DNA from: Actinomycetes bacterium
GTDB taxonomy: Bacteria > Actinomycetota > Acidimicrobiia > Acidimicrobiales > Bog-793
DNA length: 64,000 bases
Reading direction: 5' to 3'
Assembly: GCA_021796535.1 (NCBI GenBank)
Contig: JAKABW010000002.1
Location: 7,699-71,698, forward strand
The position numbers and the translations under genes were made by a program. This document shows positions 1 through 64,000 of the stretch, one piece after another; the stretch's first letter is position 1, and each line of letters opens with the position of its first letter. The notes below the pieces were generated by a model. The model did no database searches, was not told the DNA's origin, and saw nothing but the letters and a program-made list of their open reading frames with translations.

Positions 1-190
1 TTTTATTATCAATTTCTTATGATGCATCATAGATTACCAATATTAATACACTGATTGATAATAAATAAACCCTTCTAACTGGGATTTTGTTTGTATAGCG
101 TGTATGTCAGCTTATTTTGAAAACTCGATGCCACAAATCAATGAGTATTTATAAATACATATGCGTATTATGTATTTATAAATATCACTT

Positions 191-3100
191 TTAGCGATCA
201 GCGTCGGAGGATATTAATGTTTTCCTTTTTTTCAGTCGGAAAATTATAATTGCACAGCATATTATTATAAGAATGGACGCCGCGGACAGAATTATTCCCT
301 CGAGCAGTGCCGTCGGGGCGTACACAAGTTTTACCGTATAGTGTCCGGCGGGAATACTGATGCTGTCTATAAGCCCGAACTCTTTCACTGTTCGCACGAC
401 GGTGGAATGTGTCGTTGAAGATGTCAGATAGGCTTTCCATCCGGGTGCATACGCTTCGCTTACGATAAGTAATTGCTTGTGCTTGCTATTGACGGAATAC
501 CGTGGACTCAGCGCACCCGGAGAACTTATCAATTTCACTGTTCCGTTTTTTATCCCGGCTTTTTGCAGAAGGCTATGGGATTCGGGGGATATGCTTTTGC
601 CGTCCTGGAGCCAGGCCAAGCCGTTGTTGTCGCTGTTGACAAAGATCGAAAATCCTTCCAAAACCCCGGCAAATGCCCACTGTTTGGGATTCAGGTTGCC
701 TTCCAGGGAGCCGTCTGTCAGAAAACGGGTGTCCGGCTTTTTGGTGACCACCACCACGGCTCCCACGATAAGGGTCTGTGAGGAGTCGTCGGAAATCTTG
801 ATGGCGTTTGCCTGTGTCGGCGTAAACGTGATGTGTACTTCTCTGTCAAATACGGGTTGGGTGACGCTGGGCAGAAAATGTCTGGCGCGCATGCCGGTTC
901 TGTAGTGAACCCCCTGGCTGTTGTTGGCGGAGTAAAGAGTGCCTATGGTGGTGTCGGCTATTATTTTGCCCGGCGCCACTCCGATCGTAATGTTTTTTGT
1001 CGAGATGTTGTCGGTGACGACGGTAACCCTTCTGACGGTATGGACATAGGGCAAGAAGAAAATTTTATTGGTGTGAGGTCTGATAACAATGGGGCCGGTG
1101 GCTCCGGGAGCGGGAGCGGGGGCGTCGGCCGTCGGTCCGGGAAGACCCGTGGCGGTGACCGGCGCTCCTCCCGAAACGGGAATGGCGCTGTAGGGGGGAA
1201 TGTCTTCGCCGAAAGAGATGGGAGCGGCCATCATGGTTTTAAGATTCAGATAGTTATAGACGTTGCCGTCCAATTCCGTTGCCTGAAGGCCTTCCAACCG
1301 GTGCGTGTTGGTAATGTTTTGATAGTCGGTGCCCACCGCCGAACCGTACCCCTGGATTGAGAGCAGGTTTTGCCAGATGTTGATGTCGGGGATGCCGAGT
1401 TGGCCGGTGGCGTCGGGGTAGGCGCCGGGCGAAAAGAAAGTCTGGTTGTAAAGGGCGGTTCTTCCCCCTCTTCCGGTGATGCTGGCCACGGCTTTTGTGA
1501 CGGGGGAATTCTTGGTGATCGAAGCCAAATCAAAGGTTTGGTATCCGGTAAATGCCGGATATATCCCGAGGTCGGCGACAAGCAAAACGAAAAGTACGGC
1601 GTTGCGCCAGTTGTATTTCAGCTTCCAGCCGAACAACAGGTATGCGGTTATCAAAACGGCGATGATGAGCGTCGGAATCAGGTAAGGATCCAAAGCGTCG
1701 TAAAAGCCGGCCGTGCGTACATGAAGGGAGATCTTTTTTTCAAATGTCAAAGGGGCAGCGTAAGCAAAAATAATGAAGGCGATTGAAGAGATAAGCGGCA
1801 GAACGGACAGAATCCTTTGCAGCCGTGTGGCAAGGGATGCGGGCGTTGCATTCCGGGCCGCCGTCGGGGCGCTTGTCTCCGGCAATTTTTTTGTGATGTG
1901 GTCGTCTATAAAAAATGCCAGCAAAATACTGAGAGAAAGGTCGATCAATTCGGCGTTTCTGTTTTGCAGCCTCTCTCCCCCGAACAAAGGCACGTGAAAC
2001 AGGAGGTGTCCGATCGCCGTGTATTCTCCCATGGTGAGGAAAAGACCGATCACTCCGATCAAATACCATACTCCTAGCGGTCTGTGGTAGTGGGTTATGC
2101 TTTTTTTCGGCTCTCTTTTTTTCAGAAGTTTTACCAATTTCCGGAATTGTCTGGACAGTAATTGTTTGATAAGGAGCGGAAGATAGGAAAAAGCCGCGGC
2201 CAAGGCAATAAAACCCATACCTATCGTTACTTCCGGCAAGTTGTAGTTTCCCTGATAAGTGGGGGTGCCGAAATTGGTGGAAGTGCCGTTTATATAAGGC
2301 AGGGCCAGATGCATGCCTATGCGCAGTATCGACAGCGACCCCTGTGAGTAAACGCTGTAGTTGTAATTTGAGCGCGACGAAGTATGAAGGAAGGACAATC
2401 CCGGCAGCCATTGCACGGCCGATAAACCGGCGCCCAGAAGGGACCCAACGGCGGCATAAGTCGCAAGAAGTATGCGTTTACGGAGTTTTTTTACCCTGGC
2501 GAGAAGGACGATCAGGTAGACGGCTGCCGCTATGGCGCCGGTGGTGATGGCGCGGGGGTCTCCGGACAGTACGGTAGAGGCGCTCGAGAAGGCTATCAAC
2601 AGCGCCCAGCCCAACCTTTTGTGGGTTGTCTCTGCTTTGGCGAGCATGTCAATGCCCAAAAGCAGCCAAGGCAAGAAGGAGGTACCTTCAACCAGGCCGA
2701 TATGCACCTGTTGGCCGAGAAAAAATCCGGTGTAGGTAAAAGCCACGGCCCCGCAAAAAGCCGCGACGGAGGAAGTTTTCAGGTTTCTTATGAATACGTA
2801 AGCGCCTATTCCGGCAACGGAAGATGCGAGGGCAAGGTTGAGGGTCCAGGCTATTATCGGACTGAAAATGAGAAAAAGGAATTCTCCCGGATAAAGGGCA
2901 CCGGCGTTCCAGCCGGCGAGAAGTGGAGTGCCGCTCCAGTCATACGGATTCCATGACGGCAGACGACCTCTGCCTATTTGCTGTCCGGCCAGTACCCGGA
3001 GGGGAAAGTTTTGGTTGAAATTATCACCCTGTACGAGGGGGTGTCCCGCCAAAGCAAGCGCGAGGTCGATTAAAATGGGCACAAGCCCAAGCAGCAAGAC

Positions 3101-3232
3101 CGCTAGCAGGTCCGCTTGGGAGATGTGCTTGTTGTTGTTCGTTTCCGAAGCGGGAGACAATCTTTTCAGAATTTTCACAGCAAACCTTTGTTGTAATGTT
3201 TTTATATCGAACGAGTGACGGAAGGCACTCAT
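191..3232 (-). CDS. YfhO-family polytopic membrane glycosyltransferase (GT-C fold)
   Basis: 1013 aa with many TM segments; N-terminal LPSWNPYDWSGTPLLA..ALYP and C-terminal SEAYAPGWKA..IPAGHYTVKLVYAP motifs typical of YfhO proteins. Confidence 0.8.
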   Translation of the reverse strand: MSAFRHSFDIKTLQQRFAVKILKRLSPASETNNNKHISQADLLAVLLLGLVPILIDLALALAGHPLVQGDNFNQNFPLRVLAGQQIGRGRLPSWNPYDWSGTPLLAGWNAGALYPGEFLFLIFSPIIAWTLNLALASSVAGIGAYVFIRNLKTSSVAAFCGAVAFTYTGFFLGQQVHIGLVEGTSFLPWLLLGIDMLAKAETTHKRLGWALLIAFSSASTVLSGDPRAITTGAIAAAVYLIVLLARVKKLRKRILLATYAAVGSLLGAGLSAVQWLPGLSFLHTSSRSNYNYSVYSQGSLSILRIGMHLALPYINGTSTNFGTPTYQGNYNLPEVTIGMGFIALAAAFSYLPLLIKQLLSRQFRKLVKLLKKREPKKSITHYHRPLGVWYLIGVIGLFLTMGEYTAIGHLLFHVPLFGGERLQNRNAELIDLSLSILLAFFIDDHITKKLPETSAPTAARNATPASLATRLQRILSVLPLISSIAFIIFAYAAPLTFEKKISLHVRTAGFYDALDPYLIPTLIIAVLITAYLLFGWKLKYNWRNAVLFVLLVADLGIYPAFTGYQTFDLASITKNSPVTKAVASITGRGGRTALYNQTFFSPGAYPDATGQLGIPDINIWQNLLSIQGYGSAVGTDYQNITNTHRLEGLQATELDGNVYNYLNLKTMMAAPISFGEDIPPYSAIPVSGGAPVTATGLPGPTADAPAPAPGATGPIVIRPHTNKIFFLPYVHTVRRVTVVTDNISTKNITIGVAPGKIIADTTIGTLYSANNSQGVHYRTGMRARHFLPSVTQPVFDREVHITFTPTQANAIKISDDSSQTLIVGAVVVVTKKPDTRFLTDGSLEGNLNPKQWAFAGVLEGFSIFVNSDNNGLAWLQDGKSISPESHSLLQKAGIKNGTVKLISSPGALSPRYSVNSKHKQLLIVSEAYAPGWKAYLTSSTTHSTVVRTVKEFGLIDSISIPAGHYTVKLVYAPTALLEGIILSAASILIIICCAIIIFRLKKRKTLISSDADR

Positions 3233-3417
3233 GACACATTCTTTTATACTAGTAAAAAAGCAAGAATGAAATTATTGATATGGATAATTTGTGCAAATAT
3301 CATTGTTTGATATAGGCAACTATTTATAAATTATGCAAAAATCATACTGGAATAATCCTTTTATGACGGAGTGGTACCCATGAAATCATTAGGAAATGAA
3401 AGAAAAATATTTAAATA

Positions 3418-4062
3418 ATGGTCAGCACTATTGTAAATCACTTATTGCATTTTGGTGGAGTTTATGCATATTTAATTATCGGTTTGTTATGTTTTGGTGA
3501 AACGGCCCTCTTCTTGGGCTTCGTTTTGCCCGGTGAAACGGCGGTGGTTTTGGGCGGGGTATTGGCCCAAAGGCATCAGGTAAACCTGCTTCTCATGCTT
3601 GCTCTGGTCGCCGTTGCGGCTGTTTCCGGCGACAGCGTCGGTTATTTTATCGGTTATATTTTGCGTGCCAAATTGCAAAACCGTAAATTTATGCAACGCC
3701 GGAACGTAAAAAAGACCATCTTGTTTATAAACAATAAAGGGGCTTGGGCGGTATTTATAGGAAGGTTTATGGCTGTATTCAGAACTTTGGTGCCCGGTCT
3801 TGCCGGTGTTTCCGAAATGCGGTACAGAAAATTTCTGCTGGCAAACGTTATGGGCGGACTTATCTGGGCGATAGGTTATTGCGTTGCCGGTTATTTGCTG
3901 GGCAGTTCTTACGAAAAAGTGTTGAACGGGGCCGGGATAGCTTCTTACGCCTTGATTGCCTTATTTTTTGTCCTCCTGCTGGTCTTTCTGTTTTGGAGGA
4001 GAACCAGGGAACGGAAACTGCTTGCTTCGCTTTCGGATGAGGACGGGACGGATCGGGGCTGA
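3418..4062 (+). CDS. DedA family membrane protein
   Basis: ETALFLGFVLPGE, GDSVGYFIG and GRFMAVFRTLVPGLAG..M.YRKF motifs. Confidence 0.92.
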   Translation: MVSTIVNHLLHFGGVYAYLIIGLLCFGETALFLGFVLPGETAVVLGGVLAQRHQVNLLLMLALVAVAAVSGDSVGYFIGYILRAKLQNRKFMQRRNVKKTILFINNKGAWAVFIGRFMAVFRTLVPGLAGVSEMRYRKFLLANVMGGLIWAIGYCVAGYLLGSSYEKVLNGAGIASYALIALFFVLLLVFLFWRRTRERKLLASLSDEDGTDRG

Positions 4063-4121
4063 AAGCGGCTTTTTGACCGGAGAAATCGGATCTTGAGCGT
4101 CAAGGCGCTTTGATATTTATC

Positions 4122-4152
4122 ACTAATCTTGACTTGTTAAGTCATAATTAGT
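4122..4152. promoter_or_regulatory. Palindromic operator candidate upstream of the peroxiredoxin gene
   Basis: ACTAAT-ct-TGACTT-gtt-AAGTCA-ta-ATTAGT; 12 of 15 symmetric positions pair; extended -10-like TGcTATATT at 4161-4169. Confidence 0.45.
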
Positions 4153-4293
4153 CCGGAAGATGCTATATTGTAAATAATGGCTTTTTACTCCACGGTTGTA
4201 ATGTCAAGCTGTTTTGAAAAGCCAGCTTAAGACAGTAAATACATTCATCAAATATCTGCCTCCCGGGCAAAGATAAGGATAAGGAGTTTGGTT

Positions 4294-4929
4294 ATGGCAC
4301 TGAGACTGGGTACGCAAGCCCCCGATTTTACGGCTGAGACTACTGAAGGCACAATAAATCTTTACGACTACATCGGAGACAGCTGGGCCATTCTGTTTTC
4401 GCACCCCAAAGATTTCACCCCCGTCTGCACGACGGAATTGGGTGAAGTGGCCAGGCTGAAAAGTGAGTTCGACAGGCGGAACACGAAAGTTTTGGGACTT
4501 TCCGTCGATCCGCTTGATTCCCACCGGGCCTGGGTCTCCGATATCGGCGAAGTATCGGGTTATCCTCTGAATTATCCGCTGATAGCGGATCCCGACCGCA
4601 AGATAGCGGACGCCTATGACCTGATTCATCCGGGCATAAGCGACACCACGACAGTCAGGACGGTCTATGTAATAGGTCCGGACAAAAAAATTAAATTGGA
4701 AATAACTTATCCGCAGACAGCCGGGCGCAACTTCGAAGAAATTTTGCGTGCTCTGGATTCTCTGCAGTTGAGCGCCGATTATCAGGTTTCCACGCCTGTC
4801 AACTGGAAGTACGGCCAAGATGTGATCATAGCCACCTCCGTGACCAATGAGGAAGCGGAAACCAAGTTCCCGAAAGGCTTTAAGTCCGTCAAGCCTTACC
4901 TGCGTATAACACCCCAGCCGAACCTGTAA
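4294..4929 (+). CDS. 1-Cys peroxiredoxin (Prx6 subfamily)
   Basis: FSHPKDFTPVCTTE and YPQTAGRNFEEILR motifs; ATG 4294 follows AAGGAG at 4281-4286. Confidence 0.95.
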   Translation: MALRLGTQAPDFTAETTEGTINLYDYIGDSWAILFSHPKDFTPVCTTELGEVARLKSEFDRRNTKVLGLSVDPLDSHRAWVSDIGEVSGYPLNYPLIADPDRKIADAYDLIHPGISDTTTVRTVYVIGPDKKIKLEITYPQTAGRNFEEILRALDSLQLSADYQVSTPVNWKYGQDVIIATSVTNEEAETKFPKGFKSVKPYLRITPQPNL

Positions 4930-4998
4930 GCACGAATAAAACGTTTTGTGCGCGTGTCGCGGCATTTATAAGGGGACACCGCCAAAGAGACTGTTTTG

Positions 4999-5040
4999 AT
5001 CCGGGTTGGAGAGATATTGTCTTTCCAACCCGGATTTTTT
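4999..5040 (+). terminator. Intrinsic terminator after peroxiredoxin
   Basis: Stem ATCCGGGTTGGAGAGA / TCTTTCCAACCCGGAT followed by a T tract. Confidence 0.85.
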
Positions 5041-5216
5041 ACACAAAGCCCCAAAGAAGCAAAATCAGTATTTTTTTATCCTTGCGGTAAATATTGTCGT
5101 TTTCCAACTTGATAAGGTTGTGAATAATACTATTGACGTATAAGAAAATCTATGGCGGCTGTTGTTTTGGATATGGTTAAATACGGATCAACCGGTTATA
5201 TCGATCAGGGGAATAA

Positions 5217-6608
5217 GTGAAGCAAAACTTGTTCAAAAAATTACCGGCTCTGTCGTTTAATCTTTCGCCGACCGCCTTAGATGCAGTCCTATACGCTGCG
5301 TCGGCCGTATTTGCCGCTTTGACGGTCCTGACGGCCGTCTCCTCCGACTACAGGATATGGGGTATCATCTCCGGATTTGCTTACCTCGCCGGTTTTACGG
5401 CTTCGGTATTGCTGAAAAGTTTTGTGTTCAAATCCTCCAAAGACGTTTTGACTGGCGGAGAAAGTGAGCATTTTCCCGGAGACAAAAAATCGCCTGCCGA
5501 CCCCGTCGGCCTCCGGGTAAAAAGGATGAATTTTTTTCGTTACCTGATCATGATCTTTGTTTTTCTGACGTCGTTGGTTCTTCCTTTGACGGCGGAGCTT
5601 ATTTTCAGCGCTCACGCCAATCCCGGAGCAAATGCCCAATCGGAAGTGGCCGTAATCGAACGGGCAGGAGACCGCCTTATGGCGGGCCGCAATTTGTATT
5701 TGAAAAGGCCGACCTCTGTCGGCGTGTCGCCCCACTCCGATGCCAAAAGCATCGATGCCACTTCGTATTTTCCCTACTTGCCGACCATGGCGCTTTTCGG
5801 CGTTCTCAACTCTTCTTCTTTGCCTCCGGAATTCGGTGATGCCAGATTTCTGCTCTCTCTTTTTACGGTTTTGGCGGCTGTTTTTGCCATCGGGAACTTT
5901 GACATTCCTTTTGAAGGAAAGGCCAGGGTATTTCAGATATTTTTGGTGCTTCCGGTCGGTGCGCTGCCTCTCGTGACGGGAGGAGACGATTTGCCTGTTC
6001 TTGTCATGATGTTGCTGGGTCTGGTGTTGGCGGCCCGCAAAAAGCCCTTGGCCGCCGGTCTGGTTATGGGAATAGCATCGACTCTGAAATTTACCTCTTG
6101 GCCTTTGGTGTTTTTGATGTGCTTTGTGATCAGGGATAGAAACGGCGACAGATCTTACGGGAAGTTTCTGTCCGCCGTTATGCTTGTTTTGCTGCCGGTT
6201 TTGGTCATCGGAATTTTGCCTGATCCGGGTGCATTCGTAACCAATGTCGTGCGTTTTCCTCTGGGGCTTTCAAAAATTTCTTCTCCCGCCGCAAGTCCGT
6301 TGCTGGGTCAGGTTTTGGTGAGTATTTTTCCGGGCGAGAAAAAAGCCATTACCTACCTGCTGCTTTTTGTGGGGGTGGCGGCGGTGGCGGCCGCTTTTTA
6401 TAAATACAGACCGAAAACGGTTGCGGATGCCGCCAAATTTGCCGGCTTCGTCATGTTTCTGGCTACCATTCTGGCTCCGGCCACCAGGTTTGGCTATCTG
6501 ATTTACCCCGTCAATTTATTCGTCTGGGGGTATTTCTTGTCGCCTCGTGCCGGGGGAAAGGATGCTTCTTTGTCGGAGGAAAATCAGCTGGCGTCGTTGA
6601 TTTCGTAG
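5217..6608 (+). CDS. Glycosyltransferase family 87-like (DUF2029) membrane protein
   Basis: Polytopic; YFPYLP, GGDDLPV, GIASTLKFTSWP and PATRFGY motifs. Confidence 0.7.
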   Translation: MKQNLFKKLPALSFNLSPTALDAVLYAASAVFAALTVLTAVSSDYRIWGIISGFAYLAGFTASVLLKSFVFKSSKDVLTGGESEHFPGDKKSPADPVGLRVKRMNFFRYLIMIFVFLTSLVLPLTAELIFSAHANPGANAQSEVAVIERAGDRLMAGRNLYLKRPTSVGVSPHSDAKSIDATSYFPYLPTMALFGVLNSSSLPPEFGDARFLLSLFTVLAAVFAIGNFDIPFEGKARVFQIFLVLPVGALPLVTGGDDLPVLVMMLLGLVLAARKKPLAAGLVMGIASTLKFTSWPLVFLMCFVIRDRNGDRSYGKFLSAVMLVLLPVLVIGILPDPGAFVTNVVRFPLGLSKISSPAASPLLGQVLVSIFPGEKKAITYLLLFVGVAAVAAAFYKYRPKTVADAAKFAGFVMFLATILAPATRFGYLIYPVNLFVWGYFLSPRAGGKDASLSEENQLASLIS

Positions 6609-7231
6609 ATGGTAATTTTTGCCGTGGTGTATGAGCCGTTTTCCGACGAGCCGGCCAATGCGGGGGAAATCGTCGGATTGGATTTGGTTATCACTATGCC
6701 TATTCCCCAGTAGAAGCTGTCCGAAGAAGGGATTTTGGAAAGCAGTTCAACGCCTCCTCCACTGGGAGGGGCGTATACGTTGGGCAGAGACCAGCCGTCG
6801 TGGACAAGTTCCACTTTGAAAAATTGTTCCACCTGTTTTGGTGAAGCCGGTATGGATAGAGTCAGGCCGGCGTTGAAAAGGGACAATTTGGAGGGTTTCC
6901 TGACTGCCTTGACGGCAGAGCCTACCGGAATGACGATATTGGAGGTGACATCTGTCGGCGGTTGCTGCGATCTTTTGACTTTGTTTATGGCAAACGCCGA
7001 GGATTCGCCCGCCAGCGGTTCTCCTTTTAGTTTTCCCAGAACAGCAGAGTTTTTGCTGCTTGCGGAGCTGCCGGTAAAGGCAAGCATGCCTCCCAGTACG
7101 GTAATTACGGCGGCCAGCGCCAATACTATTAAAGCCGGCCCCGGTTTTGGCTGGCGGAAACCGGTCACAACTTTTGATGCATGTCCGATCGTTTTGTTTT
7201 CTTCGGCCTTGGCCGTTTGCGTGTCGCTCAT
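6584..7231 (-). CDS. Hypothetical single-pass membrane/exported protein
   Basis: 215 aa with one N-terminal hydrophobic helix; AGGA upstream of ATG; 25-bp convergent overlap with the GT87-like gene. Confidence 0.7.
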   Translation of the reverse strand: MSDTQTAKAEENKTIGHASKVVTGFRQPKPGPALIVLALAAVITVLGGMLAFTGSSASSKNSAVLGKLKGEPLAGESSAFAINKVKRSQQPPTDVTSNIVIPVGSAVKAVRKPSKLSLFNAGLTLSIPASPKQVEQFFKVELVHDGWSLPNVYAPPSGGGVELLSKIPSSDSFYWGIGIVITKSNPTISPALAGSSENGSYTTAKITIYEINDAS

Positions 7232-7430
7232 ATTCCTGTTTTTATCTTATCTTAATTTGAGCCCGATCCGGATACGGGATTTGTCGGCAACGCCGCGTGT
7301 CGGCGGCCCCGGTTTTGCCGGTCCGCGCGAGCGGCGGGATCTCGGGCGTAAAAAAGTATCTTGTGCCTCTCAACGCGTGTCCATTTGTTTTTTGGAATGC
7401 ATTTATGCGGTTAAACTGTTAAAATATTAT

Positions 7431-9806
7431 ATGGTCAAAAGCGGCAATTATGTAAGCGGAGGCGTTGCGGAGGAAAGTAAAATCGCAATTCGCGACGAAA
7501 ATCATGACGGAGAAGTTGCCGAATCCGGCAGAGACCGGCCTGTTGCGCCACAGGTTGCAATAACCGACCAGGAAGAGGCTTTCCGCCTGTGTGAACAAAC
7601 CGTGAGCGGGTTGGAAGAAAAATTGGCTGCACGCGACGGTTCGGAATCAAAAACCCTTATTGCGGCGGCTTATCAGACGGCAAAATCTGCTCATGCCGGG
7701 CAATTCCGTCTTACCGGTGAGCCGTATGTGTCGCATTCGGTGGCCGTGGCAAAGATAGTCGCCGATCTTGGGCTCGATACGTCGAGCGTCGTGGCCGCAT
7801 TGCTGCACGACGTCATAGAAGATACCGAAGTCACAAAAGAAGAAATAGAAAGAGATTTCGGTTCCGTCGTGGCGGAATTGGTGGACGGAGTAACCAAACT
7901 GGACAGACTGCACTTTTCTTCAAAAGAAGCGCAGCAAGCCGCCACCGTGCGGAAAATGCTGGTTTCCATGGCCAAGGACTGGCGGGTACTGGTCATCAAG
8001 CTGTGCGACAGGATGCACAACATGAGAACGATATCGGCCATGCCGGAATGGAAGCAACAGCGCACGGCCAGACAAACTATGGATATCTACGCCCCTTTGG
8101 CTCACCGGCTGGGCATGGAGGAAATCAAATCCGAACTCGAAGATCTCTCTTTTAAGACTTTGCACCCAAAACGCTATCTCGAAATCGAGCAAATGGTATC
8201 CATGAGGACACCGAGGCGCGCGGCGGAACTGGAACACGTGCTGGCCATCGTCAAAGGCAGACTTGCCGCCTTGAATATAGCGGGTGTCGTGAGCGGCAGA
8301 CCAAAGCACCTCTGGAGCATCTATGAAAAGATGGTGGTACGCGGCAAAGAATTCAACGAAATTTATGATTTGATCGGGATAAGGATTATCGTCGAAAGTG
8401 AAAAAGACTGTTGGGCGGCTCTCGGCTCCGTCCACTCCCTTTGGACCCCCGTTCCCGGGCGCTTTAAGGACTATATCAACCAACCGAAATTTAATCTTTA
8501 CCAATCCCTTCACACCACTGTCGTCGGTCCCGGCGGCAAGCCGGTAGAAATTCAAATCCGGACCGAAGAGATGCACAGGAGGGCTGAGTACGGCATAGCG
8601 GCTCACTGGGAATACAAAGAAACCCCCGCCGCCAAAAACAGCCAGGAAACCCAGAAGGAGATGGCTTGGCTCAACCGCATTGCTGACCTGGACCGCTATA
8701 TCTCGGATCCGATTGAGTTTTTGGAAAGCCTGAAACTGGATCTGCAACAGGACGAGGTGTTTGTGTTTACGCCCAAAGGCGCCATAGTGACCCTGCCGGC
8801 CAATACCACTCCGGTTGACTTCGCGTATGCCATCCATACGGAGATAGGGCACAGGTGTGTGGGCGCCAGGGTGGACGGAAGGCTCGTTTCCCTTGACACC
8901 AAACTCAAATCGGGTCAAACTGTTGAAATATTCACCTCCAAATTGGAAAACGCCGGACCGAGCAGAGACTGGTTGTCGATCGTGGTCTCTCCCAGGGCGC
9001 GCAACAAAATACGTCAGTGGTTTTCCAAGGAGCGCAGGGAAGACGCCATTGAGGCCGGCAGGGAAGAACTCACCAAGGCGTTGCGCAGGGAAGGCTTGCC
9101 GGTGCAAAAATTTTTGACACCCACCGGCCTTGCCTCGATAATTTCAGCGATGGGTTATGACAATCTGGAGAGTCTGCTGGCCGCCATAGGGGAGGGGCAT
9201 CACTCCGGTCTGGGTATAGTACAGCGGATAGAGCGTGAAATGTCTCCCGACCCGGCGGAGAACACCTCGACGCTGGCCGTAAAAAGTCCGCACATGACGG
9301 GCGGCAGGGTGACGGCGAAGGACTCTCTGACAAAACAACACCGCAGCGTATATGTGGAGGGTCTGGATGACATAGTCGTGAGACTGTCCAAATGCTGTTC
9401 CCCGGTGCCGGGAGATCCCATCATAGGTTTTGTGACAAGGGGGCACGGTGTCTCCGTACACAGGGACGGTTGTGTGAATGCCCAGGTTTTGGCGGCAGAA
9501 CGCGGCGAAAGACTGATAGAAGTGGAATGGGGGGCGGAAAAAGAGGGCATCTTCTTGTCCCAGATAGAAATAAAAGGTCTGGACAGATCAAACTTGTTGG
9601 CCGACGTCACCAGAGTTTTGGCCGAACATCACGTCGGGATAGTGTCTTCTTCCTCACAGCTCAATCAATCGCGTGTGTCGTTGATGAAATTTGAGGGAGA
9701 ATTCGCCGATACTTTACATCTGGAATCGGTGCTGACCGCCATCCGTCAGATAGAAGGGGTATATGACGCTTACAGATCGTTTTCGTCATCGCAGCAAAGA
9801 CACTGA
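7431..9806 (+). CDS. relA: Bifunctional (p)ppGpp synthetase/hydrolase Rel
   Basis: HD domain (AHAGQFR, LLHDVIED), synthetase (GRPKH, DLIGIR, YQSLHT, EIQIRT), TGS (TPVDFAY), CC (SKCCSP), ACT; start placed at ATG 7431 after TGtTAAAAT. Confidence 0.95.
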   Translation: MVKSGNYVSGGVAEESKIAIRDENHDGEVAESGRDRPVAPQVAITDQEEAFRLCEQTVSGLEEKLAARDGSESKTLIAAAYQTAKSAHAGQFRLTGEPYVSHSVAVAKIVADLGLDTSSVVAALLHDVIEDTEVTKEEIERDFGSVVAELVDGVTKLDRLHFSSKEAQQAATVRKMLVSMAKDWRVLVIKLCDRMHNMRTISAMPEWKQQRTARQTMDIYAPLAHRLGMEEIKSELEDLSFKTLHPKRYLEIEQMVSMRTPRRAAELEHVLAIVKGRLAALNIAGVVSGRPKHLWSIYEKMVVRGKEFNEIYDLIGIRIIVESEKDCWAALGSVHSLWTPVPGRFKDYINQPKFNLYQSLHTTVVGPGGKPVEIQIRTEEMHRRAEYGIAAHWEYKETPAAKNSQETQKEMAWLNRIADLDRYISDPIEFLESLKLDLQQDEVFVFTPKGAIVTLPANTTPVDFAYAIHTEIGHRCVGARVDGRLVSLDTKLKSGQTVEIFTSKLENAGPSRDWLSIVVSPRARNKIRQWFSKERREDAIEAGREELTKALRREGLPVQKFLTPTGLASIISAMGYDNLESLLAAIGEGHHSGLGIVQRIEREMSPDPAENTSTLAVKSPHMTGGRVTAKDSLTKQHRSVYVEGLDDIVVRLSKCCSPVPGDPIIGFVTRGHGVSVHRDGCVNAQVLAAERGERLIEVEWGAEKEGIFLSQIEIKGLDRSNLLADVTRVLAEHHVGIVSSSSQLNQSRVSLMKFEGEFADTLHLESVLTAIRQIEGVYDAYRSFSSSQQRH

Positions 9807-10241
9807 CGTTTTTGCCGGACCTTTGAACATACTGCATACTATCTGTCATAATTTATATTGTTTTGAGCAATATTACGGTTGTAAAAATTTTCTTTCCCGG
9901 ATGGCTCCCCCGCTCTCCTTATAGTATATTTCGGTTATGCTCATCAATCGAGAATTGATGCATACAATATATATATTGATTCAAAGCTGAATGCATTTGC
10001 AAAACGATGTAAGTATGTGAACGCTACTCATCCCTGTCTTTTGCTATGCTTGTTAGGATTTTTGTTTAAGCAGGCCCCGGAGGAGAAATTGAAAAAGCTA
10101 TCGCCAAATAACAGGCATATCGAGAACCTTGCCGCTGTATTGGGAGCCGACAGGCACAGCCGAGCGGTTGCCGCAGGACTGTGTGCTCTGGGGGATATCG
10201 GAATATTATCCGGGGATCTTTTTGGAGTCAAAAGATCTTTC

Positions 10242-11546
10242 ATGTCTCCGATCTCGATGTCCGGTTCAGGCGGAAGGCGCAAAGGATCTTCCTATAAGTT
10301 CAGTACTCCTCCGGGGGGCGGAAAACTCAGAAAAGGAGCCATCGCCGTCTCGATTCTTACCGTTGTGGCTCTTGCGGTTATCATAGGGGGAGTGGTCCGC
10401 TATCTCGGGGCGGTTCCCCCGCCGAGCGCCGTCATGGCCAATTTATCCGTTTCTTTCCCGGGTCGGGTCAATCTCAAACTTCCTTCGGGCGACGAGGCAA
10501 CCGTTTCCATCAAAAACTTGGGGGTGGCAGAATCCGTGGGCGGCAATGCGCCGATAGCCATTGCCAGCGTAACCAAGATGATGTCCGCATACATCATCTT
10601 GAAAGATCACCCACTCCTCCTCGGCCAACAAGGTCCTTCGATTACCGTAACCGCTCAAAACGTGAGTACTTATCGTGCCGAGCTCAGCCAAAACGATTCG
10701 GTCGTCGCCGTGAGACAGGGGGAAAAGATTACGGAATTGCAGGCTTTGGAGGCGACGCTCATTCCCTCCGGGGACAACATAGTACAAATGCTGGCTGTTT
10801 GGGATGCCGGTTCTCAAAAGGCGTTTGTGGCAAAGATGAATGCGGAAGCCAAAGTACTCGGTCTCAGTGCCACTCATTACGCCGGACCGAGCGGCGTCAA
10901 TCCCGCCTCTGTTTCCACCGCTTACGATCAGACCAAATTGGCCGATGTAGTGATGAAAAACCCGGTGTTTGCCCAAATAGTGGGGATGCCCCAAACCACT
11001 TTGCCTGTTGCCGGTGTGGTATATAACGTCAACGGCGATCTGGGCAGGAACGGCATAGTGGGGGTCAAAACGGGCTGGGTACCGGCCGGCGGTGCCTCTT
11101 TCGTCTTCGCTACCAACCTGCATCTGCCCGCCTCGATATCCGATGCGACGGGTCCGCTGCAGGCGATCGGCACAATTATGGGTCAACAGGGTGCCGCACC
11201 CATCCCGACTGTTCTGAGCGATGCCCTGAAAATCTCGCCGCAGCTGAGTGCGCTTGTGGTAAGAAAGCAGGTATTGCCGGCCGACAAAACAGTCGGACTG
11301 CTTGAAGCACCGTATGCAAATACCGTCCGGCTTGTCACCACAAAACCGATCACGATGGTGGGATTTCTTGGTGCCAAGTGCCAGGTTAAATTGCTGATAG
11401 CCAAGTCAAGCATCAAAGCTCCCCTTGCCAAAGGGGTACAGGTTGGCGAGGTGGTGTTGCGTCTCGGTTCTGAAGTACGCGAAGTACCCGTCGTAACGGC
11501 GGGGGCACTTTCCGGTCCCTCCTTTGGCTATAAGGTATTGCGATAA
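10242..11546 (+). CDS. D-alanyl-D-alanine carboxypeptidase (peptidase S11, low-molecular-weight PBP)
   Basis: TM anchor, ASVTK (SxxK), PSGDN, GVKTG and a PBP5-like C-terminal domain; start uncertain (TTG 10089 or ATG 10242). Confidence 0.85.
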   Translation: MSPISMSGSGGRRKGSSYKFSTPPGGGKLRKGAIAVSILTVVALAVIIGGVVRYLGAVPPPSAVMANLSVSFPGRVNLKLPSGDEATVSIKNLGVAESVGGNAPIAIASVTKMMSAYIILKDHPLLLGQQGPSITVTAQNVSTYRAELSQNDSVVAVRQGEKITELQALEATLIPSGDNIVQMLAVWDAGSQKAFVAKMNAEAKVLGLSATHYAGPSGVNPASVSTAYDQTKLADVVMKNPVFAQIVGMPQTTLPVAGVVYNVNGDLGRNGIVGVKTGWVPAGGASFVFATNLHLPASISDATGPLQAIGTIMGQQGAAPIPTVLSDALKISPQLSALVVRKQVLPADKTVGLLEAPYANTVRLVTTKPITMVGFLGAKCQVKLLIAKSSIKAPLAKGVQVGEVVLRLGSEVREVPVVTAGALSGPSFGYKVLR

Positions 11547-11648
11547 ATTCCACCGGTCTTTTGGTGTCCGGTAAAATATGAGGTAAGTGCGAAATTTTTT
11601 GGCTAAATTCCCAATGCGAAGCCGTATTTTTATTAGTCTTTTCTAGAT

Positions 11649-13037
11649 ATGGAACTGTTCCGATCGCCAAGCGGCACCAGAGACTGGTTGCCTCCGGATT
11701 CTGAGCGAATGGCATATTTAATTTCTGCCTTTGCCGCTCAGGTGGAGCTTGCCAATTATCGCCTCGTGTTGAGCCCCATGTTTGAAGACTCCGGCGTGTT
11801 CGTGCGCGGAGTGGGGGATGAGAGCGAAGTTGTCACCAAAGAAATGTATGATTTTACCGACAAAGGAGGTCGCAGTCTGGCCTTGCGTCCGGAAGGTACG
11901 GCTTCTGTGGTGAGAGCTTTTTTGCAGCACAACCCCCCCGTGCCTTTTAAGGCATGGTATGTCGGACCGTCTTTTCGCTATGAAAGACCACAGGCCGGTC
12001 GCTACCGTCAGCACCACCAAGTCGGCATCGAAGCTCTCGGTCCGAAAGATCCCTATTTGGACTTTGAAGTCATTTCCATGTTGATGAACTGGTTCTTTTC
12101 TCTGGGACTGCGGGATTTGGTGCTCAAGCTCAATTCTCTGGGGGACGATAACTGCAGACCGCCATACGTAAGAGAATTGAGCTCTTATTTAGAGAAAAAT
12201 CAAAATCTGTTATGTGTGGAGCATCAACAACGTTGGCAGGTCAATCCCTTGAGAGTGCTGGACTGTAAAAAAGAAGAATGTATCGCAGTAAAAGAAAATG
12301 CCCCCAAGATAAAAAACAGTCTTTGCCCGGAGTGTTCAATGCACTTTGAGACTCTTTTGTCCTGCCTTGATGAGCACAAAATAGATTATGTACTGGATGA
12401 TTATCTTGTCAGAGGTTTGGATTACTACACCAGGACCACTTTTGAGGTGGCCTGCGCTTCACTCGAATCGTCGCAAAATGCCATAGGCGGCGGCGGAAGA
12501 TACGATAATTTGGCCAAAGCTCTCGGCGGAAACGATACCCCGGGGATCGGATTTGCCTCCGGTCTGGAAAGAGTCTTATTGGCTTGCGAAACCCAGGGCA
12601 TCCTCTTACCGGCGGTTCCCTCACCGAAAGTATTCCTTGCAGATATCACGGGCGGGGGCAAAGCCGCTCATATGATTCATGTTTTGAGGACTCTTGGGAT
12701 AGCCTGCGACAGAGCTTTTGACAACAGGTCGCTGAAATCCCAGTTGCGCCAGGCGGACAAGTCGGGGGCAATATTGGCTATTGTGGTCGGGGAGAAGGAA
12801 AAAGAAGCAAATTGCGTTCAGCTTAAGTGGCTTTTTCCGGGAGACAAAGACCGCTTTATTCAACTCCTGACCGTAGCGGCAGATTCTTCTCGGGATGCGG
12901 GAACAAACGGCCGGATTTTTTCGCCGGAATCGGATGAACCGGAGAAACGTGACATTATCGAACGGTATCGTTTATCCGATGTGCTTCCCGAAGATCTGGC
13001 CTATTCGGCAATAAAAGAGTTTTTTCGTAACGCCTGA
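11649..13037 (+). CDS. hisS: Histidine--tRNA ligase
   Basis: GTRD, LRPEGTASVVR, FRYERPQAGRYRQH, LVRGLDYYT and GGGRYD motifs. Confidence 0.97.
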   Translation: MELFRSPSGTRDWLPPDSERMAYLISAFAAQVELANYRLVLSPMFEDSGVFVRGVGDESEVVTKEMYDFTDKGGRSLALRPEGTASVVRAFLQHNPPVPFKAWYVGPSFRYERPQAGRYRQHHQVGIEALGPKDPYLDFEVISMLMNWFFSLGLRDLVLKLNSLGDDNCRPPYVRELSSYLEKNQNLLCVEHQQRWQVNPLRVLDCKKEECIAVKENAPKIKNSLCPECSMHFETLLSCLDEHKIDYVLDDYLVRGLDYYTRTTFEVACASLESSQNAIGGGGRYDNLAKALGGNDTPGIGFASGLERVLLACETQGILLPAVPSPKVFLADITGGGKAAHMIHVLRTLGIACDRAFDNRSLKSQLRQADKSGAILAIVVGEKEKEANCVQLKWLFPGDKDRFIQLLTVAADSSRDAGTNGRIFSPESDEPEKRDIIERYRLSDVLPEDLAYSAIKEFFRNA

Positions 13038-13232
13038 CAGCTCTCCGGCGGGCAGTTGCAAAACCGTGTCCGATATTCAATGACGTACCGGAAAGAATTG
13101 ACAAGTTCCAGAACCTCTTCCAAAGAGTAAAAGAAAGCTCGGCGCCGCAACCGACACGGGAGAGTCATTTCGCGACTTTGAGAGTCTTTGGCAAAGGGTG
13201 TTACCGCGGCCTTTTGTCGGCGGCAGTTACGC

Positions 13233-15143
13233 TCAGCCGCCCTGTTGCAAGTACTGGTTTTGCTGGGAAAAAATAGGTGCACCCAGGAAGCGCAGGACAT
13301 TATTGGCGACTTGATAGAAGGTGATGTTGATTCCGTCTTTCAAGATGACGTTTTGTTCGGCATAGATTTGTGCATCTATCGTTGTCGAGTTACCGCTCGC
13401 GAAAGTTCCCGAAGTCCAGAAGAAAGGATGCACATTATTTATCGTGACCCCACCGCCGGTTACAACAAACTTCAGTGCGGCAGTGGATGGGCTTGTGCTG
13501 GCAGTGGGCTGATTCGGATAAGCAACGAGTGAGAATGTCGGAGGAGACGGTAAATTTGACGTCATTGTCAAACTGTTATTTTCACCAAAGTCTATGGAGT
13601 TGGCAAATATTGCCACATTGCTTCCCAACGTGAAGGTGCCGCCCGTTACGGCAAGGGCACATGCCGGGGCGTAAATGGTCATTGTCGTTATGGGAGATAC
13701 CGACTGATCAATCAAATATCCCAACAGAGATTGTGTGCCGCCGACGTTCGGATCATTCAAGCCGCCAGAGTTCGAAAGCACCGACGGCCAGTTGTAAATA
13801 AGTACCTGATTTTGATTCGGCAAAGAATTCAGGTATTTAGATACGGATTCGGAGGTTGTGGCAGTGCCTGAGCTCACCGTTATGTCAAGACCGCTGTTGT
13901 AGGTAAACGAGTTTCCTGAATTGGATGTGGAAAACGATATGGTGCCAGAATCCTGCTTGAAATTGTAAGGTGACGACTTGGTTCCCTGCCCCGTTGTGTC
14001 AAGATTGGAGCAGGCACCGGGGGGAACAATGACTATGGGATCAGAAGTATTGTTTGAGCTGACCGGTATGGGCTGGGGAGCCGGTTGATGCTGGTTGACC
14101 AAATTGACGGTCGGCGGCCCGGGGTTCTTGACTATTGTTCCGCCGCTGGCCCCGCCGGTCACAGAAACCTGCTTCCCGTAGTATGTGGTTATTCCTTTAA
14201 GGACTCTGGCGCCTCCGTAAAGGTTAACACCGGACGAGCTGGTTCCGTCATAGTAGGAAGTTATTTGGTTGATGGTATTTCCGTCATTTTCGAAATTGAC
14301 GATGCCGTTGCTGTATACGCATCCGTATATGACGGTTCCGCCTTGGAAAGTTGTGCTTCCCGAGCCGCCTATATAATCGTTTGCCCCGGTCCCCGAATTG
14401 CAGGCCGCATTTTTTGCACCGGTGCTGCCGAGTATGAAGGTTCCGGATCCTCTGATGGTGTTGGAATACAGATTCGGTTGTATCTGACCCGCGCCGGGCA
14501 ATACCGTGACGTCACCTTTTACTATAAAGCTGTTTCCGGCATAGATGGCATAATTTGGCAGGGTGGCGGCGGTGTCCGTAATGGATGCGGTGGCCACCGT
14601 GGTTGCCTGGTATCTGGAGTTCTTGGGATTGTTGCCGTTGGTGCCCAACCACCCCGTGGAGTATATGACGGCTTTGACCGGAGTGGACGCAGTCGGTCCG
14701 ACTGTGCTTCCCGAATTGGATGCAAGGGTATAAGTGCCTTTCCCGGGGGGAATTGCACAATTGCCGATCGGCGTGCCGTTGCTGTCCTCGTAAACTATGT
14801 TTGTGACGTAGTGTTCCGTCGCTCCGCCGGAATTTGCTATTGAACCGCTGCTTTCGCAGGGGTAGTTGCTGTAGTTCGGCGCTCCGGATTTTCCGGTGGC
14901 GTTGAGATTCGATATCGTTGCGTCAATTCCGGCTTGCGAGGCAAGTTGTGCGGTGGAATTGCCGTAGTAGGATCCGGACAGACCCACGGAAGAATTGGTC
15001 GAATTGAGTGTTGCCAATGTGAGTATGGTAAGCAACAAAACTATTGCCAATACCAATATCAGTGCACTGCCGCTTTCCGGTTCGTTATGCAGCTTATACG
15101 ATAGCCTGGATAAACCGTTTTTATGACGCTCGGTGCTCATCAT
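13233..15143 (-). CDS. Large PilX-like minor pilin / putative tip adhesin (paralog 1)
   Basis: Class III signal EPESG|SALILVLAIVLLL lacking Glu5; long G/S/T/N-rich beta-strand C-terminal region; start uncertain (15140-15173; GGGAG favours 15143). Confidence 0.75.
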   Translation of the reverse strand: MMSTERHKNGLSRLSYKLHNEPESGSALILVLAIVLLLTILTLATLNSTNSSVGLSGSYYGNSTAQLASQAGIDATISNLNATGKSGAPNYSNYPCESSGSIANSGGATEHYVTNIVYEDSNGTPIGNCAIPPGKGTYTLASNSGSTVGPTASTPVKAVIYSTGWLGTNGNNPKNSRYQATTVATASITDTAATLPNYAIYAGNSFIVKGDVTVLPGAGQIQPNLYSNTIRGSGTFILGSTGAKNAACNSGTGANDYIGGSGSTTFQGGTVIYGCVYSNGIVNFENDGNTINQITSYYDGTSSSGVNLYGGARVLKGITTYYGKQVSVTGGASGGTIVKNPGPPTVNLVNQHQPAPQPIPVSSNNTSDPIVIVPPGACSNLDTTGQGTKSSPYNFKQDSGTISFSTSNSGNSFTYNSGLDITVSSGTATTSESVSKYLNSLPNQNQVLIYNWPSVLSNSGGLNDPNVGGTQSLLGYLIDQSVSPITTMTIYAPACALAVTGGTFTLGSNVAIFANSIDFGENNSLTMTSNLPSPPTFSLVAYPNQPTASTSPSTAALKFVVTGGGVTINNVHPFFWTSGTFASGNSTTIDAQIYAEQNVILKDGINITFYQVANNVLRFLGAPIFSQQNQYLQQGG

Positions 15144-15307
15144 TTCTGTCATCTCCCGCATAGTCGGATGCAACCCAAGATTGATGGTGAAAGTATATCA
15201 TTTTAATTGCAATGTGAGAATATCATTATTTATCTTTTCTGTGCCTCTCGTCGGATTATGCCGACAAGGAATTGCGGTACCGGTAACGCCTCGGTATTTC
15301 GGGTACG

Positions 15308-15345
15308 TCAAAAAGACCCACGGGGTATCTTTCCCATGGGCTTAT
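15308..15345 (-). terminator. Intrinsic terminator after the pilW-like gene
   Basis: Minus strand GCCCAUGGG-aaagauac-CCCGUGGGU then CUUUUU. Confidence 0.7.
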
Positions 15346-15352
15346 TTGTATA

Positions 15353-16150
15353 TCAGGGACAAGTCGCGGTGGAAGGCGGCGTAGTGGAAGTCCCGGAAGA
15401 GGATGTGGACTGGGGGTTGGTATTCAGAGCCGCGACATTGTTAGTCATATTGACAATATTGGTCGGCAAACCGTTTGAGGCAAGCCGTGCTTTGAAAATA
15501 GAACCGACATACAGATTCGTGGTAAGCACATCCGGTCCGTTGCCGGAAGTCGCCAGACTAAACGTCGGAGCATTTTTTTGACTGTTGTATACGGGCTGGA
15601 CGATCGGCGCAAAAGCAGTGTTATTTGGGGGTGTAATCCCGTTGGTTCCGGTGCCTGCGGATGCCGACCAAACTCTCCAGTAAAGTATGTTGTCGGAAAC
15701 CGGTGTGCTGTTGGGAGCCGTCGTGGCGGCGGCAGGCTGCGGGATGACAAACTCAACCCACTCCGGGTTTGCGGGGCCGTTGAAGGCATCGCTTTCGGCA
15801 AGTACGGCATTGCCCGAACTGCCGACAATATATGAATTCTGATCCGTGTTAGTGGAAGGCAATACCGTATTGGCCGGCGGTATACACACGAATGTAGACG
15901 AAGCAAGATAATTGTCAATTGTCTGGATTCCGACAGATGCCGAACTCGTTCCGAAAGAGAGCTGTTGGGATGTGGTGTTGGCCGTATTTGTAGCCATGAG
16001 GAGAGGAGGTACGACGGATACCACGATCAAAGTCAGAATTAATGTCATTACCAACTCAATAAGGGTAGTGCCCCTTTCGTCGGAGGCAAACCTTTTCGTT
16101 ATGCTCTTTATGCCGTCCGCGCCGAGAAATTTTAGAGTGTCATTGCGCAA
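15353..16150 (-). CDS. PilW-like minor pilin
   Basis: DERG|TTLIELVMTLILTLIV prepilin motif with Glu5; overlaps the stop of the pilV-like gene. Confidence 0.8.
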   Translation of the reverse strand: MRNDTLKFLGADGIKSITKRFASDERGTTLIELVMTLILTLIVVSVVPPLLMATNTANTTSQQLSFGTSSASVGIQTIDNYLASSTFVCIPPANTVLPSTNTDQNSYIVGSSGNAVLAESDAFNGPANPEWVEFVIPQPAAATTAPNSTPVSDNILYWRVWSASAGTGTNGITPPNNTAFAPIVQPVYNSQKNAPTFSLATSGNGPDVLTTNLYVGSIFKARLASNGLPTNIVNMTNNVAALNTNPQSTSSSGTSTTPPSTATCP

Positions 16151-16598
16151 TTTGAGTCGCTCCGTTAACGTAATAGGTGGTGCCTTTGTTTTGCCATGAT
16201 ACTTTGACAGAGATCATATAAAGCCCCGATGTCGACGAAGTCTTTGTCGTTGAGGAAGTGGCTGCGGATGTGACGGAATAGTTTACCGTATATGAAATAC
16301 CGTCGACGGTTTGAGGGGATGTTATATGCAGGGACGGGGCACCGTTATACCCGGCGGCCTCCGCTTGGGCAATGGTGGCAGTCATGATGCTTGTGGCAGT
16401 GGAGTGTTCTTTTGCGAAAAGGCTTACCGAAAGAGAGGCCAGGTTGGCGCTGAGCAACATCGTGGCAAATATAAACAGGATCACTGCCGCCACAACTACT
16501 TCTATTAACCCAAAACCGTCTTCAGAATCCTTTGCATGCCATTTTGCTTTGCAAAATTGCCGTAAGGTTCTTTTGTTGACACCTGCTCTTATGTCCAT
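16140..16598 (-). CDS. PilV-like minor pilin
   Basis: SEDG|FGLIEVVVAAVIL motif; C-terminal ISVKVSW typical of PilV/GspI-like pilins. Confidence 0.82.
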   Translation of the reverse strand: MDIRAGVNKRTLRQFCKAKWHAKDSEDGFGLIEVVVAAVILFIFATMLLSANLASLSVSLFAKEHSTATSIMTATIAQAEAAGYNGAPSLHITSPQTVDGISYTVNYSVTSAATSSTTKTSSTSGLYMISVKVSWQNKGTTYYVNGATQIAQ

Positions 16599-16769
16599 GT
16601 GATTACACTACCTCTGAGTGGCGTACCTTATTCGATAAACAATGCCATTTAATAATATGGCAATTAAAATAACAATTCAATACAAATAACACTATATTTC
16701 CGTTGAGGCACCAAATTGTCTGTTTCTCACTCGGCACGGCGCGTTACGTACGGGTTGTAACTTCCGGCA

Positions 16770-18494
16770 TCAGCCCTCTATCAGGTATTCGTCGTTTATT
16801 ACCGCTCCGGAGGTATTTCCCCAGATGAGACTGGAATTACTGATTGGAGAAAAAGTCATGCTGAAATCTCCACCCGTTTGCTCCACGCCGGAGCAGGCAA
16901 AAATTTGCCCCGTTATCGTCGTCTGGTTGCCGTAGCTGACGCTTCCTGACGTATAGATAAACAGCGATATGTTGTGAGTCTGTACGTCTCCGCTTCCCGC
17001 GATCGTTACCGTTGTGCCGGTGTTTCCGAGGCCGCTACAGCCGTTGTTGGCGGTATAAGGCGAAGAAAGTCCGGCGATAATGGTGAAGGAAAGAGGCGTG
17101 CTGGCTCCGGGGGCAAGGGAGGATGCCGCCTGTATCGATAACGTACCCCCCCCGTTTCCTCCGTCCGCCGTAAAGTTGGCTACTTCGAGAGTGACGTTTG
17201 TATTCAGATTGACGGTTGAAAAAAGTATTCCCGACGCTATTGTACAGGTGGGAGCGTCTATTACCAGAGATGAAGAAGTCGCGTTGGCGATATCGTATAA
17301 AAAGGTGCCGGTTGTGGCGGATTTGGTAAAGAAGCTGGCACATGAGCCAGTTGTTCCGCCTCCCGTGGAAGGTACCGTAATCGTTTGGCTGGAGCTGCTG
17401 ATTGTCGGAGGATTGGGGAAAGACGGTATGGAAGGAGGTATGCCGCCGACCGGCTGATGACTCACACCGCCTCTGAACCAATCGGCGGAAGTGCCCCAAC
17501 TGGGGTAGCTGGCGCTGTTGGATACATATGAGACTCCGTCCACGAAATTGGTGCCGGCGCTGGCCGCCATGATGTTGCCTTCCGTGGTCGAACCTTTTGG
17601 ACCCGTGGCGGTGGCGGTTCCCCATATTGCACCGCTGCTTGGGCCGCCGTAGAGTTGGATCGATCCGTTGTAGGCACCGGCATTGCCTTTTACATAGGAG
17701 CTTCCCCCTATGTAAATGCCGCTGCTTCCCCCGTTGAAGCTGGCGGCATTTCCTTCGATTATGGAATTGCCGCTCTTTCCGAGAGACAAAGCTCCCATGG
17801 CGACAAAATTACCGGCTATCGTGCAATTCCCTAGGGATGCGGGACCATTGATCAAAACGTCAGCCGCATTGTTTACGTTGCCGTTGCATATTATATTTTG
17901 GGCAAATACGGACGGCAGGACGCCGTTTGCCGAAGGCGACAAAGAGTTGGAGTTGGTTGCATCAAAGGTGCCGTCCGTAAAAATGGCGTACCCCATGAGA
18001 CTGCCGGGCATGGAGGAAATTAGAAAATCGGCCTTCATTTCGGCGGATTGGGTTTTACTTCCTATGGAATCCTGGCCGTAGGAAGTAACGGTGGCTTTGA
18101 CGGGGGAGGGAGCCGAAGGCCCCAGCGTCGTTGACGTTCCGGAGCTGCCGCCGCAAGTTTCAGCCGTGGTACTTCCGGAACTCGCAAAGTATTCCACGGA
18201 CACTTGATACACGGAAGAGACCCCGGAGCTGTTTAAAGTCCCGGACTCTGTGCAGGGGTAGCCGCTGCTTTGAGGTGCGGAGTTGATTTGATTGAGAACC
18301 TGGCTTATGCCGGCATTGGCGGTCAGCTCGGCTTGAGAGGTGTTGGTATAGTCGAGGCTGTTGGCCGTGGCATTGCTGCTTACGCTGAGCCCCATGATTG
18401 AGGCGGCGGCCATCAGAGTGCCTATAATAAGCACCAGTATCAAAACACTGCCGTCATCCTGATTGTGGTGACGTGAAGCAACATGAGAGCGCAT
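16770..18494 (-). CDS. Large PilX-like minor pilin / putative tip adhesin (paralog 2)
   Basis: QDDG|SVLILVLIIG lacking Glu5; shares YPC..SG, PVKA...S.G and YAI(F/Y) blocks with paralog 1; Gly/Ser/Thr-rich repeats. Confidence 0.75.
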   Translation of the reverse strand: MRSHVASRHHNQDDGSVLILVLIIGTLMAAASIMGLSVSSNATANSLDYTNTSQAELTANAGISQVLNQINSAPQSSGYPCTESGTLNSSGVSSVYQVSVEYFASSGSTTAETCGGSSGTSTTLGPSAPSPVKATVTSYGQDSIGSKTQSAEMKADFLISSMPGSLMGYAIFTDGTFDATNSNSLSPSANGVLPSVFAQNIICNGNVNNAADVLINGPASLGNCTIAGNFVAMGALSLGKSGNSIIEGNAASFNGGSSGIYIGGSSYVKGNAGAYNGSIQLYGGPSSGAIWGTATATGPKGSTTEGNIMAASAGTNFVDGVSYVSNSASYPSWGTSADWFRGGVSHQPVGGIPPSIPSFPNPPTISSSSQTITVPSTGGGTTGSCASFFTKSATTGTFLYDIANATSSSLVIDAPTCTIASGILFSTVNLNTNVTLEVANFTADGGNGGGTLSIQAASSLAPGASTPLSFTIIAGLSSPYTANNGCSGLGNTGTTVTIAGSGDVQTHNISLFIYTSGSVSYGNQTTITGQIFACSGVEQTGGDFSMTFSPISNSSLIWGNTSGAVINDEYLIEG

Positions 18495-19322
18495 AGTCTT
18501 ATTATATCACTTTAAGTATTTATATGACTACTAAAAGTGGTTAAATTATTCTTTTTTATCGTCCTTCATTGTGTTGAAACATTCATTGGCTTTGCCAACA
18601 ACAGCGGTTGCGGTTCCGGAAGCCCGTCGTGCATTGTGGTTGGGCTACCGTACATTTATTTGCCAGGCACGTGACTTTGTGTTACCGCACCGGCCAAACC
18701 TGTAAAGATTCAAACGACTTCCAATGATGCCCGTCAATGCGGTCCTCGGTGACCTCGCGCCTTACCTGAGCGTACGTCGACTTTTTCTGGCGGATGCCGG
18801 TTTTTGTAAGTCATGGCAGATCTCACAGGCGGGTACGCACATCTTTTTTTCCGCTCGGTGTTTTCCTGTCGTTTGTAATCCAAGGCCGTTTCCGTATTCT
18901 GTCTCGGCATCATATCGCCTTTTACAATCCATAAGCCGTTTTGAATACGAAAGTTGCTTCGCTTGTTCGAATTCCAAAAACGGTCCGGTGGATTCGCATT
19001 AATAAATTTTTACTGCATGAAGATTATGGATAACTGCCTCTTTTGCTATACAAAGATCAGATGCCGTGACAGAAAAGGTTTTTATGTCGAAAAGTCAAGC
19101 TTTGGTCTACTTTATGCCATTTTGCAAGGAGTTATTAAATCAGAAAATACCGGTACGGCTTGCATGCGGCCTTCTTTTACTCCAATCCCATTTTGTCGCT
19201 GTAACTATAGCGGCATGAAAAATGTTTCCGAGTCAAAAAAATAAACCGATACAGCAAGCTCAGAGAAGGAAAATATGTTTCCGGCCGGAAAATAAAAAAT
19301 ACTACTTTATGAATAATTTTAC

Positions 19323-19351
19323 TTGCGCATTGTGTTTTTAGTTGTTATAGT
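19323..19351 (+). promoter_or_regulatory. Housekeeping-sigma promoter candidate for pilA
   Basis: TTGCGC-17 bp-TATAGT with an extended -10 TG. Confidence 0.55.
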
Positions 19352-19448
19352 CAATATCAGTTATTTATGCTGATTGTAAAAAGGTTTTACCCAGATATAC
19401 GGCGTGAATACATATGAGATGTCATATCAATACAAAAGAAAGGAATAA

Positions 19449-20051
19449 ATGACAATGTCTCAGTCACTTCTAAGAAAGCAGCGTTGGCTGCATTCTCGTC
19501 TTAGCGAGAGCAAAGAAGAAGGTGAAGAAGGTTTTACGCTGATTGAACTTTTAATCGTTCTTCTGATTATAGGTATTTTGTTGGCAATAGCCATCCCGAC
19601 ATACCTGTCAGTAGTAGGCTCAGCCAGCTCAAGGACCGCTGCCACGAACCTTCAAACAGCCATAACGGCAGCTGATGCCGCCGCTACAGCGAACGGCGAT
19701 GTACTGCCCACTGGCAAAGCTTTGCTGGCTGCCTTCAACAACCAAGGCGATGGTATCCAATGGAACTCTGGGGCAGCTGCTAAGATCAACACCAATGAAA
19801 TAAGTTATGCCGAGGGAGGTAATGGCCAATATATAATTTTTGAAGCCGCCGGTGCCAACAACACTTGTGAATACGCTGCGGCAGTGTACGCTGCAAATGT
19901 AGTCACACAATTCCCCACGCCGGGTACTTACTACAATATCTCTACCATTGCCTCAGGAAGCACAGGAACCGCAGCCACTTGCACGGCCGCCGCCCCACCT
20001 GCGATCACCAGTGGATGGTCACAAAACAGTAATACCCTAGGTAATTCTTAG
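19449..20051 (+). CDS. pilA: Type IV major pilin
   Basis: 28-aa leader, EEG|FTLIELLIVLLIIGILLAIAIPTY; two C-terminal Cys; AAGGA RBS; own promoter and terminator. Confidence 0.92.
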   Translation: MTMSQSLLRKQRWLHSRLSESKEEGEEGFTLIELLIVLLIIGILLAIAIPTYLSVVGSASSRTAATNLQTAITAADAAATANGDVLPTGKALLAAFNNQGDGIQWNSGAAAKINTNEISYAEGGNGQYIIFEAAGANNTCEYAAAVYAANVVTQFPTPGTYYNISTIASGSTGTAATCTAAAPPAITSGWSQNSNTLGNS

Positions 20052-20081
20052 CAAAAAGCGCTAAAAACTTTTAGCCTTTTC

Positions 20082-20118
20082 AAAAGAGCTCCGTGCGAAA
20101 GCGCGGGGCTCTTTTTTT
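20082..20118 (+). terminator. Intrinsic terminator after pilA
   Basis: AAAAGAGCTCCGTGC-GAAA-GCGCGGGGCTCTTTTTTT. Confidence 0.9.
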
Positions 20119-21288
20119 AACCGGCTCAGGTATTTTCCTGTATCCGCTGTCACGAATCCCGCTGCGTCTTTGCCTTTTGACGACCCGGTTGTTTAGAATC
20201 TGTCAATCTCTTCGGTTTTTCGCTTTCTTGCACAGAGAGGCTTTTGTGCGGTTGTCTTGACCGTGGGTAAGCGGAAGGCAATTGTCACGAGGTGAAGACA
20301 GAGAAATACCGCGTCCGTATTCTCCTGACATTCGACACGATCCTTATCCGAAGGGCCAAAGGGGTCGTAAAAATAGACAAACAAACATTTCGCTTCGAAA
20401 ATAGCTTGTCAAGGTCGGTATTCGATCTTCTCAAACCGGTGCCATCTCAATTGATGAGCACAAGACAAGAAATAAAGAGCCGCTTACTTTGCAACTCTTT
20501 GGAATGCCGACTACGGCTCTAAAAAGATGTGCCGCTTTCTTCCCTGAAGGAGGCTAAGGGTTTTAGAGAAAGAGGGAAACCCCGAAAATCAAAAGGAATC
20601 GATTCTTTGACGGTTCAGGCCCTGAAAGCAATTGCGGCGTTAAAACCAATCGGCATCGCTGAAAGCGATTCTGAGGATACCGAGAAGGTTATTTTTGCTG
20701 ATAAGCCGAGACTCTGTGTATTTTGGATGCAACTTGTCGTTTTGTCATTATTTTTTATCAGTGATCGAATTGGAGTAATCAAGGAGCGAAAATAATAATT
20801 GAGGGCTGGTGGCTTTTGCAGGAAAAAAGAACGAACTCCAATTTTGATACAAGCTTAGTTATTGCCGACGTTCTTTTGCCGAGACTCACGGCACAGCTTT
20901 TATGCCGTCCGCACTTTTGTCCGGAGGGAGTAACTCCGGTTTTTATATACTTCGAAGTTTTGTACAATGAAGTGGGAACTTAGGTAAAAGAGTTTGTGTT
21001 GCAATCGCTGGGGAGGGATCCGGCTTTACTTTATTGAACGGGGAAAGCATGCTATAGCCGCCATTTACCATACGGTGAGAGTCTTCCGCCGTCTTGTTGA
21101 ACGTATTCGTTTCCGGAAACGTTGCTGACAAAAGCGGTAAATTGGAGTTACTCACCAAATGGGACACGGAACTCGCTTAGCTATGCCGCCTCTACTGTAG
21201 CAGCTTGTTCGAATTGAATCGGCGAAATATAGCCGATGCCCGAGTGCCGTCGTTTCCGGTTGTAGAAGTGGATCCAATCAAAGATCTC

Positions 21289-23266
21289 TAGTTCGAACTT
21301 ACGTCAGGCCGGGTAGGTTCGATGCCCTCTAGCAGTAAAGATGACTCATCTGGCCAGTTAGTACTGTCTACATCAGGCGCAAAGGCACCGCTGTCCCAAT
21401 TAGCTCGAACACTCTTTTCTGCGTAGGCGTTGGCCTAGCAAGTAAATCAAAGGTAGTTGAATTAGTGTCCGTCACTGTTCTCATGGTGTTGCGGGTCAAA
21501 GTTCCGAGGTGTTCAATTAGTTCCCTGAAGCCTCGAACGGGCTCGCCGTCTTGGTTTTCCTTGTGTGCAGCTTTTTTCTTCGCCCCTCGTGAAGGGGTGG
21601 CTGGAGCCACAGGGTTTTCTCTCGTAGTTGTTCGAAGCTCGTCGGTAAAGGTGAGTGGGGCAAGAACTTCACGCAGATGCCACACGAGGTAAGCAGCCAA
21701 CATGCAGATAAATACGTGAGACCGAACACGGCCCTCCAGGTAGTGATGGATGGGCCTCAAGTCGATGTCGTCTACTTTGATGTGACGAAAGTCCCGCTCA
21801 ACGTTAGATAGCGCCTTGTAGGCAATCGCTACCTCAGAAGCATCCACTTCGTTGTTGGTAAGTGTAGTTCGCAGAACATATATCCCATCTAAGGCCGCCT
21901 CTTGTTCGATGGCAGATTCTCGCCGGGTAACAGATAGGGATGAATTGGTAATGGTCACCTCGAAGTGCTTGGCTATCTTGTACTTGTTGAGAACTTTGCC
22001 GACCTTCATCCCAATCTTGTCTGATCCCTCAAGGCGACCATTTTCGACCGCCAAGATAATCGGTGCCAAGGATTTCTTCGGTGGCTCCTAGAAGTTCAAT
22101 TCGCTTGCGTTTTCGCTCGTAAGCCAAAACAGGATTGCGACAAGCAACCAGGCCTTCATCTGGATAGTCGAGATGGGTGAACTCGGCTAGATCCATCTCG
22201 TCGAATAGAGATAGTTGAAGCGGTCCGTTATTTCGGGCCAACCCCGCAATCTGGGGGGCACGAAGACATGTTAGCCAGCCGATATCGCCAGCTTCACGTA
22301 GTGCACTAATGCGAGCCGATGTAATCATCCCACGATCTCCAACCATGACAAGTGAATCGAGTTTGAAGCGGCGGCGAATCGAATCAACAATTGAAATGAA
22401 GGCACTTGGATCGGCTGTGTTGCCGGGAAAGACTTCAATAGCCACCGGACGACCATCTTTGTCAGTTAGAAGCCCATATTCGATCTGAGCAGTGCCCTTC
22501 TTTTTGTCACGCGAGTCTCCACGAGCTGCCAGTTCGTTCTTAGTTCCTTCTACCCACGATGACGACAGATCGAAATAGGCCAATGTAGAAGACTTTGACT
22601 CATTGGCTAAATGACGACGTGCAAGTTTTGTCTCGATTATTTCCTGGTTTGCGCCAAGCCAGTCCATTGCTCCATAGACCTCATCAGTTGAAATCCCATC
22701 AAGTCCCAGATCACATTCCAAGGTAGTATCATCCCACCACTTAGTCGTCGCCAACTTAGGGCGCTGGTGAACAACTCTGACAACTACCAGGGCAAATGCA
22801 ATGTCACGCTCTCTACAGGCAGGTCCTAAAAGTTCAAGAAACCTGAGTTTCTTAGCCATCTCAACAACTGCAGCTACGTGACCATGAGCCAGTGAACGCG
22901 TGCACTCTAGGCCTTCACCAGCAACTAGAAGAGTCTTGCCAGCCAAGGTCGCTCGTAGTGCATCTAAGGCACGATCAGGCAAGGCCGAGACATTTCCTAA
23001 CGTCTCATGACAGATCTTGCCTTCCTGGCGAAAGCTGCGGCGCAAGAGGTAAGAGACCGACTGACGATCCTCTCCGTCTTTACTTCGATACTTGCGCACC
23101 ACTCGGGCAACGTGAACGGCACTATCTTGCCTAGTCATACAGCTCTTCTAACATACCTCTTTGGCAATGTCACGCATTATCTTGGCTACATTAATACAAC
23201 CGAACCAAGCAATCGGTGCAGCTCAGCAGCCAGATCTGCGGAAATCGGAGACGCAAGTTCGGACTA
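21289..23266 (-). mobile_element. IS1634-family insertion sequence (~1.98 kb)
   Basis: 17-bp imperfect terminal IRs TAGTTCGAACTTACGTC (21289-21305) and GACGCAAGTTCGGACTA (23250-23266), 15/17 match; flanks GATCTC / AATCTC suggest a 5-6 bp target duplication. Confidence 0.88.
21368..23138 (-). pseudogene. IS1634-family DDE transposase split by a +1 frameshift near 22070
   Basis: ORF 22029-23138 (LLRRSFR, YFDLSSSW, PGNTAD, VGDRGM) and ORF 21368-22069 (LDGIYVLRT, YKALSNVERDFR, LRPIHH) join into one frame if one C in GAAATCCTTGGCA is removed. Confidence 0.85.
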
Positions 23267-23311
23267 AATCTCTCGAGCCACTTCAAAAGCCTTGTTTTTC
23301 AAACACTCTGT

Positions 23312-23358
23312 AAAAAGATAAAGCATCAATAAAGCCGATTGTCTTTATTGATGCTTTA
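23312..23358 (-). terminator. Terminator of the pilB...pilO transcript
   Basis: Perfect 16-bp IR TAAAGCATCAATAAAG (23319-23334) / CTTTATTGATGCTTTA (23343-23358); TCTTTTT follows on the minus strand. Confidence 0.8.
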
Positions 23359-23451
23359 GGGAAGTATGCTCATTTGAGATAACTTTTGTACGTGATACCT
23401 AAAATGCGGTGCAAGTGGGCTACCTCTTGCAGTACTCCGTCGAGAAAGTGT

Positions 23452-24096
23452 TTATTTTTTGGATTTCGGCTTTGACGGGGTAAAGCTGGAAGGAGCCACC
23501 GCTGTCGGTGTCGCAGCCTGAGACGTATAAGACGTTGCAGTGATGGTGAGGGTCACCGAGTTGGATACGGTGTAGTTCAAAATGTTGAAAGATCCCGTAC
23601 CGGTTCCGCCCGTGCCGCCGGGAGATATTGACAGCGACTGAATGGTAATTACTCTTTTCAGGTTGTAGATCTGTTGTAAAAATGTATAGGCGTTATTGTA
23701 AGCACCGGTAACGGTCATCGTAATCGGGTCGTCGATGTAGCCGTTCAATTCTCCGAGCGTAAAGTTGGAGATGCTTTGCATGCTCACGCTGTCTTTGGTG
23801 GCCAGTTTGGCAAGCTGGAGTACTACCGCGGGTCTTTGCGGGTTGTAAGGAAACGCTACGGGGAAAACCTTTGACGTAAACGGCGCTTCTTTGTGGATGG
23901 TGCCCTGTTCGGATTTTAGGGTGTTCAATTCATCTTGTAACGTGAGGATCTGCGCTTGGTCGGTTTGTTCCTGCTGATGAACGCTGGCGAGTTTATTTTG
24001 TGCCGGTGATAGCAGCAGGAACCACCAAACTATCAATGCGATGACAAGAATTACCAGAGAGACAATAACTGCTGGTTGTTTTAGTAAATTTTTCAT
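23452..24096 (-). CDS. pilO: Type IV pilus alignment protein PilO
   Basis: N-terminal TM and coiled coil; ITMTVTGAY..FLQQIYNLKRVITIQSL ferredoxin-like motif; coupled to the upstream gene. Confidence 0.85.
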   Translation of the reverse strand: MKNLLKQPAVIVSLVILVIALIVWWFLLLSPAQNKLASVHQQEQTDQAQILTLQDELNTLKSEQGTIHKEAPFTSKVFPVAFPYNPQRPAVVLQLAKLATKDSVSMQSISNFTLGELNGYIDDPITMTVTGAYNNAYTFLQQIYNLKRVITIQSLSISPGGTGGTGTGSFNILNYTVSNSVTLTITATSYTSQAATPTAVAPSSFTPSKPKSKK

Positions 24097-25868
24097 GGTA
24101 CCACCGGTGTAGTAGGGTCAAATTTCTTATATCTGGTTGTATGGATAGATCCCAAAATATTAATTGTTGCAGACCAAGTTGCAGCCGTTGTTGGGGACGA
24201 TGTAATTGCTTGGTAAGAGGTGTATTGGAATTTGCCGTATTTATAGGTATCTTTTGCCCAATTGTAGAATGTCTGGTATCCGGAGTTGCCGTTGATTCCG
24301 TTCAACTGCAATTGTATCGTGCCGAGCACCTGAGTGGGGAGAGGCAGGGAGTACAACGAGGGGGTTGGGGAAGCCGGTGTGATTATGCCACTGGAAGAAG
24401 CCGGCGGGGCCGTCGTTGTGGGAGCCGTACCGTTGGGCCCGGAGGCGGCAGTGGCAGAAAATGACTTGACAATCAATTGTTTTGGCATGGTTGTGTTTAA
24501 TGATTTCAGCACAAGGGGCCAGTTGACTTCGTCGGCAATGGCAGAAAGGGCTATGTTTTTGTCTGTAATGAGCTTTTTGGCTTCTATGACCACATAGTTA
24601 TATTTCGGTATTGTGATATTGAGCTGATTTATCTGGGCTTGATCCTGTCCCACGGCATTTTCTGCATTATGTATGCTGAGAAGTTTAAAGCCGTAAATGA
24701 TGGCCAAAATAAGCAGTATGACGACCACGGCTGCTGCCACAAGCCGCCCGTTGTGTTTCAGTTTCTTTTGAGAGACGAAGTCGGCGGGTAAGAGATTGAT
24801 TCTTTTGATGTTTGGCGGTTCCGGTATGGCCAATCCGATGGCCACTGCGGCAACGTCGTCCAATTGACTTCCCGGTGCTGTATCCTGACCTATTTTTTCG
24901 CCCTGTACGGCTCTTAGGCAACTGGCTCGCTCTACCGGTATCGGCAGGGCCTGCGAGAGTCTGTCGATAAAGCCGGTGAGTCTCGATCCGCCTCCCGTAA
25001 TCAGAAGACGACGCATTTGCATGCCGCTGTAGGTGGAACTGAAGTAATCTATGGAGTTTTTGATTTCCGTAATGAGTTTGGACGAAGCATCCCGTGCGGC
25101 GGCAACGGCAACCGGCGGGGTGTGACGGTCGGGACGTCCCACGTATTTTTTGATGGTGTCCGCATCGGAAAGAGGTATATCAAGCGAAGTGGCTATGGCT
25201 CTGGTGACGGAATTGCCGCCTTCGGCTATGGTACGGACAAAGATCGGTCTTCCGGCATCGTGGACAACCACGAGAGTGAGGTCTGCTCCCACGGATACGA
25301 TTGCCTCCGGTCCGCTTCTTGCCGTTATGTTGTCTCCCAGCGACCTGATAAGAGCGGAAGAAGCCAAGTCTATGCTCTTCGGCACAAGATCGGCGGCAGA
25401 TATTACGTCAAGCAACGGGTAGACCAAATCGCTGTGCGCCGCCGCCAACATAACTTTTATCGGTTGCCCCGGAGAAGTCGGGGCAGAAGAAATTCTGCGG
25501 GCAGAAAGCAACGTTTTTTCGCTCGGAAATGGAATAAGATCCATGGCCTGCAATTTTACTGCTTCATCGAGTTCATTGTCCGGAACGGACGGCAGTTCGA
25601 TTTCACGGGAAATTGCCCGGAGTCCCGAAACTACCAAATGTACGGCAAGCGGTTTTTCGAGACGGCCGCGCTTTAATCTGGGTACAGTCAGACACTGTTT
25701 GATGGCGGCAGTTACGGCATCAGGGTTGACAATTGCTCCGTCGACGACTGCACCTTGCGGCAGTGCGGCTTCAGCGAACGCAATGAGACTCTTATGATGA
25801 CCCTTAACGGATACCTTGGCTATTCTTACTGCCGTGGCTGAGATTTCAAGACCTATATTGGTTGACAT
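24093..25868 (-). CDS. pilM: PilM-PilN fusion protein
   Basis: Actin-like PilM (IGLEIS, GAVVDG, LLITGGGSRL, AVAIGLA) runs in frame into the PilN INLLP motif, a TM helix, a coiled coil and a VNWP..L domain. Confidence 0.85.
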   Translation of the reverse strand: MSTNIGLEISATAVRIAKVSVKGHHKSLIAFAEAALPQGAVVDGAIVNPDAVTAAIKQCLTVPRLKRGRLEKPLAVHLVVSGLRAISREIELPSVPDNELDEAVKLQAMDLIPFPSEKTLLSARRISSAPTSPGQPIKVMLAAAHSDLVYPLLDVISAADLVPKSIDLASSALIRSLGDNITARSGPEAIVSVGADLTLVVVHDAGRPIFVRTIAEGGNSVTRAIATSLDIPLSDADTIKKYVGRPDRHTPPVAVAAARDASSKLITEIKNSIDYFSSTYSGMQMRRLLITGGGSRLTGFIDRLSQALPIPVERASCLRAVQGEKIGQDTAPGSQLDDVAAVAIGLAIPEPPNIKRINLLPADFVSQKKLKHNGRLVAAAVVVILLILAIIYGFKLLSIHNAENAVGQDQAQINQLNITIPKYNYVVIEAKKLITDKNIALSAIADEVNWPLVLKSLNTTMPKQLIVKSFSATAASGPNGTAPTTTAPPASSSGIITPASPTPSLYSLPLPTQVLGTIQLQLNGINGNSGYQTFYNWAKDTYKYGKFQYTSYQAITSSPTTAATWSATINILGSIHTTRYKKFDPTTPVVP

Positions 25869-26028
25869 TAGGAAATTCTCACTTTAAGTCTAGATTGTAT
25901 TTTCATAGCACAGTTCAATATGGCACATAGTAGCACTATTTTACTTGCTTTCATTTGTTTTGGTGTTATTTCTGTGACAATATGATAATTTTGCTCGCAA
26001 AGGATTTGCCTCAGATTCCCCTTCGTTC

Positions 26029-27273
26029 TTATGCGTTTGCTCCGTTTTTCTGAACAAGCGATATGTAACCGAACATGGGCAGGTACATAGATATAACTAT
26101 GAATCCTATTGAAATTCCAAGGAAAACAATAATAAGCGGTTCAAGCAGTGAAGACAGACTGGCGACGGTTGTTTCAATTTCGTCTTCGTAGAATTTGGTA
26201 ACCCTGTTGAGCATGTCGTCAAGCGCTCCGGACTCTTCTCCGGTTTCTATCATTTGCGTTACCATATTAGGTATTACGGAAAAGACCGATAAGGCTTCCG
26301 CCAAGCCTTTCCCTTCTCTGACGGTATTTTCTGCATTGCGGAACGCTTCCGCTACGATCGCGTTGCCGGCATTGTCTGCAGTGATTTCCAAGGCTTCTAT
26401 GATGCCCACGCCGGATGCAAGAAGCGATGCCAGGGTCCCGGTACCTCTCGTAATGGATATTTTATGGATCAACGGTCCGAATATGGGCATCTTTAATTTA
26501 AAAGCATCCCATTTTCTTCTTCCGTCCGGTGTGTGGATCCAACGGTTGAAGAGAATTAGTATTCCTACGACAACCGCAACAAAAACAGCCAACCAGTAGG
26601 TCGCCAGATCGTTGGATACGTCTATGACGATTTGGGTGGGGAGCGGCAAAGTTCCCTTTAGGGTGCTGTAGATCTTTTTGAAAGTAGGGACGACAAATAT
26701 CATCAAGGCTATAACAACCAGAATGACTATCGACATGACCATGGCCGGATACGTCATGGCTGATTTTACTTTGCGCCTTAACTCCACCTGTTTTTCAATT
26801 GTGGTTGCCAAACGCAAAAGAGTTGTATCCAGTGATCCTCCGGCTTCGCCGGCCTTTACCATGGCTATGTAAAGAGGGCTGAATGCTTTGGGATGTTTTT
26901 CCAGAGCACGCGAAAATGACACACCCTGTTCCAAGTCTCTTCTGACGTTGTTGACGGCAGACTGCAGAACCTTGGAAGTCAGCTGATCGCTGATGATGGT
27001 CAGGGCTCTGACCAGAGTGAGACCCGCCGTTACCATGGTGGCCAGCTGCCGGCTCATCAGGGCAACTTCTTTGAGGTTTGCCTTGTCGTTGATTCCCGGA
27101 ATTATGAGTTCTTTGCGGAGGTCTAATTTTGGTTGAGGCTGGATGTTGACGGGGATATAGCCCATCGATCTGAGCTTATTCCCGACGGCCGTAATGCTTT
27201 CCGATTCTATTTTACCTTTAATCAGTTTTCCGTTGGAGTCTCTTACTTTATATTCAAAAACAGTTGTTGGCAT
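26029..27273 (-). CDS. pilC: Type IV pilus platform protein PilC (GspF family)
   Basis: RQLATMVTAG, AGEAGG, KVKSAMTYP, GEESG and LLEP..MYLPMF motifs. Confidence 0.95.
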   Translation of the reverse strand: MPTTVFEYKVRDSNGKLIKGKIESESITAVGNKLRSMGYIPVNIQPQPKLDLRKELIIPGINDKANLKEVALMSRQLATMVTAGLTLVRALTIISDQLTSKVLQSAVNNVRRDLEQGVSFSRALEKHPKAFSPLYIAMVKAGEAGGSLDTTLLRLATTIEKQVELRRKVKSAMTYPAMVMSIVILVVIALMIFVVPTFKKIYSTLKGTLPLPTQIVIDVSNDLATYWLAVFVAVVVGILILFNRWIHTPDGRRKWDAFKLKMPIFGPLIHKISITRGTGTLASLLASGVGIIEALEITADNAGNAIVAEAFRNAENTVREGKGLAEALSVFSVIPNMVTQMIETGEESGALDDMLNRVTKFYEDEIETTVASLSSLLEPLIIVFLGISIGFIVISMYLPMFGYISLVQKNGANA

Positions 27274-27306
27274 CTGACCTTATTCCTATTGTCGCTTACG
27301 ATGGTC

Positions 27307-29061
27307 TTATAAAGTGTTTAAGTGATCCCGCAACTCATTGGGATTGCGGCAACGGTCAAAAGCGTGAGCTTCCGTTATGGTTCCGGCTCTGACGGCTTTG
27401 GCAAGGGCCTGGTCCATGGTTTGCATGCCGTAAGAACTGCCCGTCTGCATTAATGAGTATATCTGGTGTGTTTTTGCCGTTCTGATGAGGTTTCGTATAC
27501 CGGAAGTACATGCCATGATTTCCGCGATGGGCAGTCTCGCCGTGCCGTTTGCATTCAAGACAAGTTGCTGTGTCACGACGGCTTCCAAAGTTCCGGCAAG
27601 CTGAACGCGAATCTGGTCTTGCTGGTTTGTCGGGAATACGTCGATAATACGGTCTATCGTTTGGGGTGCATCTTGCGTGTGCAGTGTGGCAAATACCAAG
27701 TGGCCGGTTTCGGCGGCCGTCAGTGCCGTAGAAATGGTTTCCAGGTCTCTCATTTCACCGACCAGAATGACATCCGGGTCCTGCCGGAGTACGTGCTTTA
27801 GAGATTCGGCAAACGATACGGTGTCAACCCCCACTTCTCTCTGGTTCACTATTGCCTTTTTGCTGGTATGGAGAAACTCTATGGGGTCTTCTACGCTGAC
27901 TATGTGAAGCGGACGGGCCATATTGATAATGTCGATCAGTGAGGCGAGAGTGGTGGACTTTCCCGAACCGGTGGGACCGGTAACAAGTACCAGACCGTGT
28001 CGCAGTTCGGCAAAAGTTTTGATTACGTCGGGCAGACCCAATGTGGAGAAAGCGGGTATCTCGTGGGGAATCATTCTCAGTACGGCACCTATGTACCCGC
28101 GCTGCTGCATGACGTTTACCCTGAAACGCCCCACTCCCTTTACGGCGTAGCTGGTATCCAATTCTTTTGTTTCTTCGAATCTTTCCCTGATCGCCTGAGG
28201 CAAAATTGAATAAATCATTTCACGCAGACTGTCGTTGTCCAAAACGGGCAACTGGTCTATTTTTCTGATGGAACCGTTTATTCTGATCGCCGGCGGCAGG
28301 CCTACAGCCAAGTGTAAGTCGGAGGCTTTATTTGCGACGGCGTAAGTAAGAAGTTGGTCTACGTCCGGATGCTTTGGTTTGGAGCCGTTATCCGATTGGG
28401 GGTCTTTCATCTGGGCTGTATCAGATGCGGCATTGGCCGAGACATCGTCTTTGCCCATGCGGGCAAGTTGTGATACGGTCAGTCTTTCTTCGCTTTCAGC
28501 GCTGGCCCGAGGCTCCGGTGTTTTTGTCACCGGTGCCGGTGCGGGTTTTGGATTGTCCGACGGCGGTATGTACGCGCCGGAGTAATTGTCGCGTTCGATG
28601 CGTGTAATAATTTGACTTATCTGCATGGGATCGGCTATAAACACAGCCGCCACTTCACGTCCGGCCAGAAGCGATATTTTGGCTATTTGGTCAGCGCTCA
28701 AAGGCGTGCTTGCCACAACCGACAATTCGTTGGAGCCGTCTACGGCATATCCTATTGCGCCGAATCTTCTTGCCACGCCGGGCGGCAATATGGTGGCGGC
28801 TTCGGTGGTCGGGGGATCCGTGTCGAGATCGACTACTTTAACGCCTGAAATCTGTGACAGCGTGTCAAGACAGGATTTGGTCGACAACAATCCCGAATCG
28901 GACAGTATTACCGATATGGGAGCCATTCTTTGTGTGGCTATGTCCACTACCCGTGCCGCTTCGTCTTGGGAGATTACTTCACCGCGGATCAGGGCTTCCA
29001 GAAGTCTTTGTCCCCAATCGATAGGTTGCTGTGTCGATGTATTTGATGTTGTGTCACTCAT
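27307..29061 (-). CDS. pilT: Retraction ATPase PilT with an N-terminal MshEN/T2SSE_N-like domain
   Basis: ASDLHL, GPTGSGKST, EDPIE, DPDVILVGEMRD, TLHT and GIRNLIR (AIRNLIRE-like); ~230-aa N-terminal extension. Confidence 0.9.
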   Translation of the reverse strand: MSDTTSNTSTQQPIDWGQRLLEALIRGEVISQDEAARVVDIATQRMAPISVILSDSGLLSTKSCLDTLSQISGVKVVDLDTDPPTTEAATILPPGVARRFGAIGYAVDGSNELSVVASTPLSADQIAKISLLAGREVAAVFIADPMQISQIITRIERDNYSGAYIPPSDNPKPAPAPVTKTPEPRASAESEERLTVSQLARMGKDDVSANAASDTAQMKDPQSDNGSKPKHPDVDQLLTYAVANKASDLHLAVGLPPAIRINGSIRKIDQLPVLDNDSLREMIYSILPQAIRERFEETKELDTSYAVKGVGRFRVNVMQQRGYIGAVLRMIPHEIPAFSTLGLPDVIKTFAELRHGLVLVTGPTGSGKSTTLASLIDIINMARPLHIVSVEDPIEFLHTSKKAIVNQREVGVDTVSFAESLKHVLRQDPDVILVGEMRDLETISTALTAAETGHLVFATLHTQDAPQTIDRIIDVFPTNQQDQIRVQLAGTLEAVVTQQLVLNANGTARLPIAEIMACTSGIRNLIRTAKTHQIYSLMQTGSSYGMQTMDQALAKAVRAGTITEAHAFDRCRNPNELRDHLNTL

Positions 29062-31418
29062 ATTACAACCCTCAAGATCTCTTCAAGGCTGGTGTAACCC
29101 AGGGCTGCTTTGCGCAATCCGTCTTGGCGCATGGTTTGCATTCCTTGTTCAACAGCAATTTTTTGTATTTCAGATGTTTGAAGTCTGTTGATCACCGCAC
29201 GTTCGATTTCTTCCGTAATCACCATGACCTCTTGTATGGACATACGTCCGTGATAACCGGTGCCGCCGCAGGCCTGACATCCGACGGCCCGGCGGAATTT
29301 AGGTGTGATGGTATCCAGCCAACTCATATCTTGGAATCCGGCCGCCAATAAATCCTCTTCCGTCGGACTGAGAGGAGTCGCGCAGTTGTCACAGAGCACT
29401 CTGGCAAGTCTTTGCCCGAGTACGCAGTCCAAGGCCGATCCCACCAGAAACGGTTCCACTCCCATTTCGATGAGGCGCATGGGGGTACCGGCCGCATCGT
29501 TTGTGTGCAAACAGGAGAGCACCAAGTGTCCGGTCAGAGCCGCTTCAATGGCGATGGTTGCGGTGTCGCGGTCTCTTATCTCTCCTACCAGCACGACGTC
29601 GGGGTCGGAGCGCAAGATGGAGCGCAGTGCGCTTGCAAAGCTGAGTCCGGCTTTGGGGTTTACCTGTACCTGATTGATGCCGCGCATTTGGTATTCAACG
29701 GGATCTTCTACCGTAATTAAATTGCGCTCTGCCGTGTTCAGTTTTGACAGGGTGGCATACAAAGTGGTTGATTTTCCGGACCCGGTCGGTCCCGTTACCA
29801 AAATGGTGCCGTAAGGTTTTTTGTAGGAGGATTCATAGCGTTTCAGTACGTCTGGTTGGAAACCGAGTCTTTCCAAGTCCAGCACCACAGCCGTTTTGTC
29901 CAGGACCCTCAAGGCCACCTTTTCGCCGTGAACGGTCGGAAGGGTGGCGACCCGCAGATCTATTTCCTTGCTGCCCACGCGCAGAGAAATACGTCCGTCC
30001 TGCGGTATGCGGTGTTCGGCTATGTCCAAGTCAGCCATAATTTTTAGTCGGCTGACAACCCCTGCGTGGATGGCTTTTGGCGCCGATGTGATGTGGTGCA
30101 AAACACCGTCGATCCGGAATCTGACCTGAATATTGTCTACCGAAGGCTCCAAGTGAATGTCAGATGCCCTTTGGTTGAGGGCTTGCTTGAGGATCAAATT
30201 GACGAATTTTACTATGGGGGCATCGTCCACCACGCTCAGGAGGTTATTGAGATCCGGAGCTTGTTGTTCCGATTCCACGGTCAGTGCGGCATTTTGGGCA
30301 AAAAGATCCGCTTCTGCCGTTTGCTGGTAGAAGCGGCTGATGTAGTTGTCTATTTGATCTGCTTTGCAGACCACGGCTTCAATTTGGCCGCCTATGATTG
30401 TTCTCACGTCGTCCATGGCAAAGACGTCCATAGGGTTGGCCATGGCTATGACCGGTTTGTCGGCATGAAAACCTATGCCCAACACTTTATAACGGCGTGC
30501 CGGGGCTTCCGGGATAAGATCCACCGCCCGCTTGTCTATTTCCCATGAGTTTAAGTCGACAAACTTAAAGCCGGCTTCAACCGCCGTGGCTCTCATCAAG
30601 TCGTCTTCTGTGACAAATTTTTTGTTCAACAAAATGTCTCTCAGCGAGTGCCCCGTGGAGTCTTTTTCGGCGACGGCTGCTTTCATGTCCTCTTCCGATA
30701 CCGTACCCCACTCAAGCAGAATTTTTTCAAGGGTGGGCTTGGCTTCTTTCGTTGGGGAAGGCATGTCGATGTCGTCGAAAGTAAGTTCGGCTCCGGTACC
30801 CATCACATTGGGCGACATTACGGGTACCGCATTCGCATTGAGGATTGCTTCCTCGGGTTCTTCTCCAAGGAAGTCCTGATTCATGGGCTGGCTCTTCAGG
30901 ATAAAGTCGGCTATGGCGTTGGAAGCCTGGCTGTCGACGGACATTCCGAAATCGCTTTCCGATGTCTTTGAAGTCGTGGTGCTGGTTTCAAACTTGGCTA
31001 TGGTCGCGTTGGCAATCGGATTTGACTGACTTGATTGCTGCGGTTGATAGAGGTGTCCCAGATATTGGGCAATCTGGCTTTTGGCGGCGACGACGACTCT
31101 TATGTCACCGCCTACGGCGGCCCTGATGTCATCCAAAGTCAATACATTTTCGGGCGAGGCTATTGCCACCACCGGTATTCCTCTTTCCCACCCGATGGGG
31201 GCGACAAGGTGGCGTTTGGCAAATTGTTCGGGTAGCACGGCAGCTCTTGGCTGTGGTCCCGCTGCTGAGGAGGACGAGGAAAATTTGTTCAGATCAACAA
31301 ACTCGAGACCAGCTATACGCGCCAAGGCTTTGCCTTCTTCGATTTCTGCCTGAGGAGTTGGGTTGAGCTTGGTATCCGCCACGGCTAACCCACTTCCCAA
31401 GAAATCTTCAGGCACCAC
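29058..31418 (-). CDS. pilB: Extension ATPase PilB with two N-terminal T2SSE_N-like domains
   Basis: ASDIH, PQDGRI, GPTGSGKST, DPDVVLVGEIRD and Zn motif CDNC..CQAC; GTG start after AAGGAG. Confidence 0.95.
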   Translation of the reverse strand: MVPEDFLGSGLAVADTKLNPTPQAEIEEGKALARIAGLEFVDLNKFSSSSSAAGPQPRAAVLPEQFAKRHLVAPIGWERGIPVVAIASPENVLTLDDIRAAVGGDIRVVVAAKSQIAQYLGHLYQPQQSSQSNPIANATIAKFETSTTTSKTSESDFGMSVDSQASNAIADFILKSQPMNQDFLGEEPEEAILNANAVPVMSPNVMGTGAELTFDDIDMPSPTKEAKPTLEKILLEWGTVSEEDMKAAVAEKDSTGHSLRDILLNKKFVTEDDLMRATAVEAGFKFVDLNSWEIDKRAVDLIPEAPARRYKVLGIGFHADKPVIAMANPMDVFAMDDVRTIIGGQIEAVVCKADQIDNYISRFYQQTAEADLFAQNAALTVESEQQAPDLNNLLSVVDDAPIVKFVNLILKQALNQRASDIHLEPSVDNIQVRFRIDGVLHHITSAPKAIHAGVVSRLKIMADLDIAEHRIPQDGRISLRVGSKEIDLRVATLPTVHGEKVALRVLDKTAVVLDLERLGFQPDVLKRYESSYKKPYGTILVTGPTGSGKSTTLYATLSKLNTAERNLITVEDPVEYQMRGINQVQVNPKAGLSFASALRSILRSDPDVVLVGEIRDRDTATIAIEAALTGHLVLSCLHTNDAAGTPMRLIEMGVEPFLVGSALDCVLGQRLARVLCDNCATPLSPTEEDLLAAGFQDMSWLDTITPKFRRAVGCQACGGTGYHGRMSIQEVMVITEEIERAVINRLQTSEIQKIAVEQGMQTMRQDGLRKAALGYTSLEEILRVVI

Positions 31419-31543
31419 TTAAATACTCTCCTTAATGACATAGTGACATCAATTGTACTTCTGAAAACAGCTTATATGACCTTATGCTTCGGTATATTTT
31501 GCGATTTGCGTTATAAATCTAGTTCAAAAATTCAATAATTGCG

Positions 31544-31589
31544 CTTTCTTATATTTAAATAATTTACTTTCTTATATTTAAATAATTTA
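31544..31589. repeat. Perfect 23-bp tandem duplication in the pilB/pilD divergent promoter region
   Basis: CTTTCTTATATTTAAATAATTTA twice (31544-31566 and 31567-31589). Confidence 0.95.
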
Positions 31590-31865
31590 AATTTGGAAGT
31601 ATTCTTTTGACTGAAGTCAGTGAACACCCCCAAACTTCACTACGATTGAGAATACACTATTTTTAAACTATTGCAAGTCTTTTTAGTATTTTTTCTGCAG
31701 GCCGGATATCTGTCCATTGTGTCCGTCCCGTAGGTATGATCTTCGGTATGGTTAGGGCATGAATCGCGTTACTCCGGTTGCAAATCCAGTGCTTTTACTG
31801 CCGAATTTATGTTATTTTCTCCAATAAGGACAATTGGCACTTTGACAATTGCTAGATTTTTTACA

Positions 31866-32636
31866 ATGGGTTTTCTGGTCGGTGTATTCGTATTCTTGCT
31901 CGGTGCCTCCCTGGGCTCTTTTGCCAGTGTGGTGGCTTACCGCTTACCGTTGGGGGAGTCCATAGTACAGCCGGGGTCACGTTGTCCCAATTGTAAAGGG
32001 GCTATTCCGTTTCGTTACAACATTCCCGTCGCCGGATACATTTTGACAAAAGGAAAATGTTCTTTATGTGATGAAAAAATCAGTGTCCGCTATTTGTTTT
32101 TGGAGATTTTTGCGGGTTTGATATTTGTTTTCATAGATCTGCGTTTGTCGAATCACTGGCTCTGGCCCGCGTATTTTGTCTTGGCTGCGGCTCTTCTTAT
32201 TGTGTCCATGATAGACATGCAGACCATGACCATTCCGCGCAAAGTGCTCTATCCGACGTTTTTGTTCGGCTTTTTGTGGCTTTTGGTGATCGCCGGCGCA
32301 GAAAATGACTTTTCTGCTTTCATGCGCTGTGTCGTCAGCGGATTGTGTGTTTTTCTCTTTTTTTTCCTTATATATGTAGCAACACCCAAGGGCATCGGCT
32401 TTGGCGACATCAGGCTGATGTGGGTCTCGGCATTTTTTGTGGGCTGGCTGGGGTACAGGGTAGTTTTAGTATCCGTATTGCTGGGTTTTTTTCTGGCCGG
32501 TCTGTGGGCCGCCGGCTTGCTTGCCGCCAGAAAAGTATCGGTCAAGAGTAAATTGCCGATGGGTCCTTTTTTGTCTCTGGGAATAGTGTCGGCTGTTTTG
32601 TACGGTCAGGCGATAGTGAAATTTTGGTGGCGCTGA
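31866..32636 (+). CDS. pilD: Prepilin peptidase/N-methyltransferase
   Basis: GSF..VVAYRLP, SRCPNC, GKCSLC, SMID, GFGDIRL and PMGPFL motifs; start at 31866 rather than 31809. Confidence 0.95.
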   Translation: MGFLVGVFVFLLGASLGSFASVVAYRLPLGESIVQPGSRCPNCKGAIPFRYNIPVAGYILTKGKCSLCDEKISVRYLFLEIFAGLIFVFIDLRLSNHWLWPAYFVLAAALLIVSMIDMQTMTIPRKVLYPTFLFGFLWLLVIAGAENDFSAFMRCVVSGLCVFLFFFLIYVATPKGIGFGDIRLMWVSAFFVGWLGYRVVLVSVLLGFFLAGLWAAGLLAARKVSVKSKLPMGPFLSLGIVSAVLYGQAIVKFWWR

Positions 32637-32759
32637 TCCGGTATTTTCGCACTCTCTGTTTGCAAAAGCGTGCGTTTTGCAAACAGAGATCGACAGAGAG
32701 TTTTTTGGTTTTTGCTTTGGTCGTCGCAAAAAGTCGGTGTCCGAACTTTTTGCAAGGCA

Positions 32760-33857
32760 TCAAATGACCGAGATGGCCATGCCCTCTTTCCTGAGCATTA
32801 CCCTCAAGTCTTGCGGCACGGGGGCGTTGGCAATGGCTTGTTCCGTGTCGATGACTCCTTTTTTCAAAAGATCCAGAAGCGACTGGGCGAAAGACTGCAT
32901 GCCGTAGTATTCGCCTTCGTTGACGATTTCCGGGATGACGCTGGTGCGTCCCGGATCGAGGATGCACTGCTGAATTCGACCGTTGACAACCATAATTTCC
33001 AGAGCCGGAACCCTTCCTTTTCCGTCCGCTCTCGGTACCAGGCGTTGGCAAATCGTTCCCCTGAGGGAGCCCGCCAGCGACAGCCTTGCCTGCTGTTGCC
33101 GGTTTTCCGGGAAAAAGTCGATAATTCTGTTGATTGTCTCGACGGAGTCGATCGTGTGTAGGGTTGAGAGTACCAAGTGACCGGTTTCCGCGGCAGTCAA
33201 AGCCGTGGCCACGGTTTCCGGGTCCCTCATTTCTCCGATAAGAATGATATCCGGATCTTCTCTCAGGGATGATCTGAGGGCCGTGATGAAACTTTCCGTG
33301 TCGAAGCCCACCTCACGTTGATTGATGGCGGCCAATTCATCTCTGTGAAGTATTTCTATGGGGTCCTCAATGGTGACGATGTGGCATTCTCGCGTTTTGT
33401 TGATGTGTCCTATCATGGCACCGAGCGTGGTGGTTTTTCCGGATCCCGTCGGACCGGTCACGAGTACAATACCGTTTTTTTCTTCCGACAATTTTCTGAC
33501 TACCGTCGGCAGACCGAGCTCGTCAAGTGTTTTGGTGCTTGAGTTAACGCGTCTGAATACCATGCCTATGGAGCCGCGCTGGCGGAAAGCGTTAACCCTG
33601 AAACGTCCCAGATGGGGGACGGAGTAAGCAAAGTCACATTCGTGGTGGGCTTCAAAATTTGCCCAGAGCTTGGCATGCATGATTCCTTGTGCAAGCGGAA
33701 CCATGTCTTCTGCTTGGATGATCGACTCCTGGTTCAGGCGCATCAGATCGCCGTTGATCCTCATCCTGGGAGGAGAACCCACCTTTATGTGAAGGTCGGA
33801 TCCCTCCACCTCAATCAGTTGTCCCAGTAATCTGTTCAGTGTGGCTATGTCAAGCAT
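32760..33857 (-). CDS. Second retraction ATPase (PilT/PilU family)
   Basis: GSDLH, GRFRVN, GPTGSGKTT, REDPDIILIGEMRD and TLHT; no AIRNLIRE motif. Confidence 0.9.
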   Translation of the reverse strand: MLDIATLNRLLGQLIEVEGSDLHIKVGSPPRMRINGDLMRLNQESIIQAEDMVPLAQGIMHAKLWANFEAHHECDFAYSVPHLGRFRVNAFRQRGSIGMVFRRVNSSTKTLDELGLPTVVRKLSEEKNGIVLVTGPTGSGKTTTLGAMIGHINKTRECHIVTIEDPIEILHRDELAAINQREVGFDTESFITALRSSLREDPDIILIGEMRDPETVATALTAAETGHLVLSTLHTIDSVETINRIIDFFPENRQQQARLSLAGSLRGTICQRLVPRADGKGRVPALEIMVVNGRIQQCILDPGRTSVIPEIVNEGEYYGMQSFAQSLLDLLKKGVIDTEQAIANAPVPQDLRVMLRKEGMAISVI

Positions 33858-34233
33858 TTCCGCCCCTATTTTTAGTGCCGCTTTCTTGGGTTATCGTAAC
33901 AGTTTAGACCTATACAGGCAATGAAACAACCCCTTATCGATACAATATCACTACTTTACGCTTGCAAAAGTAATTTTTTATTTTCTGAATTTCCCTTCAT
34001 ATAAATGTGATTTTTTCACCGTTTCTGCCCTTCTTATTCCCATATTGAGTTTTTAAGTTTTTTCAACCGATTATCGAAATCTGTGCGGGCGACCCGGATT
34101 TTTGTGTTTTTACAGCCAAGCATCTTGTCCCGGCGGCTTTTCTCACAGTCCTCATATTTACAAGAATACAGTTCAGCTTTCCGTCAATGACAAAATTATC
34201 TACGGAAAGTATAAATTAAACCCCTCTGAGTGA

Positions 34234-34285
34234 TTGACAATAAAATTTTGTGGCATAGAATGGAGTGAAGTAGAGAAAAGTGGAG
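34234..34285 (+). promoter_or_regulatory. dcw promoter with MraZ-binding direct repeats
   Basis: TTGACA (34234)-16 bp-TAGAAT (34256); GTGGCA, ATGGAG, GTAGAG, GTGGAG at 34250, 34260, 34270, 34280 (10-bp period). Confidence 0.8.
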
Positions 34286-34330
34286 TAAAATATCAAAAAT
34301 TCTTATGAATTTTGAGAAAGGGGGTAAGCG

Positions 34331-34744
34331 TTGCCGGAGAGTGTGCAATTCCTTGGTCGATATGACCACTGTCTGGATGCGAAAAGCAGGCTTATCCTCC
34401 CCGCTAAGCTCCGGCCGATGTTTGGCAATATAGCCTTTTTGACACGCCACCACGAATTTTGTATAGCGGTTTGGCGTGAAGAAGAATTTAAAGCCGAATT
34501 GGAAAAAAAGCAGAGTCTTCTCTCGCAGGATGCCGGAGCCAGAAATTTGGTCCGTGCTTGGTCCGCATCGGTAGTCGAACAAGATATCGACAAGCAATGG
34601 CGGGTTCTGATTCCACAGGAACTGCGTAAATATGCGCGTTTGCAAAACGAATTAATAGTCGTGGGGGTTATTGACCATGTCGAGATATGGTCTCCCGAAT
34701 TATGGCAGGAACAAGTCGGAGTTTTGGAAGAGCAAGTGCTATGA
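34331..34744 (+). CDS. mraZ: Division/cell wall cluster transcriptional repressor MraZ
   Basis: FLGRY...LDAKSRLILP, DIDKQWRVLIP..LR.YA and VGVIDHVEIW motifs. Confidence 0.93.
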   Translation: MPESVQFLGRYDHCLDAKSRLILPAKLRPMFGNIAFLTRHHEFCIAVWREEEFKAELEKKQSLLSQDAGARNLVRAWSASVVEQDIDKQWRVLIPQELRKYARLQNELIVVGVIDHVEIWSPELWQEQVGVLEEQVL

Positions 34745-34847
34745 TTCGACCCCTTTTCCCTTGTTGCGTGTACGCGAGGACGTCCGATCAAAGGATGCCC
34801 CTTTGTCTTTTCGGACCAGTCCTCTTATGTCGGATCGGGCGGGCATC

Positions 34848-35834
34848 ATGGGCGTAGATATTTTGCATATTCCCGTAATGGCAAAAGAGGTAATCGAGTT
34901 TTTGCCGCCTGTCACGGAGGGAATTTTTATTGACGCAACGGTCGGGTTCGGAGGGCACGCAAAAGAAATTCTCTCCGAATATCCACGGGTTGTTTTGGTC
35001 GGCATCGACAGGGATCCGGAAGCCGTCACAACGGCGACGGAGAATTTGCGTGGGTTCCAAAACAGGGCAATCGTCCTGCACGGGCGTTACGACGAAGAGG
35101 GCATATTCGAAAAAGCAATTGTCTCGGCAAATGAAATCGCCGGAAGACCGGGAAAGGCTCCGGAGGTAATGGCGGTTCTTTTTGACTTGGGTGTGAACTC
35201 GTATCAATTGGACGAAGCGGGCAGAGGATTTTCTTACATGAAATCAGGCTCTCTTGACATGCGTATGGATACTTCAAAAGGAGAGACGGCTTCTGAATTT
35301 TTACAGAAAGTCTCGTTTGAGGACCTGAAAGCCTTGCTCTATGCCAACGGGGAATACAAATATGCCGGGAAACTGGCAAAAGAAATTATTGCCTGCAGGC
35401 CTGTAAAAACCACGGAGGAGCTCAGTCAAATCGTGGAGGCTTCCATTCCCAAATCCATGAGAAGGCGCGGTCATCCCGCCAAGAGAGTTTTTCAGGCCCT
35501 CAGAATCGCCGTCAACGAAGAAATAGTTTTTTTGGCCGACGCCGTGGCAAGAGCGTTCGAGGTTTTGGCAACCGGCGGAAGGCTGCTTGTGCTCAGTTAT
35601 CACTCCGGCGAGGACAGGATCATTAAAACCAGTTTCAATTTGCTTGCCGACGGAGGATGCAAATGCCCGAAGAGTCTTCCCTGTCGTTGCGGAGCGGTTA
35701 TAAAAGGAAAGCTTCTGACAAGAAGGTCTCTGACACCCGGCAAGGAAGAGATTGATCGCAACTCCCGTGCCGCGAGTGCCCGATTTAGGGCAATTGAAAA
35801 AATACAACCCATCTATCTGAAGGACTTGCCATGA
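34848..35834 (+). CDS. rsmH: 16S rRNA m4C1402 methyltransferase
   Basis: HIPVM, DATVGFGGH, DLGVNSYQLD, RGFSY, FQALRIAVN and SYHSGEDR; start estimated. Confidence 0.95.
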   Translation: MGVDILHIPVMAKEVIEFLPPVTEGIFIDATVGFGGHAKEILSEYPRVVLVGIDRDPEAVTTATENLRGFQNRAIVLHGRYDEEGIFEKAIVSANEIAGRPGKAPEVMAVLFDLGVNSYQLDEAGRGFSYMKSGSLDMRMDTSKGETASEFLQKVSFEDLKALLYANGEYKYAGKLAKEIIACRPVKTTEELSQIVEASIPKSMRRRGHPAKRVFQALRIAVNEEIVFLADAVARAFEVLATGGRLLVLSYHSGEDRIIKTSFNLLADGGCKCPKSLPCRCGAVIKGKLLTRRSLTPGKEEIDRNSRAASARFRAIEKIQPIYLKDLP

Positions 35835-36319
35835 ACTCTTACGCTCGGGACAATACGGTCAAATATCCTCTCCCGAAGGAGCTCAAATCTCCGAAAGCGG
35901 GCAAAGCGCGGATCGCATCCGTGGGGAAAGAGGAAATCAGACTCCGTGAAGCCATTTCCAAATCAAGGAAGTTGTTTGTCGCCTCTCTTGTTTTGGTGGT
36001 TTTTTCGATGTCTTGCGTCATAGCTTTCAATGCGCTGGTTTCCTCCAGACAGATACAGCTTGACATGGCGCAACAACAATTGGGCAAAGCGGTTATCGTC
36101 AATCAAAACCTCAACACCGAAAAAGCCGTTTTGAACTCTCCGGCGAGGATCGTAAAGCTGGCCCAAAACCAACTGAAAATGTCTGACCCGACGGCTAAGG
36201 CATCTTTGCGGGCCGTCAATCCGTACCTGGGAGCCGTGCGTGCGCTTCCCAAAAGCGCGGTTCCCGCGCAAAAGCAAAAAGCAGTCAAAACTAAAAAATC
36301 AAAACTAAAGAAATCGTAA
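35831..36319 (+). CDS. ftsL: Cell division protein FtsL-like
   Basis: TM plus coiled coil plus LNSPARIVKLA..LKM; lies between rsmH and ftsI. Confidence 0.75.
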   Translation: MNSYARDNTVKYPLPKELKSPKAGKARIASVGKEEIRLREAISKSRKLFVASLVLVVFSMSCVIAFNALVSSRQIQLDMAQQQLGKAVIVNQNLNTEKAVLNSPARIVKLAQNQLKMSDPTAKASLRAVNPYLGAVRALPKSAVPAQKQKAVKTKKSKLKKS

Positions 36320-36410
36320 GCGGAGGAAAAATCGTGTCGCATTATTTCGGTTCCGGGGCAAAGTATGGCTTTTATCACCCGTCTTTTGTGACCGCAACCG
36401 ACGGGAGGGC

Positions 36411-38444
36411 ATGAGTGAAAACATCCCGAAAAGCCGGAGAAGACCGGAATATGCCAAGATCCCGCCGCATGCAAAAAGCAGTTGCCGCTTGCGGGGGGAG
36501 AACAGACACGGTTCGTCAATTCGCAAACGCCGGAGCGGTGAGTCGGTGAAAAGAACGGTGCCGTCGGAAACAGGTTACAAAAGACCCGTCAGACAGTCTG
36601 ATTACCGGAGTCGAACCGGTGTTTTGTCGTCGGCGGGAAGTCCCAAAGACAGGCCCGGTCAAACGCGATCCGGAAATGGTCGTATCCCAAAACGGGCATT
36701 CGGGGAATCCAGGATTGTCAGATTCAGAGTCCTTATTTTGCTTACCTCTGTTTTGCTTGCTGCCATCTTTGCCCAATTGGTGGTGGAACAAATTGTAAGC
36801 TCTTCTTCTTATGACGTAAAAATTGCCAGTGAAATTGGCTCCAGCAGCGCAGTGCAGGCTTCAAGGGGTACGATTTATGACAGAAACGGCAATATTTTAT
36901 TTACGTCTGTGCAGTCGGAAGACGTTTACAGCGAGGACTACGCGACTTTTTCGGCATCCTCAGAAGCGGCGGAACTGTCTCCCGTTTTGAAAAAGTCCAA
37001 GTCGGTATTGATGAAAGAATTGCACGAGCCGTCCGGCTACGTCCTGCTTGCCAAAAACATCAGTTTGGGTTTGGAGCAAAAAATCTCCTCGCTGGGCTTT
37101 CCCAACATCTATTTTGAGCCCGGTCAGGTGTATGAAAATCCTTCCGGAAATCTGGTCCAGCCTTTGTTGGGCGGCGTCAGCAATTCCGGTGCCGGAAACG
37201 CCGGTCTGCAGTATCTTTACAATTCTTTTCTTGCGGGGCACAACGGTCGGGTTGCCGACCAACAGCTTGGCCCGGGTATGGTGCTCCCGAACACTTCCAA
37301 ACTGATATCGAAGCCGCGGGACGGGAAATCGCTCGTCTTGTCTTTGGATGCAAACTTGCAGGAAAAAGTAACGGCGGATCTTTCCAAGCAAATATTGGCC
37401 ACTCACGCCACGAGCGCGGTGGCCATATTCAGTGACGTCAAAACGGGGGCCATTCTCGCGATGGTCAGTCTGGTAAGAACCAAGAAAAACGTTGTCGAGC
37501 CGGCTCCCTCCAATCTGGCTCTGACATCGGTTTACGAGCCCGGTTCGGTAATGAAAATAGCTACCTTCTCCTTTGCCCTGAAAGACCATATAGTTACTCC
37601 CAATACGACGCTTTCGGTGCCTTATTCGATACAGATCGGCGGCTATACGTTTCAGGATGCCGAATACCACCCGACTCAACTTATGCCCGCCAAAGAAATT
37701 CTGGCTCAGTCTTCCAACGTGGGCACCATCAAAATCGCCTCCATGCTCGGCCCGGACAGGTTGTATCAGGCGATGAAAGCTCTCGGTTTCGGACAGTATA
37801 CCGGTCTGAACTGGCCGGGGGAGTCTCCGGGCATATTGGGCTCTCCGGCTACCTGGTACGGTTCGGATCTGGGTTCCCTCCCGATCGGCCTCGGCGAAGC
37901 CGTTACCCCCATGCAGCTGTTGGACGCTTACAATACCGTGGCCGACGGCGGAGTTTTTCGGTCTCCGCATATTCTGGACGGCGTGGTGAACGGGAAACAC
38001 ATCAGCTATCTTCCGGTCCCCAAAGGGAAGAGGGTGATGCCGAAATCGGTTGCCGCCACTCTTACAAAAATGTTTGAAGGGGTTATTCAAAACGGTACCG
38101 GCATAGCCGGTTGTGTGCCTGGTTATCTCGTTGCCGGCAAAACCGGAACGGCTCAGGTTCCCTCCAAGACTTCCGCCGGTTATATCACCGGTGACTGGAA
38201 TGCGACTTTCGTGGGTTATGCCCCAGCGCAAAATCCGGTGATTTCGGGCATGGTATTGATGCATCATTCCAATCCGATTTATGGCGGAGCGGCTTCCGCT
38301 CCCGTATTTTCCGAAGTCATGCGCTATGCGTTAGCTCATTACAACATCAGGCCACCCAAAGGCAGCAGCGGACCGGGACAGGGTCTTTGTTCGCCTGAGG
38401 GGGCAATACTTGCCAGAGCATCCGGATTGGCACTCGGACAATGA
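36411..38444 (+). CDS. ftsI: Division transpeptidase PBP3
   Basis: RGTIYDRNG, YEPGSVMK, SSNVG and GKTGTAQ; long basic N-terminal tail, start uncertain. Confidence 0.93.
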   Translation: MSENIPKSRRRPEYAKIPPHAKSSCRLRGENRHGSSIRKRRSGESVKRTVPSETGYKRPVRQSDYRSRTGVLSSAGSPKDRPGQTRSGNGRIPKRAFGESRIVRFRVLILLTSVLLAAIFAQLVVEQIVSSSSYDVKIASEIGSSSAVQASRGTIYDRNGNILFTSVQSEDVYSEDYATFSASSEAAELSPVLKKSKSVLMKELHEPSGYVLLAKNISLGLEQKISSLGFPNIYFEPGQVYENPSGNLVQPLLGGVSNSGAGNAGLQYLYNSFLAGHNGRVADQQLGPGMVLPNTSKLISKPRDGKSLVLSLDANLQEKVTADLSKQILATHATSAVAIFSDVKTGAILAMVSLVRTKKNVVEPAPSNLALTSVYEPGSVMKIATFSFALKDHIVTPNTTLSVPYSIQIGGYTFQDAEYHPTQLMPAKEILAQSSNVGTIKIASMLGPDRLYQAMKALGFGQYTGLNWPGESPGILGSPATWYGSDLGSLPIGLGEAVTPMQLLDAYNTVADGGVFRSPHILDGVVNGKHISYLPVPKGKRVMPKSVAATLTKMFEGVIQNGTGIAGCVPGYLVAGKTGTAQVPSKTSAGYITGDWNATFVGYAPAQNPVISGMVLMHHSNPIYGGAASAPVFSEVMRYALAHYNIRPPKGSSGPGQGLCSPEGAILARASGLALGQ

Positions 38445-40171
38445 CTATTGTTACTGTCGGGAATGTTATCAGATCGAAAAAGGATTTGATTGCTCTGGCG
38501 AAAAAGGCTGAGGCGGGTAAGACGATGGAATTGGAAGCTTTAATACAAAAAATCGATCATCTGGCCGTTCTCGGGGACGCAAAGAAAGCAGAGATTACGT
38601 CGATAGTTTGGCATCACAAAGAAGTTGTGCTCGGCTCTCTCTATTGTTGTTTGCCCGGAACGCGTTTTAACGGTCACGATTTTGCGACTCTCGCCATGTC
38701 CAGAGGGGCGGTTGCTTTTATATGCGAACACTCCGTACTGCCCGCCATTTCTTCCGGCGGGAAAAACTCCGGAGCGGCCATGTATCCGACAGATTTTGCC
38801 GGAGAAGATACCGAGGGTAATTCCGTGGGTGTCCTCTCAGCGGGCGAATCGGCGGCTTTGCCGGTAGTGCAAATTATAGTGGAGAGGGGCAAAGCCAGAA
38901 TCGCCATGGCCCAGGCTGCCTGCGCGTTTTACAATAACCCTTCGCAGGCCATGCTGACGATAGGGGTTACCGGTACGAACGGCAAAACCACCACGACTTT
39001 TATATTAAAGTCCATTCTGGAAGCGGCAGGCATTCCCACGGGGGTGATAGGCACCCTGGACGGCGCAAGAACGACTCCGGAATCGCCGGAATTGCAAAAA
39101 GCTTTGGCGGCTTACAAAGAAGCCGGCTATAAAGCCTGTGTCCTGGAAGTCACCTCTCATGCCTTGGCTCAAAACAGGGTCTACGGCATGAGCTTTGACG
39201 TAGCGGTGTTTACTAATCTCAGCCAGGACCATCTGGACTATCACGGGTCTATGGAAGACTACTTCCGGGCCAAAGCCAAATTGTTTTCGAGCAATCTGTC
39301 GAAAGTGGGTGTGGTCAACGCGGATGACCCCTACGGAAGGCAGCTGATGGAATCGGCCGACATAGAGACGGTTCCCTACAGCATCACCGACGCCAGGGAA
39401 TTGGAGATAGGCCCGGCCATAACGACGTTTGTTTTTGACGGTTACAGGGTCCGCCTGGCATTGGGCGGGGTATTCAACGTGGAAAACGCCCTCGCCGCCG
39501 CCAGCGCCGCAAAAGTCATGGGCATTTCCACAAAAGACATCGTGGCCGGCATTTCCGCCGCATATGCCGTTCCCGGCAGATTCGAACAAATAGAGGCGGA
39601 CAACGGGGTAAGGATAGTCGTGGACTTTGCCCATACTCCGGATGCCCTGCAAAAAGTTTTGAACGCCGCCGGGGCCACCTTGGAAGGTCCGGAAGCCGTG
39701 CTGACGGTGGTCTTCGGTTGCGGGGGAGACAGGGATAAAGGAAAGCGCCCCATCATGGGACAGATAGCCTCCATGTTTGCCGACAGAATCATTTTGACTT
39801 CGGACAATCCGAGGTCGGAAGACCCGGCGGCCATCATCGATCAGATCTTGGCGGGCATCAACCCTTCTTCCAAAGTCGAGCTGTTGGTGGAGCCGGACAG
39901 AAAAAAAGCCATAAGTCTGGCTCTTCAGACCTCCAAACCGGGCGATCTGATACTTATCGCCGGCAAAGGACACGAGTCCACGCAACAAGTGGGCGACGAA
40001 GTGTTTCCCTGTGACGACAGGAAAACGGTCAGCGAATTTTTGGCCATGACGTCCGATCCGTTTGCCGAACCCGTTATATGGCCAAGCAGCACCGTTTCAT
40101 CCGGACGTCAGCAAAAAGAGTATTTCCGCGATTTTGCGGATGACTCAGAACAGAAAGAACAGAACCGATGA
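38441..40171 (+). CDS. murE: UDP-MurNAc-dipeptide--meso-DAP ligase
   Basis: GVTGTNGKTT, TTPE, EVTSH, NLSQDHLD, DNPR (mDAP type) and AGKGHE. Confidence 0.95.
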   Translation: MTIVTVGNVIRSKKDLIALAKKAEAGKTMELEALIQKIDHLAVLGDAKKAEITSIVWHHKEVVLGSLYCCLPGTRFNGHDFATLAMSRGAVAFICEHSVLPAISSGGKNSGAAMYPTDFAGEDTEGNSVGVLSAGESAALPVVQIIVERGKARIAMAQAACAFYNNPSQAMLTIGVTGTNGKTTTTFILKSILEAAGIPTGVIGTLDGARTTPESPELQKALAAYKEAGYKACVLEVTSHALAQNRVYGMSFDVAVFTNLSQDHLDYHGSMEDYFRAKAKLFSSNLSKVGVVNADDPYGRQLMESADIETVPYSITDARELEIGPAITTFVFDGYRVRLALGGVFNVENALAAASAAKVMGISTKDIVAGISAAYAVPGRFEQIEADNGVRIVVDFAHTPDALQKVLNAAGATLEGPEAVLTVVFGCGGDRDKGKRPIMGQIASMFADRIILTSDNPRSEDPAAIIDQILAGINPSSKVELLVEPDRKKAISLALQTSKPGDLILIAGKGHESTQQVGDEVFPCDDRKTVSEFLAMTSDPFAEPVIWPSSTVSSGRQQKEYFRDFADDSEQKEQNR

Positions 40172-41208
40172 TAGCCATCTTTACAGCCGGCGGAATTTCC
40201 ATACTGATTTCTTCTTTCGGAACCCCCATCTTTCTCCGTTTTTTGAAAAGCAGACGGATAGGGCAGCAGATCAGAGAAGACGGTCCGGCAGGCCATGCCA
40301 TCAAAGCCGGCACGCCGACCATGGGCGGAATTATGATGATCGTTGCCGCGGTGGCCGGGTATTTGCTCAGTCATATCGGAACGGGGGCCGAGTTCACAAG
40401 ACAGGGATTTTTGGTGATTTGCGCCGTGGTTGCTTCCGGTCTGATAGGTCTCACGGACGACTTCATTAAGGTGAGCAGAAAGCGCAGTCTCGGTCTGAAC
40501 AAAAAAGCAAAAATATTTTTACAAATTTTGGTGGGTTTGGGTTTTTCTCTGGCGGCCACCTATTACGCCCACGGAGTCAGGACCCTTGCTTTTACCAGAT
40601 TTGATTTGCCGGCCATCGGTTTGCCGGTCGTGGCTTGGACGTTATGGGGTACATTCGTAATCGTTTCCGAATCAAACGCGGTAAATTTGACGGATGGGCT
40701 GGACGGTTTGGCGGCGGGATCTTCCGCTTTTGCTTTTACCGGGCTGGCCCTGATCGGCTATTGGCTTTCGCGCCACTATTCAATATACAGAGTGCCCATT
40801 CCTCACGCCATTGATATGTCCATTGTGGCGGCTTCTCTGGCGGGTTCCTGCGTCGGTTTTTTGTGGTGGAACGCCGCACCCGCCAGAATATTCATGGGAG
40901 ACACCGGTTCGCTGGCCATCGGAACCGGACTTGCCTGCCTGGCTTTGCAAACCAATACGGCACTGTTGTTGCCCATCATGGGAGGCCTCTTTTTGATTGT
41001 CACCTTATCCGTGGTGATACAGGTGGTCGCGTACCGGGGCTTTGGCAAACGTGTTTTTCGTATGGCGCCTCTGCATCATCATTTTGAGTTGGCGGGATGG
41101 CCGGAAACTACCGTCATAGTACGTTTTTGGATTATTTCGGCTCTGTTTACGGGTATGGCTTTGGGTGCGTTTTATGCCGATTATCTGAGTGTAAGGGTGT
41201 TGCACTGA
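40168..41208 (+). CDS. mraY: Phospho-N-acetylmuramoyl-pentapeptide transferase
   Basis: KAGTPTMGG, DDFIK, NAVNLTDGLDGL, FMGDTGS and MAPLHHHFE. Confidence 0.97.
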   Translation: MIAIFTAGGISILISSFGTPIFLRFLKSRRIGQQIREDGPAGHAIKAGTPTMGGIMMIVAAVAGYLLSHIGTGAEFTRQGFLVICAVVASGLIGLTDDFIKVSRKRSLGLNKKAKIFLQILVGLGFSLAATYYAHGVRTLAFTRFDLPAIGLPVVAWTLWGTFVIVSESNAVNLTDGLDGLAAGSSAFAFTGLALIGYWLSRHYSIYRVPIPHAIDMSIVAASLAGSCVGFLWWNAAPARIFMGDTGSLAIGTGLACLALQTNTALLLPIMGGLFLIVTLSVVIQVVAYRGFGKRVFRMAPLHHHFELAGWPETTVIVRFWIISALFTGMALGAFYADYLSVRVLH

Positions 41209-42806
41209 TGTCCGCGACCCTTGACGGAATGAATAAAAAGTCGGCTAAAAAAGCAGCTGTTGCCGACAGGTACCTGAAACTTGTGTACGGGGGCGGAGGT
41301 CCTTTGCCGACGCGGCGGCCATCCGAAACCCCTCCGGCCGGCGGCAGGACTTCCGTTTCGGTCCCCAAGCCTGCAGGCGGGAAGAAAAAATCCGTCGCGG
41401 ACAAAACCGGCCCTTTGCGTTCCCAGCAAAAAGACTACTATTTACGCCAAATCGGTGCGAGAAGAGCAAAAAAGATAGCGGTGCTGGTTTCGGTTTTGTC
41501 GATATTCGGGGTAGTCATAATTTTTGCCGCTTCCGCAGTCACCTCCGCCATCGGCGGCAGATCGCCTTTTTCTTTGGCCCTCCGTCAGGTTCTGTGGGTA
41601 TTCTGCGGCGGGGTGGGTTATTTGCTTGCCAGCAAAATGTCTTTGCAGAAGGTACGCGATTTGTCCAAACCGCTTTTGGCTATTTCCGCCGCTCTGCTTT
41701 TTCTCGTTCTGCTGCCCGGTATTTCCAAGCATTCGGGGGGAGCCAGCCGCTGGATAGGAGTAGGACCCTTTGATATTCAGCCGTCGGAACTTGCCAAGTT
41801 GGCCTTTGCCGTTTTTGTCGCAGATCTGATCGACAGAAGGAAGCACAGCAAAAATTACGTAAAGGATTTGGTATTTCCGGTCGGAGCCATGGCGGCAATA
41901 CTGGGAATCATGATTATGCGCCAGCCGGACCTGGGTACCACCATTATTATCCTGGGCATAGGTTTGATGGAGATGGGCGTGTCCCATTTGCCGAAGAAAA
42001 TCTTTATCACCACTCTCTCCGTCGCCATAGCCGTCGTGACGGTGCTTTCTCTGATTGAGCCCTACAGATTTAAGAGGCTGTTGTCGTTTGTCAACCCCTT
42101 TGCCCATGCCAGCGGGTCGGGATATCAGCTTGCCCAATCAATGCTGGCCCTGGGACAGGGTCACATCACCGGTGCGGGTCTGGCCTCGTCGCCCATGGCT
42201 TGGGGGCTTTTGCCGAATGCACAAACAGATTTTATTTTTTCCGTTGTCGGCAACGATATGGGCATTTTGGGGACCCTGGCAATTCTGGCGGCTTTTTCCG
42301 TTTTGTTTATTCTCGGAATAAAAACGGCTCTTTCCGCCAAAGATATTTTTTCGTCGTATCTGGCAATAGGTTTGATGGTGTTGATATGCGGTCAGGCGTT
42401 TTTGAACATAGCCGGCGTGATAGGAATTATGCCCGAGACAGGCATACCGCTTCCGTTTTTCTCCTCCGGCGGATCTTCTCTGATCGTGGTCCTTACCGCT
42501 TGCGGTTTGTTGACCAACATAGCAAGACATCCTCTCGGTGTCACGCGTCCCAAGAGAAGCCGTTTTGGGGAAAACGGTACAAAGTATGCTTATTTTGCGC
42601 AACAAAAGCGGGTTTCGAGAAGAACGGAGATAACAGCTTACCGCAGGCAAAATGAGAATGTAAGTTATGCCGACTCAAGCGCCGGACGGGGGGAAGGGCG
42701 CAACGCTGTTTCCGGATACCCCGGTCCCAATGTGAGACGGGGCGGAAATCGTTCCGGTGTTTACGAATACGGAGAACCTATCGATTTACGCAAGCGGTAT
42801 TTATGA
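41208..42806 (+). CDS. ftsW: SEDS peptidoglycan polymerase FtsW
   Basis: GGASRWI, IQPSELAK, QPDLGT, GYQL, AQTDFIF and GIPLPFFSSGGSS; ATG overlaps the mraY TGA. Confidence 0.93.
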   Translation: MSATLDGMNKKSAKKAAVADRYLKLVYGGGGPLPTRRPSETPPAGGRTSVSVPKPAGGKKKSVADKTGPLRSQQKDYYLRQIGARRAKKIAVLVSVLSIFGVVIIFAASAVTSAIGGRSPFSLALRQVLWVFCGGVGYLLASKMSLQKVRDLSKPLLAISAALLFLVLLPGISKHSGGASRWIGVGPFDIQPSELAKLAFAVFVADLIDRRKHSKNYVKDLVFPVGAMAAILGIMIMRQPDLGTTIIILGIGLMEMGVSHLPKKIFITTLSVAIAVVTVLSLIEPYRFKRLLSFVNPFAHASGSGYQLAQSMLALGQGHITGAGLASSPMAWGLLPNAQTDFIFSVVGNDMGILGTLAILAAFSVLFILGIKTALSAKDIFSSYLAIGLMVLICGQAFLNIAGVIGIMPETGIPLPFFSSGGSSLIVVLTACGLLTNIARHPLGVTRPKRSRFGENGTKYAYFAQQKRVSRRTEITAYRRQNENVSYADSSAGRGEGRNAVSGYPGPNVRRGGNRSGVYEYGEPIDLRKRYL

Positions 42807-44167
42807 CGGCCGCGAAAGTTGAAGCGTCTGCGAACGGAAAAGATAAGACTTATAAATTTGTCTTTGCCGGCGGCGGTACGGCGGGACACATCGTCCCGGG
42901 CCTTGCGGTGGCCGCGGCGCTCGTCGATACCGGATACAAAAAAGACGATATCCTGTTTATGGGTTCGACTAAAGGAATGGAAAAATTTCTTATTCCAAAA
43001 GCCGGTTATGACATAAGGCTTTACGACACCAAAGGTCTCGTCCGCCGGCTCTCTTTGGAAAATTTCTTCAAAGTTCTCGAAATGTCGGCCGACAATTCCA
43101 GGTCTTTTCTTCGGGCTTTGAAGGATTTGCGGCGCATCAAACCCGACCTTATTGTCATGCTGGGGGGCTATGCCGGTTTGATTCCCGCTTTGGCGGGGCT
43201 GGTTCTGGGGGCCAAGGTGGCGGTGGTTAACGTCGACTCCGTTCCGGGACTTTCGAACAGAATCGTGGGCAGATTTGCCGCGGTCAATACGCTGCCGCAG
43301 GCTGTCCCCGGCGTAAAGCGCGCCGTGGTGACCGGAACTCCGATCAGAACCGATGCGGCGTCGAGAAAAAATTTTCTGTTGCAAAACGACAACGGGATCC
43401 GCTCGTCGGCAATAAAAGTTTTTTTCGGTACCGCCAGCACTCCCGGGTCCGACCAAGGGCCGGACGGGACGCCCGGGACCCGGGATCCGCTTTTTTTCAC
43501 GGTGATGTCGGGTTCCCTGGGGGCTTACAGCATCAATAAAGTCTTGCCGCGCCTGGTTGGGGCCATGGCGGAAAAAAGCATTTTCGGAAGCCGGCCGTTG
43601 TTCGTTTATCACGTCACCGGCGAAAGGGATTTTGACCTGACCGTTGCCGATTGCGGGAAAACGTTTACGGCGGAAACGGGTGAGAAAAACGGTTCGGGGG
43701 CCAAAAAAGCGTACAAAACAGAGCTCCGCAAAGAAGGGGAGAGGAAAACCGTTTTTTCTTTGCTGAGCGCGGACGGTTCCCGGCTTTTGGCCGAGTACTG
43801 CCTTGCCGCCTACGAAGACCGGATACCGGAATTGATGGAGGCGTCCGATCTTTTTCTGGGCAGGGCGGGAGCTTCCACGGTGGCCGAAATTGCCGCCATA
43901 GGGGTGCCCTCCGTCCTGGTGCCTTTGCCGAAGGCCCCGAGGGACCATCAGAGGGAAAACATCGACGAAATGGCAAAAAAGGGCGCTTTGATCGGGATTG
44001 ACGACGCCGACCTCACTTGGGACAATCTTTTCGGTCTCATCCCATCCCTCCTCGGAGACGGGGAAAGGCGGAGAGAAATGGCTCTTCGTCTTTACGAATT
44101 CGGAGAACGGGAGGCCGCCGCAACCGTGGCCGGTTTGTTGAGCCGCCTGGCGGGGGAGGGCGCATGA
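42803..44167 (+). CDS. murG: Lipid II N-acetylglucosaminyltransferase
   Basis: GGGTAGH, GGY, SGSLGA, GRAGASTVAE and DHQ; two long insertions. Confidence 0.92.
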   Translation: MTAAKVEASANGKDKTYKFVFAGGGTAGHIVPGLAVAAALVDTGYKKDDILFMGSTKGMEKFLIPKAGYDIRLYDTKGLVRRLSLENFFKVLEMSADNSRSFLRALKDLRRIKPDLIVMLGGYAGLIPALAGLVLGAKVAVVNVDSVPGLSNRIVGRFAAVNTLPQAVPGVKRAVVTGTPIRTDAASRKNFLLQNDNGIRSSAIKVFFGTASTPGSDQGPDGTPGTRDPLFFTVMSGSLGAYSINKVLPRLVGAMAEKSIFGSRPLFVYHVTGERDFDLTVADCGKTFTAETGEKNGSGAKKAYKTELRKEGERKTVFSLLSADGSRLLAEYCLAAYEDRIPELMEASDLFLGRAGASTVAEIAAIGVPSVLVPLPKAPRDHQRENIDEMAKKGALIGIDDADLTWDNLFGLIPSLLGDGERRREMALRLYEFGEREAAATVAGLLSRLAGEGA

Positions 44168-44242
44168 GACGGCAAAAAATTTTTCTCCGACCGTCCCATT
44201 TGTCTGCAAAAAAGATTTTTATTTTACGGGAGAAGAACTCAG

Positions 44243-45628
44243 ATGAATTTGTTTGACCTGAACAATTGTCGCAAGATACACATCGTGGGGATAGGCGGCG
44301 CCGGAATGAGCGCCATCGCCGCCGTGCTGAAATCCATAGGATTTGACGTCAGCGGCAGCGATGTCCGCCGCAGTCACGCTTTGGACAGATTGGAGGCACA
44401 GGGCATCCGGATCTACCTGGGACACAGCGAAGAAAACGGTTTGTCGGGCGATCTGCTTACCTATTCTTCGGCCGTTCCGATTTCCAATCCGGAGCTTCTG
44501 GCTGCTGCGGCCAGAGGAATACCGGTCGTTCCCCGCAGTGAAATCCTGGCGGCCATCTCGGCCATGAAAAGATCTCTTTGCGTGGCCGGCACACACGGAA
44601 AAACTACCACCACAACCATGCTCGGAATGATACTGGCCGAAGCGGGACTTTCGCCTTCTCTGATCGTGGGCGGGGACGTCAACGAAATCGGGAGCAATGC
44701 GATTTGGGGCGAAGGAGAATTTTTGGTTCTGGAAGCCGACGAAAGCGACGGAACTTTCTTGAAACTTGCCACGGATATCGCCGTGGTAACCAGCATAGAG
44801 GCAGATCATCTCGATTTTTACGGTTCTTTTGACGCTTTGACCGAAGCTTACAGGCGCTTCGTTGACAATGCCGAATCGGGGGCCGTTCTTTGTGCTGACG
44901 ACAATGTCATTTCCGGCATGAATATAAGGGGCAATAACCTGCATTACTACGGCACTTCGGAAAAGGCCGATTATCGGATTTGCAATTTCAGTCCTTCGAG
45001 AAACGGAGTGGCTTTCGATATCGTGTTTGATTCGGAGCTCCTCGGTCACGTGGATATGCCGGTGTTCGGCGAACACAACGCCAGAAATGCCGCGGCTGCC
45101 ATAGCGGCGTCGTTACTGGCGGGAGCGTCTTTTGACTCCGCCGTTTCCGCGTTGTCCCGTTTTGCCGGAGTAGCCAGGCGCTTTGAGTTCCGCGGGGAAG
45201 CCAGAGGCGTGACTTTTGTGGATGATTACGCCCATCTGCCGGGAGAAATTAAAGCGACCCTGGCGGCCGCCAAACAACTTGAAGCCGGACGCGTCGTGGC
45301 GGTATTTCAGCCCCACCGCTATTCGAGAATCGCCTCTCTGGCCAATGATTTCGGTTCTGCTTTCCATGACGCGGATTTGGTTGTCGTAACCGACGTTTAT
45401 CCGGCCGGTGAAAAACCGTTGCCGGGCGTAACCGGCGAACTTGTATCTTCGGCCGTGCGCCGCAACACGGAACCGGCATCCGTGTATTACTGCCCCGGCA
45501 GAAAAGAACTGGTGGAATTGCTGAAAGAAACTTTGCGGGAAGGCGACCTCTGTCTCAGCCTGTCGGCGGGCGATTTGTCAAGTTTGCCGGAGGAGATTAT
45601 GGGGGAGTGGTCTGCCAATTTCGGTTGA
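44243..45628 (+). CDS. murC: UDP-N-acetylmuramate--L-alanine ligase
   Basis: GIGGAGMS, GTHGKTTT, EADESD, DDYAH and FQPHRYSR. Confidence 0.97.
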   Translation: MNLFDLNNCRKIHIVGIGGAGMSAIAAVLKSIGFDVSGSDVRRSHALDRLEAQGIRIYLGHSEENGLSGDLLTYSSAVPISNPELLAAAARGIPVVPRSEILAAISAMKRSLCVAGTHGKTTTTTMLGMILAEAGLSPSLIVGGDVNEIGSNAIWGEGEFLVLEADESDGTFLKLATDIAVVTSIEADHLDFYGSFDALTEAYRRFVDNAESGAVLCADDNVISGMNIRGNNLHYYGTSEKADYRICNFSPSRNGVAFDIVFDSELLGHVDMPVFGEHNARNAAAAIAASLLAGASFDSAVSALSRFAGVARRFEFRGEARGVTFVDDYAHLPGEIKATLAAAKQLEAGRVVAVFQPHRYSRIASLANDFGSAFHDADLVVVTDVYPAGEKPLPGVTGELVSSAVRRNTEPASVYYCPGRKELVELLKETLREGDLCLSLSAGDLSSLPEEIMGEWSANFG

Positions 45629-45694
45629 AAGCGTTTCCGGAGTATACAATGGCCTGATGGGATCACGATTTGGGGATATGCGGCCGGTGTAGAT

Positions 45695-46651
45695 ATGGAA
45701 AGATTCGAAAAAGACAGCGAACTGAGCGACAGGCTGGCAATTGCCGCCGGTATTCTGACTGCGGAAAAGAAAGAAAACGTTTTTTTTGACTTTCCCATCG
45801 GTCAAAAGACAACTTACAGAGCGGGAGGCAGCGCCGCCCTCTTTTTACTGATCGACAATCCGGGTGACCTTTATCCGCTGGCTGCCGCCCTGCGGGAGTC
45901 TTCCCTTGCCATGCTTTGTCTTGGCAAGGGCTCCAATACGTTGGTATCCGAGAGCGGCTTTGTCGGCATTTGCTGTGCGCTGTCGGACAGTTTTTCTTAT
46001 GTAAAAACGGATAAGAAAAATCTCACAGTCACATGCGGGGCCGCCGCCGCGCTGCCCCAGATCGCCAGACAAAGCACCGCGGCGGGACTGTCCGGATTGG
46101 AATGGGCCGTCGGGATACCCGGCTCTTGCGGGGGTGCCGTCTTTATGAATGCCGGGGGACACGGCTCCGATGTCGCTTCCGTCATCAAGCAGGCAAGCGT
46201 TTTTGATATCGAGAGACAAGAGATTTTGCACAGCAAAAGTGAAGAGATGGTTTTTTCTTACAGACACTCCCCGCTATCAGGCCGGGAGATAGTTTTGGAA
46301 GCGGTTTTTAATGTCACGCCGGGAGACGTGCAAAAATCACTTGCGGTTATTCAAGAAATTGTGGCCTGGAGAAGAGTAAATCAGCCCGGCGGGAAAAATG
46401 CCGGTTCGGTGTTTAAAAATCCGCAGGGGCTGTCGGTCGGGAAATTGCTCGACGATCTGGGCTTCAAAGGATTCCGATACAATTCGGCCTGTATTTCGGA
46501 AAAACACGCCAACTTTTTTCAGCTGGATCCCGGCGGGAAGAGTGACGATGTTTTTGTGCTCATCGAAATGGTCCGCGGCAAAGTGTTGAAAGAAACAGGC
46601 ATAGTCCTGGAGCCGGAAGTAAAACTCGTCGGTTTTGAGAGCTTGCGGTAG
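45695..46651 (+). CDS. murB: UDP-N-acetylenolpyruvoylglucosamine reductase
   Basis: GKGSN, GIPGSCGGAVFMNAG, NAGSVFKNP, SEKHANF and LEPEV. Confidence 0.95.
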   Translation: MERFEKDSELSDRLAIAAGILTAEKKENVFFDFPIGQKTTYRAGGSAALFLLIDNPGDLYPLAAALRESSLAMLCLGKGSNTLVSESGFVGICCALSDSFSYVKTDKKNLTVTCGAAAALPQIARQSTAAGLSGLEWAVGIPGSCGGAVFMNAGGHGSDVASVIKQASVFDIERQEILHSKSEEMVFSYRHSPLSGREIVLEAVFNVTPGDVQKSLAVIQEIVAWRRVNQPGGKNAGSVFKNPQGLSVGKLLDDLGFKGFRYNSACISEKHANFFQLDPGGKSDDVFVLIEMVRGKVLKETGIVLEPEVKLVGFESLR

Positions 46652-46780
46652 TCAATTGTCACAAAATAGACAATTACTGACTGAAATATAAGCTTAGTTC
46701 TATGCAAAAACTGTGCACAAAAATTATTGTCTTTCCACAGTGGATAATTTTTGCGGTTGGTACTAATATGGTAAGGATAA

Positions 46781-47557
46781 ATGGGTTCTAAAACTTTACC
46801 AAAGGTAACCGATGCATTTTCACCTGCGACCTTCCAAAACTCAGCCCTCAGGAGCAAGAGAGGCAAAATTGTGACGCTCGTTACCCTTTGCGTTATGGCG
46901 CTTGCGGTGGCGATACTTTTTTTGCTCTACTCCCCATTTTTTTCGGCGCGGACAATTTGGGTGCAGGGTTCTCCTTATCTTTCCAAACAACAGGTACTTT
47001 CCGTCGCCCAGGTGTCGGAGGCAACCCCCCTGTTTGACGTAAATCCCGGACACGTCTCGGCTTTGCTAGAGCGGGACCCCTGGATAGAAAAAGCAACGGT
47101 CAGCGTGCTTTGGCCTTCGAAGATTCTAATACGCGTGCGGGAAGCAAAACCTGTGGGATTTTTGCAACTGACCAACGGGTCTGATGTCATCGTCGGTTCG
47201 AACGGCAAGGTCCTGTCTTCCCCGCCCGCCGCATCCGGGTTGCCCCGGTTCGTTTTGCCCTCCGGACTTTCTCCCCAAAAAGCCTCTGCCGAGCGTTTGC
47301 CGTCTTCTCTTCTGACGGAAGACGAGATCATGACCGCTATGCCCAACTCTTTGACCGGCTACGTAAAAAATATCCATTACCTGAACGCCCTGGGTGCAGA
47401 GTTGGTCTTGCAAAACGGGACGGATGTCGTTTTTGGGAATTCTTTTAATCTGAGGGAAAAGTGGATTGCTTTAGCGACTATGATAACCAAAACGAATATT
47501 AATAAGGATCGGGAAATAGATTTAAGGGATCCCAACTTGCCGGTTGTGACCCAGTGA
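46781..47557 (+). CDS. ftsQ: Cell division protein FtsQ/DivIB
   Basis: TM, POTRA-like (PWIEKATV..WP...I.VRE) and C-terminal IDLRDP..PV. Confidence 0.9.
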   Translation: MGSKTLPKVTDAFSPATFQNSALRSKRGKIVTLVTLCVMALAVAILFLLYSPFFSARTIWVQGSPYLSKQQVLSVAQVSEATPLFDVNPGHVSALLERDPWIEKATVSVLWPSKILIRVREAKPVGFLQLTNGSDVIVGSNGKVLSSPPAASGLPRFVLPSGLSPQKASAERLPSSLLTEDEIMTAMPNSLTGYVKNIHYLNALGAELVLQNGTDVVFGNSFNLREKWIALATMITKTNINKDREIDLRDPNLPVVTQ

Positions 47558-47620
47558 GAGTTTGCACAGGTTTCAATAAGTTGCACTTTGAAACCAAAAT
47601 TGACAGGAAGGCGATGACTT

Positions 47621-48763
47621 ATGGATAGTTCATCACAAGGCTTTATCGCAGTTATAAAAGTAGTGGGAGTGGGCGGCGCCGGTGTAAATGCGGTCAACCG
47701 TATGATTGACGCCGGTCTGCGGGGCGTCGAATTTATAGGCGTAAATACAGACGCCCAGGCACTTTTGATGAGCGATGCCGACATCAAGTTGGATATAGGA
47801 CGCCAGACGACGCGCGGCCTCGGAGCGGGAAGCGATCCCGAGGTCGGCAGAGCAGCGGCCGAAGAACACAAAGAAGAAATAGAAGAGCTTTTAAAAGGCG
47901 CCGACATGGTCTTTATTACGGCCGGCGAAGGCGGCGGCACCGGGACGGGAGGTGCTCCCGTCGTGGCGGAAGTGGCCAAGAGTCTGGGGGCTTTGACCAT
48001 AGGCGTTGTCACCAGACCGTTCGATTTTGAAGGGAGAAGAAGAGCCCTTCAAGCCGAAGAGGGCATCAAAAAACTGAAAGACAAAGTCGATACTCTGATA
48101 GTCATTCCGAACCAAAGACTTCTCACTCTGGCCGATGCCAAAACTTCGATGGTGGACGCTTTCAGAATGGCGGACGAGGTCTTACTGCAGGGCGTGGGCG
48201 GCATTACCGATCTGATCAACGTTCCGGGCGTCATAAACATAGACTTTGCCGACGTAAAAATGATTATGGCGGATGCCGGTACCGCCATCATGGGAATCGG
48301 CACCGCAACAGGGGAAGGCAGGGCGGCCAATGCGGCCCGCCATGCCATCAAGAGTCCGCTTCTGGAGTCTTCGATCGACGGAGCCAGGGGCATACTTTTG
48401 AACATAGCCGGCGGACCGGGACTCGGCCTTCTCGAGGTAAGCGAAGCGGCTTCCATAGTGCAGGAAGTGGCGCACCCGGATGCCAACATCATTTTTGGAA
48501 ACGTCATCGACAGTTCTCTTTCCGACTCGGTGAGGGTAACGGTCATCGCCGCCGGGTTCAGCGACTACACGGACGGCGCTTTGGCCGGATCGGAGCCGAA
48601 ATTCGCCGCCGCCGATAAAGCTGATCATGCAAAGCAGAGCTTGTCTTCCCGCCCGCAGCAAAACGGAACAACCCCGGAAAAGAAAAAAATAGACGTATTT
48701 GCCATTTTGGACGACAAAGACGACTTAGACGACGATTTTGACGTTCCCTCTTTTCTGAAGTAA
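47621..48763 (+). CDS. ftsZ: Cell division GTPase FtsZ
   Basis: [18 protein letters not shown] and C-terminal DFDVPSFLK. Confidence 0.98.
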
Positions 48764-48853
48764 CACGGGCAGCGCCCATATTTGTAACGTTACTTTTTGA
48801 AGGGAATGCCGGGGGTGTGTTGCTTTTGGCACAAACAGCGGTAATCTGTATAT

Positions 48854-49414
48854 ATGAGCTGGAATGAAGACCTAAAAGAGCGTTTACAAAACGGCATGAA
48901 GCTGATTGAGCCCAATATCAAAACGGGTAAAGACTTCATGGAACATTTGTTGTCGGACGTACAAAAAGAAGCCGACGTCGGAAGAGAAAAAGTAGCCGAA
49001 ACCAAGTTGGATTTGGAAGAACTTGCCCAACACTTCGGTGCCAAGGCCAAGTTGACCGGCGAACGTTTTGAAGAACTTATCCGGCAGGAAGTCCAAAGAC
49101 AGGTGGAGTCGTATATCAAGCGCCGGCGTGAGCATTTGTCGCAGGCTGTTGTCTCTTATGCCGCTCAGGTCCAAAAAGCTATTTCGGGCATCGCGCACCA
49201 AGTTTTCAACGATTCCAAGAACAGTCCCGCAGATGCGGTTCCCGCAGTCGATCAGCCGCAGGCAGAGTTGCCCAAAGCTGAGACCGCAAAGACCGCTCCA
49301 AAGTCGGCCGCAAAGACCGCTCCAAAGACCGCTTTGAAAACTGCTGCGGAAAAACCGAGAGCCAAAAAAACTTTGCCCGCCGACGAAAGCAAAACAAGAC
49401 AAAAGAATATATGA
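48854..49414 (+). CDS. Hypothetical coiled-coil protein with a Lys/Ala/Pro-rich tail (phasin/HBHA-like architecture)
   Basis: Amphipathic helical N-terminus; AKTAPKSAAKTAPKTALK tail. Confidence 0.7.
   Translation: MSWNEDLKERLQNGMKLIEPNIKTGKDFMEHLLSDVQKEADVGREKVAETKLDLEELAQHFGAKAKLTGERFEELIRQEVQRQVESYIKRRREHLSQAVVSYAAQVQKAISGIAHQVFNDSKNSPADAVPAVDQPQAELPKAETAKTAPKSAAKTAPKTALKTAAEKPRAKKTLPADESKTRQKNI
49284..49333 (+). repeat. Coding tandem repeat (12/24-bp period)
   Basis: CCGCAAAGACCGCTCCAAAG at 49284 and 49308, plus a further partial unit. Confidence 0.85.
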
Positions 49415-49531
49415 TTCAAAGAGGCGTCTTTTTCGTAAAGTCGGCTTGAAAAACCGTGTTTCGTGTGGCTTTATGCCTGTTTAATCAGATATTTGAACAC
49501 GGCACAGCTTTTGGAAACTAAGGTAAAGTTT

Positions 49532-50350
49532 ATGGCGAAAACCATCTTATTGCTGGCACACCCCGGATATACAAAAGATACCGAAGTGGTTTCACAGATC
49601 TTCAAGTGGTGGGATGCCAACGGATATGACGTAACGGACGTTTCTGATCGCGGGATTGACTATCGAATACCAAAAAATTCAGGAGTGGAGTTTGTTTTGA
49701 GTTTGGGGGGCGACGGCACGATGTTGCGGGCGGCCCAGCTGGTGATGGGAACGGACATAGCTTTGGTCGGCATCAATTTCGGAAGACTCGGCTACCTCAC
49801 TCAGATGGAACCGGACGGCATCCACGGCTATTTTGAAAAGTTGCTCGTGCGCGATTACAGCATCGAAGAAAAAGCAACTTTGGAAATTACCGCCGGCAAC
49901 AAAACCTTTTTTTGTCTGAATGAAGTCACCATAGAAAAAGCCGTTCCCGGTCATACAGTTTCTCTGGTTTTGGAAATTTCAAAGTCGGAATTTATTGCTT
50001 ATCGCGGCGACGGCGTTCTGATTGCGACGCCAACCGGTTCCACGGCCTATAATCTGTCTTTGGGCGGTCCCATCCTCGTTCCCACGCTGAAAGCCATGTT
50101 GCTTACCCCCATAGCTCCCCATACCCTTTTTGACAGATCGATTATTTTGGGCGAAGACGAAATCGTGGAAGCCATACTGAGAGACGACTCCAAAGCACTC
50201 CTTGTGGCGGACGGAAACCTTCTCGCTCCCCTCGGAGCCGGAGACAGAGTATCCGTGCGTTCAGGCGGGCACAGGGTGCGCATCGTGCGCTTTCCGGGGC
50301 CGGATTTTTATGAAGTGGTGCGGGAAAAGTTCTATACGAATGACAGGTAG
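49532..50350 (+). CDS. ppnK: NAD(+) kinase
   Basis: LGGDGTMLR, GINFGRLGYL, LNE and DGVLIATPTGSTAY. Confidence 0.95.
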   Translation: MAKTILLLAHPGYTKDTEVVSQIFKWWDANGYDVTDVSDRGIDYRIPKNSGVEFVLSLGGDGTMLRAAQLVMGTDIALVGINFGRLGYLTQMEPDGIHGYFEKLLVRDYSIEEKATLEITAGNKTFFCLNEVTIEKAVPGHTVSLVLEISKSEFIAYRGDGVLIATPTGSTAYNLSLGGPILVPTLKAMLLTPIAPHTLFDRSIILGEDEIVEAILRDDSKALLVADGNLLAPLGAGDRVSVRSGGHRVRIVRFPGPDFYEVVREKFYTNDR

Positions 50351-50353
50351 GGC

Positions 50354-52039
50354 ATGCTTGAAGAATTGAGGGTCAAGTCGTTTGGCATCATTGCGGATAC
50401 GGCACTCGAGCTGTCTTCCGGGCTGAACGTGTTGACGGGAGAAACAGGCGCCGGAAAAACCTTGATCATCGGCGCCCTGCAATTGCTGTTCGGATCCAAG
50501 CAGGACTACAAAAGTTCCGACGGTCGCGAAACCGTGATAGAAGGACGTTTCCGTTTGGACAAAGAGGCCGTTGCCGCTTTGTCCGGACTCAGAGAACCTT
50601 CTCCGGAAGAGCCTGAGGAAGAACGGGGCGACCCCGATCTTTTCGGGGACTCGGAGCACGAATATATCCTCAGGCGTCAGATCACCGAGGGAAAAAAGTC
50701 AAGATTCTACATCAACGGCTCCATGGCAACGGCCAAAGAGGCGGCGGAGATCGGAGAAGTCGCCATAGAGATATTCGGTCAGCACGAACAGATGCGTCTG
50801 ATGAAAACTTCTGCCCAGAGAGCGGCTTTGGACCGCTATGCCGGTATCTCTTTGGAAGAATTGCAGGCGCTCAATTCGGCGTTGCGCAAGCTTGACAAAG
50901 AACTCCGGGGTTTCGGCGGAGACAAGGAATCTTTGGAAAGAGAAAAAGAGTTTTTGGAGTTTCAGCTGGCCGAGATAGACGCTTTGCGGATCGCTTCCGA
51001 GAGCGAAGACGACGATTTGAAGTCCGCCGAAGAACTGCTTGCTTCCGTGGGTGAGCTCAAAGAGTCCGCGCTCGGGGCTTTGCGGTTTTTGAAAGGGTCG
51101 GAATCCGGTCCCGGGGAAGGAGCCGACGATAAACTCGCCAACGCCCTGAGGATGCTTGACGGGAAAAACTACTTTGAGGCTGTCGTCGGGCGTTTGAACA
51201 ACTGCCTGACGGAATTGGTGGACTTGACCAGTGAGTTGAGAGCATCGCTTGACGGTTTGGAAGACGATCCGGCTGCACTGGAGTCTGTGAGGATGAGACG
51301 CAACGAGTTGCACCGCGTCATGCGCAAATACGGGCAAAGCTTGGCCGGCGTGTTGGAAAAGCGGCAGGAGCTGAAAGAAAAATTGGAAAATATTGCCGGT
51401 TACGAAGAAACCAGGGCCCGTCTGCTTGGGCAAAAGAGGGAATTGGAACTGGAGATGCGGGCGGCGGAAAAAGCGGTGGGGGACGCCAGACGAAAAGCCG
51501 CCCCCGAATTGGCAGAAGAGATAGAACGCCGTCTGAGCGAATTGAATCTTGCCGGAGCCTCTTTTGAAGTAAGGCTGGACGACGCCCCTTTTGCCGACAA
51601 TGTGGAGTTTTTTATGGCGCCAAATCCGGGGCGGGAAGCCGTTTCTGTGGCCAAGGCCGCTTCCGGAGGGGAGTTGTCGCGAGTGATGCTGGCTCTGAAA
51701 GTCGTCTTGACGGACGGTGCCCTGACATATGTCTTTGACGAGGTGGACGCCGGAATAGGCGGAGCCACGGCATTGGCTGTGGGAAGGCTCTTGTCAGGGT
51801 TGGCCCGAGACCGCCAAGTGGTGGTGGTTACCCATCTGGCGCAGGTGGCCGCTTTTGCCGACAGACATTTCGTGGTGGAAAAATCCAACGAAGGGGGGGA
51901 CACCTCGACTTTTGTGAGAGAGGTGACGGCGGACGCTCTGCTTGCCGAACTGGCGCGGATGCTTTCCGGTCAGCCCGGCAGCGAAATAGCTTTACGGCAC
52001 GCCAGAGAGCTGAAAGAAAAAGCTTCTCAGATGCGCTGA
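50354..52039 (+). CDS. recN: DNA repair protein RecN
   Basis: TGETGAGK, FGQH, ASGGELSR, FDEVDAGIGG and VTHLAQVA. Confidence 0.97.
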   Translation: MLEELRVKSFGIIADTALELSSGLNVLTGETGAGKTLIIGALQLLFGSKQDYKSSDGRETVIEGRFRLDKEAVAALSGLREPSPEEPEEERGDPDLFGDSEHEYILRRQITEGKKSRFYINGSMATAKEAAEIGEVAIEIFGQHEQMRLMKTSAQRAALDRYAGISLEELQALNSALRKLDKELRGFGGDKESLEREKEFLEFQLAEIDALRIASESEDDDLKSAEELLASVGELKESALGALRFLKGSESGPGEGADDKLANALRMLDGKNYFEAVVGRLNNCLTELVDLTSELRASLDGLEDDPAALESVRMRRNELHRVMRKYGQSLAGVLEKRQELKEKLENIAGYEETRARLLGQKRELELEMRAAEKAVGDARRKAAPELAEEIERRLSELNLAGASFEVRLDDAPFADNVEFFMAPNPGREAVSVAKAASGGELSRVMLALKVVLTDGALTYVFDEVDAGIGGATALAVGRLLSGLARDRQVVVVTHLAQVAAFADRHFVVEKSNEGGDTSTFVREVTADALLAELARMLSGQPGSEIALRHARELKEKASQMR

Positions 52040-52043
52040 CGTC

Positions 52044-53015
52044 TTAGGCCGGCGGAGTTTCTTTGTTGAAGGCCACCGGAATTACGAATTTTTCCAAACT
52101 CTTCGGAATGCCTTTGCATACCGGAGCGCTGTTTTTGATGGAGTCGCATACCGCCCCTATGATGTGACCGGCCTGGGCCTGCAAATTCATGGTGGTTGGG
52201 AAAGCTCCGGCTGCGGCTTGGACAACGGTTTGTTTTATGCCTTGTTTGGCCAGCCATTGTGGGTCATAACCCGGTGTGGCCAGAAAGTATTTGCCTCCCA
52301 CCAAAAGAAAAGGAAGGGAATCTTTGACACCGGCGTAGGGGGGTTTGTCCCATTCGTTCATCAGCTTTGCTTCTTCCGGAGTCGGGCTTTGGAGGGGCTG
52401 CCATTTTCCCGGAGCGATTTGTTGGGTCGAGTACAGCTCCACCGGAAAGAAGTTGATGTATTTGCTCGTATAGGTCGTTCCCACAAAAGAGGCCCCCGCC
52501 ACATTGGGCATGGCGTCTTTCGGGGAGGAGATGACTGCCGCCAGGTTGCGGAAGGTGCCGAATTTGGCCAGAGCCTCCACTATCGGCCAGCTGAGTCCGG
52601 CACAGCCGCCGCAGTATTCGCCTCCGAAGTAGTATATGTCGAGCTTTCCGTTGGTCACCAGCAATTTTGCTTGTTTGGGTGGCAATTCGGCCGGCGGTGT
52701 TAGATTGCTTGCCTGCTGGGAGCTGATAAACATGGATCTTGGCGTAACGTCTTGGATGGTATTGTCGTATGCCGTCGGCATGACGATGGCGCCGGAGTTT
52801 GCGGTGTTTTGCCCTCCGGTTCCCGCAACAACGACGGCTATCGCCGCTATGACGATTATAACGGCCGCTATTCCCGCCGCAATGTACGTGCGCCTGCGCC
52901 CGGAGGACTTGCCTGCCCCTTCTTTTACAGGCGCTTCAGCCGGCCTTGGACGGGCCGGACCCGAGACGGCAACCTGTTTTTTGGGTCGTGAATTCTTATA
53001 AGTTTTTTTTGCCAT
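52044..53015 (-). CDS. DUF929-like membrane-anchored thioredoxin-fold protein
   Basis: TM anchor; GGEYCGGCA...W....AL.KFG.F..L, YTSKYINF..VE and LPF...GKY motifs. Confidence 0.72.
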   Translation of the reverse strand: MAKKTYKNSRPKKQVAVSGPARPRPAEAPVKEGAGKSSGRRRTYIAAGIAAVIIVIAAIAVVVAGTGGQNTANSGAIVMPTAYDNTIQDVTPRSMFISSQQASNLTPPAELPPKQAKLLVTNGKLDIYYFGGEYCGGCAGLSWPIVEALAKFGTFRNLAAVISSPKDAMPNVAGASFVGTTYTSKYINFFPVELYSTQQIAPGKWQPLQSPTPEEAKLMNEWDKPPYAGVKDSLPFLLVGGKYFLATPGYDPQWLAKQGIKQTVVQAAAGAFPTTMNLQAQAGHIIGAVCDSIKNSAPVCKGIPKSLEKFVIPVAFNKETPPA

Positions 53016-53231
53016 TTCGATTCCCCATGAACTAGCTTTTGATGTTCCCGTGTTTCACAAGCTGCGCTGTGTCGAAGTTCGCATTTTTGTATCGCTACAT
53101 TATATAGTGCCCAAGCAAAGCGGCGGTGTCATAATCGGGTTTTTATGAAGCGTCCGGTTTGTTGCGCGTATTTTACCGAAATGTCATAACGGGTCCAAAT
53201 ATTTTGTCGTGATAAATTTATGCGGGTATAG

Positions 53232-55067
<1,836 letters not shown>

Positions 55068-55151
55068 GAAAGCAAGACTTGACGTTACAGATCACCATAC
55101 GCGGCGCCTCTGCTATATTGAGTAGTCAGCGCTTTTGATTCGCAAAGGATT

Positions 55152-55730
55152 TTGACAGTGACAGATTTCCCCGTATTTCGCCATATAGGCGAACGTCTGA
55201 GATATGATGCGGGTTTTTTTAATCTTGTAACGGGCACTTTTGTGGCACCGGACGGTTTCAGCTTTGAGCGGAGCATAGTGCGTCACCCCGGTGCCGTATG
55301 CATAGCGGCCCTGCATGCCGACAACGAATCCGTGGTGGCCGTCAGGCAGTACAGATCGGCGGTCGATCGGCCTTTGCTGGAACTCCCCGCCGGGAAAATG
55401 GACAAACCGGAAGAGCCGCATCTTTTGTGCGCGCAAAGGGAACTTATCGAAGAAACCGGTTATTTGGCGGAAAAATGGACCGAGCTCGGTTATTTTTACA
55501 ATTCCCCCGGGTTTAATGACGAAAAGACAGTCATCTATTTGGCCGAAGATCTGACAAAAATCGACAGATCGACGGAAGGCGTGGAAGAAAGCTATATGAC
55601 CGTGGAAAAGATCAATTTGGCCGAATGCGACCAATTGACAGACGCCAAAGAATTGACGGACGCCAAAACCCTGATAGCCCTCGGTTGGGTCAGGAGATAC
55701 TTGGCCGAAAACAAAGGCAAGGTTTTCTGA
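55152..55730 (+). CDS. Nudix hydrolase (ADP-ribose pyrophosphatase-like)
   Basis: HPGAV, RQYR, ELPAG..D...AQRELIEETG and SPG. Confidence 0.92.
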   Translation: MTVTDFPVFRHIGERLRYDAGFFNLVTGTFVAPDGFSFERSIVRHPGAVCIAALHADNESVVAVRQYRSAVDRPLLELPAGKMDKPEEPHLLCAQRELIEETGYLAEKWTELGYFYNSPGFNDEKTVIYLAEDLTKIDRSTEGVEESYMTVEKINLAECDQLTDAKELTDAKTLIALGWVRRYLAENKGKVF

Positions 55731-55759
55731 TGCCGCGAGTTCTTCTTTTTCGCAACTGA

Positions 55760-56704
55760 ATGCCGCCCGCCGAGATTTCCCGTGAAGCAGAAGAATTCCT
55801 GGGGTACCTGGCGGTAGAGAAGGGCAGATCCAAAAACACCCTGGCTTCATACAGGAATACCCTTACCGTATATGAAAATTTTCTGGATCTTCACGGTCGG
55901 CATTCTCACGGGGAAGTTTCGGTCGGCGATATAGAAGGATTTGCCGCTTTTCTCACCGAAAAGAACTATTCCCGCTCTTCGACAGCCCAGATGCTCTCGG
56001 CATTAAAAGGATTTTACCGCTTCTCCCTGCAGGAAAAGAAAATCGAAACCGATCCGACTTCGGATCTTTTTTCCGTGCGCCGTGCCCGTCTTTTGCCCAA
56101 ACCGATATCCGTGGAAGAAGTCGAACTGTTGCTTTCTTCGGTTTCCGGCACCGATCCCACTTCTCTGCGGGACAGAGCAATACTCGAAGTCATGTATGCG
56201 GCGGGTTTGCGGATTTCGGAAGTGACGGCTCTGTGTCTTGCCGACATAAAAGTGACCGACATGGGGCTTTGGGTCATCGTCGTTCTGGGAAAGGGTTCCA
56301 AGGAACGCATTGTCCCCATAGGCAGACCGGCTCAGGGCGCTTTGACCGCCTGGCTTGGCGAGGGGGGCAGGGAAGCTGTTCTCAGAAAATACGGCACCGG
56401 TCAAAAAGTACGGGATCTGCTTTGGCTTTCTTCCAAGGCAAAACCCATGACCAGACAGACAATTTGGCGGGCGGTCAAGACGAGAGCGGCGGCGGCGGGA
56501 CTTTCTTCCAAAGTCACCCCCCATACTTTGCGTCACAGTTTTGCCAGTCACATGATCGACAACGGGGCCGATATCAGGGTCATTCAGGAATTGCTGGGGC
56601 ACGCTTCTTTGGTCACGACTCAGATATATACAAAAGTATCGGTGAAGAAGCTGAGAGAGGTTTACCTGGAAACCCATCCCCGGGCCGAAACGGCGAGGCG
56701 GTAG
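55760..56704 (+). CDS. xerD: Tyrosine recombinase XerD
   Basis: RDRAILE..YAAGLRISE, GKGSKER, HTLRHSFA and LLGH..TTQIY; conserved pyrG-nudix-xerD order. Confidence 0.93.
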   Translation: MPPAEISREAEEFLGYLAVEKGRSKNTLASYRNTLTVYENFLDLHGRHSHGEVSVGDIEGFAAFLTEKNYSRSSTAQMLSALKGFYRFSLQEKKIETDPTSDLFSVRRARLLPKPISVEEVELLLSSVSGTDPTSLRDRAILEVMYAAGLRISEVTALCLADIKVTDMGLWVIVVLGKGSKERIVPIGRPAQGALTAWLGEGGREAVLRKYGTGQKVRDLLWLSSKAKPMTRQTIWRAVKTRAAAAGLSSKVTPHTLRHSFASHMIDNGADIRVIQELLGHASLVTTQIYTKVSVKKLREVYLETHPRAETARR

Positions 56705-56787
56705 CGGCCGGCGGCTTTTATCAAAAAATTTGTAACGGTTGAAAAATTTTTAGTTATAAAAAAGTTTACTTGGGCTAAACTTATAGT

Positions 56788-57291
56788 ATGGCTTCAAGTT
56801 ATCCGATACGTATCATAGGCGATCCCGTACTGCGGCAACGCTCTTCCGAAATCACAAACATCACTCCGGCTCTTGTGAAATTGGCTCAGGACATGTTGGA
56901 GACAATGTACGAAGCGCCGGGAGTCGGTTTAGCCGCGCCTCAGGTCGGTGTGGGCAGAAGGATCTTTGTTTACGACATAGGAGACGGTCCGGGAGTAGTC
57001 ATCAACCCCACGATCTTGGAGTCGGACGGCGAATGGGTTTACAAGGAAGGTTGCCTTTCCATACCCGATATGGCGTGGGATTTGGTCAGACCCAAGACTG
57101 TCCGTCTTGCCGGAATCGATCTGGACGGCAACGACATAGATATGGAAGCCGATGAACTTCTGGCCCGGTGTTTCCAACACGAAGTGGATCATCTGGACGG
57201 CGTGCTCGTGGTGGAAAGACTGAACGACGACCAAAGAAAAGAAGCCATGAAGATTATCAGAAAGCGCGACATGGTCGCGACGCAAGGTTAG
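56788..57291 (+). CDS. def: Peptide deformylase
   Basis: GVGLAAPQ, EGCLS and QHEVDHLDG. Confidence 0.97.
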   Translation: MASSYPIRIIGDPVLRQRSSEITNITPALVKLAQDMLETMYEAPGVGLAAPQVGVGRRIFVYDIGDGPGVVINPTILESDGEWVYKEGCLSIPDMAWDLVRPKTVRLAGIDLDGNDIDMEADELLARCFQHEVDHLDGVLVVERLNDDQRKEAMKIIRKRDMVATQG

Positions 57292-57297
57292 GCGAAG

Positions 57298-58224
57298 CTG
57301 GCAAATTTAGTTTTTTTGGGTTCTCCGGAAGAAGCGGCACTTTGTCTGAAGGCCTTGCTCGGAGCCGGCCATGAAGTCAAAGCGGTAATCACGCAAAAAG
57401 ACTCAAGGGGCGCACGCGGAGGGCTTCAACCGACAAAAGTAAAGCAGACCGCTCTGGAAAACGGACTTTTCGTGAGCGATGACGTCAATGATTTGCTCAG
57501 TTTTGCCCAAGAAGTCGACTGCGGAATCGTGGTGGCTTTCGGGCGCATCATCAAACCGGAAATTTTGGAAAAAATTGCCATGGTAAATATCCACTTTTCT
57601 CTGTTGCCGCGATGGCGCGGAGCCGCCCCCGTGGAAAGAGCCCTCCTGGCTGGCGACGGAAAAACCGGTGTATCTCTGATGGCAGTAGATAAAGGACTCG
57701 ACACCGGGGGAGTCTTTGCCATGCAAGAAATCGAAATAGACGATGAGGCAACGGCCGGAGAATTGCGTCTCCGCCTTACCGAAATCGGTATAGAGTTGCT
57801 TTTGGAAAGGCTGAGTCTTCCCGCAGACGCTGTGGTCGCAAAAGATTCTCCGCTGGGAGTTTCCGCTTATTTCAAGGACTCCGTTCCGCAAAGCGGAGAA
57901 CCCACTTATGCGGCCAAGATAACCCCCGCAGATTTAAAAATCGGCTGGCCGGATCCTTCGACGCTGACCTTGCGGCGCATCAGGGTGGGGAAAGCCTGGA
58001 CTCTGTTCCGAGGGGAAAGGCTGATTGTCCACTCGGCGGAGCGCGCCGACTTGCCGTCGGATGAGTCTCTTGTTCCCGGTTCAATTGCACAAGACGGTGT
58101 CGTGGCCACCTCGGACGGTGCCGTCAGACTGATCAAGGTGCAGTCGGCGGGCAGGGCGCCCCTTGACTTTGCGGCTTGGGTAAAAGGCGTCCATCTGCAA
58201 AACGGCGAGAGATTGGGGGAATAG
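57298..58224 (+). CDS. fmt: Methionyl-tRNA formyltransferase (probable non-canonical CTG start)
   Basis: LVFLGSPE, VVAFG, NIHFSLLPRWRGAAP and GLDTG; the first beta-strand lies upstream of the first canonical start (TTG 57316). Confidence 0.93.
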   Translation: MANLVFLGSPEEAALCLKALLGAGHEVKAVITQKDSRGARGGLQPTKVKQTALENGLFVSDDVNDLLSFAQEVDCGIVVAFGRIIKPEILEKIAMVNIHFSLLPRWRGAAPVERALLAGDGKTGVSLMAVDKGLDTGGVFAMQEIEIDDEATAGELRLRLTEIGIELLLERLSLPADAVVAKDSPLGVSAYFKDSVPQSGEPTYAAKITPADLKIGWPDPSTLTLRRIRVGKAWTLFRGERLIVHSAERADLPSDESLVPGSIAQDGVVATSDGAVRLIKVQSAGRAPLDFAAWVKGVHLQNGERLGE

Positions 58225-58916
58225 TGGAAAACGACGGATTTCAAAAAATAAGAATAGCGCCGTCCATTTTATCGGCGGATTTTTCAGTGTTGGCCGAGGA
58301 AATGGCTTCCGTGGAGCCCTTCGTGGACTGGCTGCACATAGACGTCATGGACGGTCATTTCGTGCCCAACCTGACAATAGGTCCGCCGGTGGTAAAAGCC
58401 ATCCGGCCACACAGCAAAGCATTCTTTGATGCTCATCTGATGATGACCAATCCTGAAGAATATTTTTCCGCTTTCGCTTCCGCCGGGGCGGACTCGGTCA
58501 CTTTTCACGTTGAGACAGGCGATACCGGGAACAGAATCGCGGCGGCCAGAGAAAAAGGCTTAAAAGTCGGATTGGCCCTCAACCCGGACACGGCTTATGA
58601 CGCCGTCCGTCCCTACCTTGCCTCCGTCGATCTTTTGCTTGTCATGAGCGTCTTTCCAGGTTTCGGCGGACAGTCTTTCATAGCCGATGTGCTGGATAAA
58701 ATAAGGGCGGCACGCCTTGATATCGACAGGCAGGGTCTGAAAGTATTTTTGCAGGTGGACGGGGGGATCAACGCAGAAACGGCCGCTTTGGCTGCGGCCG
58801 CCGGGGCACGAATTTTTGTGGCCGGCTCGGCTGTTTTTTCTGCACCGAACCGGGCCGCGGCGATCGAGGCGATATACTCCTCCGCACAAAAAGCAGGTAT
58901 GCCCGAGTTGTTTTGA
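58224..58916 (+). CDS. rpe: Ribulose-phosphate 3-epimerase
   Basis: IAPSILSADF, HIDVMDGHFVPN, MSVFPGFGGQ and VDGG; GTG overlaps the fmt TAG. Confidence 0.97.
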   Translation: MENDGFQKIRIAPSILSADFSVLAEEMASVEPFVDWLHIDVMDGHFVPNLTIGPPVVKAIRPHSKAFFDAHLMMTNPEEYFSAFASAGADSVTFHVETGDTGNRIAAAREKGLKVGLALNPDTAYDAVRPYLASVDLLLVMSVFPGFGGQSFIADVLDKIRAARLDIDRQGLKVFLQVDGGINAETAALAAAAGARIFVAGSAVFSAPNRAAAIEAIYSSAQKAGMPELF

Positions 58917-58969
58917 TGTTATGATATGCCGGTACGACTCCGGAGAAAACACGAAACCGAAGAGGACGG

Positions 58970-59845
58970 ATGTTAAAAATAGCATTGCCAAAAGGATCAC
59001 TGGAAAGTCCCACACTCGACCTTTTTGCCGAAGCCGACTTGGCGGTGATCAGGGGTTCGGATGTCGATTACCGGGCCTCCGTCGATGATCCGAGGGTGAG
59101 TGAAGTCAGAATACTGAGACCGCAGGAAATCCCTCTCTATGTCGCCGAAGGTATTTTTGATCTCGGCCTCACCGGAAGGGACTGGATCAACGAGACGGAA
59201 GCGGACGTGGAGTCTTTGGCCGTTTTGCCGTACTCCAAGCGCACCACCAATCCCATTAAAGTTGTTTTGGCGGTGGGCGGGACTTCCGGGATAGAAAAGC
59301 TTGCCGACATCAAAGACGGCACCCGGATAGCCACCGAATACCCCAATCTGACAAGACGTTTTTTTGAAAAACTCGGCGTAAGGGTGGAAGTGAAGCCCTC
59401 TTACGGCGCCACCGAAGCAAAAATTCCGGAAATTGCCGATGCCGTCGTGGAAATTACCGAAACGGGGAAGGCCTTGCGCGCCGCCGGACTAAAAATAGTG
59501 GCGGTTTTGCTGGAGTCCTACACGGAGCTGATTGCCAATAAAGACTCTTTTGCCGACGACGCAAAAGCTCATGCCATGTCCCAACTGCGCACTTTACTGT
59601 TGGGAACCCTGGAGGCCAGGCAACAGGTACTGGTAAAAATGAATGTGGCGAAAGAAAACCTCCAAAAGGTGATAGGGGTTCTGCCTTCCATGAAGGCCCC
59701 CACGGTTTCCGAACTTTACAGCGGCGAAGGTTTTGCCGTGGAGACCGTTGTGCCGAAGTCTTCCATCAATATTTTGATTCCCGCGCTTTGCGACAACGGG
59801 GCAACCGATATTTTGGAGTTGAAGCTGTCTAAAATAGTCCGTTAG
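58970..59845 (+). CDS. hisG: ATP phosphoribosyltransferase (long form)
   Basis: KIALPKGSL, IATEYP, GATE, ETGKALR and a C-terminal regulatory domain (LPSMKAPTV). Confidence 0.95.
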   Translation: MLKIALPKGSLESPTLDLFAEADLAVIRGSDVDYRASVDDPRVSEVRILRPQEIPLYVAEGIFDLGLTGRDWINETEADVESLAVLPYSKRTTNPIKVVLAVGGTSGIEKLADIKDGTRIATEYPNLTRRFFEKLGVRVEVKPSYGATEAKIPEIADAVVEITETGKALRAAGLKIVAVLLESYTELIANKDSFADDAKAHAMSQLRTLLLGTLEARQQVLVKMNVAKENLQKVIGVLPSMKAPTVSELYSGEGFAVETVVPKSSINILIPALCDNGATDILELKLSKIVR

Positions 59846-59857
59846 GGTGGGTTTTGA

Positions 59858-60100
59858 ATGCTTAAGGAAGAAGACATTTCGTTGTTGACAACTCCGGTTT
59901 TTCCGGCCTCAGTAAAGGGTTTTGATGAGGCAAGGGGAACAGGGTGTCTGCACCGGGAGGGACACGAAGAGGATATTTTTTTTCACTGCACACAATTGAC
60001 GGACGGAACGCGGAGCATAGATGTCGGGAGGAAAGTCCTTGCCGGAATCAGACCCGGAAAGGCCGGAGCCCCCGAGGCCTGCAATATAGTTAAGCTGTAG
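59858..60100 (+). CDS. Cold-shock-domain-like protein
   Basis: V.GFDEARGTG (RNP1-like) and IFFHCTQ (RNP2-like), followed by DGTRSI. Confidence 0.7.
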   Translation: MLKEEDISLLTTPVFPASVKGFDEARGTGCLHREGHEEDIFFHCTQLTDGTRSIDVGRKVLAGIRPGKAGAPEACNIVKL

Positions 60101-60509
60101 GCTCCCGGTCGTCTTTCGTCCCGTTGTCCGTGCCGGCGGCTTTGGCAATTTGGACGTAGACCAACTGGAGCTGCGCAAGTCCTTCCCGCAAGCTGTGTTC
60201 TGCCTCTCCCAATCTGCCGGCGAGTTTTTCCGTGACGGCCCCCATGGCATCTATGGCCAGAGAAGCCTCTTTTATCCCGGGCGGGTCGGAGGAAAGGTGA
60301 ATGGCCGCCAGCTGAAACAGTCCGTAGCAATGGTTTGCCACGATCTCTTCGGCCGGCATCGATCTCAACCTTTGTTCGATGTCTTGAATTTCTTTGACAG
60401 GATCGGTGACGGAGTCCTCGGCGGGTTGCCGTTGCGTGTTATCCTGTGCCGGGGCCTTTGCCGGCCTTCTGATTTCATGTTCGCCGTTTGGTGTCCAGAT
60501 GCTACTCAT
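60090..60509 (-). CDS. DUF1844-like protein
   Basis: MSSIWTP, VANH..GLFQLAAIHL, LAIDAM and LAQLQLVYV; divergent from infC as in other actinobacteria. Confidence 0.75.
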   Translation of the reverse strand: MSSIWTPNGEHEIRRPAKAPAQDNTQRQPAEDSVTDPVKEIQDIEQRLRSMPAEEIVANHCYGLFQLAAIHLSSDPPGIKEASLAIDAMGAVTEKLAGRLGEAEHSLREGLAQLQLVYVQIAKAAGTDNGTKDDREPTA

Positions 60510-60544
60510 GTATGCTATTATATAAAAATATAAATAAAAGTAAA

Positions 60545-60677
60545 TGGGAAAGCGGGGCCTAACCCCCACCTTTTCACCGTAATTTTTGCGTGTGGCTGGG
60601 TCATGGTTTTATCGGTTTTGCTGACCCTTGGTTTATGTCGTAAAAGTATTGCGACGTTTTGAAAGGAGTGAGGCCCG
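60545..60677 (+). promoter_or_regulatory. Candidate ribosomal protein L20 leader of infC-rpmI-rplT
   Basis: AAGCGGGG..CCCCCACC element resembling my recollection of L20 leaders, in the expected position; not tested with a covariance model. Confidence 0.4.
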
Positions 60678-61352
60678 ATAACCACCGCATCTTCTGCCAA
60701 CGAGCTCAAAATGAATGACCGCATCCGAGCTCGTGAGGTACGCCTAGTCGGACCGGACGGAAATCAACTCGGCATCAAACCGATCGCCGAGGCTATTTCT
60801 ATTGCCCGCAGTATGGATCTGGATCTTGTGGAAGTTGCCCCCATGGCAAGTCCGCCTGTTTGCAGAATTTTGGACTACGGAAAATATAAGTTTGACGAAG
60901 CACAAAGAGCCAAAGAAACAAGACGCAAGTCTACGAATGTTGCGATCAAGGAAATGAAATATAGGCCCAAGATCGGACAAGGCGATTTTGAAACAAAAAC
61001 CAGACAGGTTTTGAAATTCCTTGCCGAGGGCCATAAAGTCAAGGTCACAATCATGTTCAAAGGCAGGGAAGTATATTATCCGGAACTCGGACAACAAATC
61101 GTTGACCGCATTGCCGAACAGGCGCAAAGCATCGCCAAGATTGAAAGCGAAGCCAGGCTTGACGGACGCAATATGGTGATGGTCCTTGCCCCGGATAAGC
61201 GAGCCATGCGTTCTGTATCGGCAAAATCGTCACCAAAACCGCCCGGGTCCAAGAATCCCCCGGAGGAGTCGCAAGTGCTGACCGTCGAGGAAAACACTTC
61301 CGGTCAGACAGAAGAAAAAGCGATGGCATTATCAGAGGCTGAAAACGCCTAG
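60678..61352 (+). CDS. infC: Translation initiation factor IF-3 (probable AUA start)
   Basis: NDRIRA.EVRLV, DLDLVEVAP and PPVCRILDYGK; in-frame ATA at 60678 after AAAGGAG. Confidence 0.95.
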   Translation: MTTASSANELKMNDRIRAREVRLVGPDGNQLGIKPIAEAISIARSMDLDLVEVAPMASPPVCRILDYGKYKFDEAQRAKETRRKSTNVAIKEMKYRPKIGQGDFETKTRQVLKFLAEGHKVKVTIMFKGREVYYPELGQQIVDRIAEQAQSIAKIESEARLDGRNMVMVLAPDKRAMRSVSAKSSPKPPGSKNPPEESQVLTVEENTSGQTEEKAMALSEAENA

Positions 61353-61435
61353 TAACAACATCAAGTTGTTGCGACAAACCAAGACAAACCAAACAGAATT
61401 TCAAAGTATTGAGTACATAAGAGGAAGAGGATAAA

Positions 61436-61630
61436 ATGCCTAAGATGAAAACGGACAGAGGGGCAGCGGCAAGGTTTAAGGTTACCTCCACGGGTAAAAT
61501 ACTCAGACAAAAAGCCAACAAGTCTCACTTGCTTGAGAAAAAGTCTTCTGTCAGGACAAGAAGACTTTCCGGAACAACGGAAGTTTCGCAGGGTGACAAA
61601 AAGCAAGTAAGACGTCTTCTCGGTATATAA
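61436..61630 (+). CDS. rpmI: 50S ribosomal protein L35
   Basis: MPKMKT..GAA.RFKVT..GK and HLLEKK. Confidence 0.97.
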
Positions 61631-61694
61631 AAATTTATCCGTACCTGGATTTTACAAACAGACAACACGTTGATTATAAGAAAGGGATTCTAAA

Positions 61695-62078
61695 GTGGCC
61701 AGGGTAAAAAGATCTGTAAACGGCAAGAAGCATCGCAGGGCGATACTGGATCAGGCCAAAGGGTATTATGGCAACAAATCAAGGACATTTCGTTCCGCCA
61801 ACGAACAGGTAATGCACTCGCTCGCCTACGCTTACCGCGACAGGAGAGCCAAAAAGGGAGATTTTCGCAGACTTTGGATTCAGAGAATAAACGCAGCCGC
61901 CAGGTTGGAAGGAATTTCTTACTCCAAACTGATTGCCGGCCTGCATCAGGCGGAAGTGGCAGTCGACAGAAAAGTGTTGGCCGACATAGCCGTCAATGAC
62001 AGAGAGACCTTTGCTTCTTTTGTAAAGATTGCCAAAGAACATCTCGATGGCGGCGGTCAATCTTCTTCCGAAAACTGA
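61695..62078 (+). CDS. rplT: 50S ribosomal protein L20
   Basis: MARVKR, AKGYYG and [25 protein letters not shown]. Confidence 0.98.
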
Positions 62079-62144
62079 TACGCATCGGTATCCGAAATCG
62101 GAAGCCGGGCTCTTCGTCTGACCGGCCAAAAATATGTTTCATCC

Positions 62145-62182
62145 GAGTATCGGCCTTGTCGAATTGGACATGGCCGATACTC
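62145..62182 (+). terminator. Hairpin (possible tail-less terminator) after rplT
   Basis: GAGTATCGGCCtTGTC / GACAtGGCCGATACTC; no U tract. Confidence 0.5.
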
Positions 62183-62211
62183 ATTGTGTGTCGAGGGTTT
62201 GCGTGATATAA

Positions 62212-63036
62212 GTGAGCGAAATTGTTTTGGCGCAACGCCATTATAAAGTCCAGCGTCTGAAGCGCCTTGTTCAAAATAAATCTTACAGAAAGACTGAGCG
62301 CAAATTCGTTGTCGAAGGCGTCAATTCTTTGAAAGCCGCCGTCGCCGCCAAAGCAGATATCGAATCTGTTTTTTACGATCCCGGTGTTCAAAATAACGAA
62401 GAGTCTTTTTCGCTTCTGCTTGCCCTGCAAGCGCAGGGTATCCGTTGTTATGAGTTGAAACCGGGCGTAATGGATAAGGTGGCCGATGCCGTCACGCCGC
62501 AGCCCATCTGTGCCATTGTGGAGATGAAAGAAAATTCAATTTCTTTTCTGGATACCGTACTGTCTTCGGAGAACGCGGACACGGCGGTTGTTTTGGTGGC
62601 GGCAGACATCAGAGATCCCGGCAATTTGGGTACGCTGTACAGGATAGCCGATGCCTCCTCCGCCGCGGCTGTGGTAACGACAAAAGGGTGTGCCGATCCT
62701 TTTTCACCCAAAACGGTACGTTCTTCCGCCGGATCGGTTTTCAACATTCCTTTGGTGACGGAAGCGGAAACCGCGGAGCTGGTCTCTTTTTTGAAAGAAC
62801 GCGGATTTTTTCTGCTGGCAGCCGATGCCAGAGACGGCGCGAATTATGTCGGGTACGATTACAAATATCCTCTGGCTCTCTTTTTTGGCAACGAGTCGCA
62901 CGGTCTGAACAGTCAGGTGCTGGACACCTGTGACGCATCGGTGAAAATTTTTATGGGGGGCGGCGCGGAGTCCCTCAATGTGGCGATATCGGCGGCGGTA
63001 ATCTGTTTTGAAATCAAGCGCCGCCGAGACGTTTGA
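62212..63036 (+). CDS. TrmH/SpoU-family RNA 2'-O-methyltransferase
   Basis: FVVEG, DPGNLGTLYR, FGNESHGL and AESLNVA; usual rplT-pheS position. Confidence 0.92.
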   Translation: MSEIVLAQRHYKVQRLKRLVQNKSYRKTERKFVVEGVNSLKAAVAAKADIESVFYDPGVQNNEESFSLLLALQAQGIRCYELKPGVMDKVADAVTPQPICAIVEMKENSISFLDTVLSSENADTAVVLVAADIRDPGNLGTLYRIADASSAAAVVTTKGCADPFSPKTVRSSAGSVFNIPLVTEAETAELVSFLKERGFFLLAADARDGANYVGYDYKYPLALFFGNESHGLNSQVLDTCDASVKIFMGGGAESLNVAISAAVICFEIKRRRDV

Positions 63037-63103
63037 CTAGTATCATAAAGCTATGCCGGCCGCAGCCGGCAAATGCGTTTATGCGAGTGTGAAGGCTCAA
63101 GAC

Positions 63104-64000
63104 ATGGAAGAAAAAATAAAGACCATCATCGCGACTCTGGATTCTCTTGTCGCAGAAGGAATATCGGCTTTTGAAGAAGTCGGCGAATTGGCGGCCTTGT
63201 CCGCTTTGGAGTCTTTATATCTCGGGAAAAAGTCTGTCCTGGGTGGGGTCAAAAAAGAAATGTCTTCACTCGATCCAGAAGAAAGAAGATCGGTGGGGGA
63301 AAAGCTCAATGCGGCCAGGGAAACTTTGGAGAAGAAGGCGCGACATAAAAAAGAACTGCTGGAAGCGGCCCAACTGAAAAGACAAATCGAAGAAGATATC
63401 TGTGACATAACGGAAGTCAATATCGCCGGACTTTATGGGCACCTGCATTTGGTCAGCCAGATACGCCAGGAGCTTGAGGATATTTTTCTTGGCTTGGGCT
63501 ATGAAATAGCCGAGGGAAACGAAATTGAATCCGACTGGTACAATTTTACAGCGCTGAACGTGGATCCCGATCACCCTGCCCGCACCATGCAGGACAGCTT
63601 TTATCTCGATACGGTTGACGGCAGTTCGATCCTGTTGCGCACCCATACTTCCCCCGTACAGGTACATTTACTGGAAAGAGGGGAATTCCCCATTTATGCG
63701 ATCTGTCCCGGCCGCGTCTATCGGCGCGATACGGCGGATCCCAGACACCTGCCTGTTTTTCATCAGATAGAGGGTCTGGTGGTGGATGAGGGGATCGGCT
63801 TTGCGGATTTGAGGGGAACAGTCGAAGTCTCCATGCAGGCCATTTTTGGCAGCGAGACAAAGACACGGCTGCGACCCGGGTATTTTCCTTTTACCGAACC
63901 TTCCGCCGAGTTCGATATAACTTGTGTTATCTGTAAGGGCCAAGGATGCAGAACCTGCGGCGGCCAGGGCTGGATAGAGTTGGGAGGCTGCGGACTGGTA
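63104..64000 (+). CDS. pheS: Phenylalanine--tRNA ligase alpha subunit (truncated by the window end)
   Basis: Read by eye (absent from the ORF track because no stop is in the window): YLGKK, NFTALN..DHPARTMQDSF, LRTHTSPVQ, PGRVYR and YFPFTEPS. Confidence 0.95.
   Translation, partial: MEEKIKTIIATLDSLVAEGISAFEEVGELAALSALESLYLGKKSVLGGVKKEMSSLDPEERRSVGEKLNAARETLEKKARHKKELLEAAQLKRQIEEDICDITEVNIAGLYGHLHLVSQIRQELEDIFLGLGYEIAEGNEIESDWYNFTALNVDPDHPARTMQDSFYLDTVDGSSILLRTHTSPVQVHLLERGEFPIYAICPGRVYRRDTADPRHLPVFHQIEGLVVDEGIGFADLRGTVEVSMQAIFGSETKTRLRPGYFPFTEPSAEFDITCVICKGQGCRTCGGQGWIELGGCGLV

Follow-up and report, generated by a model that had tools for sequence, protein, structure and literature searches.

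A pilus retraction ATPase of the PilT type that carries a true MshEN/N1 domain at its N-terminus is confirmed, by sequence comparison and structure modelling, in the 64,000-nucleotide stretch of DNA analysed here (the window, to which all coordinates refer). Pilus research treats the N1/MshEN domain as a hallmark of extension ATPases, and a PilT that keeps it under purifying selection across families of Actinomycetota would uncouple the domain from extension. PilT and PilU are said in excerpts of PMC4624772 to lack the domain, as the first-pass annotation had also held, and their escape from c-di-GMP control is argued there from its absence. How the pilus machine discriminates PilB from PilT, and the mechanics of N1, are described as poorly understood in the part of PMC11656802 at hand. 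No description of a PilT with an MshEN/N1 domain was found in the literature searched; the MshEN proteins that Wang 2016 lists (Supplementary Tables 3 and 5) could include one. We lean towards reading the protein as a genuine operon PilT whose ancestrally acquired N1 domain is a docking or regulatory module and not a canonical c-di-GMP sensor. The long PilT offers a clean system to ask if N1 serves as a docking handle, as a sensor or as a gate. For annotation, it warns that PF05157 together with PF00437 is not by itself proof of PilB/GspE.

The long PilT gene and its ATPase core

27307..29061, minus strand: long PilT, whole gene, 584 residues plus stop (open reading frame list, translation, Pfam, NCBIfam)
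29069..29073, minus strand: Shine-Dalgarno-like GAGGG, 7 nt 5' of the long PilT ATG (sequence)
28846..29016, minus strand: helical half of the N-terminal domain (N-domain), residues 16-72, four helices (AF2 model, VIA-align)
28579..28845, minus strand: alpha/beta half of the N-domain, residues 73-161 (PF05157 at 73-157; superposition on 4pht and 2bh1)
28366..28578, minus strand: Pro/Ala/Ser-rich linker, residues 162-232, 71 residues (composition, low conservation)
27310..28365, minus strand: PilT ATPase core, residues 233-584 (TIGR01420 at 475.6 bits; PDB 6ojx at 4.3e-111; motifs)
27478..27501, minus strand: AIRNLIRE-like GIRNLIRT, residues 521-528, 6/8 identical (motif reading)

The core is that of a PilT by every sequence test. 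The NCBIfam model TIGR01420 (pilT_fam) matches residues 234-576 over model positions 2-343 at 475.6 bits (477.5 in a genome scan) against a cut-off of 319.1, which places the start of the core at about residue 233, near DVDQLL, as earlier claimed. The Pfam match to PF00437 (T2SSE) covers residues 226-506. In the PDB sequence search the best solved relatives are PilTs, namely 6ojx from G. metallireducens at the top, 2ewv from A. aeolicus and 3jvu from P. aeruginosa, whose alignments run end to end over residues 233-581 with E values from 4.3e-111 to 6.3e-104, and the PilBs reach about 1e-34. The core contains Walker A GPTGSGKS (362-369), the Asp box EDPIE at 391, Walker B VILVGEMRD (431-439) and the His box TGHLVFATLHT (452-462), assigned by the usual patterns of these motifs. 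A PilB identity was rejected on the score of the PilB model TIGR02538 (165.3 bits, below its cut-off of 675.65), on the PDB matches and on the cysteine content; with only three Cys in all and no CxxC pair, the PilB-type tetracysteine is absent from the long PilT.

Like known PilTs, the protein has Walker A and B motifs, a His box and an AIRNLIRE-like motif, and its gene adjoins pilB and pilC in a pil operon. In contrast, the solved PilTs have 356-390 residues and no N1, whereas the long PilT has 232 additional N-terminal residues made up of the MshEN domain and the linker. The eight commonest AIRNLIRE variants of the long forms (60/69 rows) all fit [AG][IV][RQ]NL[IV]Rx. This motif is used by PilT and absent from PilU according to the sections available of 10.1101/2025.10.30.685630 and PMC6762196, and its retention argues that the long PilT is not PilU-like. 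By homology and operon context, the core would drive retraction as a hexamer acting on PilC, as any PilT would.

The annotated start is credible, because the long PilT ATG (29061-29059) overlaps the pilB stop TGA (29060-29058) as ATGA, the GAGGG lies upstream, and the alignment with the closest relative, L001, begins at residue 1.

The N-terminal domain: fold and ligand motif

The MshEN/GSPII domain spans residues 16-161, of which Pfam matches residues 73-157 to PF05157 at 38.7 bits (cut-off 23.1, E 9.9e-10). The AF2 model of the domain has a pLDDT of 89.9, which drops past residue 160, and a pTM of 0.79. Its four helices (16-26, 32-45, 49-55 and 61-72) are the counterpart of the c-di-GMP-binding bundle of MshEN. 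The top 20 Foldseek matches (E <= 0.001) are MshEN, GSPII, XpsE-N or PilB-N domains throughout, and the probability is 1.00 for 5htl, 9g1w and 8pdk. In VIA-align the domain reaches Z 14.9 with 5htl and 13.7 with 9g1w, and unrelated rows stay at or below 4.4. The fold and the core model scores bear out the fusion proposed in the first-pass annotation. On the three points named beforehand as able to overturn that proposal, the results are that fold matches exist, that the ATPase core is of the PilT kind instead of the PilB kind, and that the domain is preceded by the start.

V. cholerae MshEN (5htl) belongs to the same Pfam family and shares the bipartite fold of four-helix bundle and alpha/beta subdomain; 139/139 residues align at rmsd 3.5 and 21% identity. 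Unlike 5htl, the N-domain has degenerate forms of both 24-residue motifs and is joined to a PilT core instead of a PilB/MshE core. Foldseek ranks GSPII-A of T. thermophilus PilF (9g1w) first (E 2.1e-8), and its sequence match is 3.9e-4; the motif of this GSPII domain is degenerate too, but the domain belongs to the triple GSPII array of an extension ATPase. Residues 87-157 superpose on GspE N1E in GspE-GspL complexes at Z 6.2 (4pht) and 6.0 (2bh1), and the whole N-domain superposes at Z 13 on the PilZ-bound PilB-N of X. citri (7lkm-7lko). These two complexes are precedents for N1 as a protein-docking module; in contrast to them, the conserved PilB-N residues of the lineage are not kept in the PilT N-domains.

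The linker at residues 162-232 contains 11 P, 10 A and 8 S, in agreement with the Pro/Ala linker described earlier, and is 45% identical to that of L001. N1 would be tethered through these roughly 70 residues, which are probably disordered.

The published c-di-GMP motif of MshEN comprises two tandem 24-residue stretches, RLGxx(L/V/I)(L/V/I)xxG(L/V/I)(L/V/I)xxxxLxxxLxxQ, with a relaxed form given by Wang 2016 (PMC5013675, in part). In the long PilT the two stretches are degenerate, with R19-L20-L21 (RLL and not RLG, as first noticed) and P48-I49-S50. Position 3 is thus Leu21 and Ser50, whereas 41/50 PilT N-domains have Ala there in motif I, which ends in Ala or Ser where the consensus has Gln. 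The relaxed motif, applied as a regular expression without a scripted positive control, matches 0/50 PilT N-domains, 0/59 neighbouring PilBs and also not the window's own PilB. A shared c-di-GMP input to the PilT N-domain and PilB is therefore unlikely, which tells against the suggested response of both to one ligand. Exceptions to the consensus exist, since PilF GSPII-B can do without the Arg at the first position in the portion of PMC11731258 consulted. Moreover, R19 (47/50), L20 (49/50) and W16 (47/50), at the entrance to what was the ligand site, are near-invariant, and their conservation is equally compatible with a ligand that could still be bound there.

A receptor role, in which the N-domain senses a nucleotide second messenger (c-di-GMP non-canonically, or another) that switches retraction directly, mirroring the control of extension in MshE and PilB, is unlikely, although several observations are in its favour. 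The fold is that of MshEN and PilF GSPII-B domains, which bind c-di-GMP; conservation extends to R19, L20, W16 and the motif's hydrophobic positions; GGDEF has 7 matches in the genome; and the NCBIfam c-di-GMP motif model NF053729 matches 14/50 family members at E <= 0.01 (best 9.4e-9), in matches that look sub-threshold. The dispensable Arg of GSPII-B points the same way. However, the window's own N-domain has no match to NF053729 at E <= 0.01, the Gly of position 3 and the closing Gln are lost, and the relaxed motif is found in none of the 50. In MshE, exchange G11I abolished binding (extracts of PMC5013675), and the degenerate GSPII-A and XpsE-N domains do not bind c-di-GMP as far as the accessible text of PMC5013675 and PMC11731258 reports. 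The missing motif is the ground for preferring a docking or regulatory domain that would not be a canonical c-di-GMP sensor.

Conservation and origin of the fusion

Both PF05157 and PF00437 are present on all of at least 120 homologues among the matches listed, PF05157 occurs in 50/50 aligned family members, and the N-domain is found in PilT open reading frames at 49 further loci. The fusion also occurs in 11/38 regions from other families (f6, f8, f9, f15, f16 and f18), which were hand-picked by best profile match and are not a random sample. By sequence, no fewer than six GTDB families of the phylum besides its own have the fusion. In Acidimicrobiales-like genomes, a PilT next to pilB normally has this fused form. 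Within the lineage the architecture is not unusual.

Compared with L001, the N-domain has a dN/dS of 0.07 and is under purifying selection; the linker has 0.44 and the core 0.023. It is very improbable that the N-terminal region is a relic without function, or an artefact of annotation with the real start near residue 202-233. Internal Met codons at residues 202 and 218 and the low identity of the N-domain among relatives (21-33% vs 65-75% for the core) would fit such a start. On the contrary, the dN/dS of the domain, its confident predicted fold, its presence in 50/50 relatives and in other families, and a start that is coupled to the pilB stop, preceded by a Shine-Dalgarno-like element and conserved in L001 speak against it. 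An internal start would moreover leave about 690 nt of conserved coding sequence under purifying selection unexplained.

In quick or FastTree trees, with long branches flagged, 68 PilT N-domains lie on one side of a branch and 102 PilB N-domains on the other (SH-aLRT 95). Within the pilB-adjacent PilT lineage, all 69 long cores fall inside a single clade of 93 rows, which also holds 12 short and 9 unknown PilT rows; the short or split rows may be losses or frameshifts. At L018, L022, L024, L063 and L070 the N-domain and the core are in different frames, which may reflect frameshift errors or real splits. These patterns point to a fusion of single origin that is old, conserved and typical of the lineage. 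An ancestor within the Actinomycetota would have gained the PilB-related domain, which would have been kept since. Recent copying of the N-domain of the adjacent PilB was rejected on the low identity between the two (24%) and on the separate clades.

The resemblance to that neighbouring domain, though faint, is genuine, with 24% identity over 84 residues (E 2e-4, BLASTP), so the two can be aligned as claimed before. At least ten positions are conserved at >= 80% in PilB N-domains and < 30% in PilT N-domains. The V-F-A-x-D-D-x-R stretch, one of the most conserved in PilB N-domains, is lost from PilT N-domains, and W16, P75, P84 and A102 are specific to PilT N-domains. The loss of the most conserved PilB-N residues argues for a different surface or partner of the PilT N-domain, and disfavours the proposal that both motors dock with the same module.

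The N-domain profile has matches in 141 of 201 phylum genomes, a tally that includes 7 unpublished genomes, used for no other result here, and is no count of the fusion, as the profile also matches PilB N-domains (the window's PilB itself at 71.2 bits). Among protein representatives it has 23,010 matches at E <= 0.001, 5,894 at 1e-10 and 86 at 1e-30. The best 150 of the 23,010, sorted by BLASTP against the cores of the window, comprise 107 without an ATPase core (fragments and multi-repeat proteins), 29 of PilB type, 6 of PilT type and 8 weak or partial, which is no census of the fusion. The three nearest protein-atlas clusters have MshEN on 86%, 82% and 10% of their members, and their commonest phylum is Actinomycetota. 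In other phyla the atlas has PilTs with a longer N-terminus that lack MshEN; these and the clusters are leads.

Operon, short paralog and proposed role

29058..31418, minus strand: pilB extension ATPase, 786 residues, two Pfam MshEN stretches, C-terminal Cys cluster
26029..27273, minus strand: pilC platform protein, 414 residues (PF00482 T2SSF, two stretches)
24093..25868, minus strand: pilM with PilN-like membrane and C-terminal part, 591 residues (PF11104 PilM_2 at 6-348)
23452..24096, minus strand: pilO, 214 residues (PF04350)
31809..32636, plus strand: prepilin peptidase pilD (PF06750, PF01478)
19449..20051, plus strand: pilin with N-terminal methylation motif (PF07963)
32760..33857, minus strand: short PilT paralog, 365 residues, no N-domain, upstream of the long gene

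The long PilT would be translationally coupled to pilB, and pilC-pilM-pilO follow. The Cys cluster of the window's PilB is at positions 676, 679, 714 and 717. The genome scan found two PilT-family paralogs. The short one is 45% identical to the long core and, like PilU, lacks AIRNLIRE, with RIQQCILD at the expected position; its nearest structures are nevertheless PilT rather than PilU (5fl3 at 1.5e-100 vs 9n32 at 2.7e-85). A PilU-like accessory role of this paralog is possible. Genomes with the long form have 2, 4, 2, 2 and 2 PilT-family paralogs and those with a short adjacent form 2, 3, 3, 2 and 1; as the counts are alike, they do not link a division of labour of the PilT/PilU kind to the fusion in particular.

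The presence of a second, canonical-length PilT upstream also allows the roles to be reversed, so that extension or priming, or a double function, would fall to the long protein and the short paralog would be the actual retraction ATPase. N1 is otherwise an extension-ATPase feature (PMC4624772 and PMC11656802, both in part), and in V. cholerae, PilT reportedly promotes the extension of MSHA as well (PMC9815625, in part, and a review). This arrangement is nonetheless improbable, because the core is PilT in every sequence test, the AIRNLIRE-like motif is kept by the long PilT and lost by the short paralog, the PilB tetracysteine region is absent, and a complete PilB adjoins the long gene.

In the docking or regulatory reading that we favour, six flexibly tethered N1 domains on the hexamer would act through a protein partner. 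[quoted passage not shown] A bolder and rather doubtful proposal is that the PilT-borne N1 is the switch that chooses the motor at the pilus base, either by competing with the PilB N1 for one docking site on PilM/PilC or by sensing a small ligand that is not canonical c-di-GMP. If true, one input would set extension and retraction reciprocally, and the lineage would be a natural experiment on N1 function apart from extension.

A complex prediction of PilM (1-350) with N-domain residues 12-162 scored 0.26, the mark being 0.32, and weighs neither for nor against docking on PilM. The source genome is that of a member of the Actinomycetota from an acid mine. The sequencing-run search returned no RNA runs containing this stretch; the stretch is present in four DNA runs of one mine-drainage study, from which it may derive, and small shares of it occur in two mine-tailings runs.

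The long PilT and its place in the pil cluster

The cluster on the minus strand consists, in order, of a short PilT paralog, pilB, the long pilT, pilC, a pilM-pilN-like fusion and pilO. The pil features of the window are as follows:

32760-33857, minus strand: short PilT paralog of canonical length, without AIRNLIRE, about 4 kb upstream of long pilT
31809-32636, plus strand: pilD
29058-31418, minus strand: pilB, 786 aa, two Pfam MshEN stretches
27307-29061, minus strand: long pilT in the ORF list, 584 residues on translation
Residues 162-232 of long PilT, minus strand: linker of Pro/Ala/Ser-rich composition
26029-27273, minus strand: pilC
24093-25868, minus strand: pilM-pilN-like fusion, 591 aa, PilM_2 at residues 6-348
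23452-24096, minus strand: pilO
19449-20051, plus strand: pilin gene

The start ATG of long pilT shares bases with the pilB stop codon (ATGA), GAGGG lies 7 nt 5' of it, and the same start Met is present in L001, the locus of the closest relative. The protein has a Pfam T2SSE domain at residues 226-506, and residues 234-576 belong to the PilT/PilU family (NCBIfam TIGR01420, 475.6 bits with the cut-off at 319.1). The core contains Walker A at 362, EDPIE at 391, Walker B at 431, the His box at 452, and GIRNLIRT at 521. Among solved structures, the closest are those of PilT, with alignments spanning residues 233-581 (6ojx, 4.3e-111), while PilB and PilF structures reach only about 1e-34. A PilB identity was rejected, with the NCBIfam PilB equivalog model scoring 165.3 bits against a cut-off of 675.65. 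The PilB-type tetracysteine is absent from the long PilT sequence, since it has only three Cys in total.

The core of long PilT and the short paralog share 45% identity. AIRNLIRE is described in the available text of two sources as conserved in PilT, absent in PilU, and placed by a model at the PilC interface (10.1101/2025.10.30.685630, PMC6762196). Because GIRNLIRT is kept in the long protein and RIQQCILD occupies its position in the short one, the long protein is PilT proper by the AIRNLIRE criterion. Among the fetched loci, the eight commonest long-form variants (60/69 rows) fit [AG][IV][RQ]NL[IV]Rx, and in the upstream short clade the listed variants, covering 28/34 rows, are of the RI[QER]Q type. 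PilT-family matches over the cut-off number 2, 4, 2, 2, and 2 in long-form genomes and 2, 3, 3, 2, and 1 in genomes with a short adjacent form; the second paralog is thus not fusion-specific. The genome of the window, 2.0 Mb and 92% complete, has exactly two such matches; Pfam MshEN matches number three, of which PilB has two and long PilT one.

Identity and fold of the N-terminal domain

The N-terminal domain of long PilT is a real MshEN/GSPII domain. The first-pass annotation had seen, by eye, an N1 (MshEN-like) domain ahead of the PilT core, and this is borne out by the TIGR01420 score of the core together with a Pfam MshEN (PF05157) match at residues 73-157, 38.7 bits against a cut-off of 23.1. 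The combination of MshEN and ATPase domains recurs, PF05157 and PF00437 occurring together in 120/120 homologues listed (555-707 aa). In sequence searches, residues 1-170 alone match T. thermophilus PilF at 6.6e-10, its GSPII-A domain 9g1w at 3.9e-4, and MshEN 5htl at 0.12.

An AlphaFold2 model built from an alignment of the window's N-domain and 49 relatives cut from fetched loci (pLDDT 89.9, pTM 0.79) consists of a four-helix part at 16-72 and, after it, an alpha/beta unit at 86-161. All 20 Foldseek matches at E <= 0.001 are MshEN, PilF GSPII, X. citri PilB-N or XpsE-N. In VIA-align, where unrelated chains score at most 4.4, V. cholerae MshEN 5htl aligns over 139/139 residues with a Z of 14.9, T. 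thermophilus PilF GSPII-A 9g1w has 13.7, and X. citri PilB-N about 13. GspE N1E from GspE-GspL complexes resembles the alpha/beta half with a Z of 6.0-6.2.

The available texts describe PilT and PilU as lacking the T2SSE_N domain (PMC4624772) and assign N1/MshEN to PilB (PMC6858323, PMC11656802). Among the literature passages covered, none describes a PilT with an MshEN/N1 domain. The PF05157 and PF00437 architecture is already recorded in databases, which tag the proteins with both Pfam domains, but has apparently not been discussed.

Distribution and descent of the fusion

The fusion is lineage-typical, old, and under selection. Homologues named by their source are called PilT and come from Acidimicrobiales, and MAGs labelled Acidimicrobiales, Acidimicrobiaceae or 'Actinomycetes' make up most of the best 80 genome loci, with core identities of 65-75% to that of the window. 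N-domain identity is 21-33% in relatives, except L001 (85%). In the comparison with L001, the dN/dS values of N-domain, linker, and core are 0.07, 0.44, and 0.023, respectively, at a dS of about 1.4-1.6 that is near saturation. A reading of the N-domain as a relic is disfavoured, as both selection on it and its conservation speak against it.

In other families of the phylum, 40 regions hand-picked from the best profile matches, and so non-random, were fetched and 38 analysed. An N-domain-bearing PilT-type ORF directly follows pilB in 11/38, from families f6 and f8 of the window's class and f9, f15, f16, and f18 of other classes, and probably in one more; in 17/38 the PilT in that place gave no N-domain match, and 9/38 have no PilT within the fetched stretch. 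Some genomes of other families (L084, L095, L107, L108) carry two PilB-type genes in tandem, both bearing an N-domain, and then a short PilT.

A quick IQ-TREE run on 170 N-domains, with long branches flagged, has one branch (SH-aLRT 95) that splits 68 domains of PilT from 102 of PilB. A PilB-rooted FastTree of 145 PilT cores has a 38-row clade of the upstream short paralogs, which are conserved in many related loci, and a 107-row clade of pilB-adjacent PilTs. All 69 long forms fall inside one 93-row subclade (support 91) whose outgroups are all short. This topology fits a single gain of the N-domain and, in some cases, its later loss or a gene split; the direction comes from the PilB root only. 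In MAG loci L018, L022, L024, L063, and L070, N-domain and PilT core are encoded in two different, overlapping frames, which reflects either real gene splits or frameshift errors within the low-complexity linker. Several proteins matched by the N-domain profile (P0125, P0126, P0133, P0149, P0153, and others) are about 1,300 aa with 6-7 MshEN-like stretches and, in BLASTP comparisons with the cores of the window, no PilT/PilB core; they are long arrays of GSPII-like repeats.

Ligand and partner surface

Wang 2016 describes two 24-residue c-di-GMP motifs, a relaxed motif used for searches, and loss of binding by G11I (PMC5013675, available text). The idea that PilT shares its ligand with PilB is unlikely to hold for c-di-GMP: the relaxed motif occurs in 0/50 PilT N-domains and 0/59 PilB ORFs of the same loci, nor is it in the window's PilB, which scores 33.0 bits on the NCBIfam c-di-GMP motif model, under the cut-off of 38. 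On visual inspection, the relaxed expression fits G. metallireducens PilB at its second motif. At motif position 3, 41 of the 50 PilT N-domains have Ala, 4 have Gly, and 3, including the window's, have Leu; R19, L20, and W16 are nearly invariant. The NCBIfam model matches 14/50 at E <= 0.01 (best 9.4e-9), the window's N-domain not among them. According to the available text of PMC11731258, PilF GSPII-A, in which one motif is degenerate, shows no c-di-GMP binding, and GSPII-B binds it without the leading Arg. From the motif tests, the position-3 residues, and the GSPII-A precedent, canonical c-di-GMP binding by the window's long PilT is therefore unlikely, while other members of the family may still bind it. 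Because the motif is missing from 59/59 PilBs and the window's PilB, this lineage may lack MshEN-type control of extension by c-di-GMP, despite seven GGDEF matches in the genome. One of the seven (G000:C13:50437-50871, minus strand) has an in-frame TGA.

The positions most conserved in PilB N-domains (E61, F76, D85, the V123-F-A-x-D-D-x-R130 stretch, and T144) are not kept in those of PilT, which have conserved residues of their own (W16, R19, P75, P84, A102); this suggests a different binding surface. The long protein is read as a bona fide PilT with N1 domains for docking or regulation; six flexibly tethered copies would serve this function at the pilus base. Rival readings make the N-domain a non-canonical nucleotide sensor, or the long protein a motor that acts in extension or priming.

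Within the cluster, the window's PilB is long, its N-terminal half being a low-complexity stretch of 230 residues, and in the PilM fusion a hydrophobic segment (near 375-395) comes after PilM_2 and precedes a C-terminal region that is long and rich in Ser/Thr/Pro. In the interval from pilO to the pilin gene, two overlapping ORFs at 21368-23138 (minus strand), one of 369 aa with a weak DDE_Tnp_1 match and one of 233 aa with no Pfam match, look like an IS transposase within the pil cluster, possibly frameshifted. Four ORFs at 13233-18494 (minus strand; 646, 265, 152, and 574 aa) have hydrophobic pilin-like N-termini and Ser/Thr/Gly/Asn-rich bodies, and probably encode minor pilins or tip proteins belonging to this pilus system.
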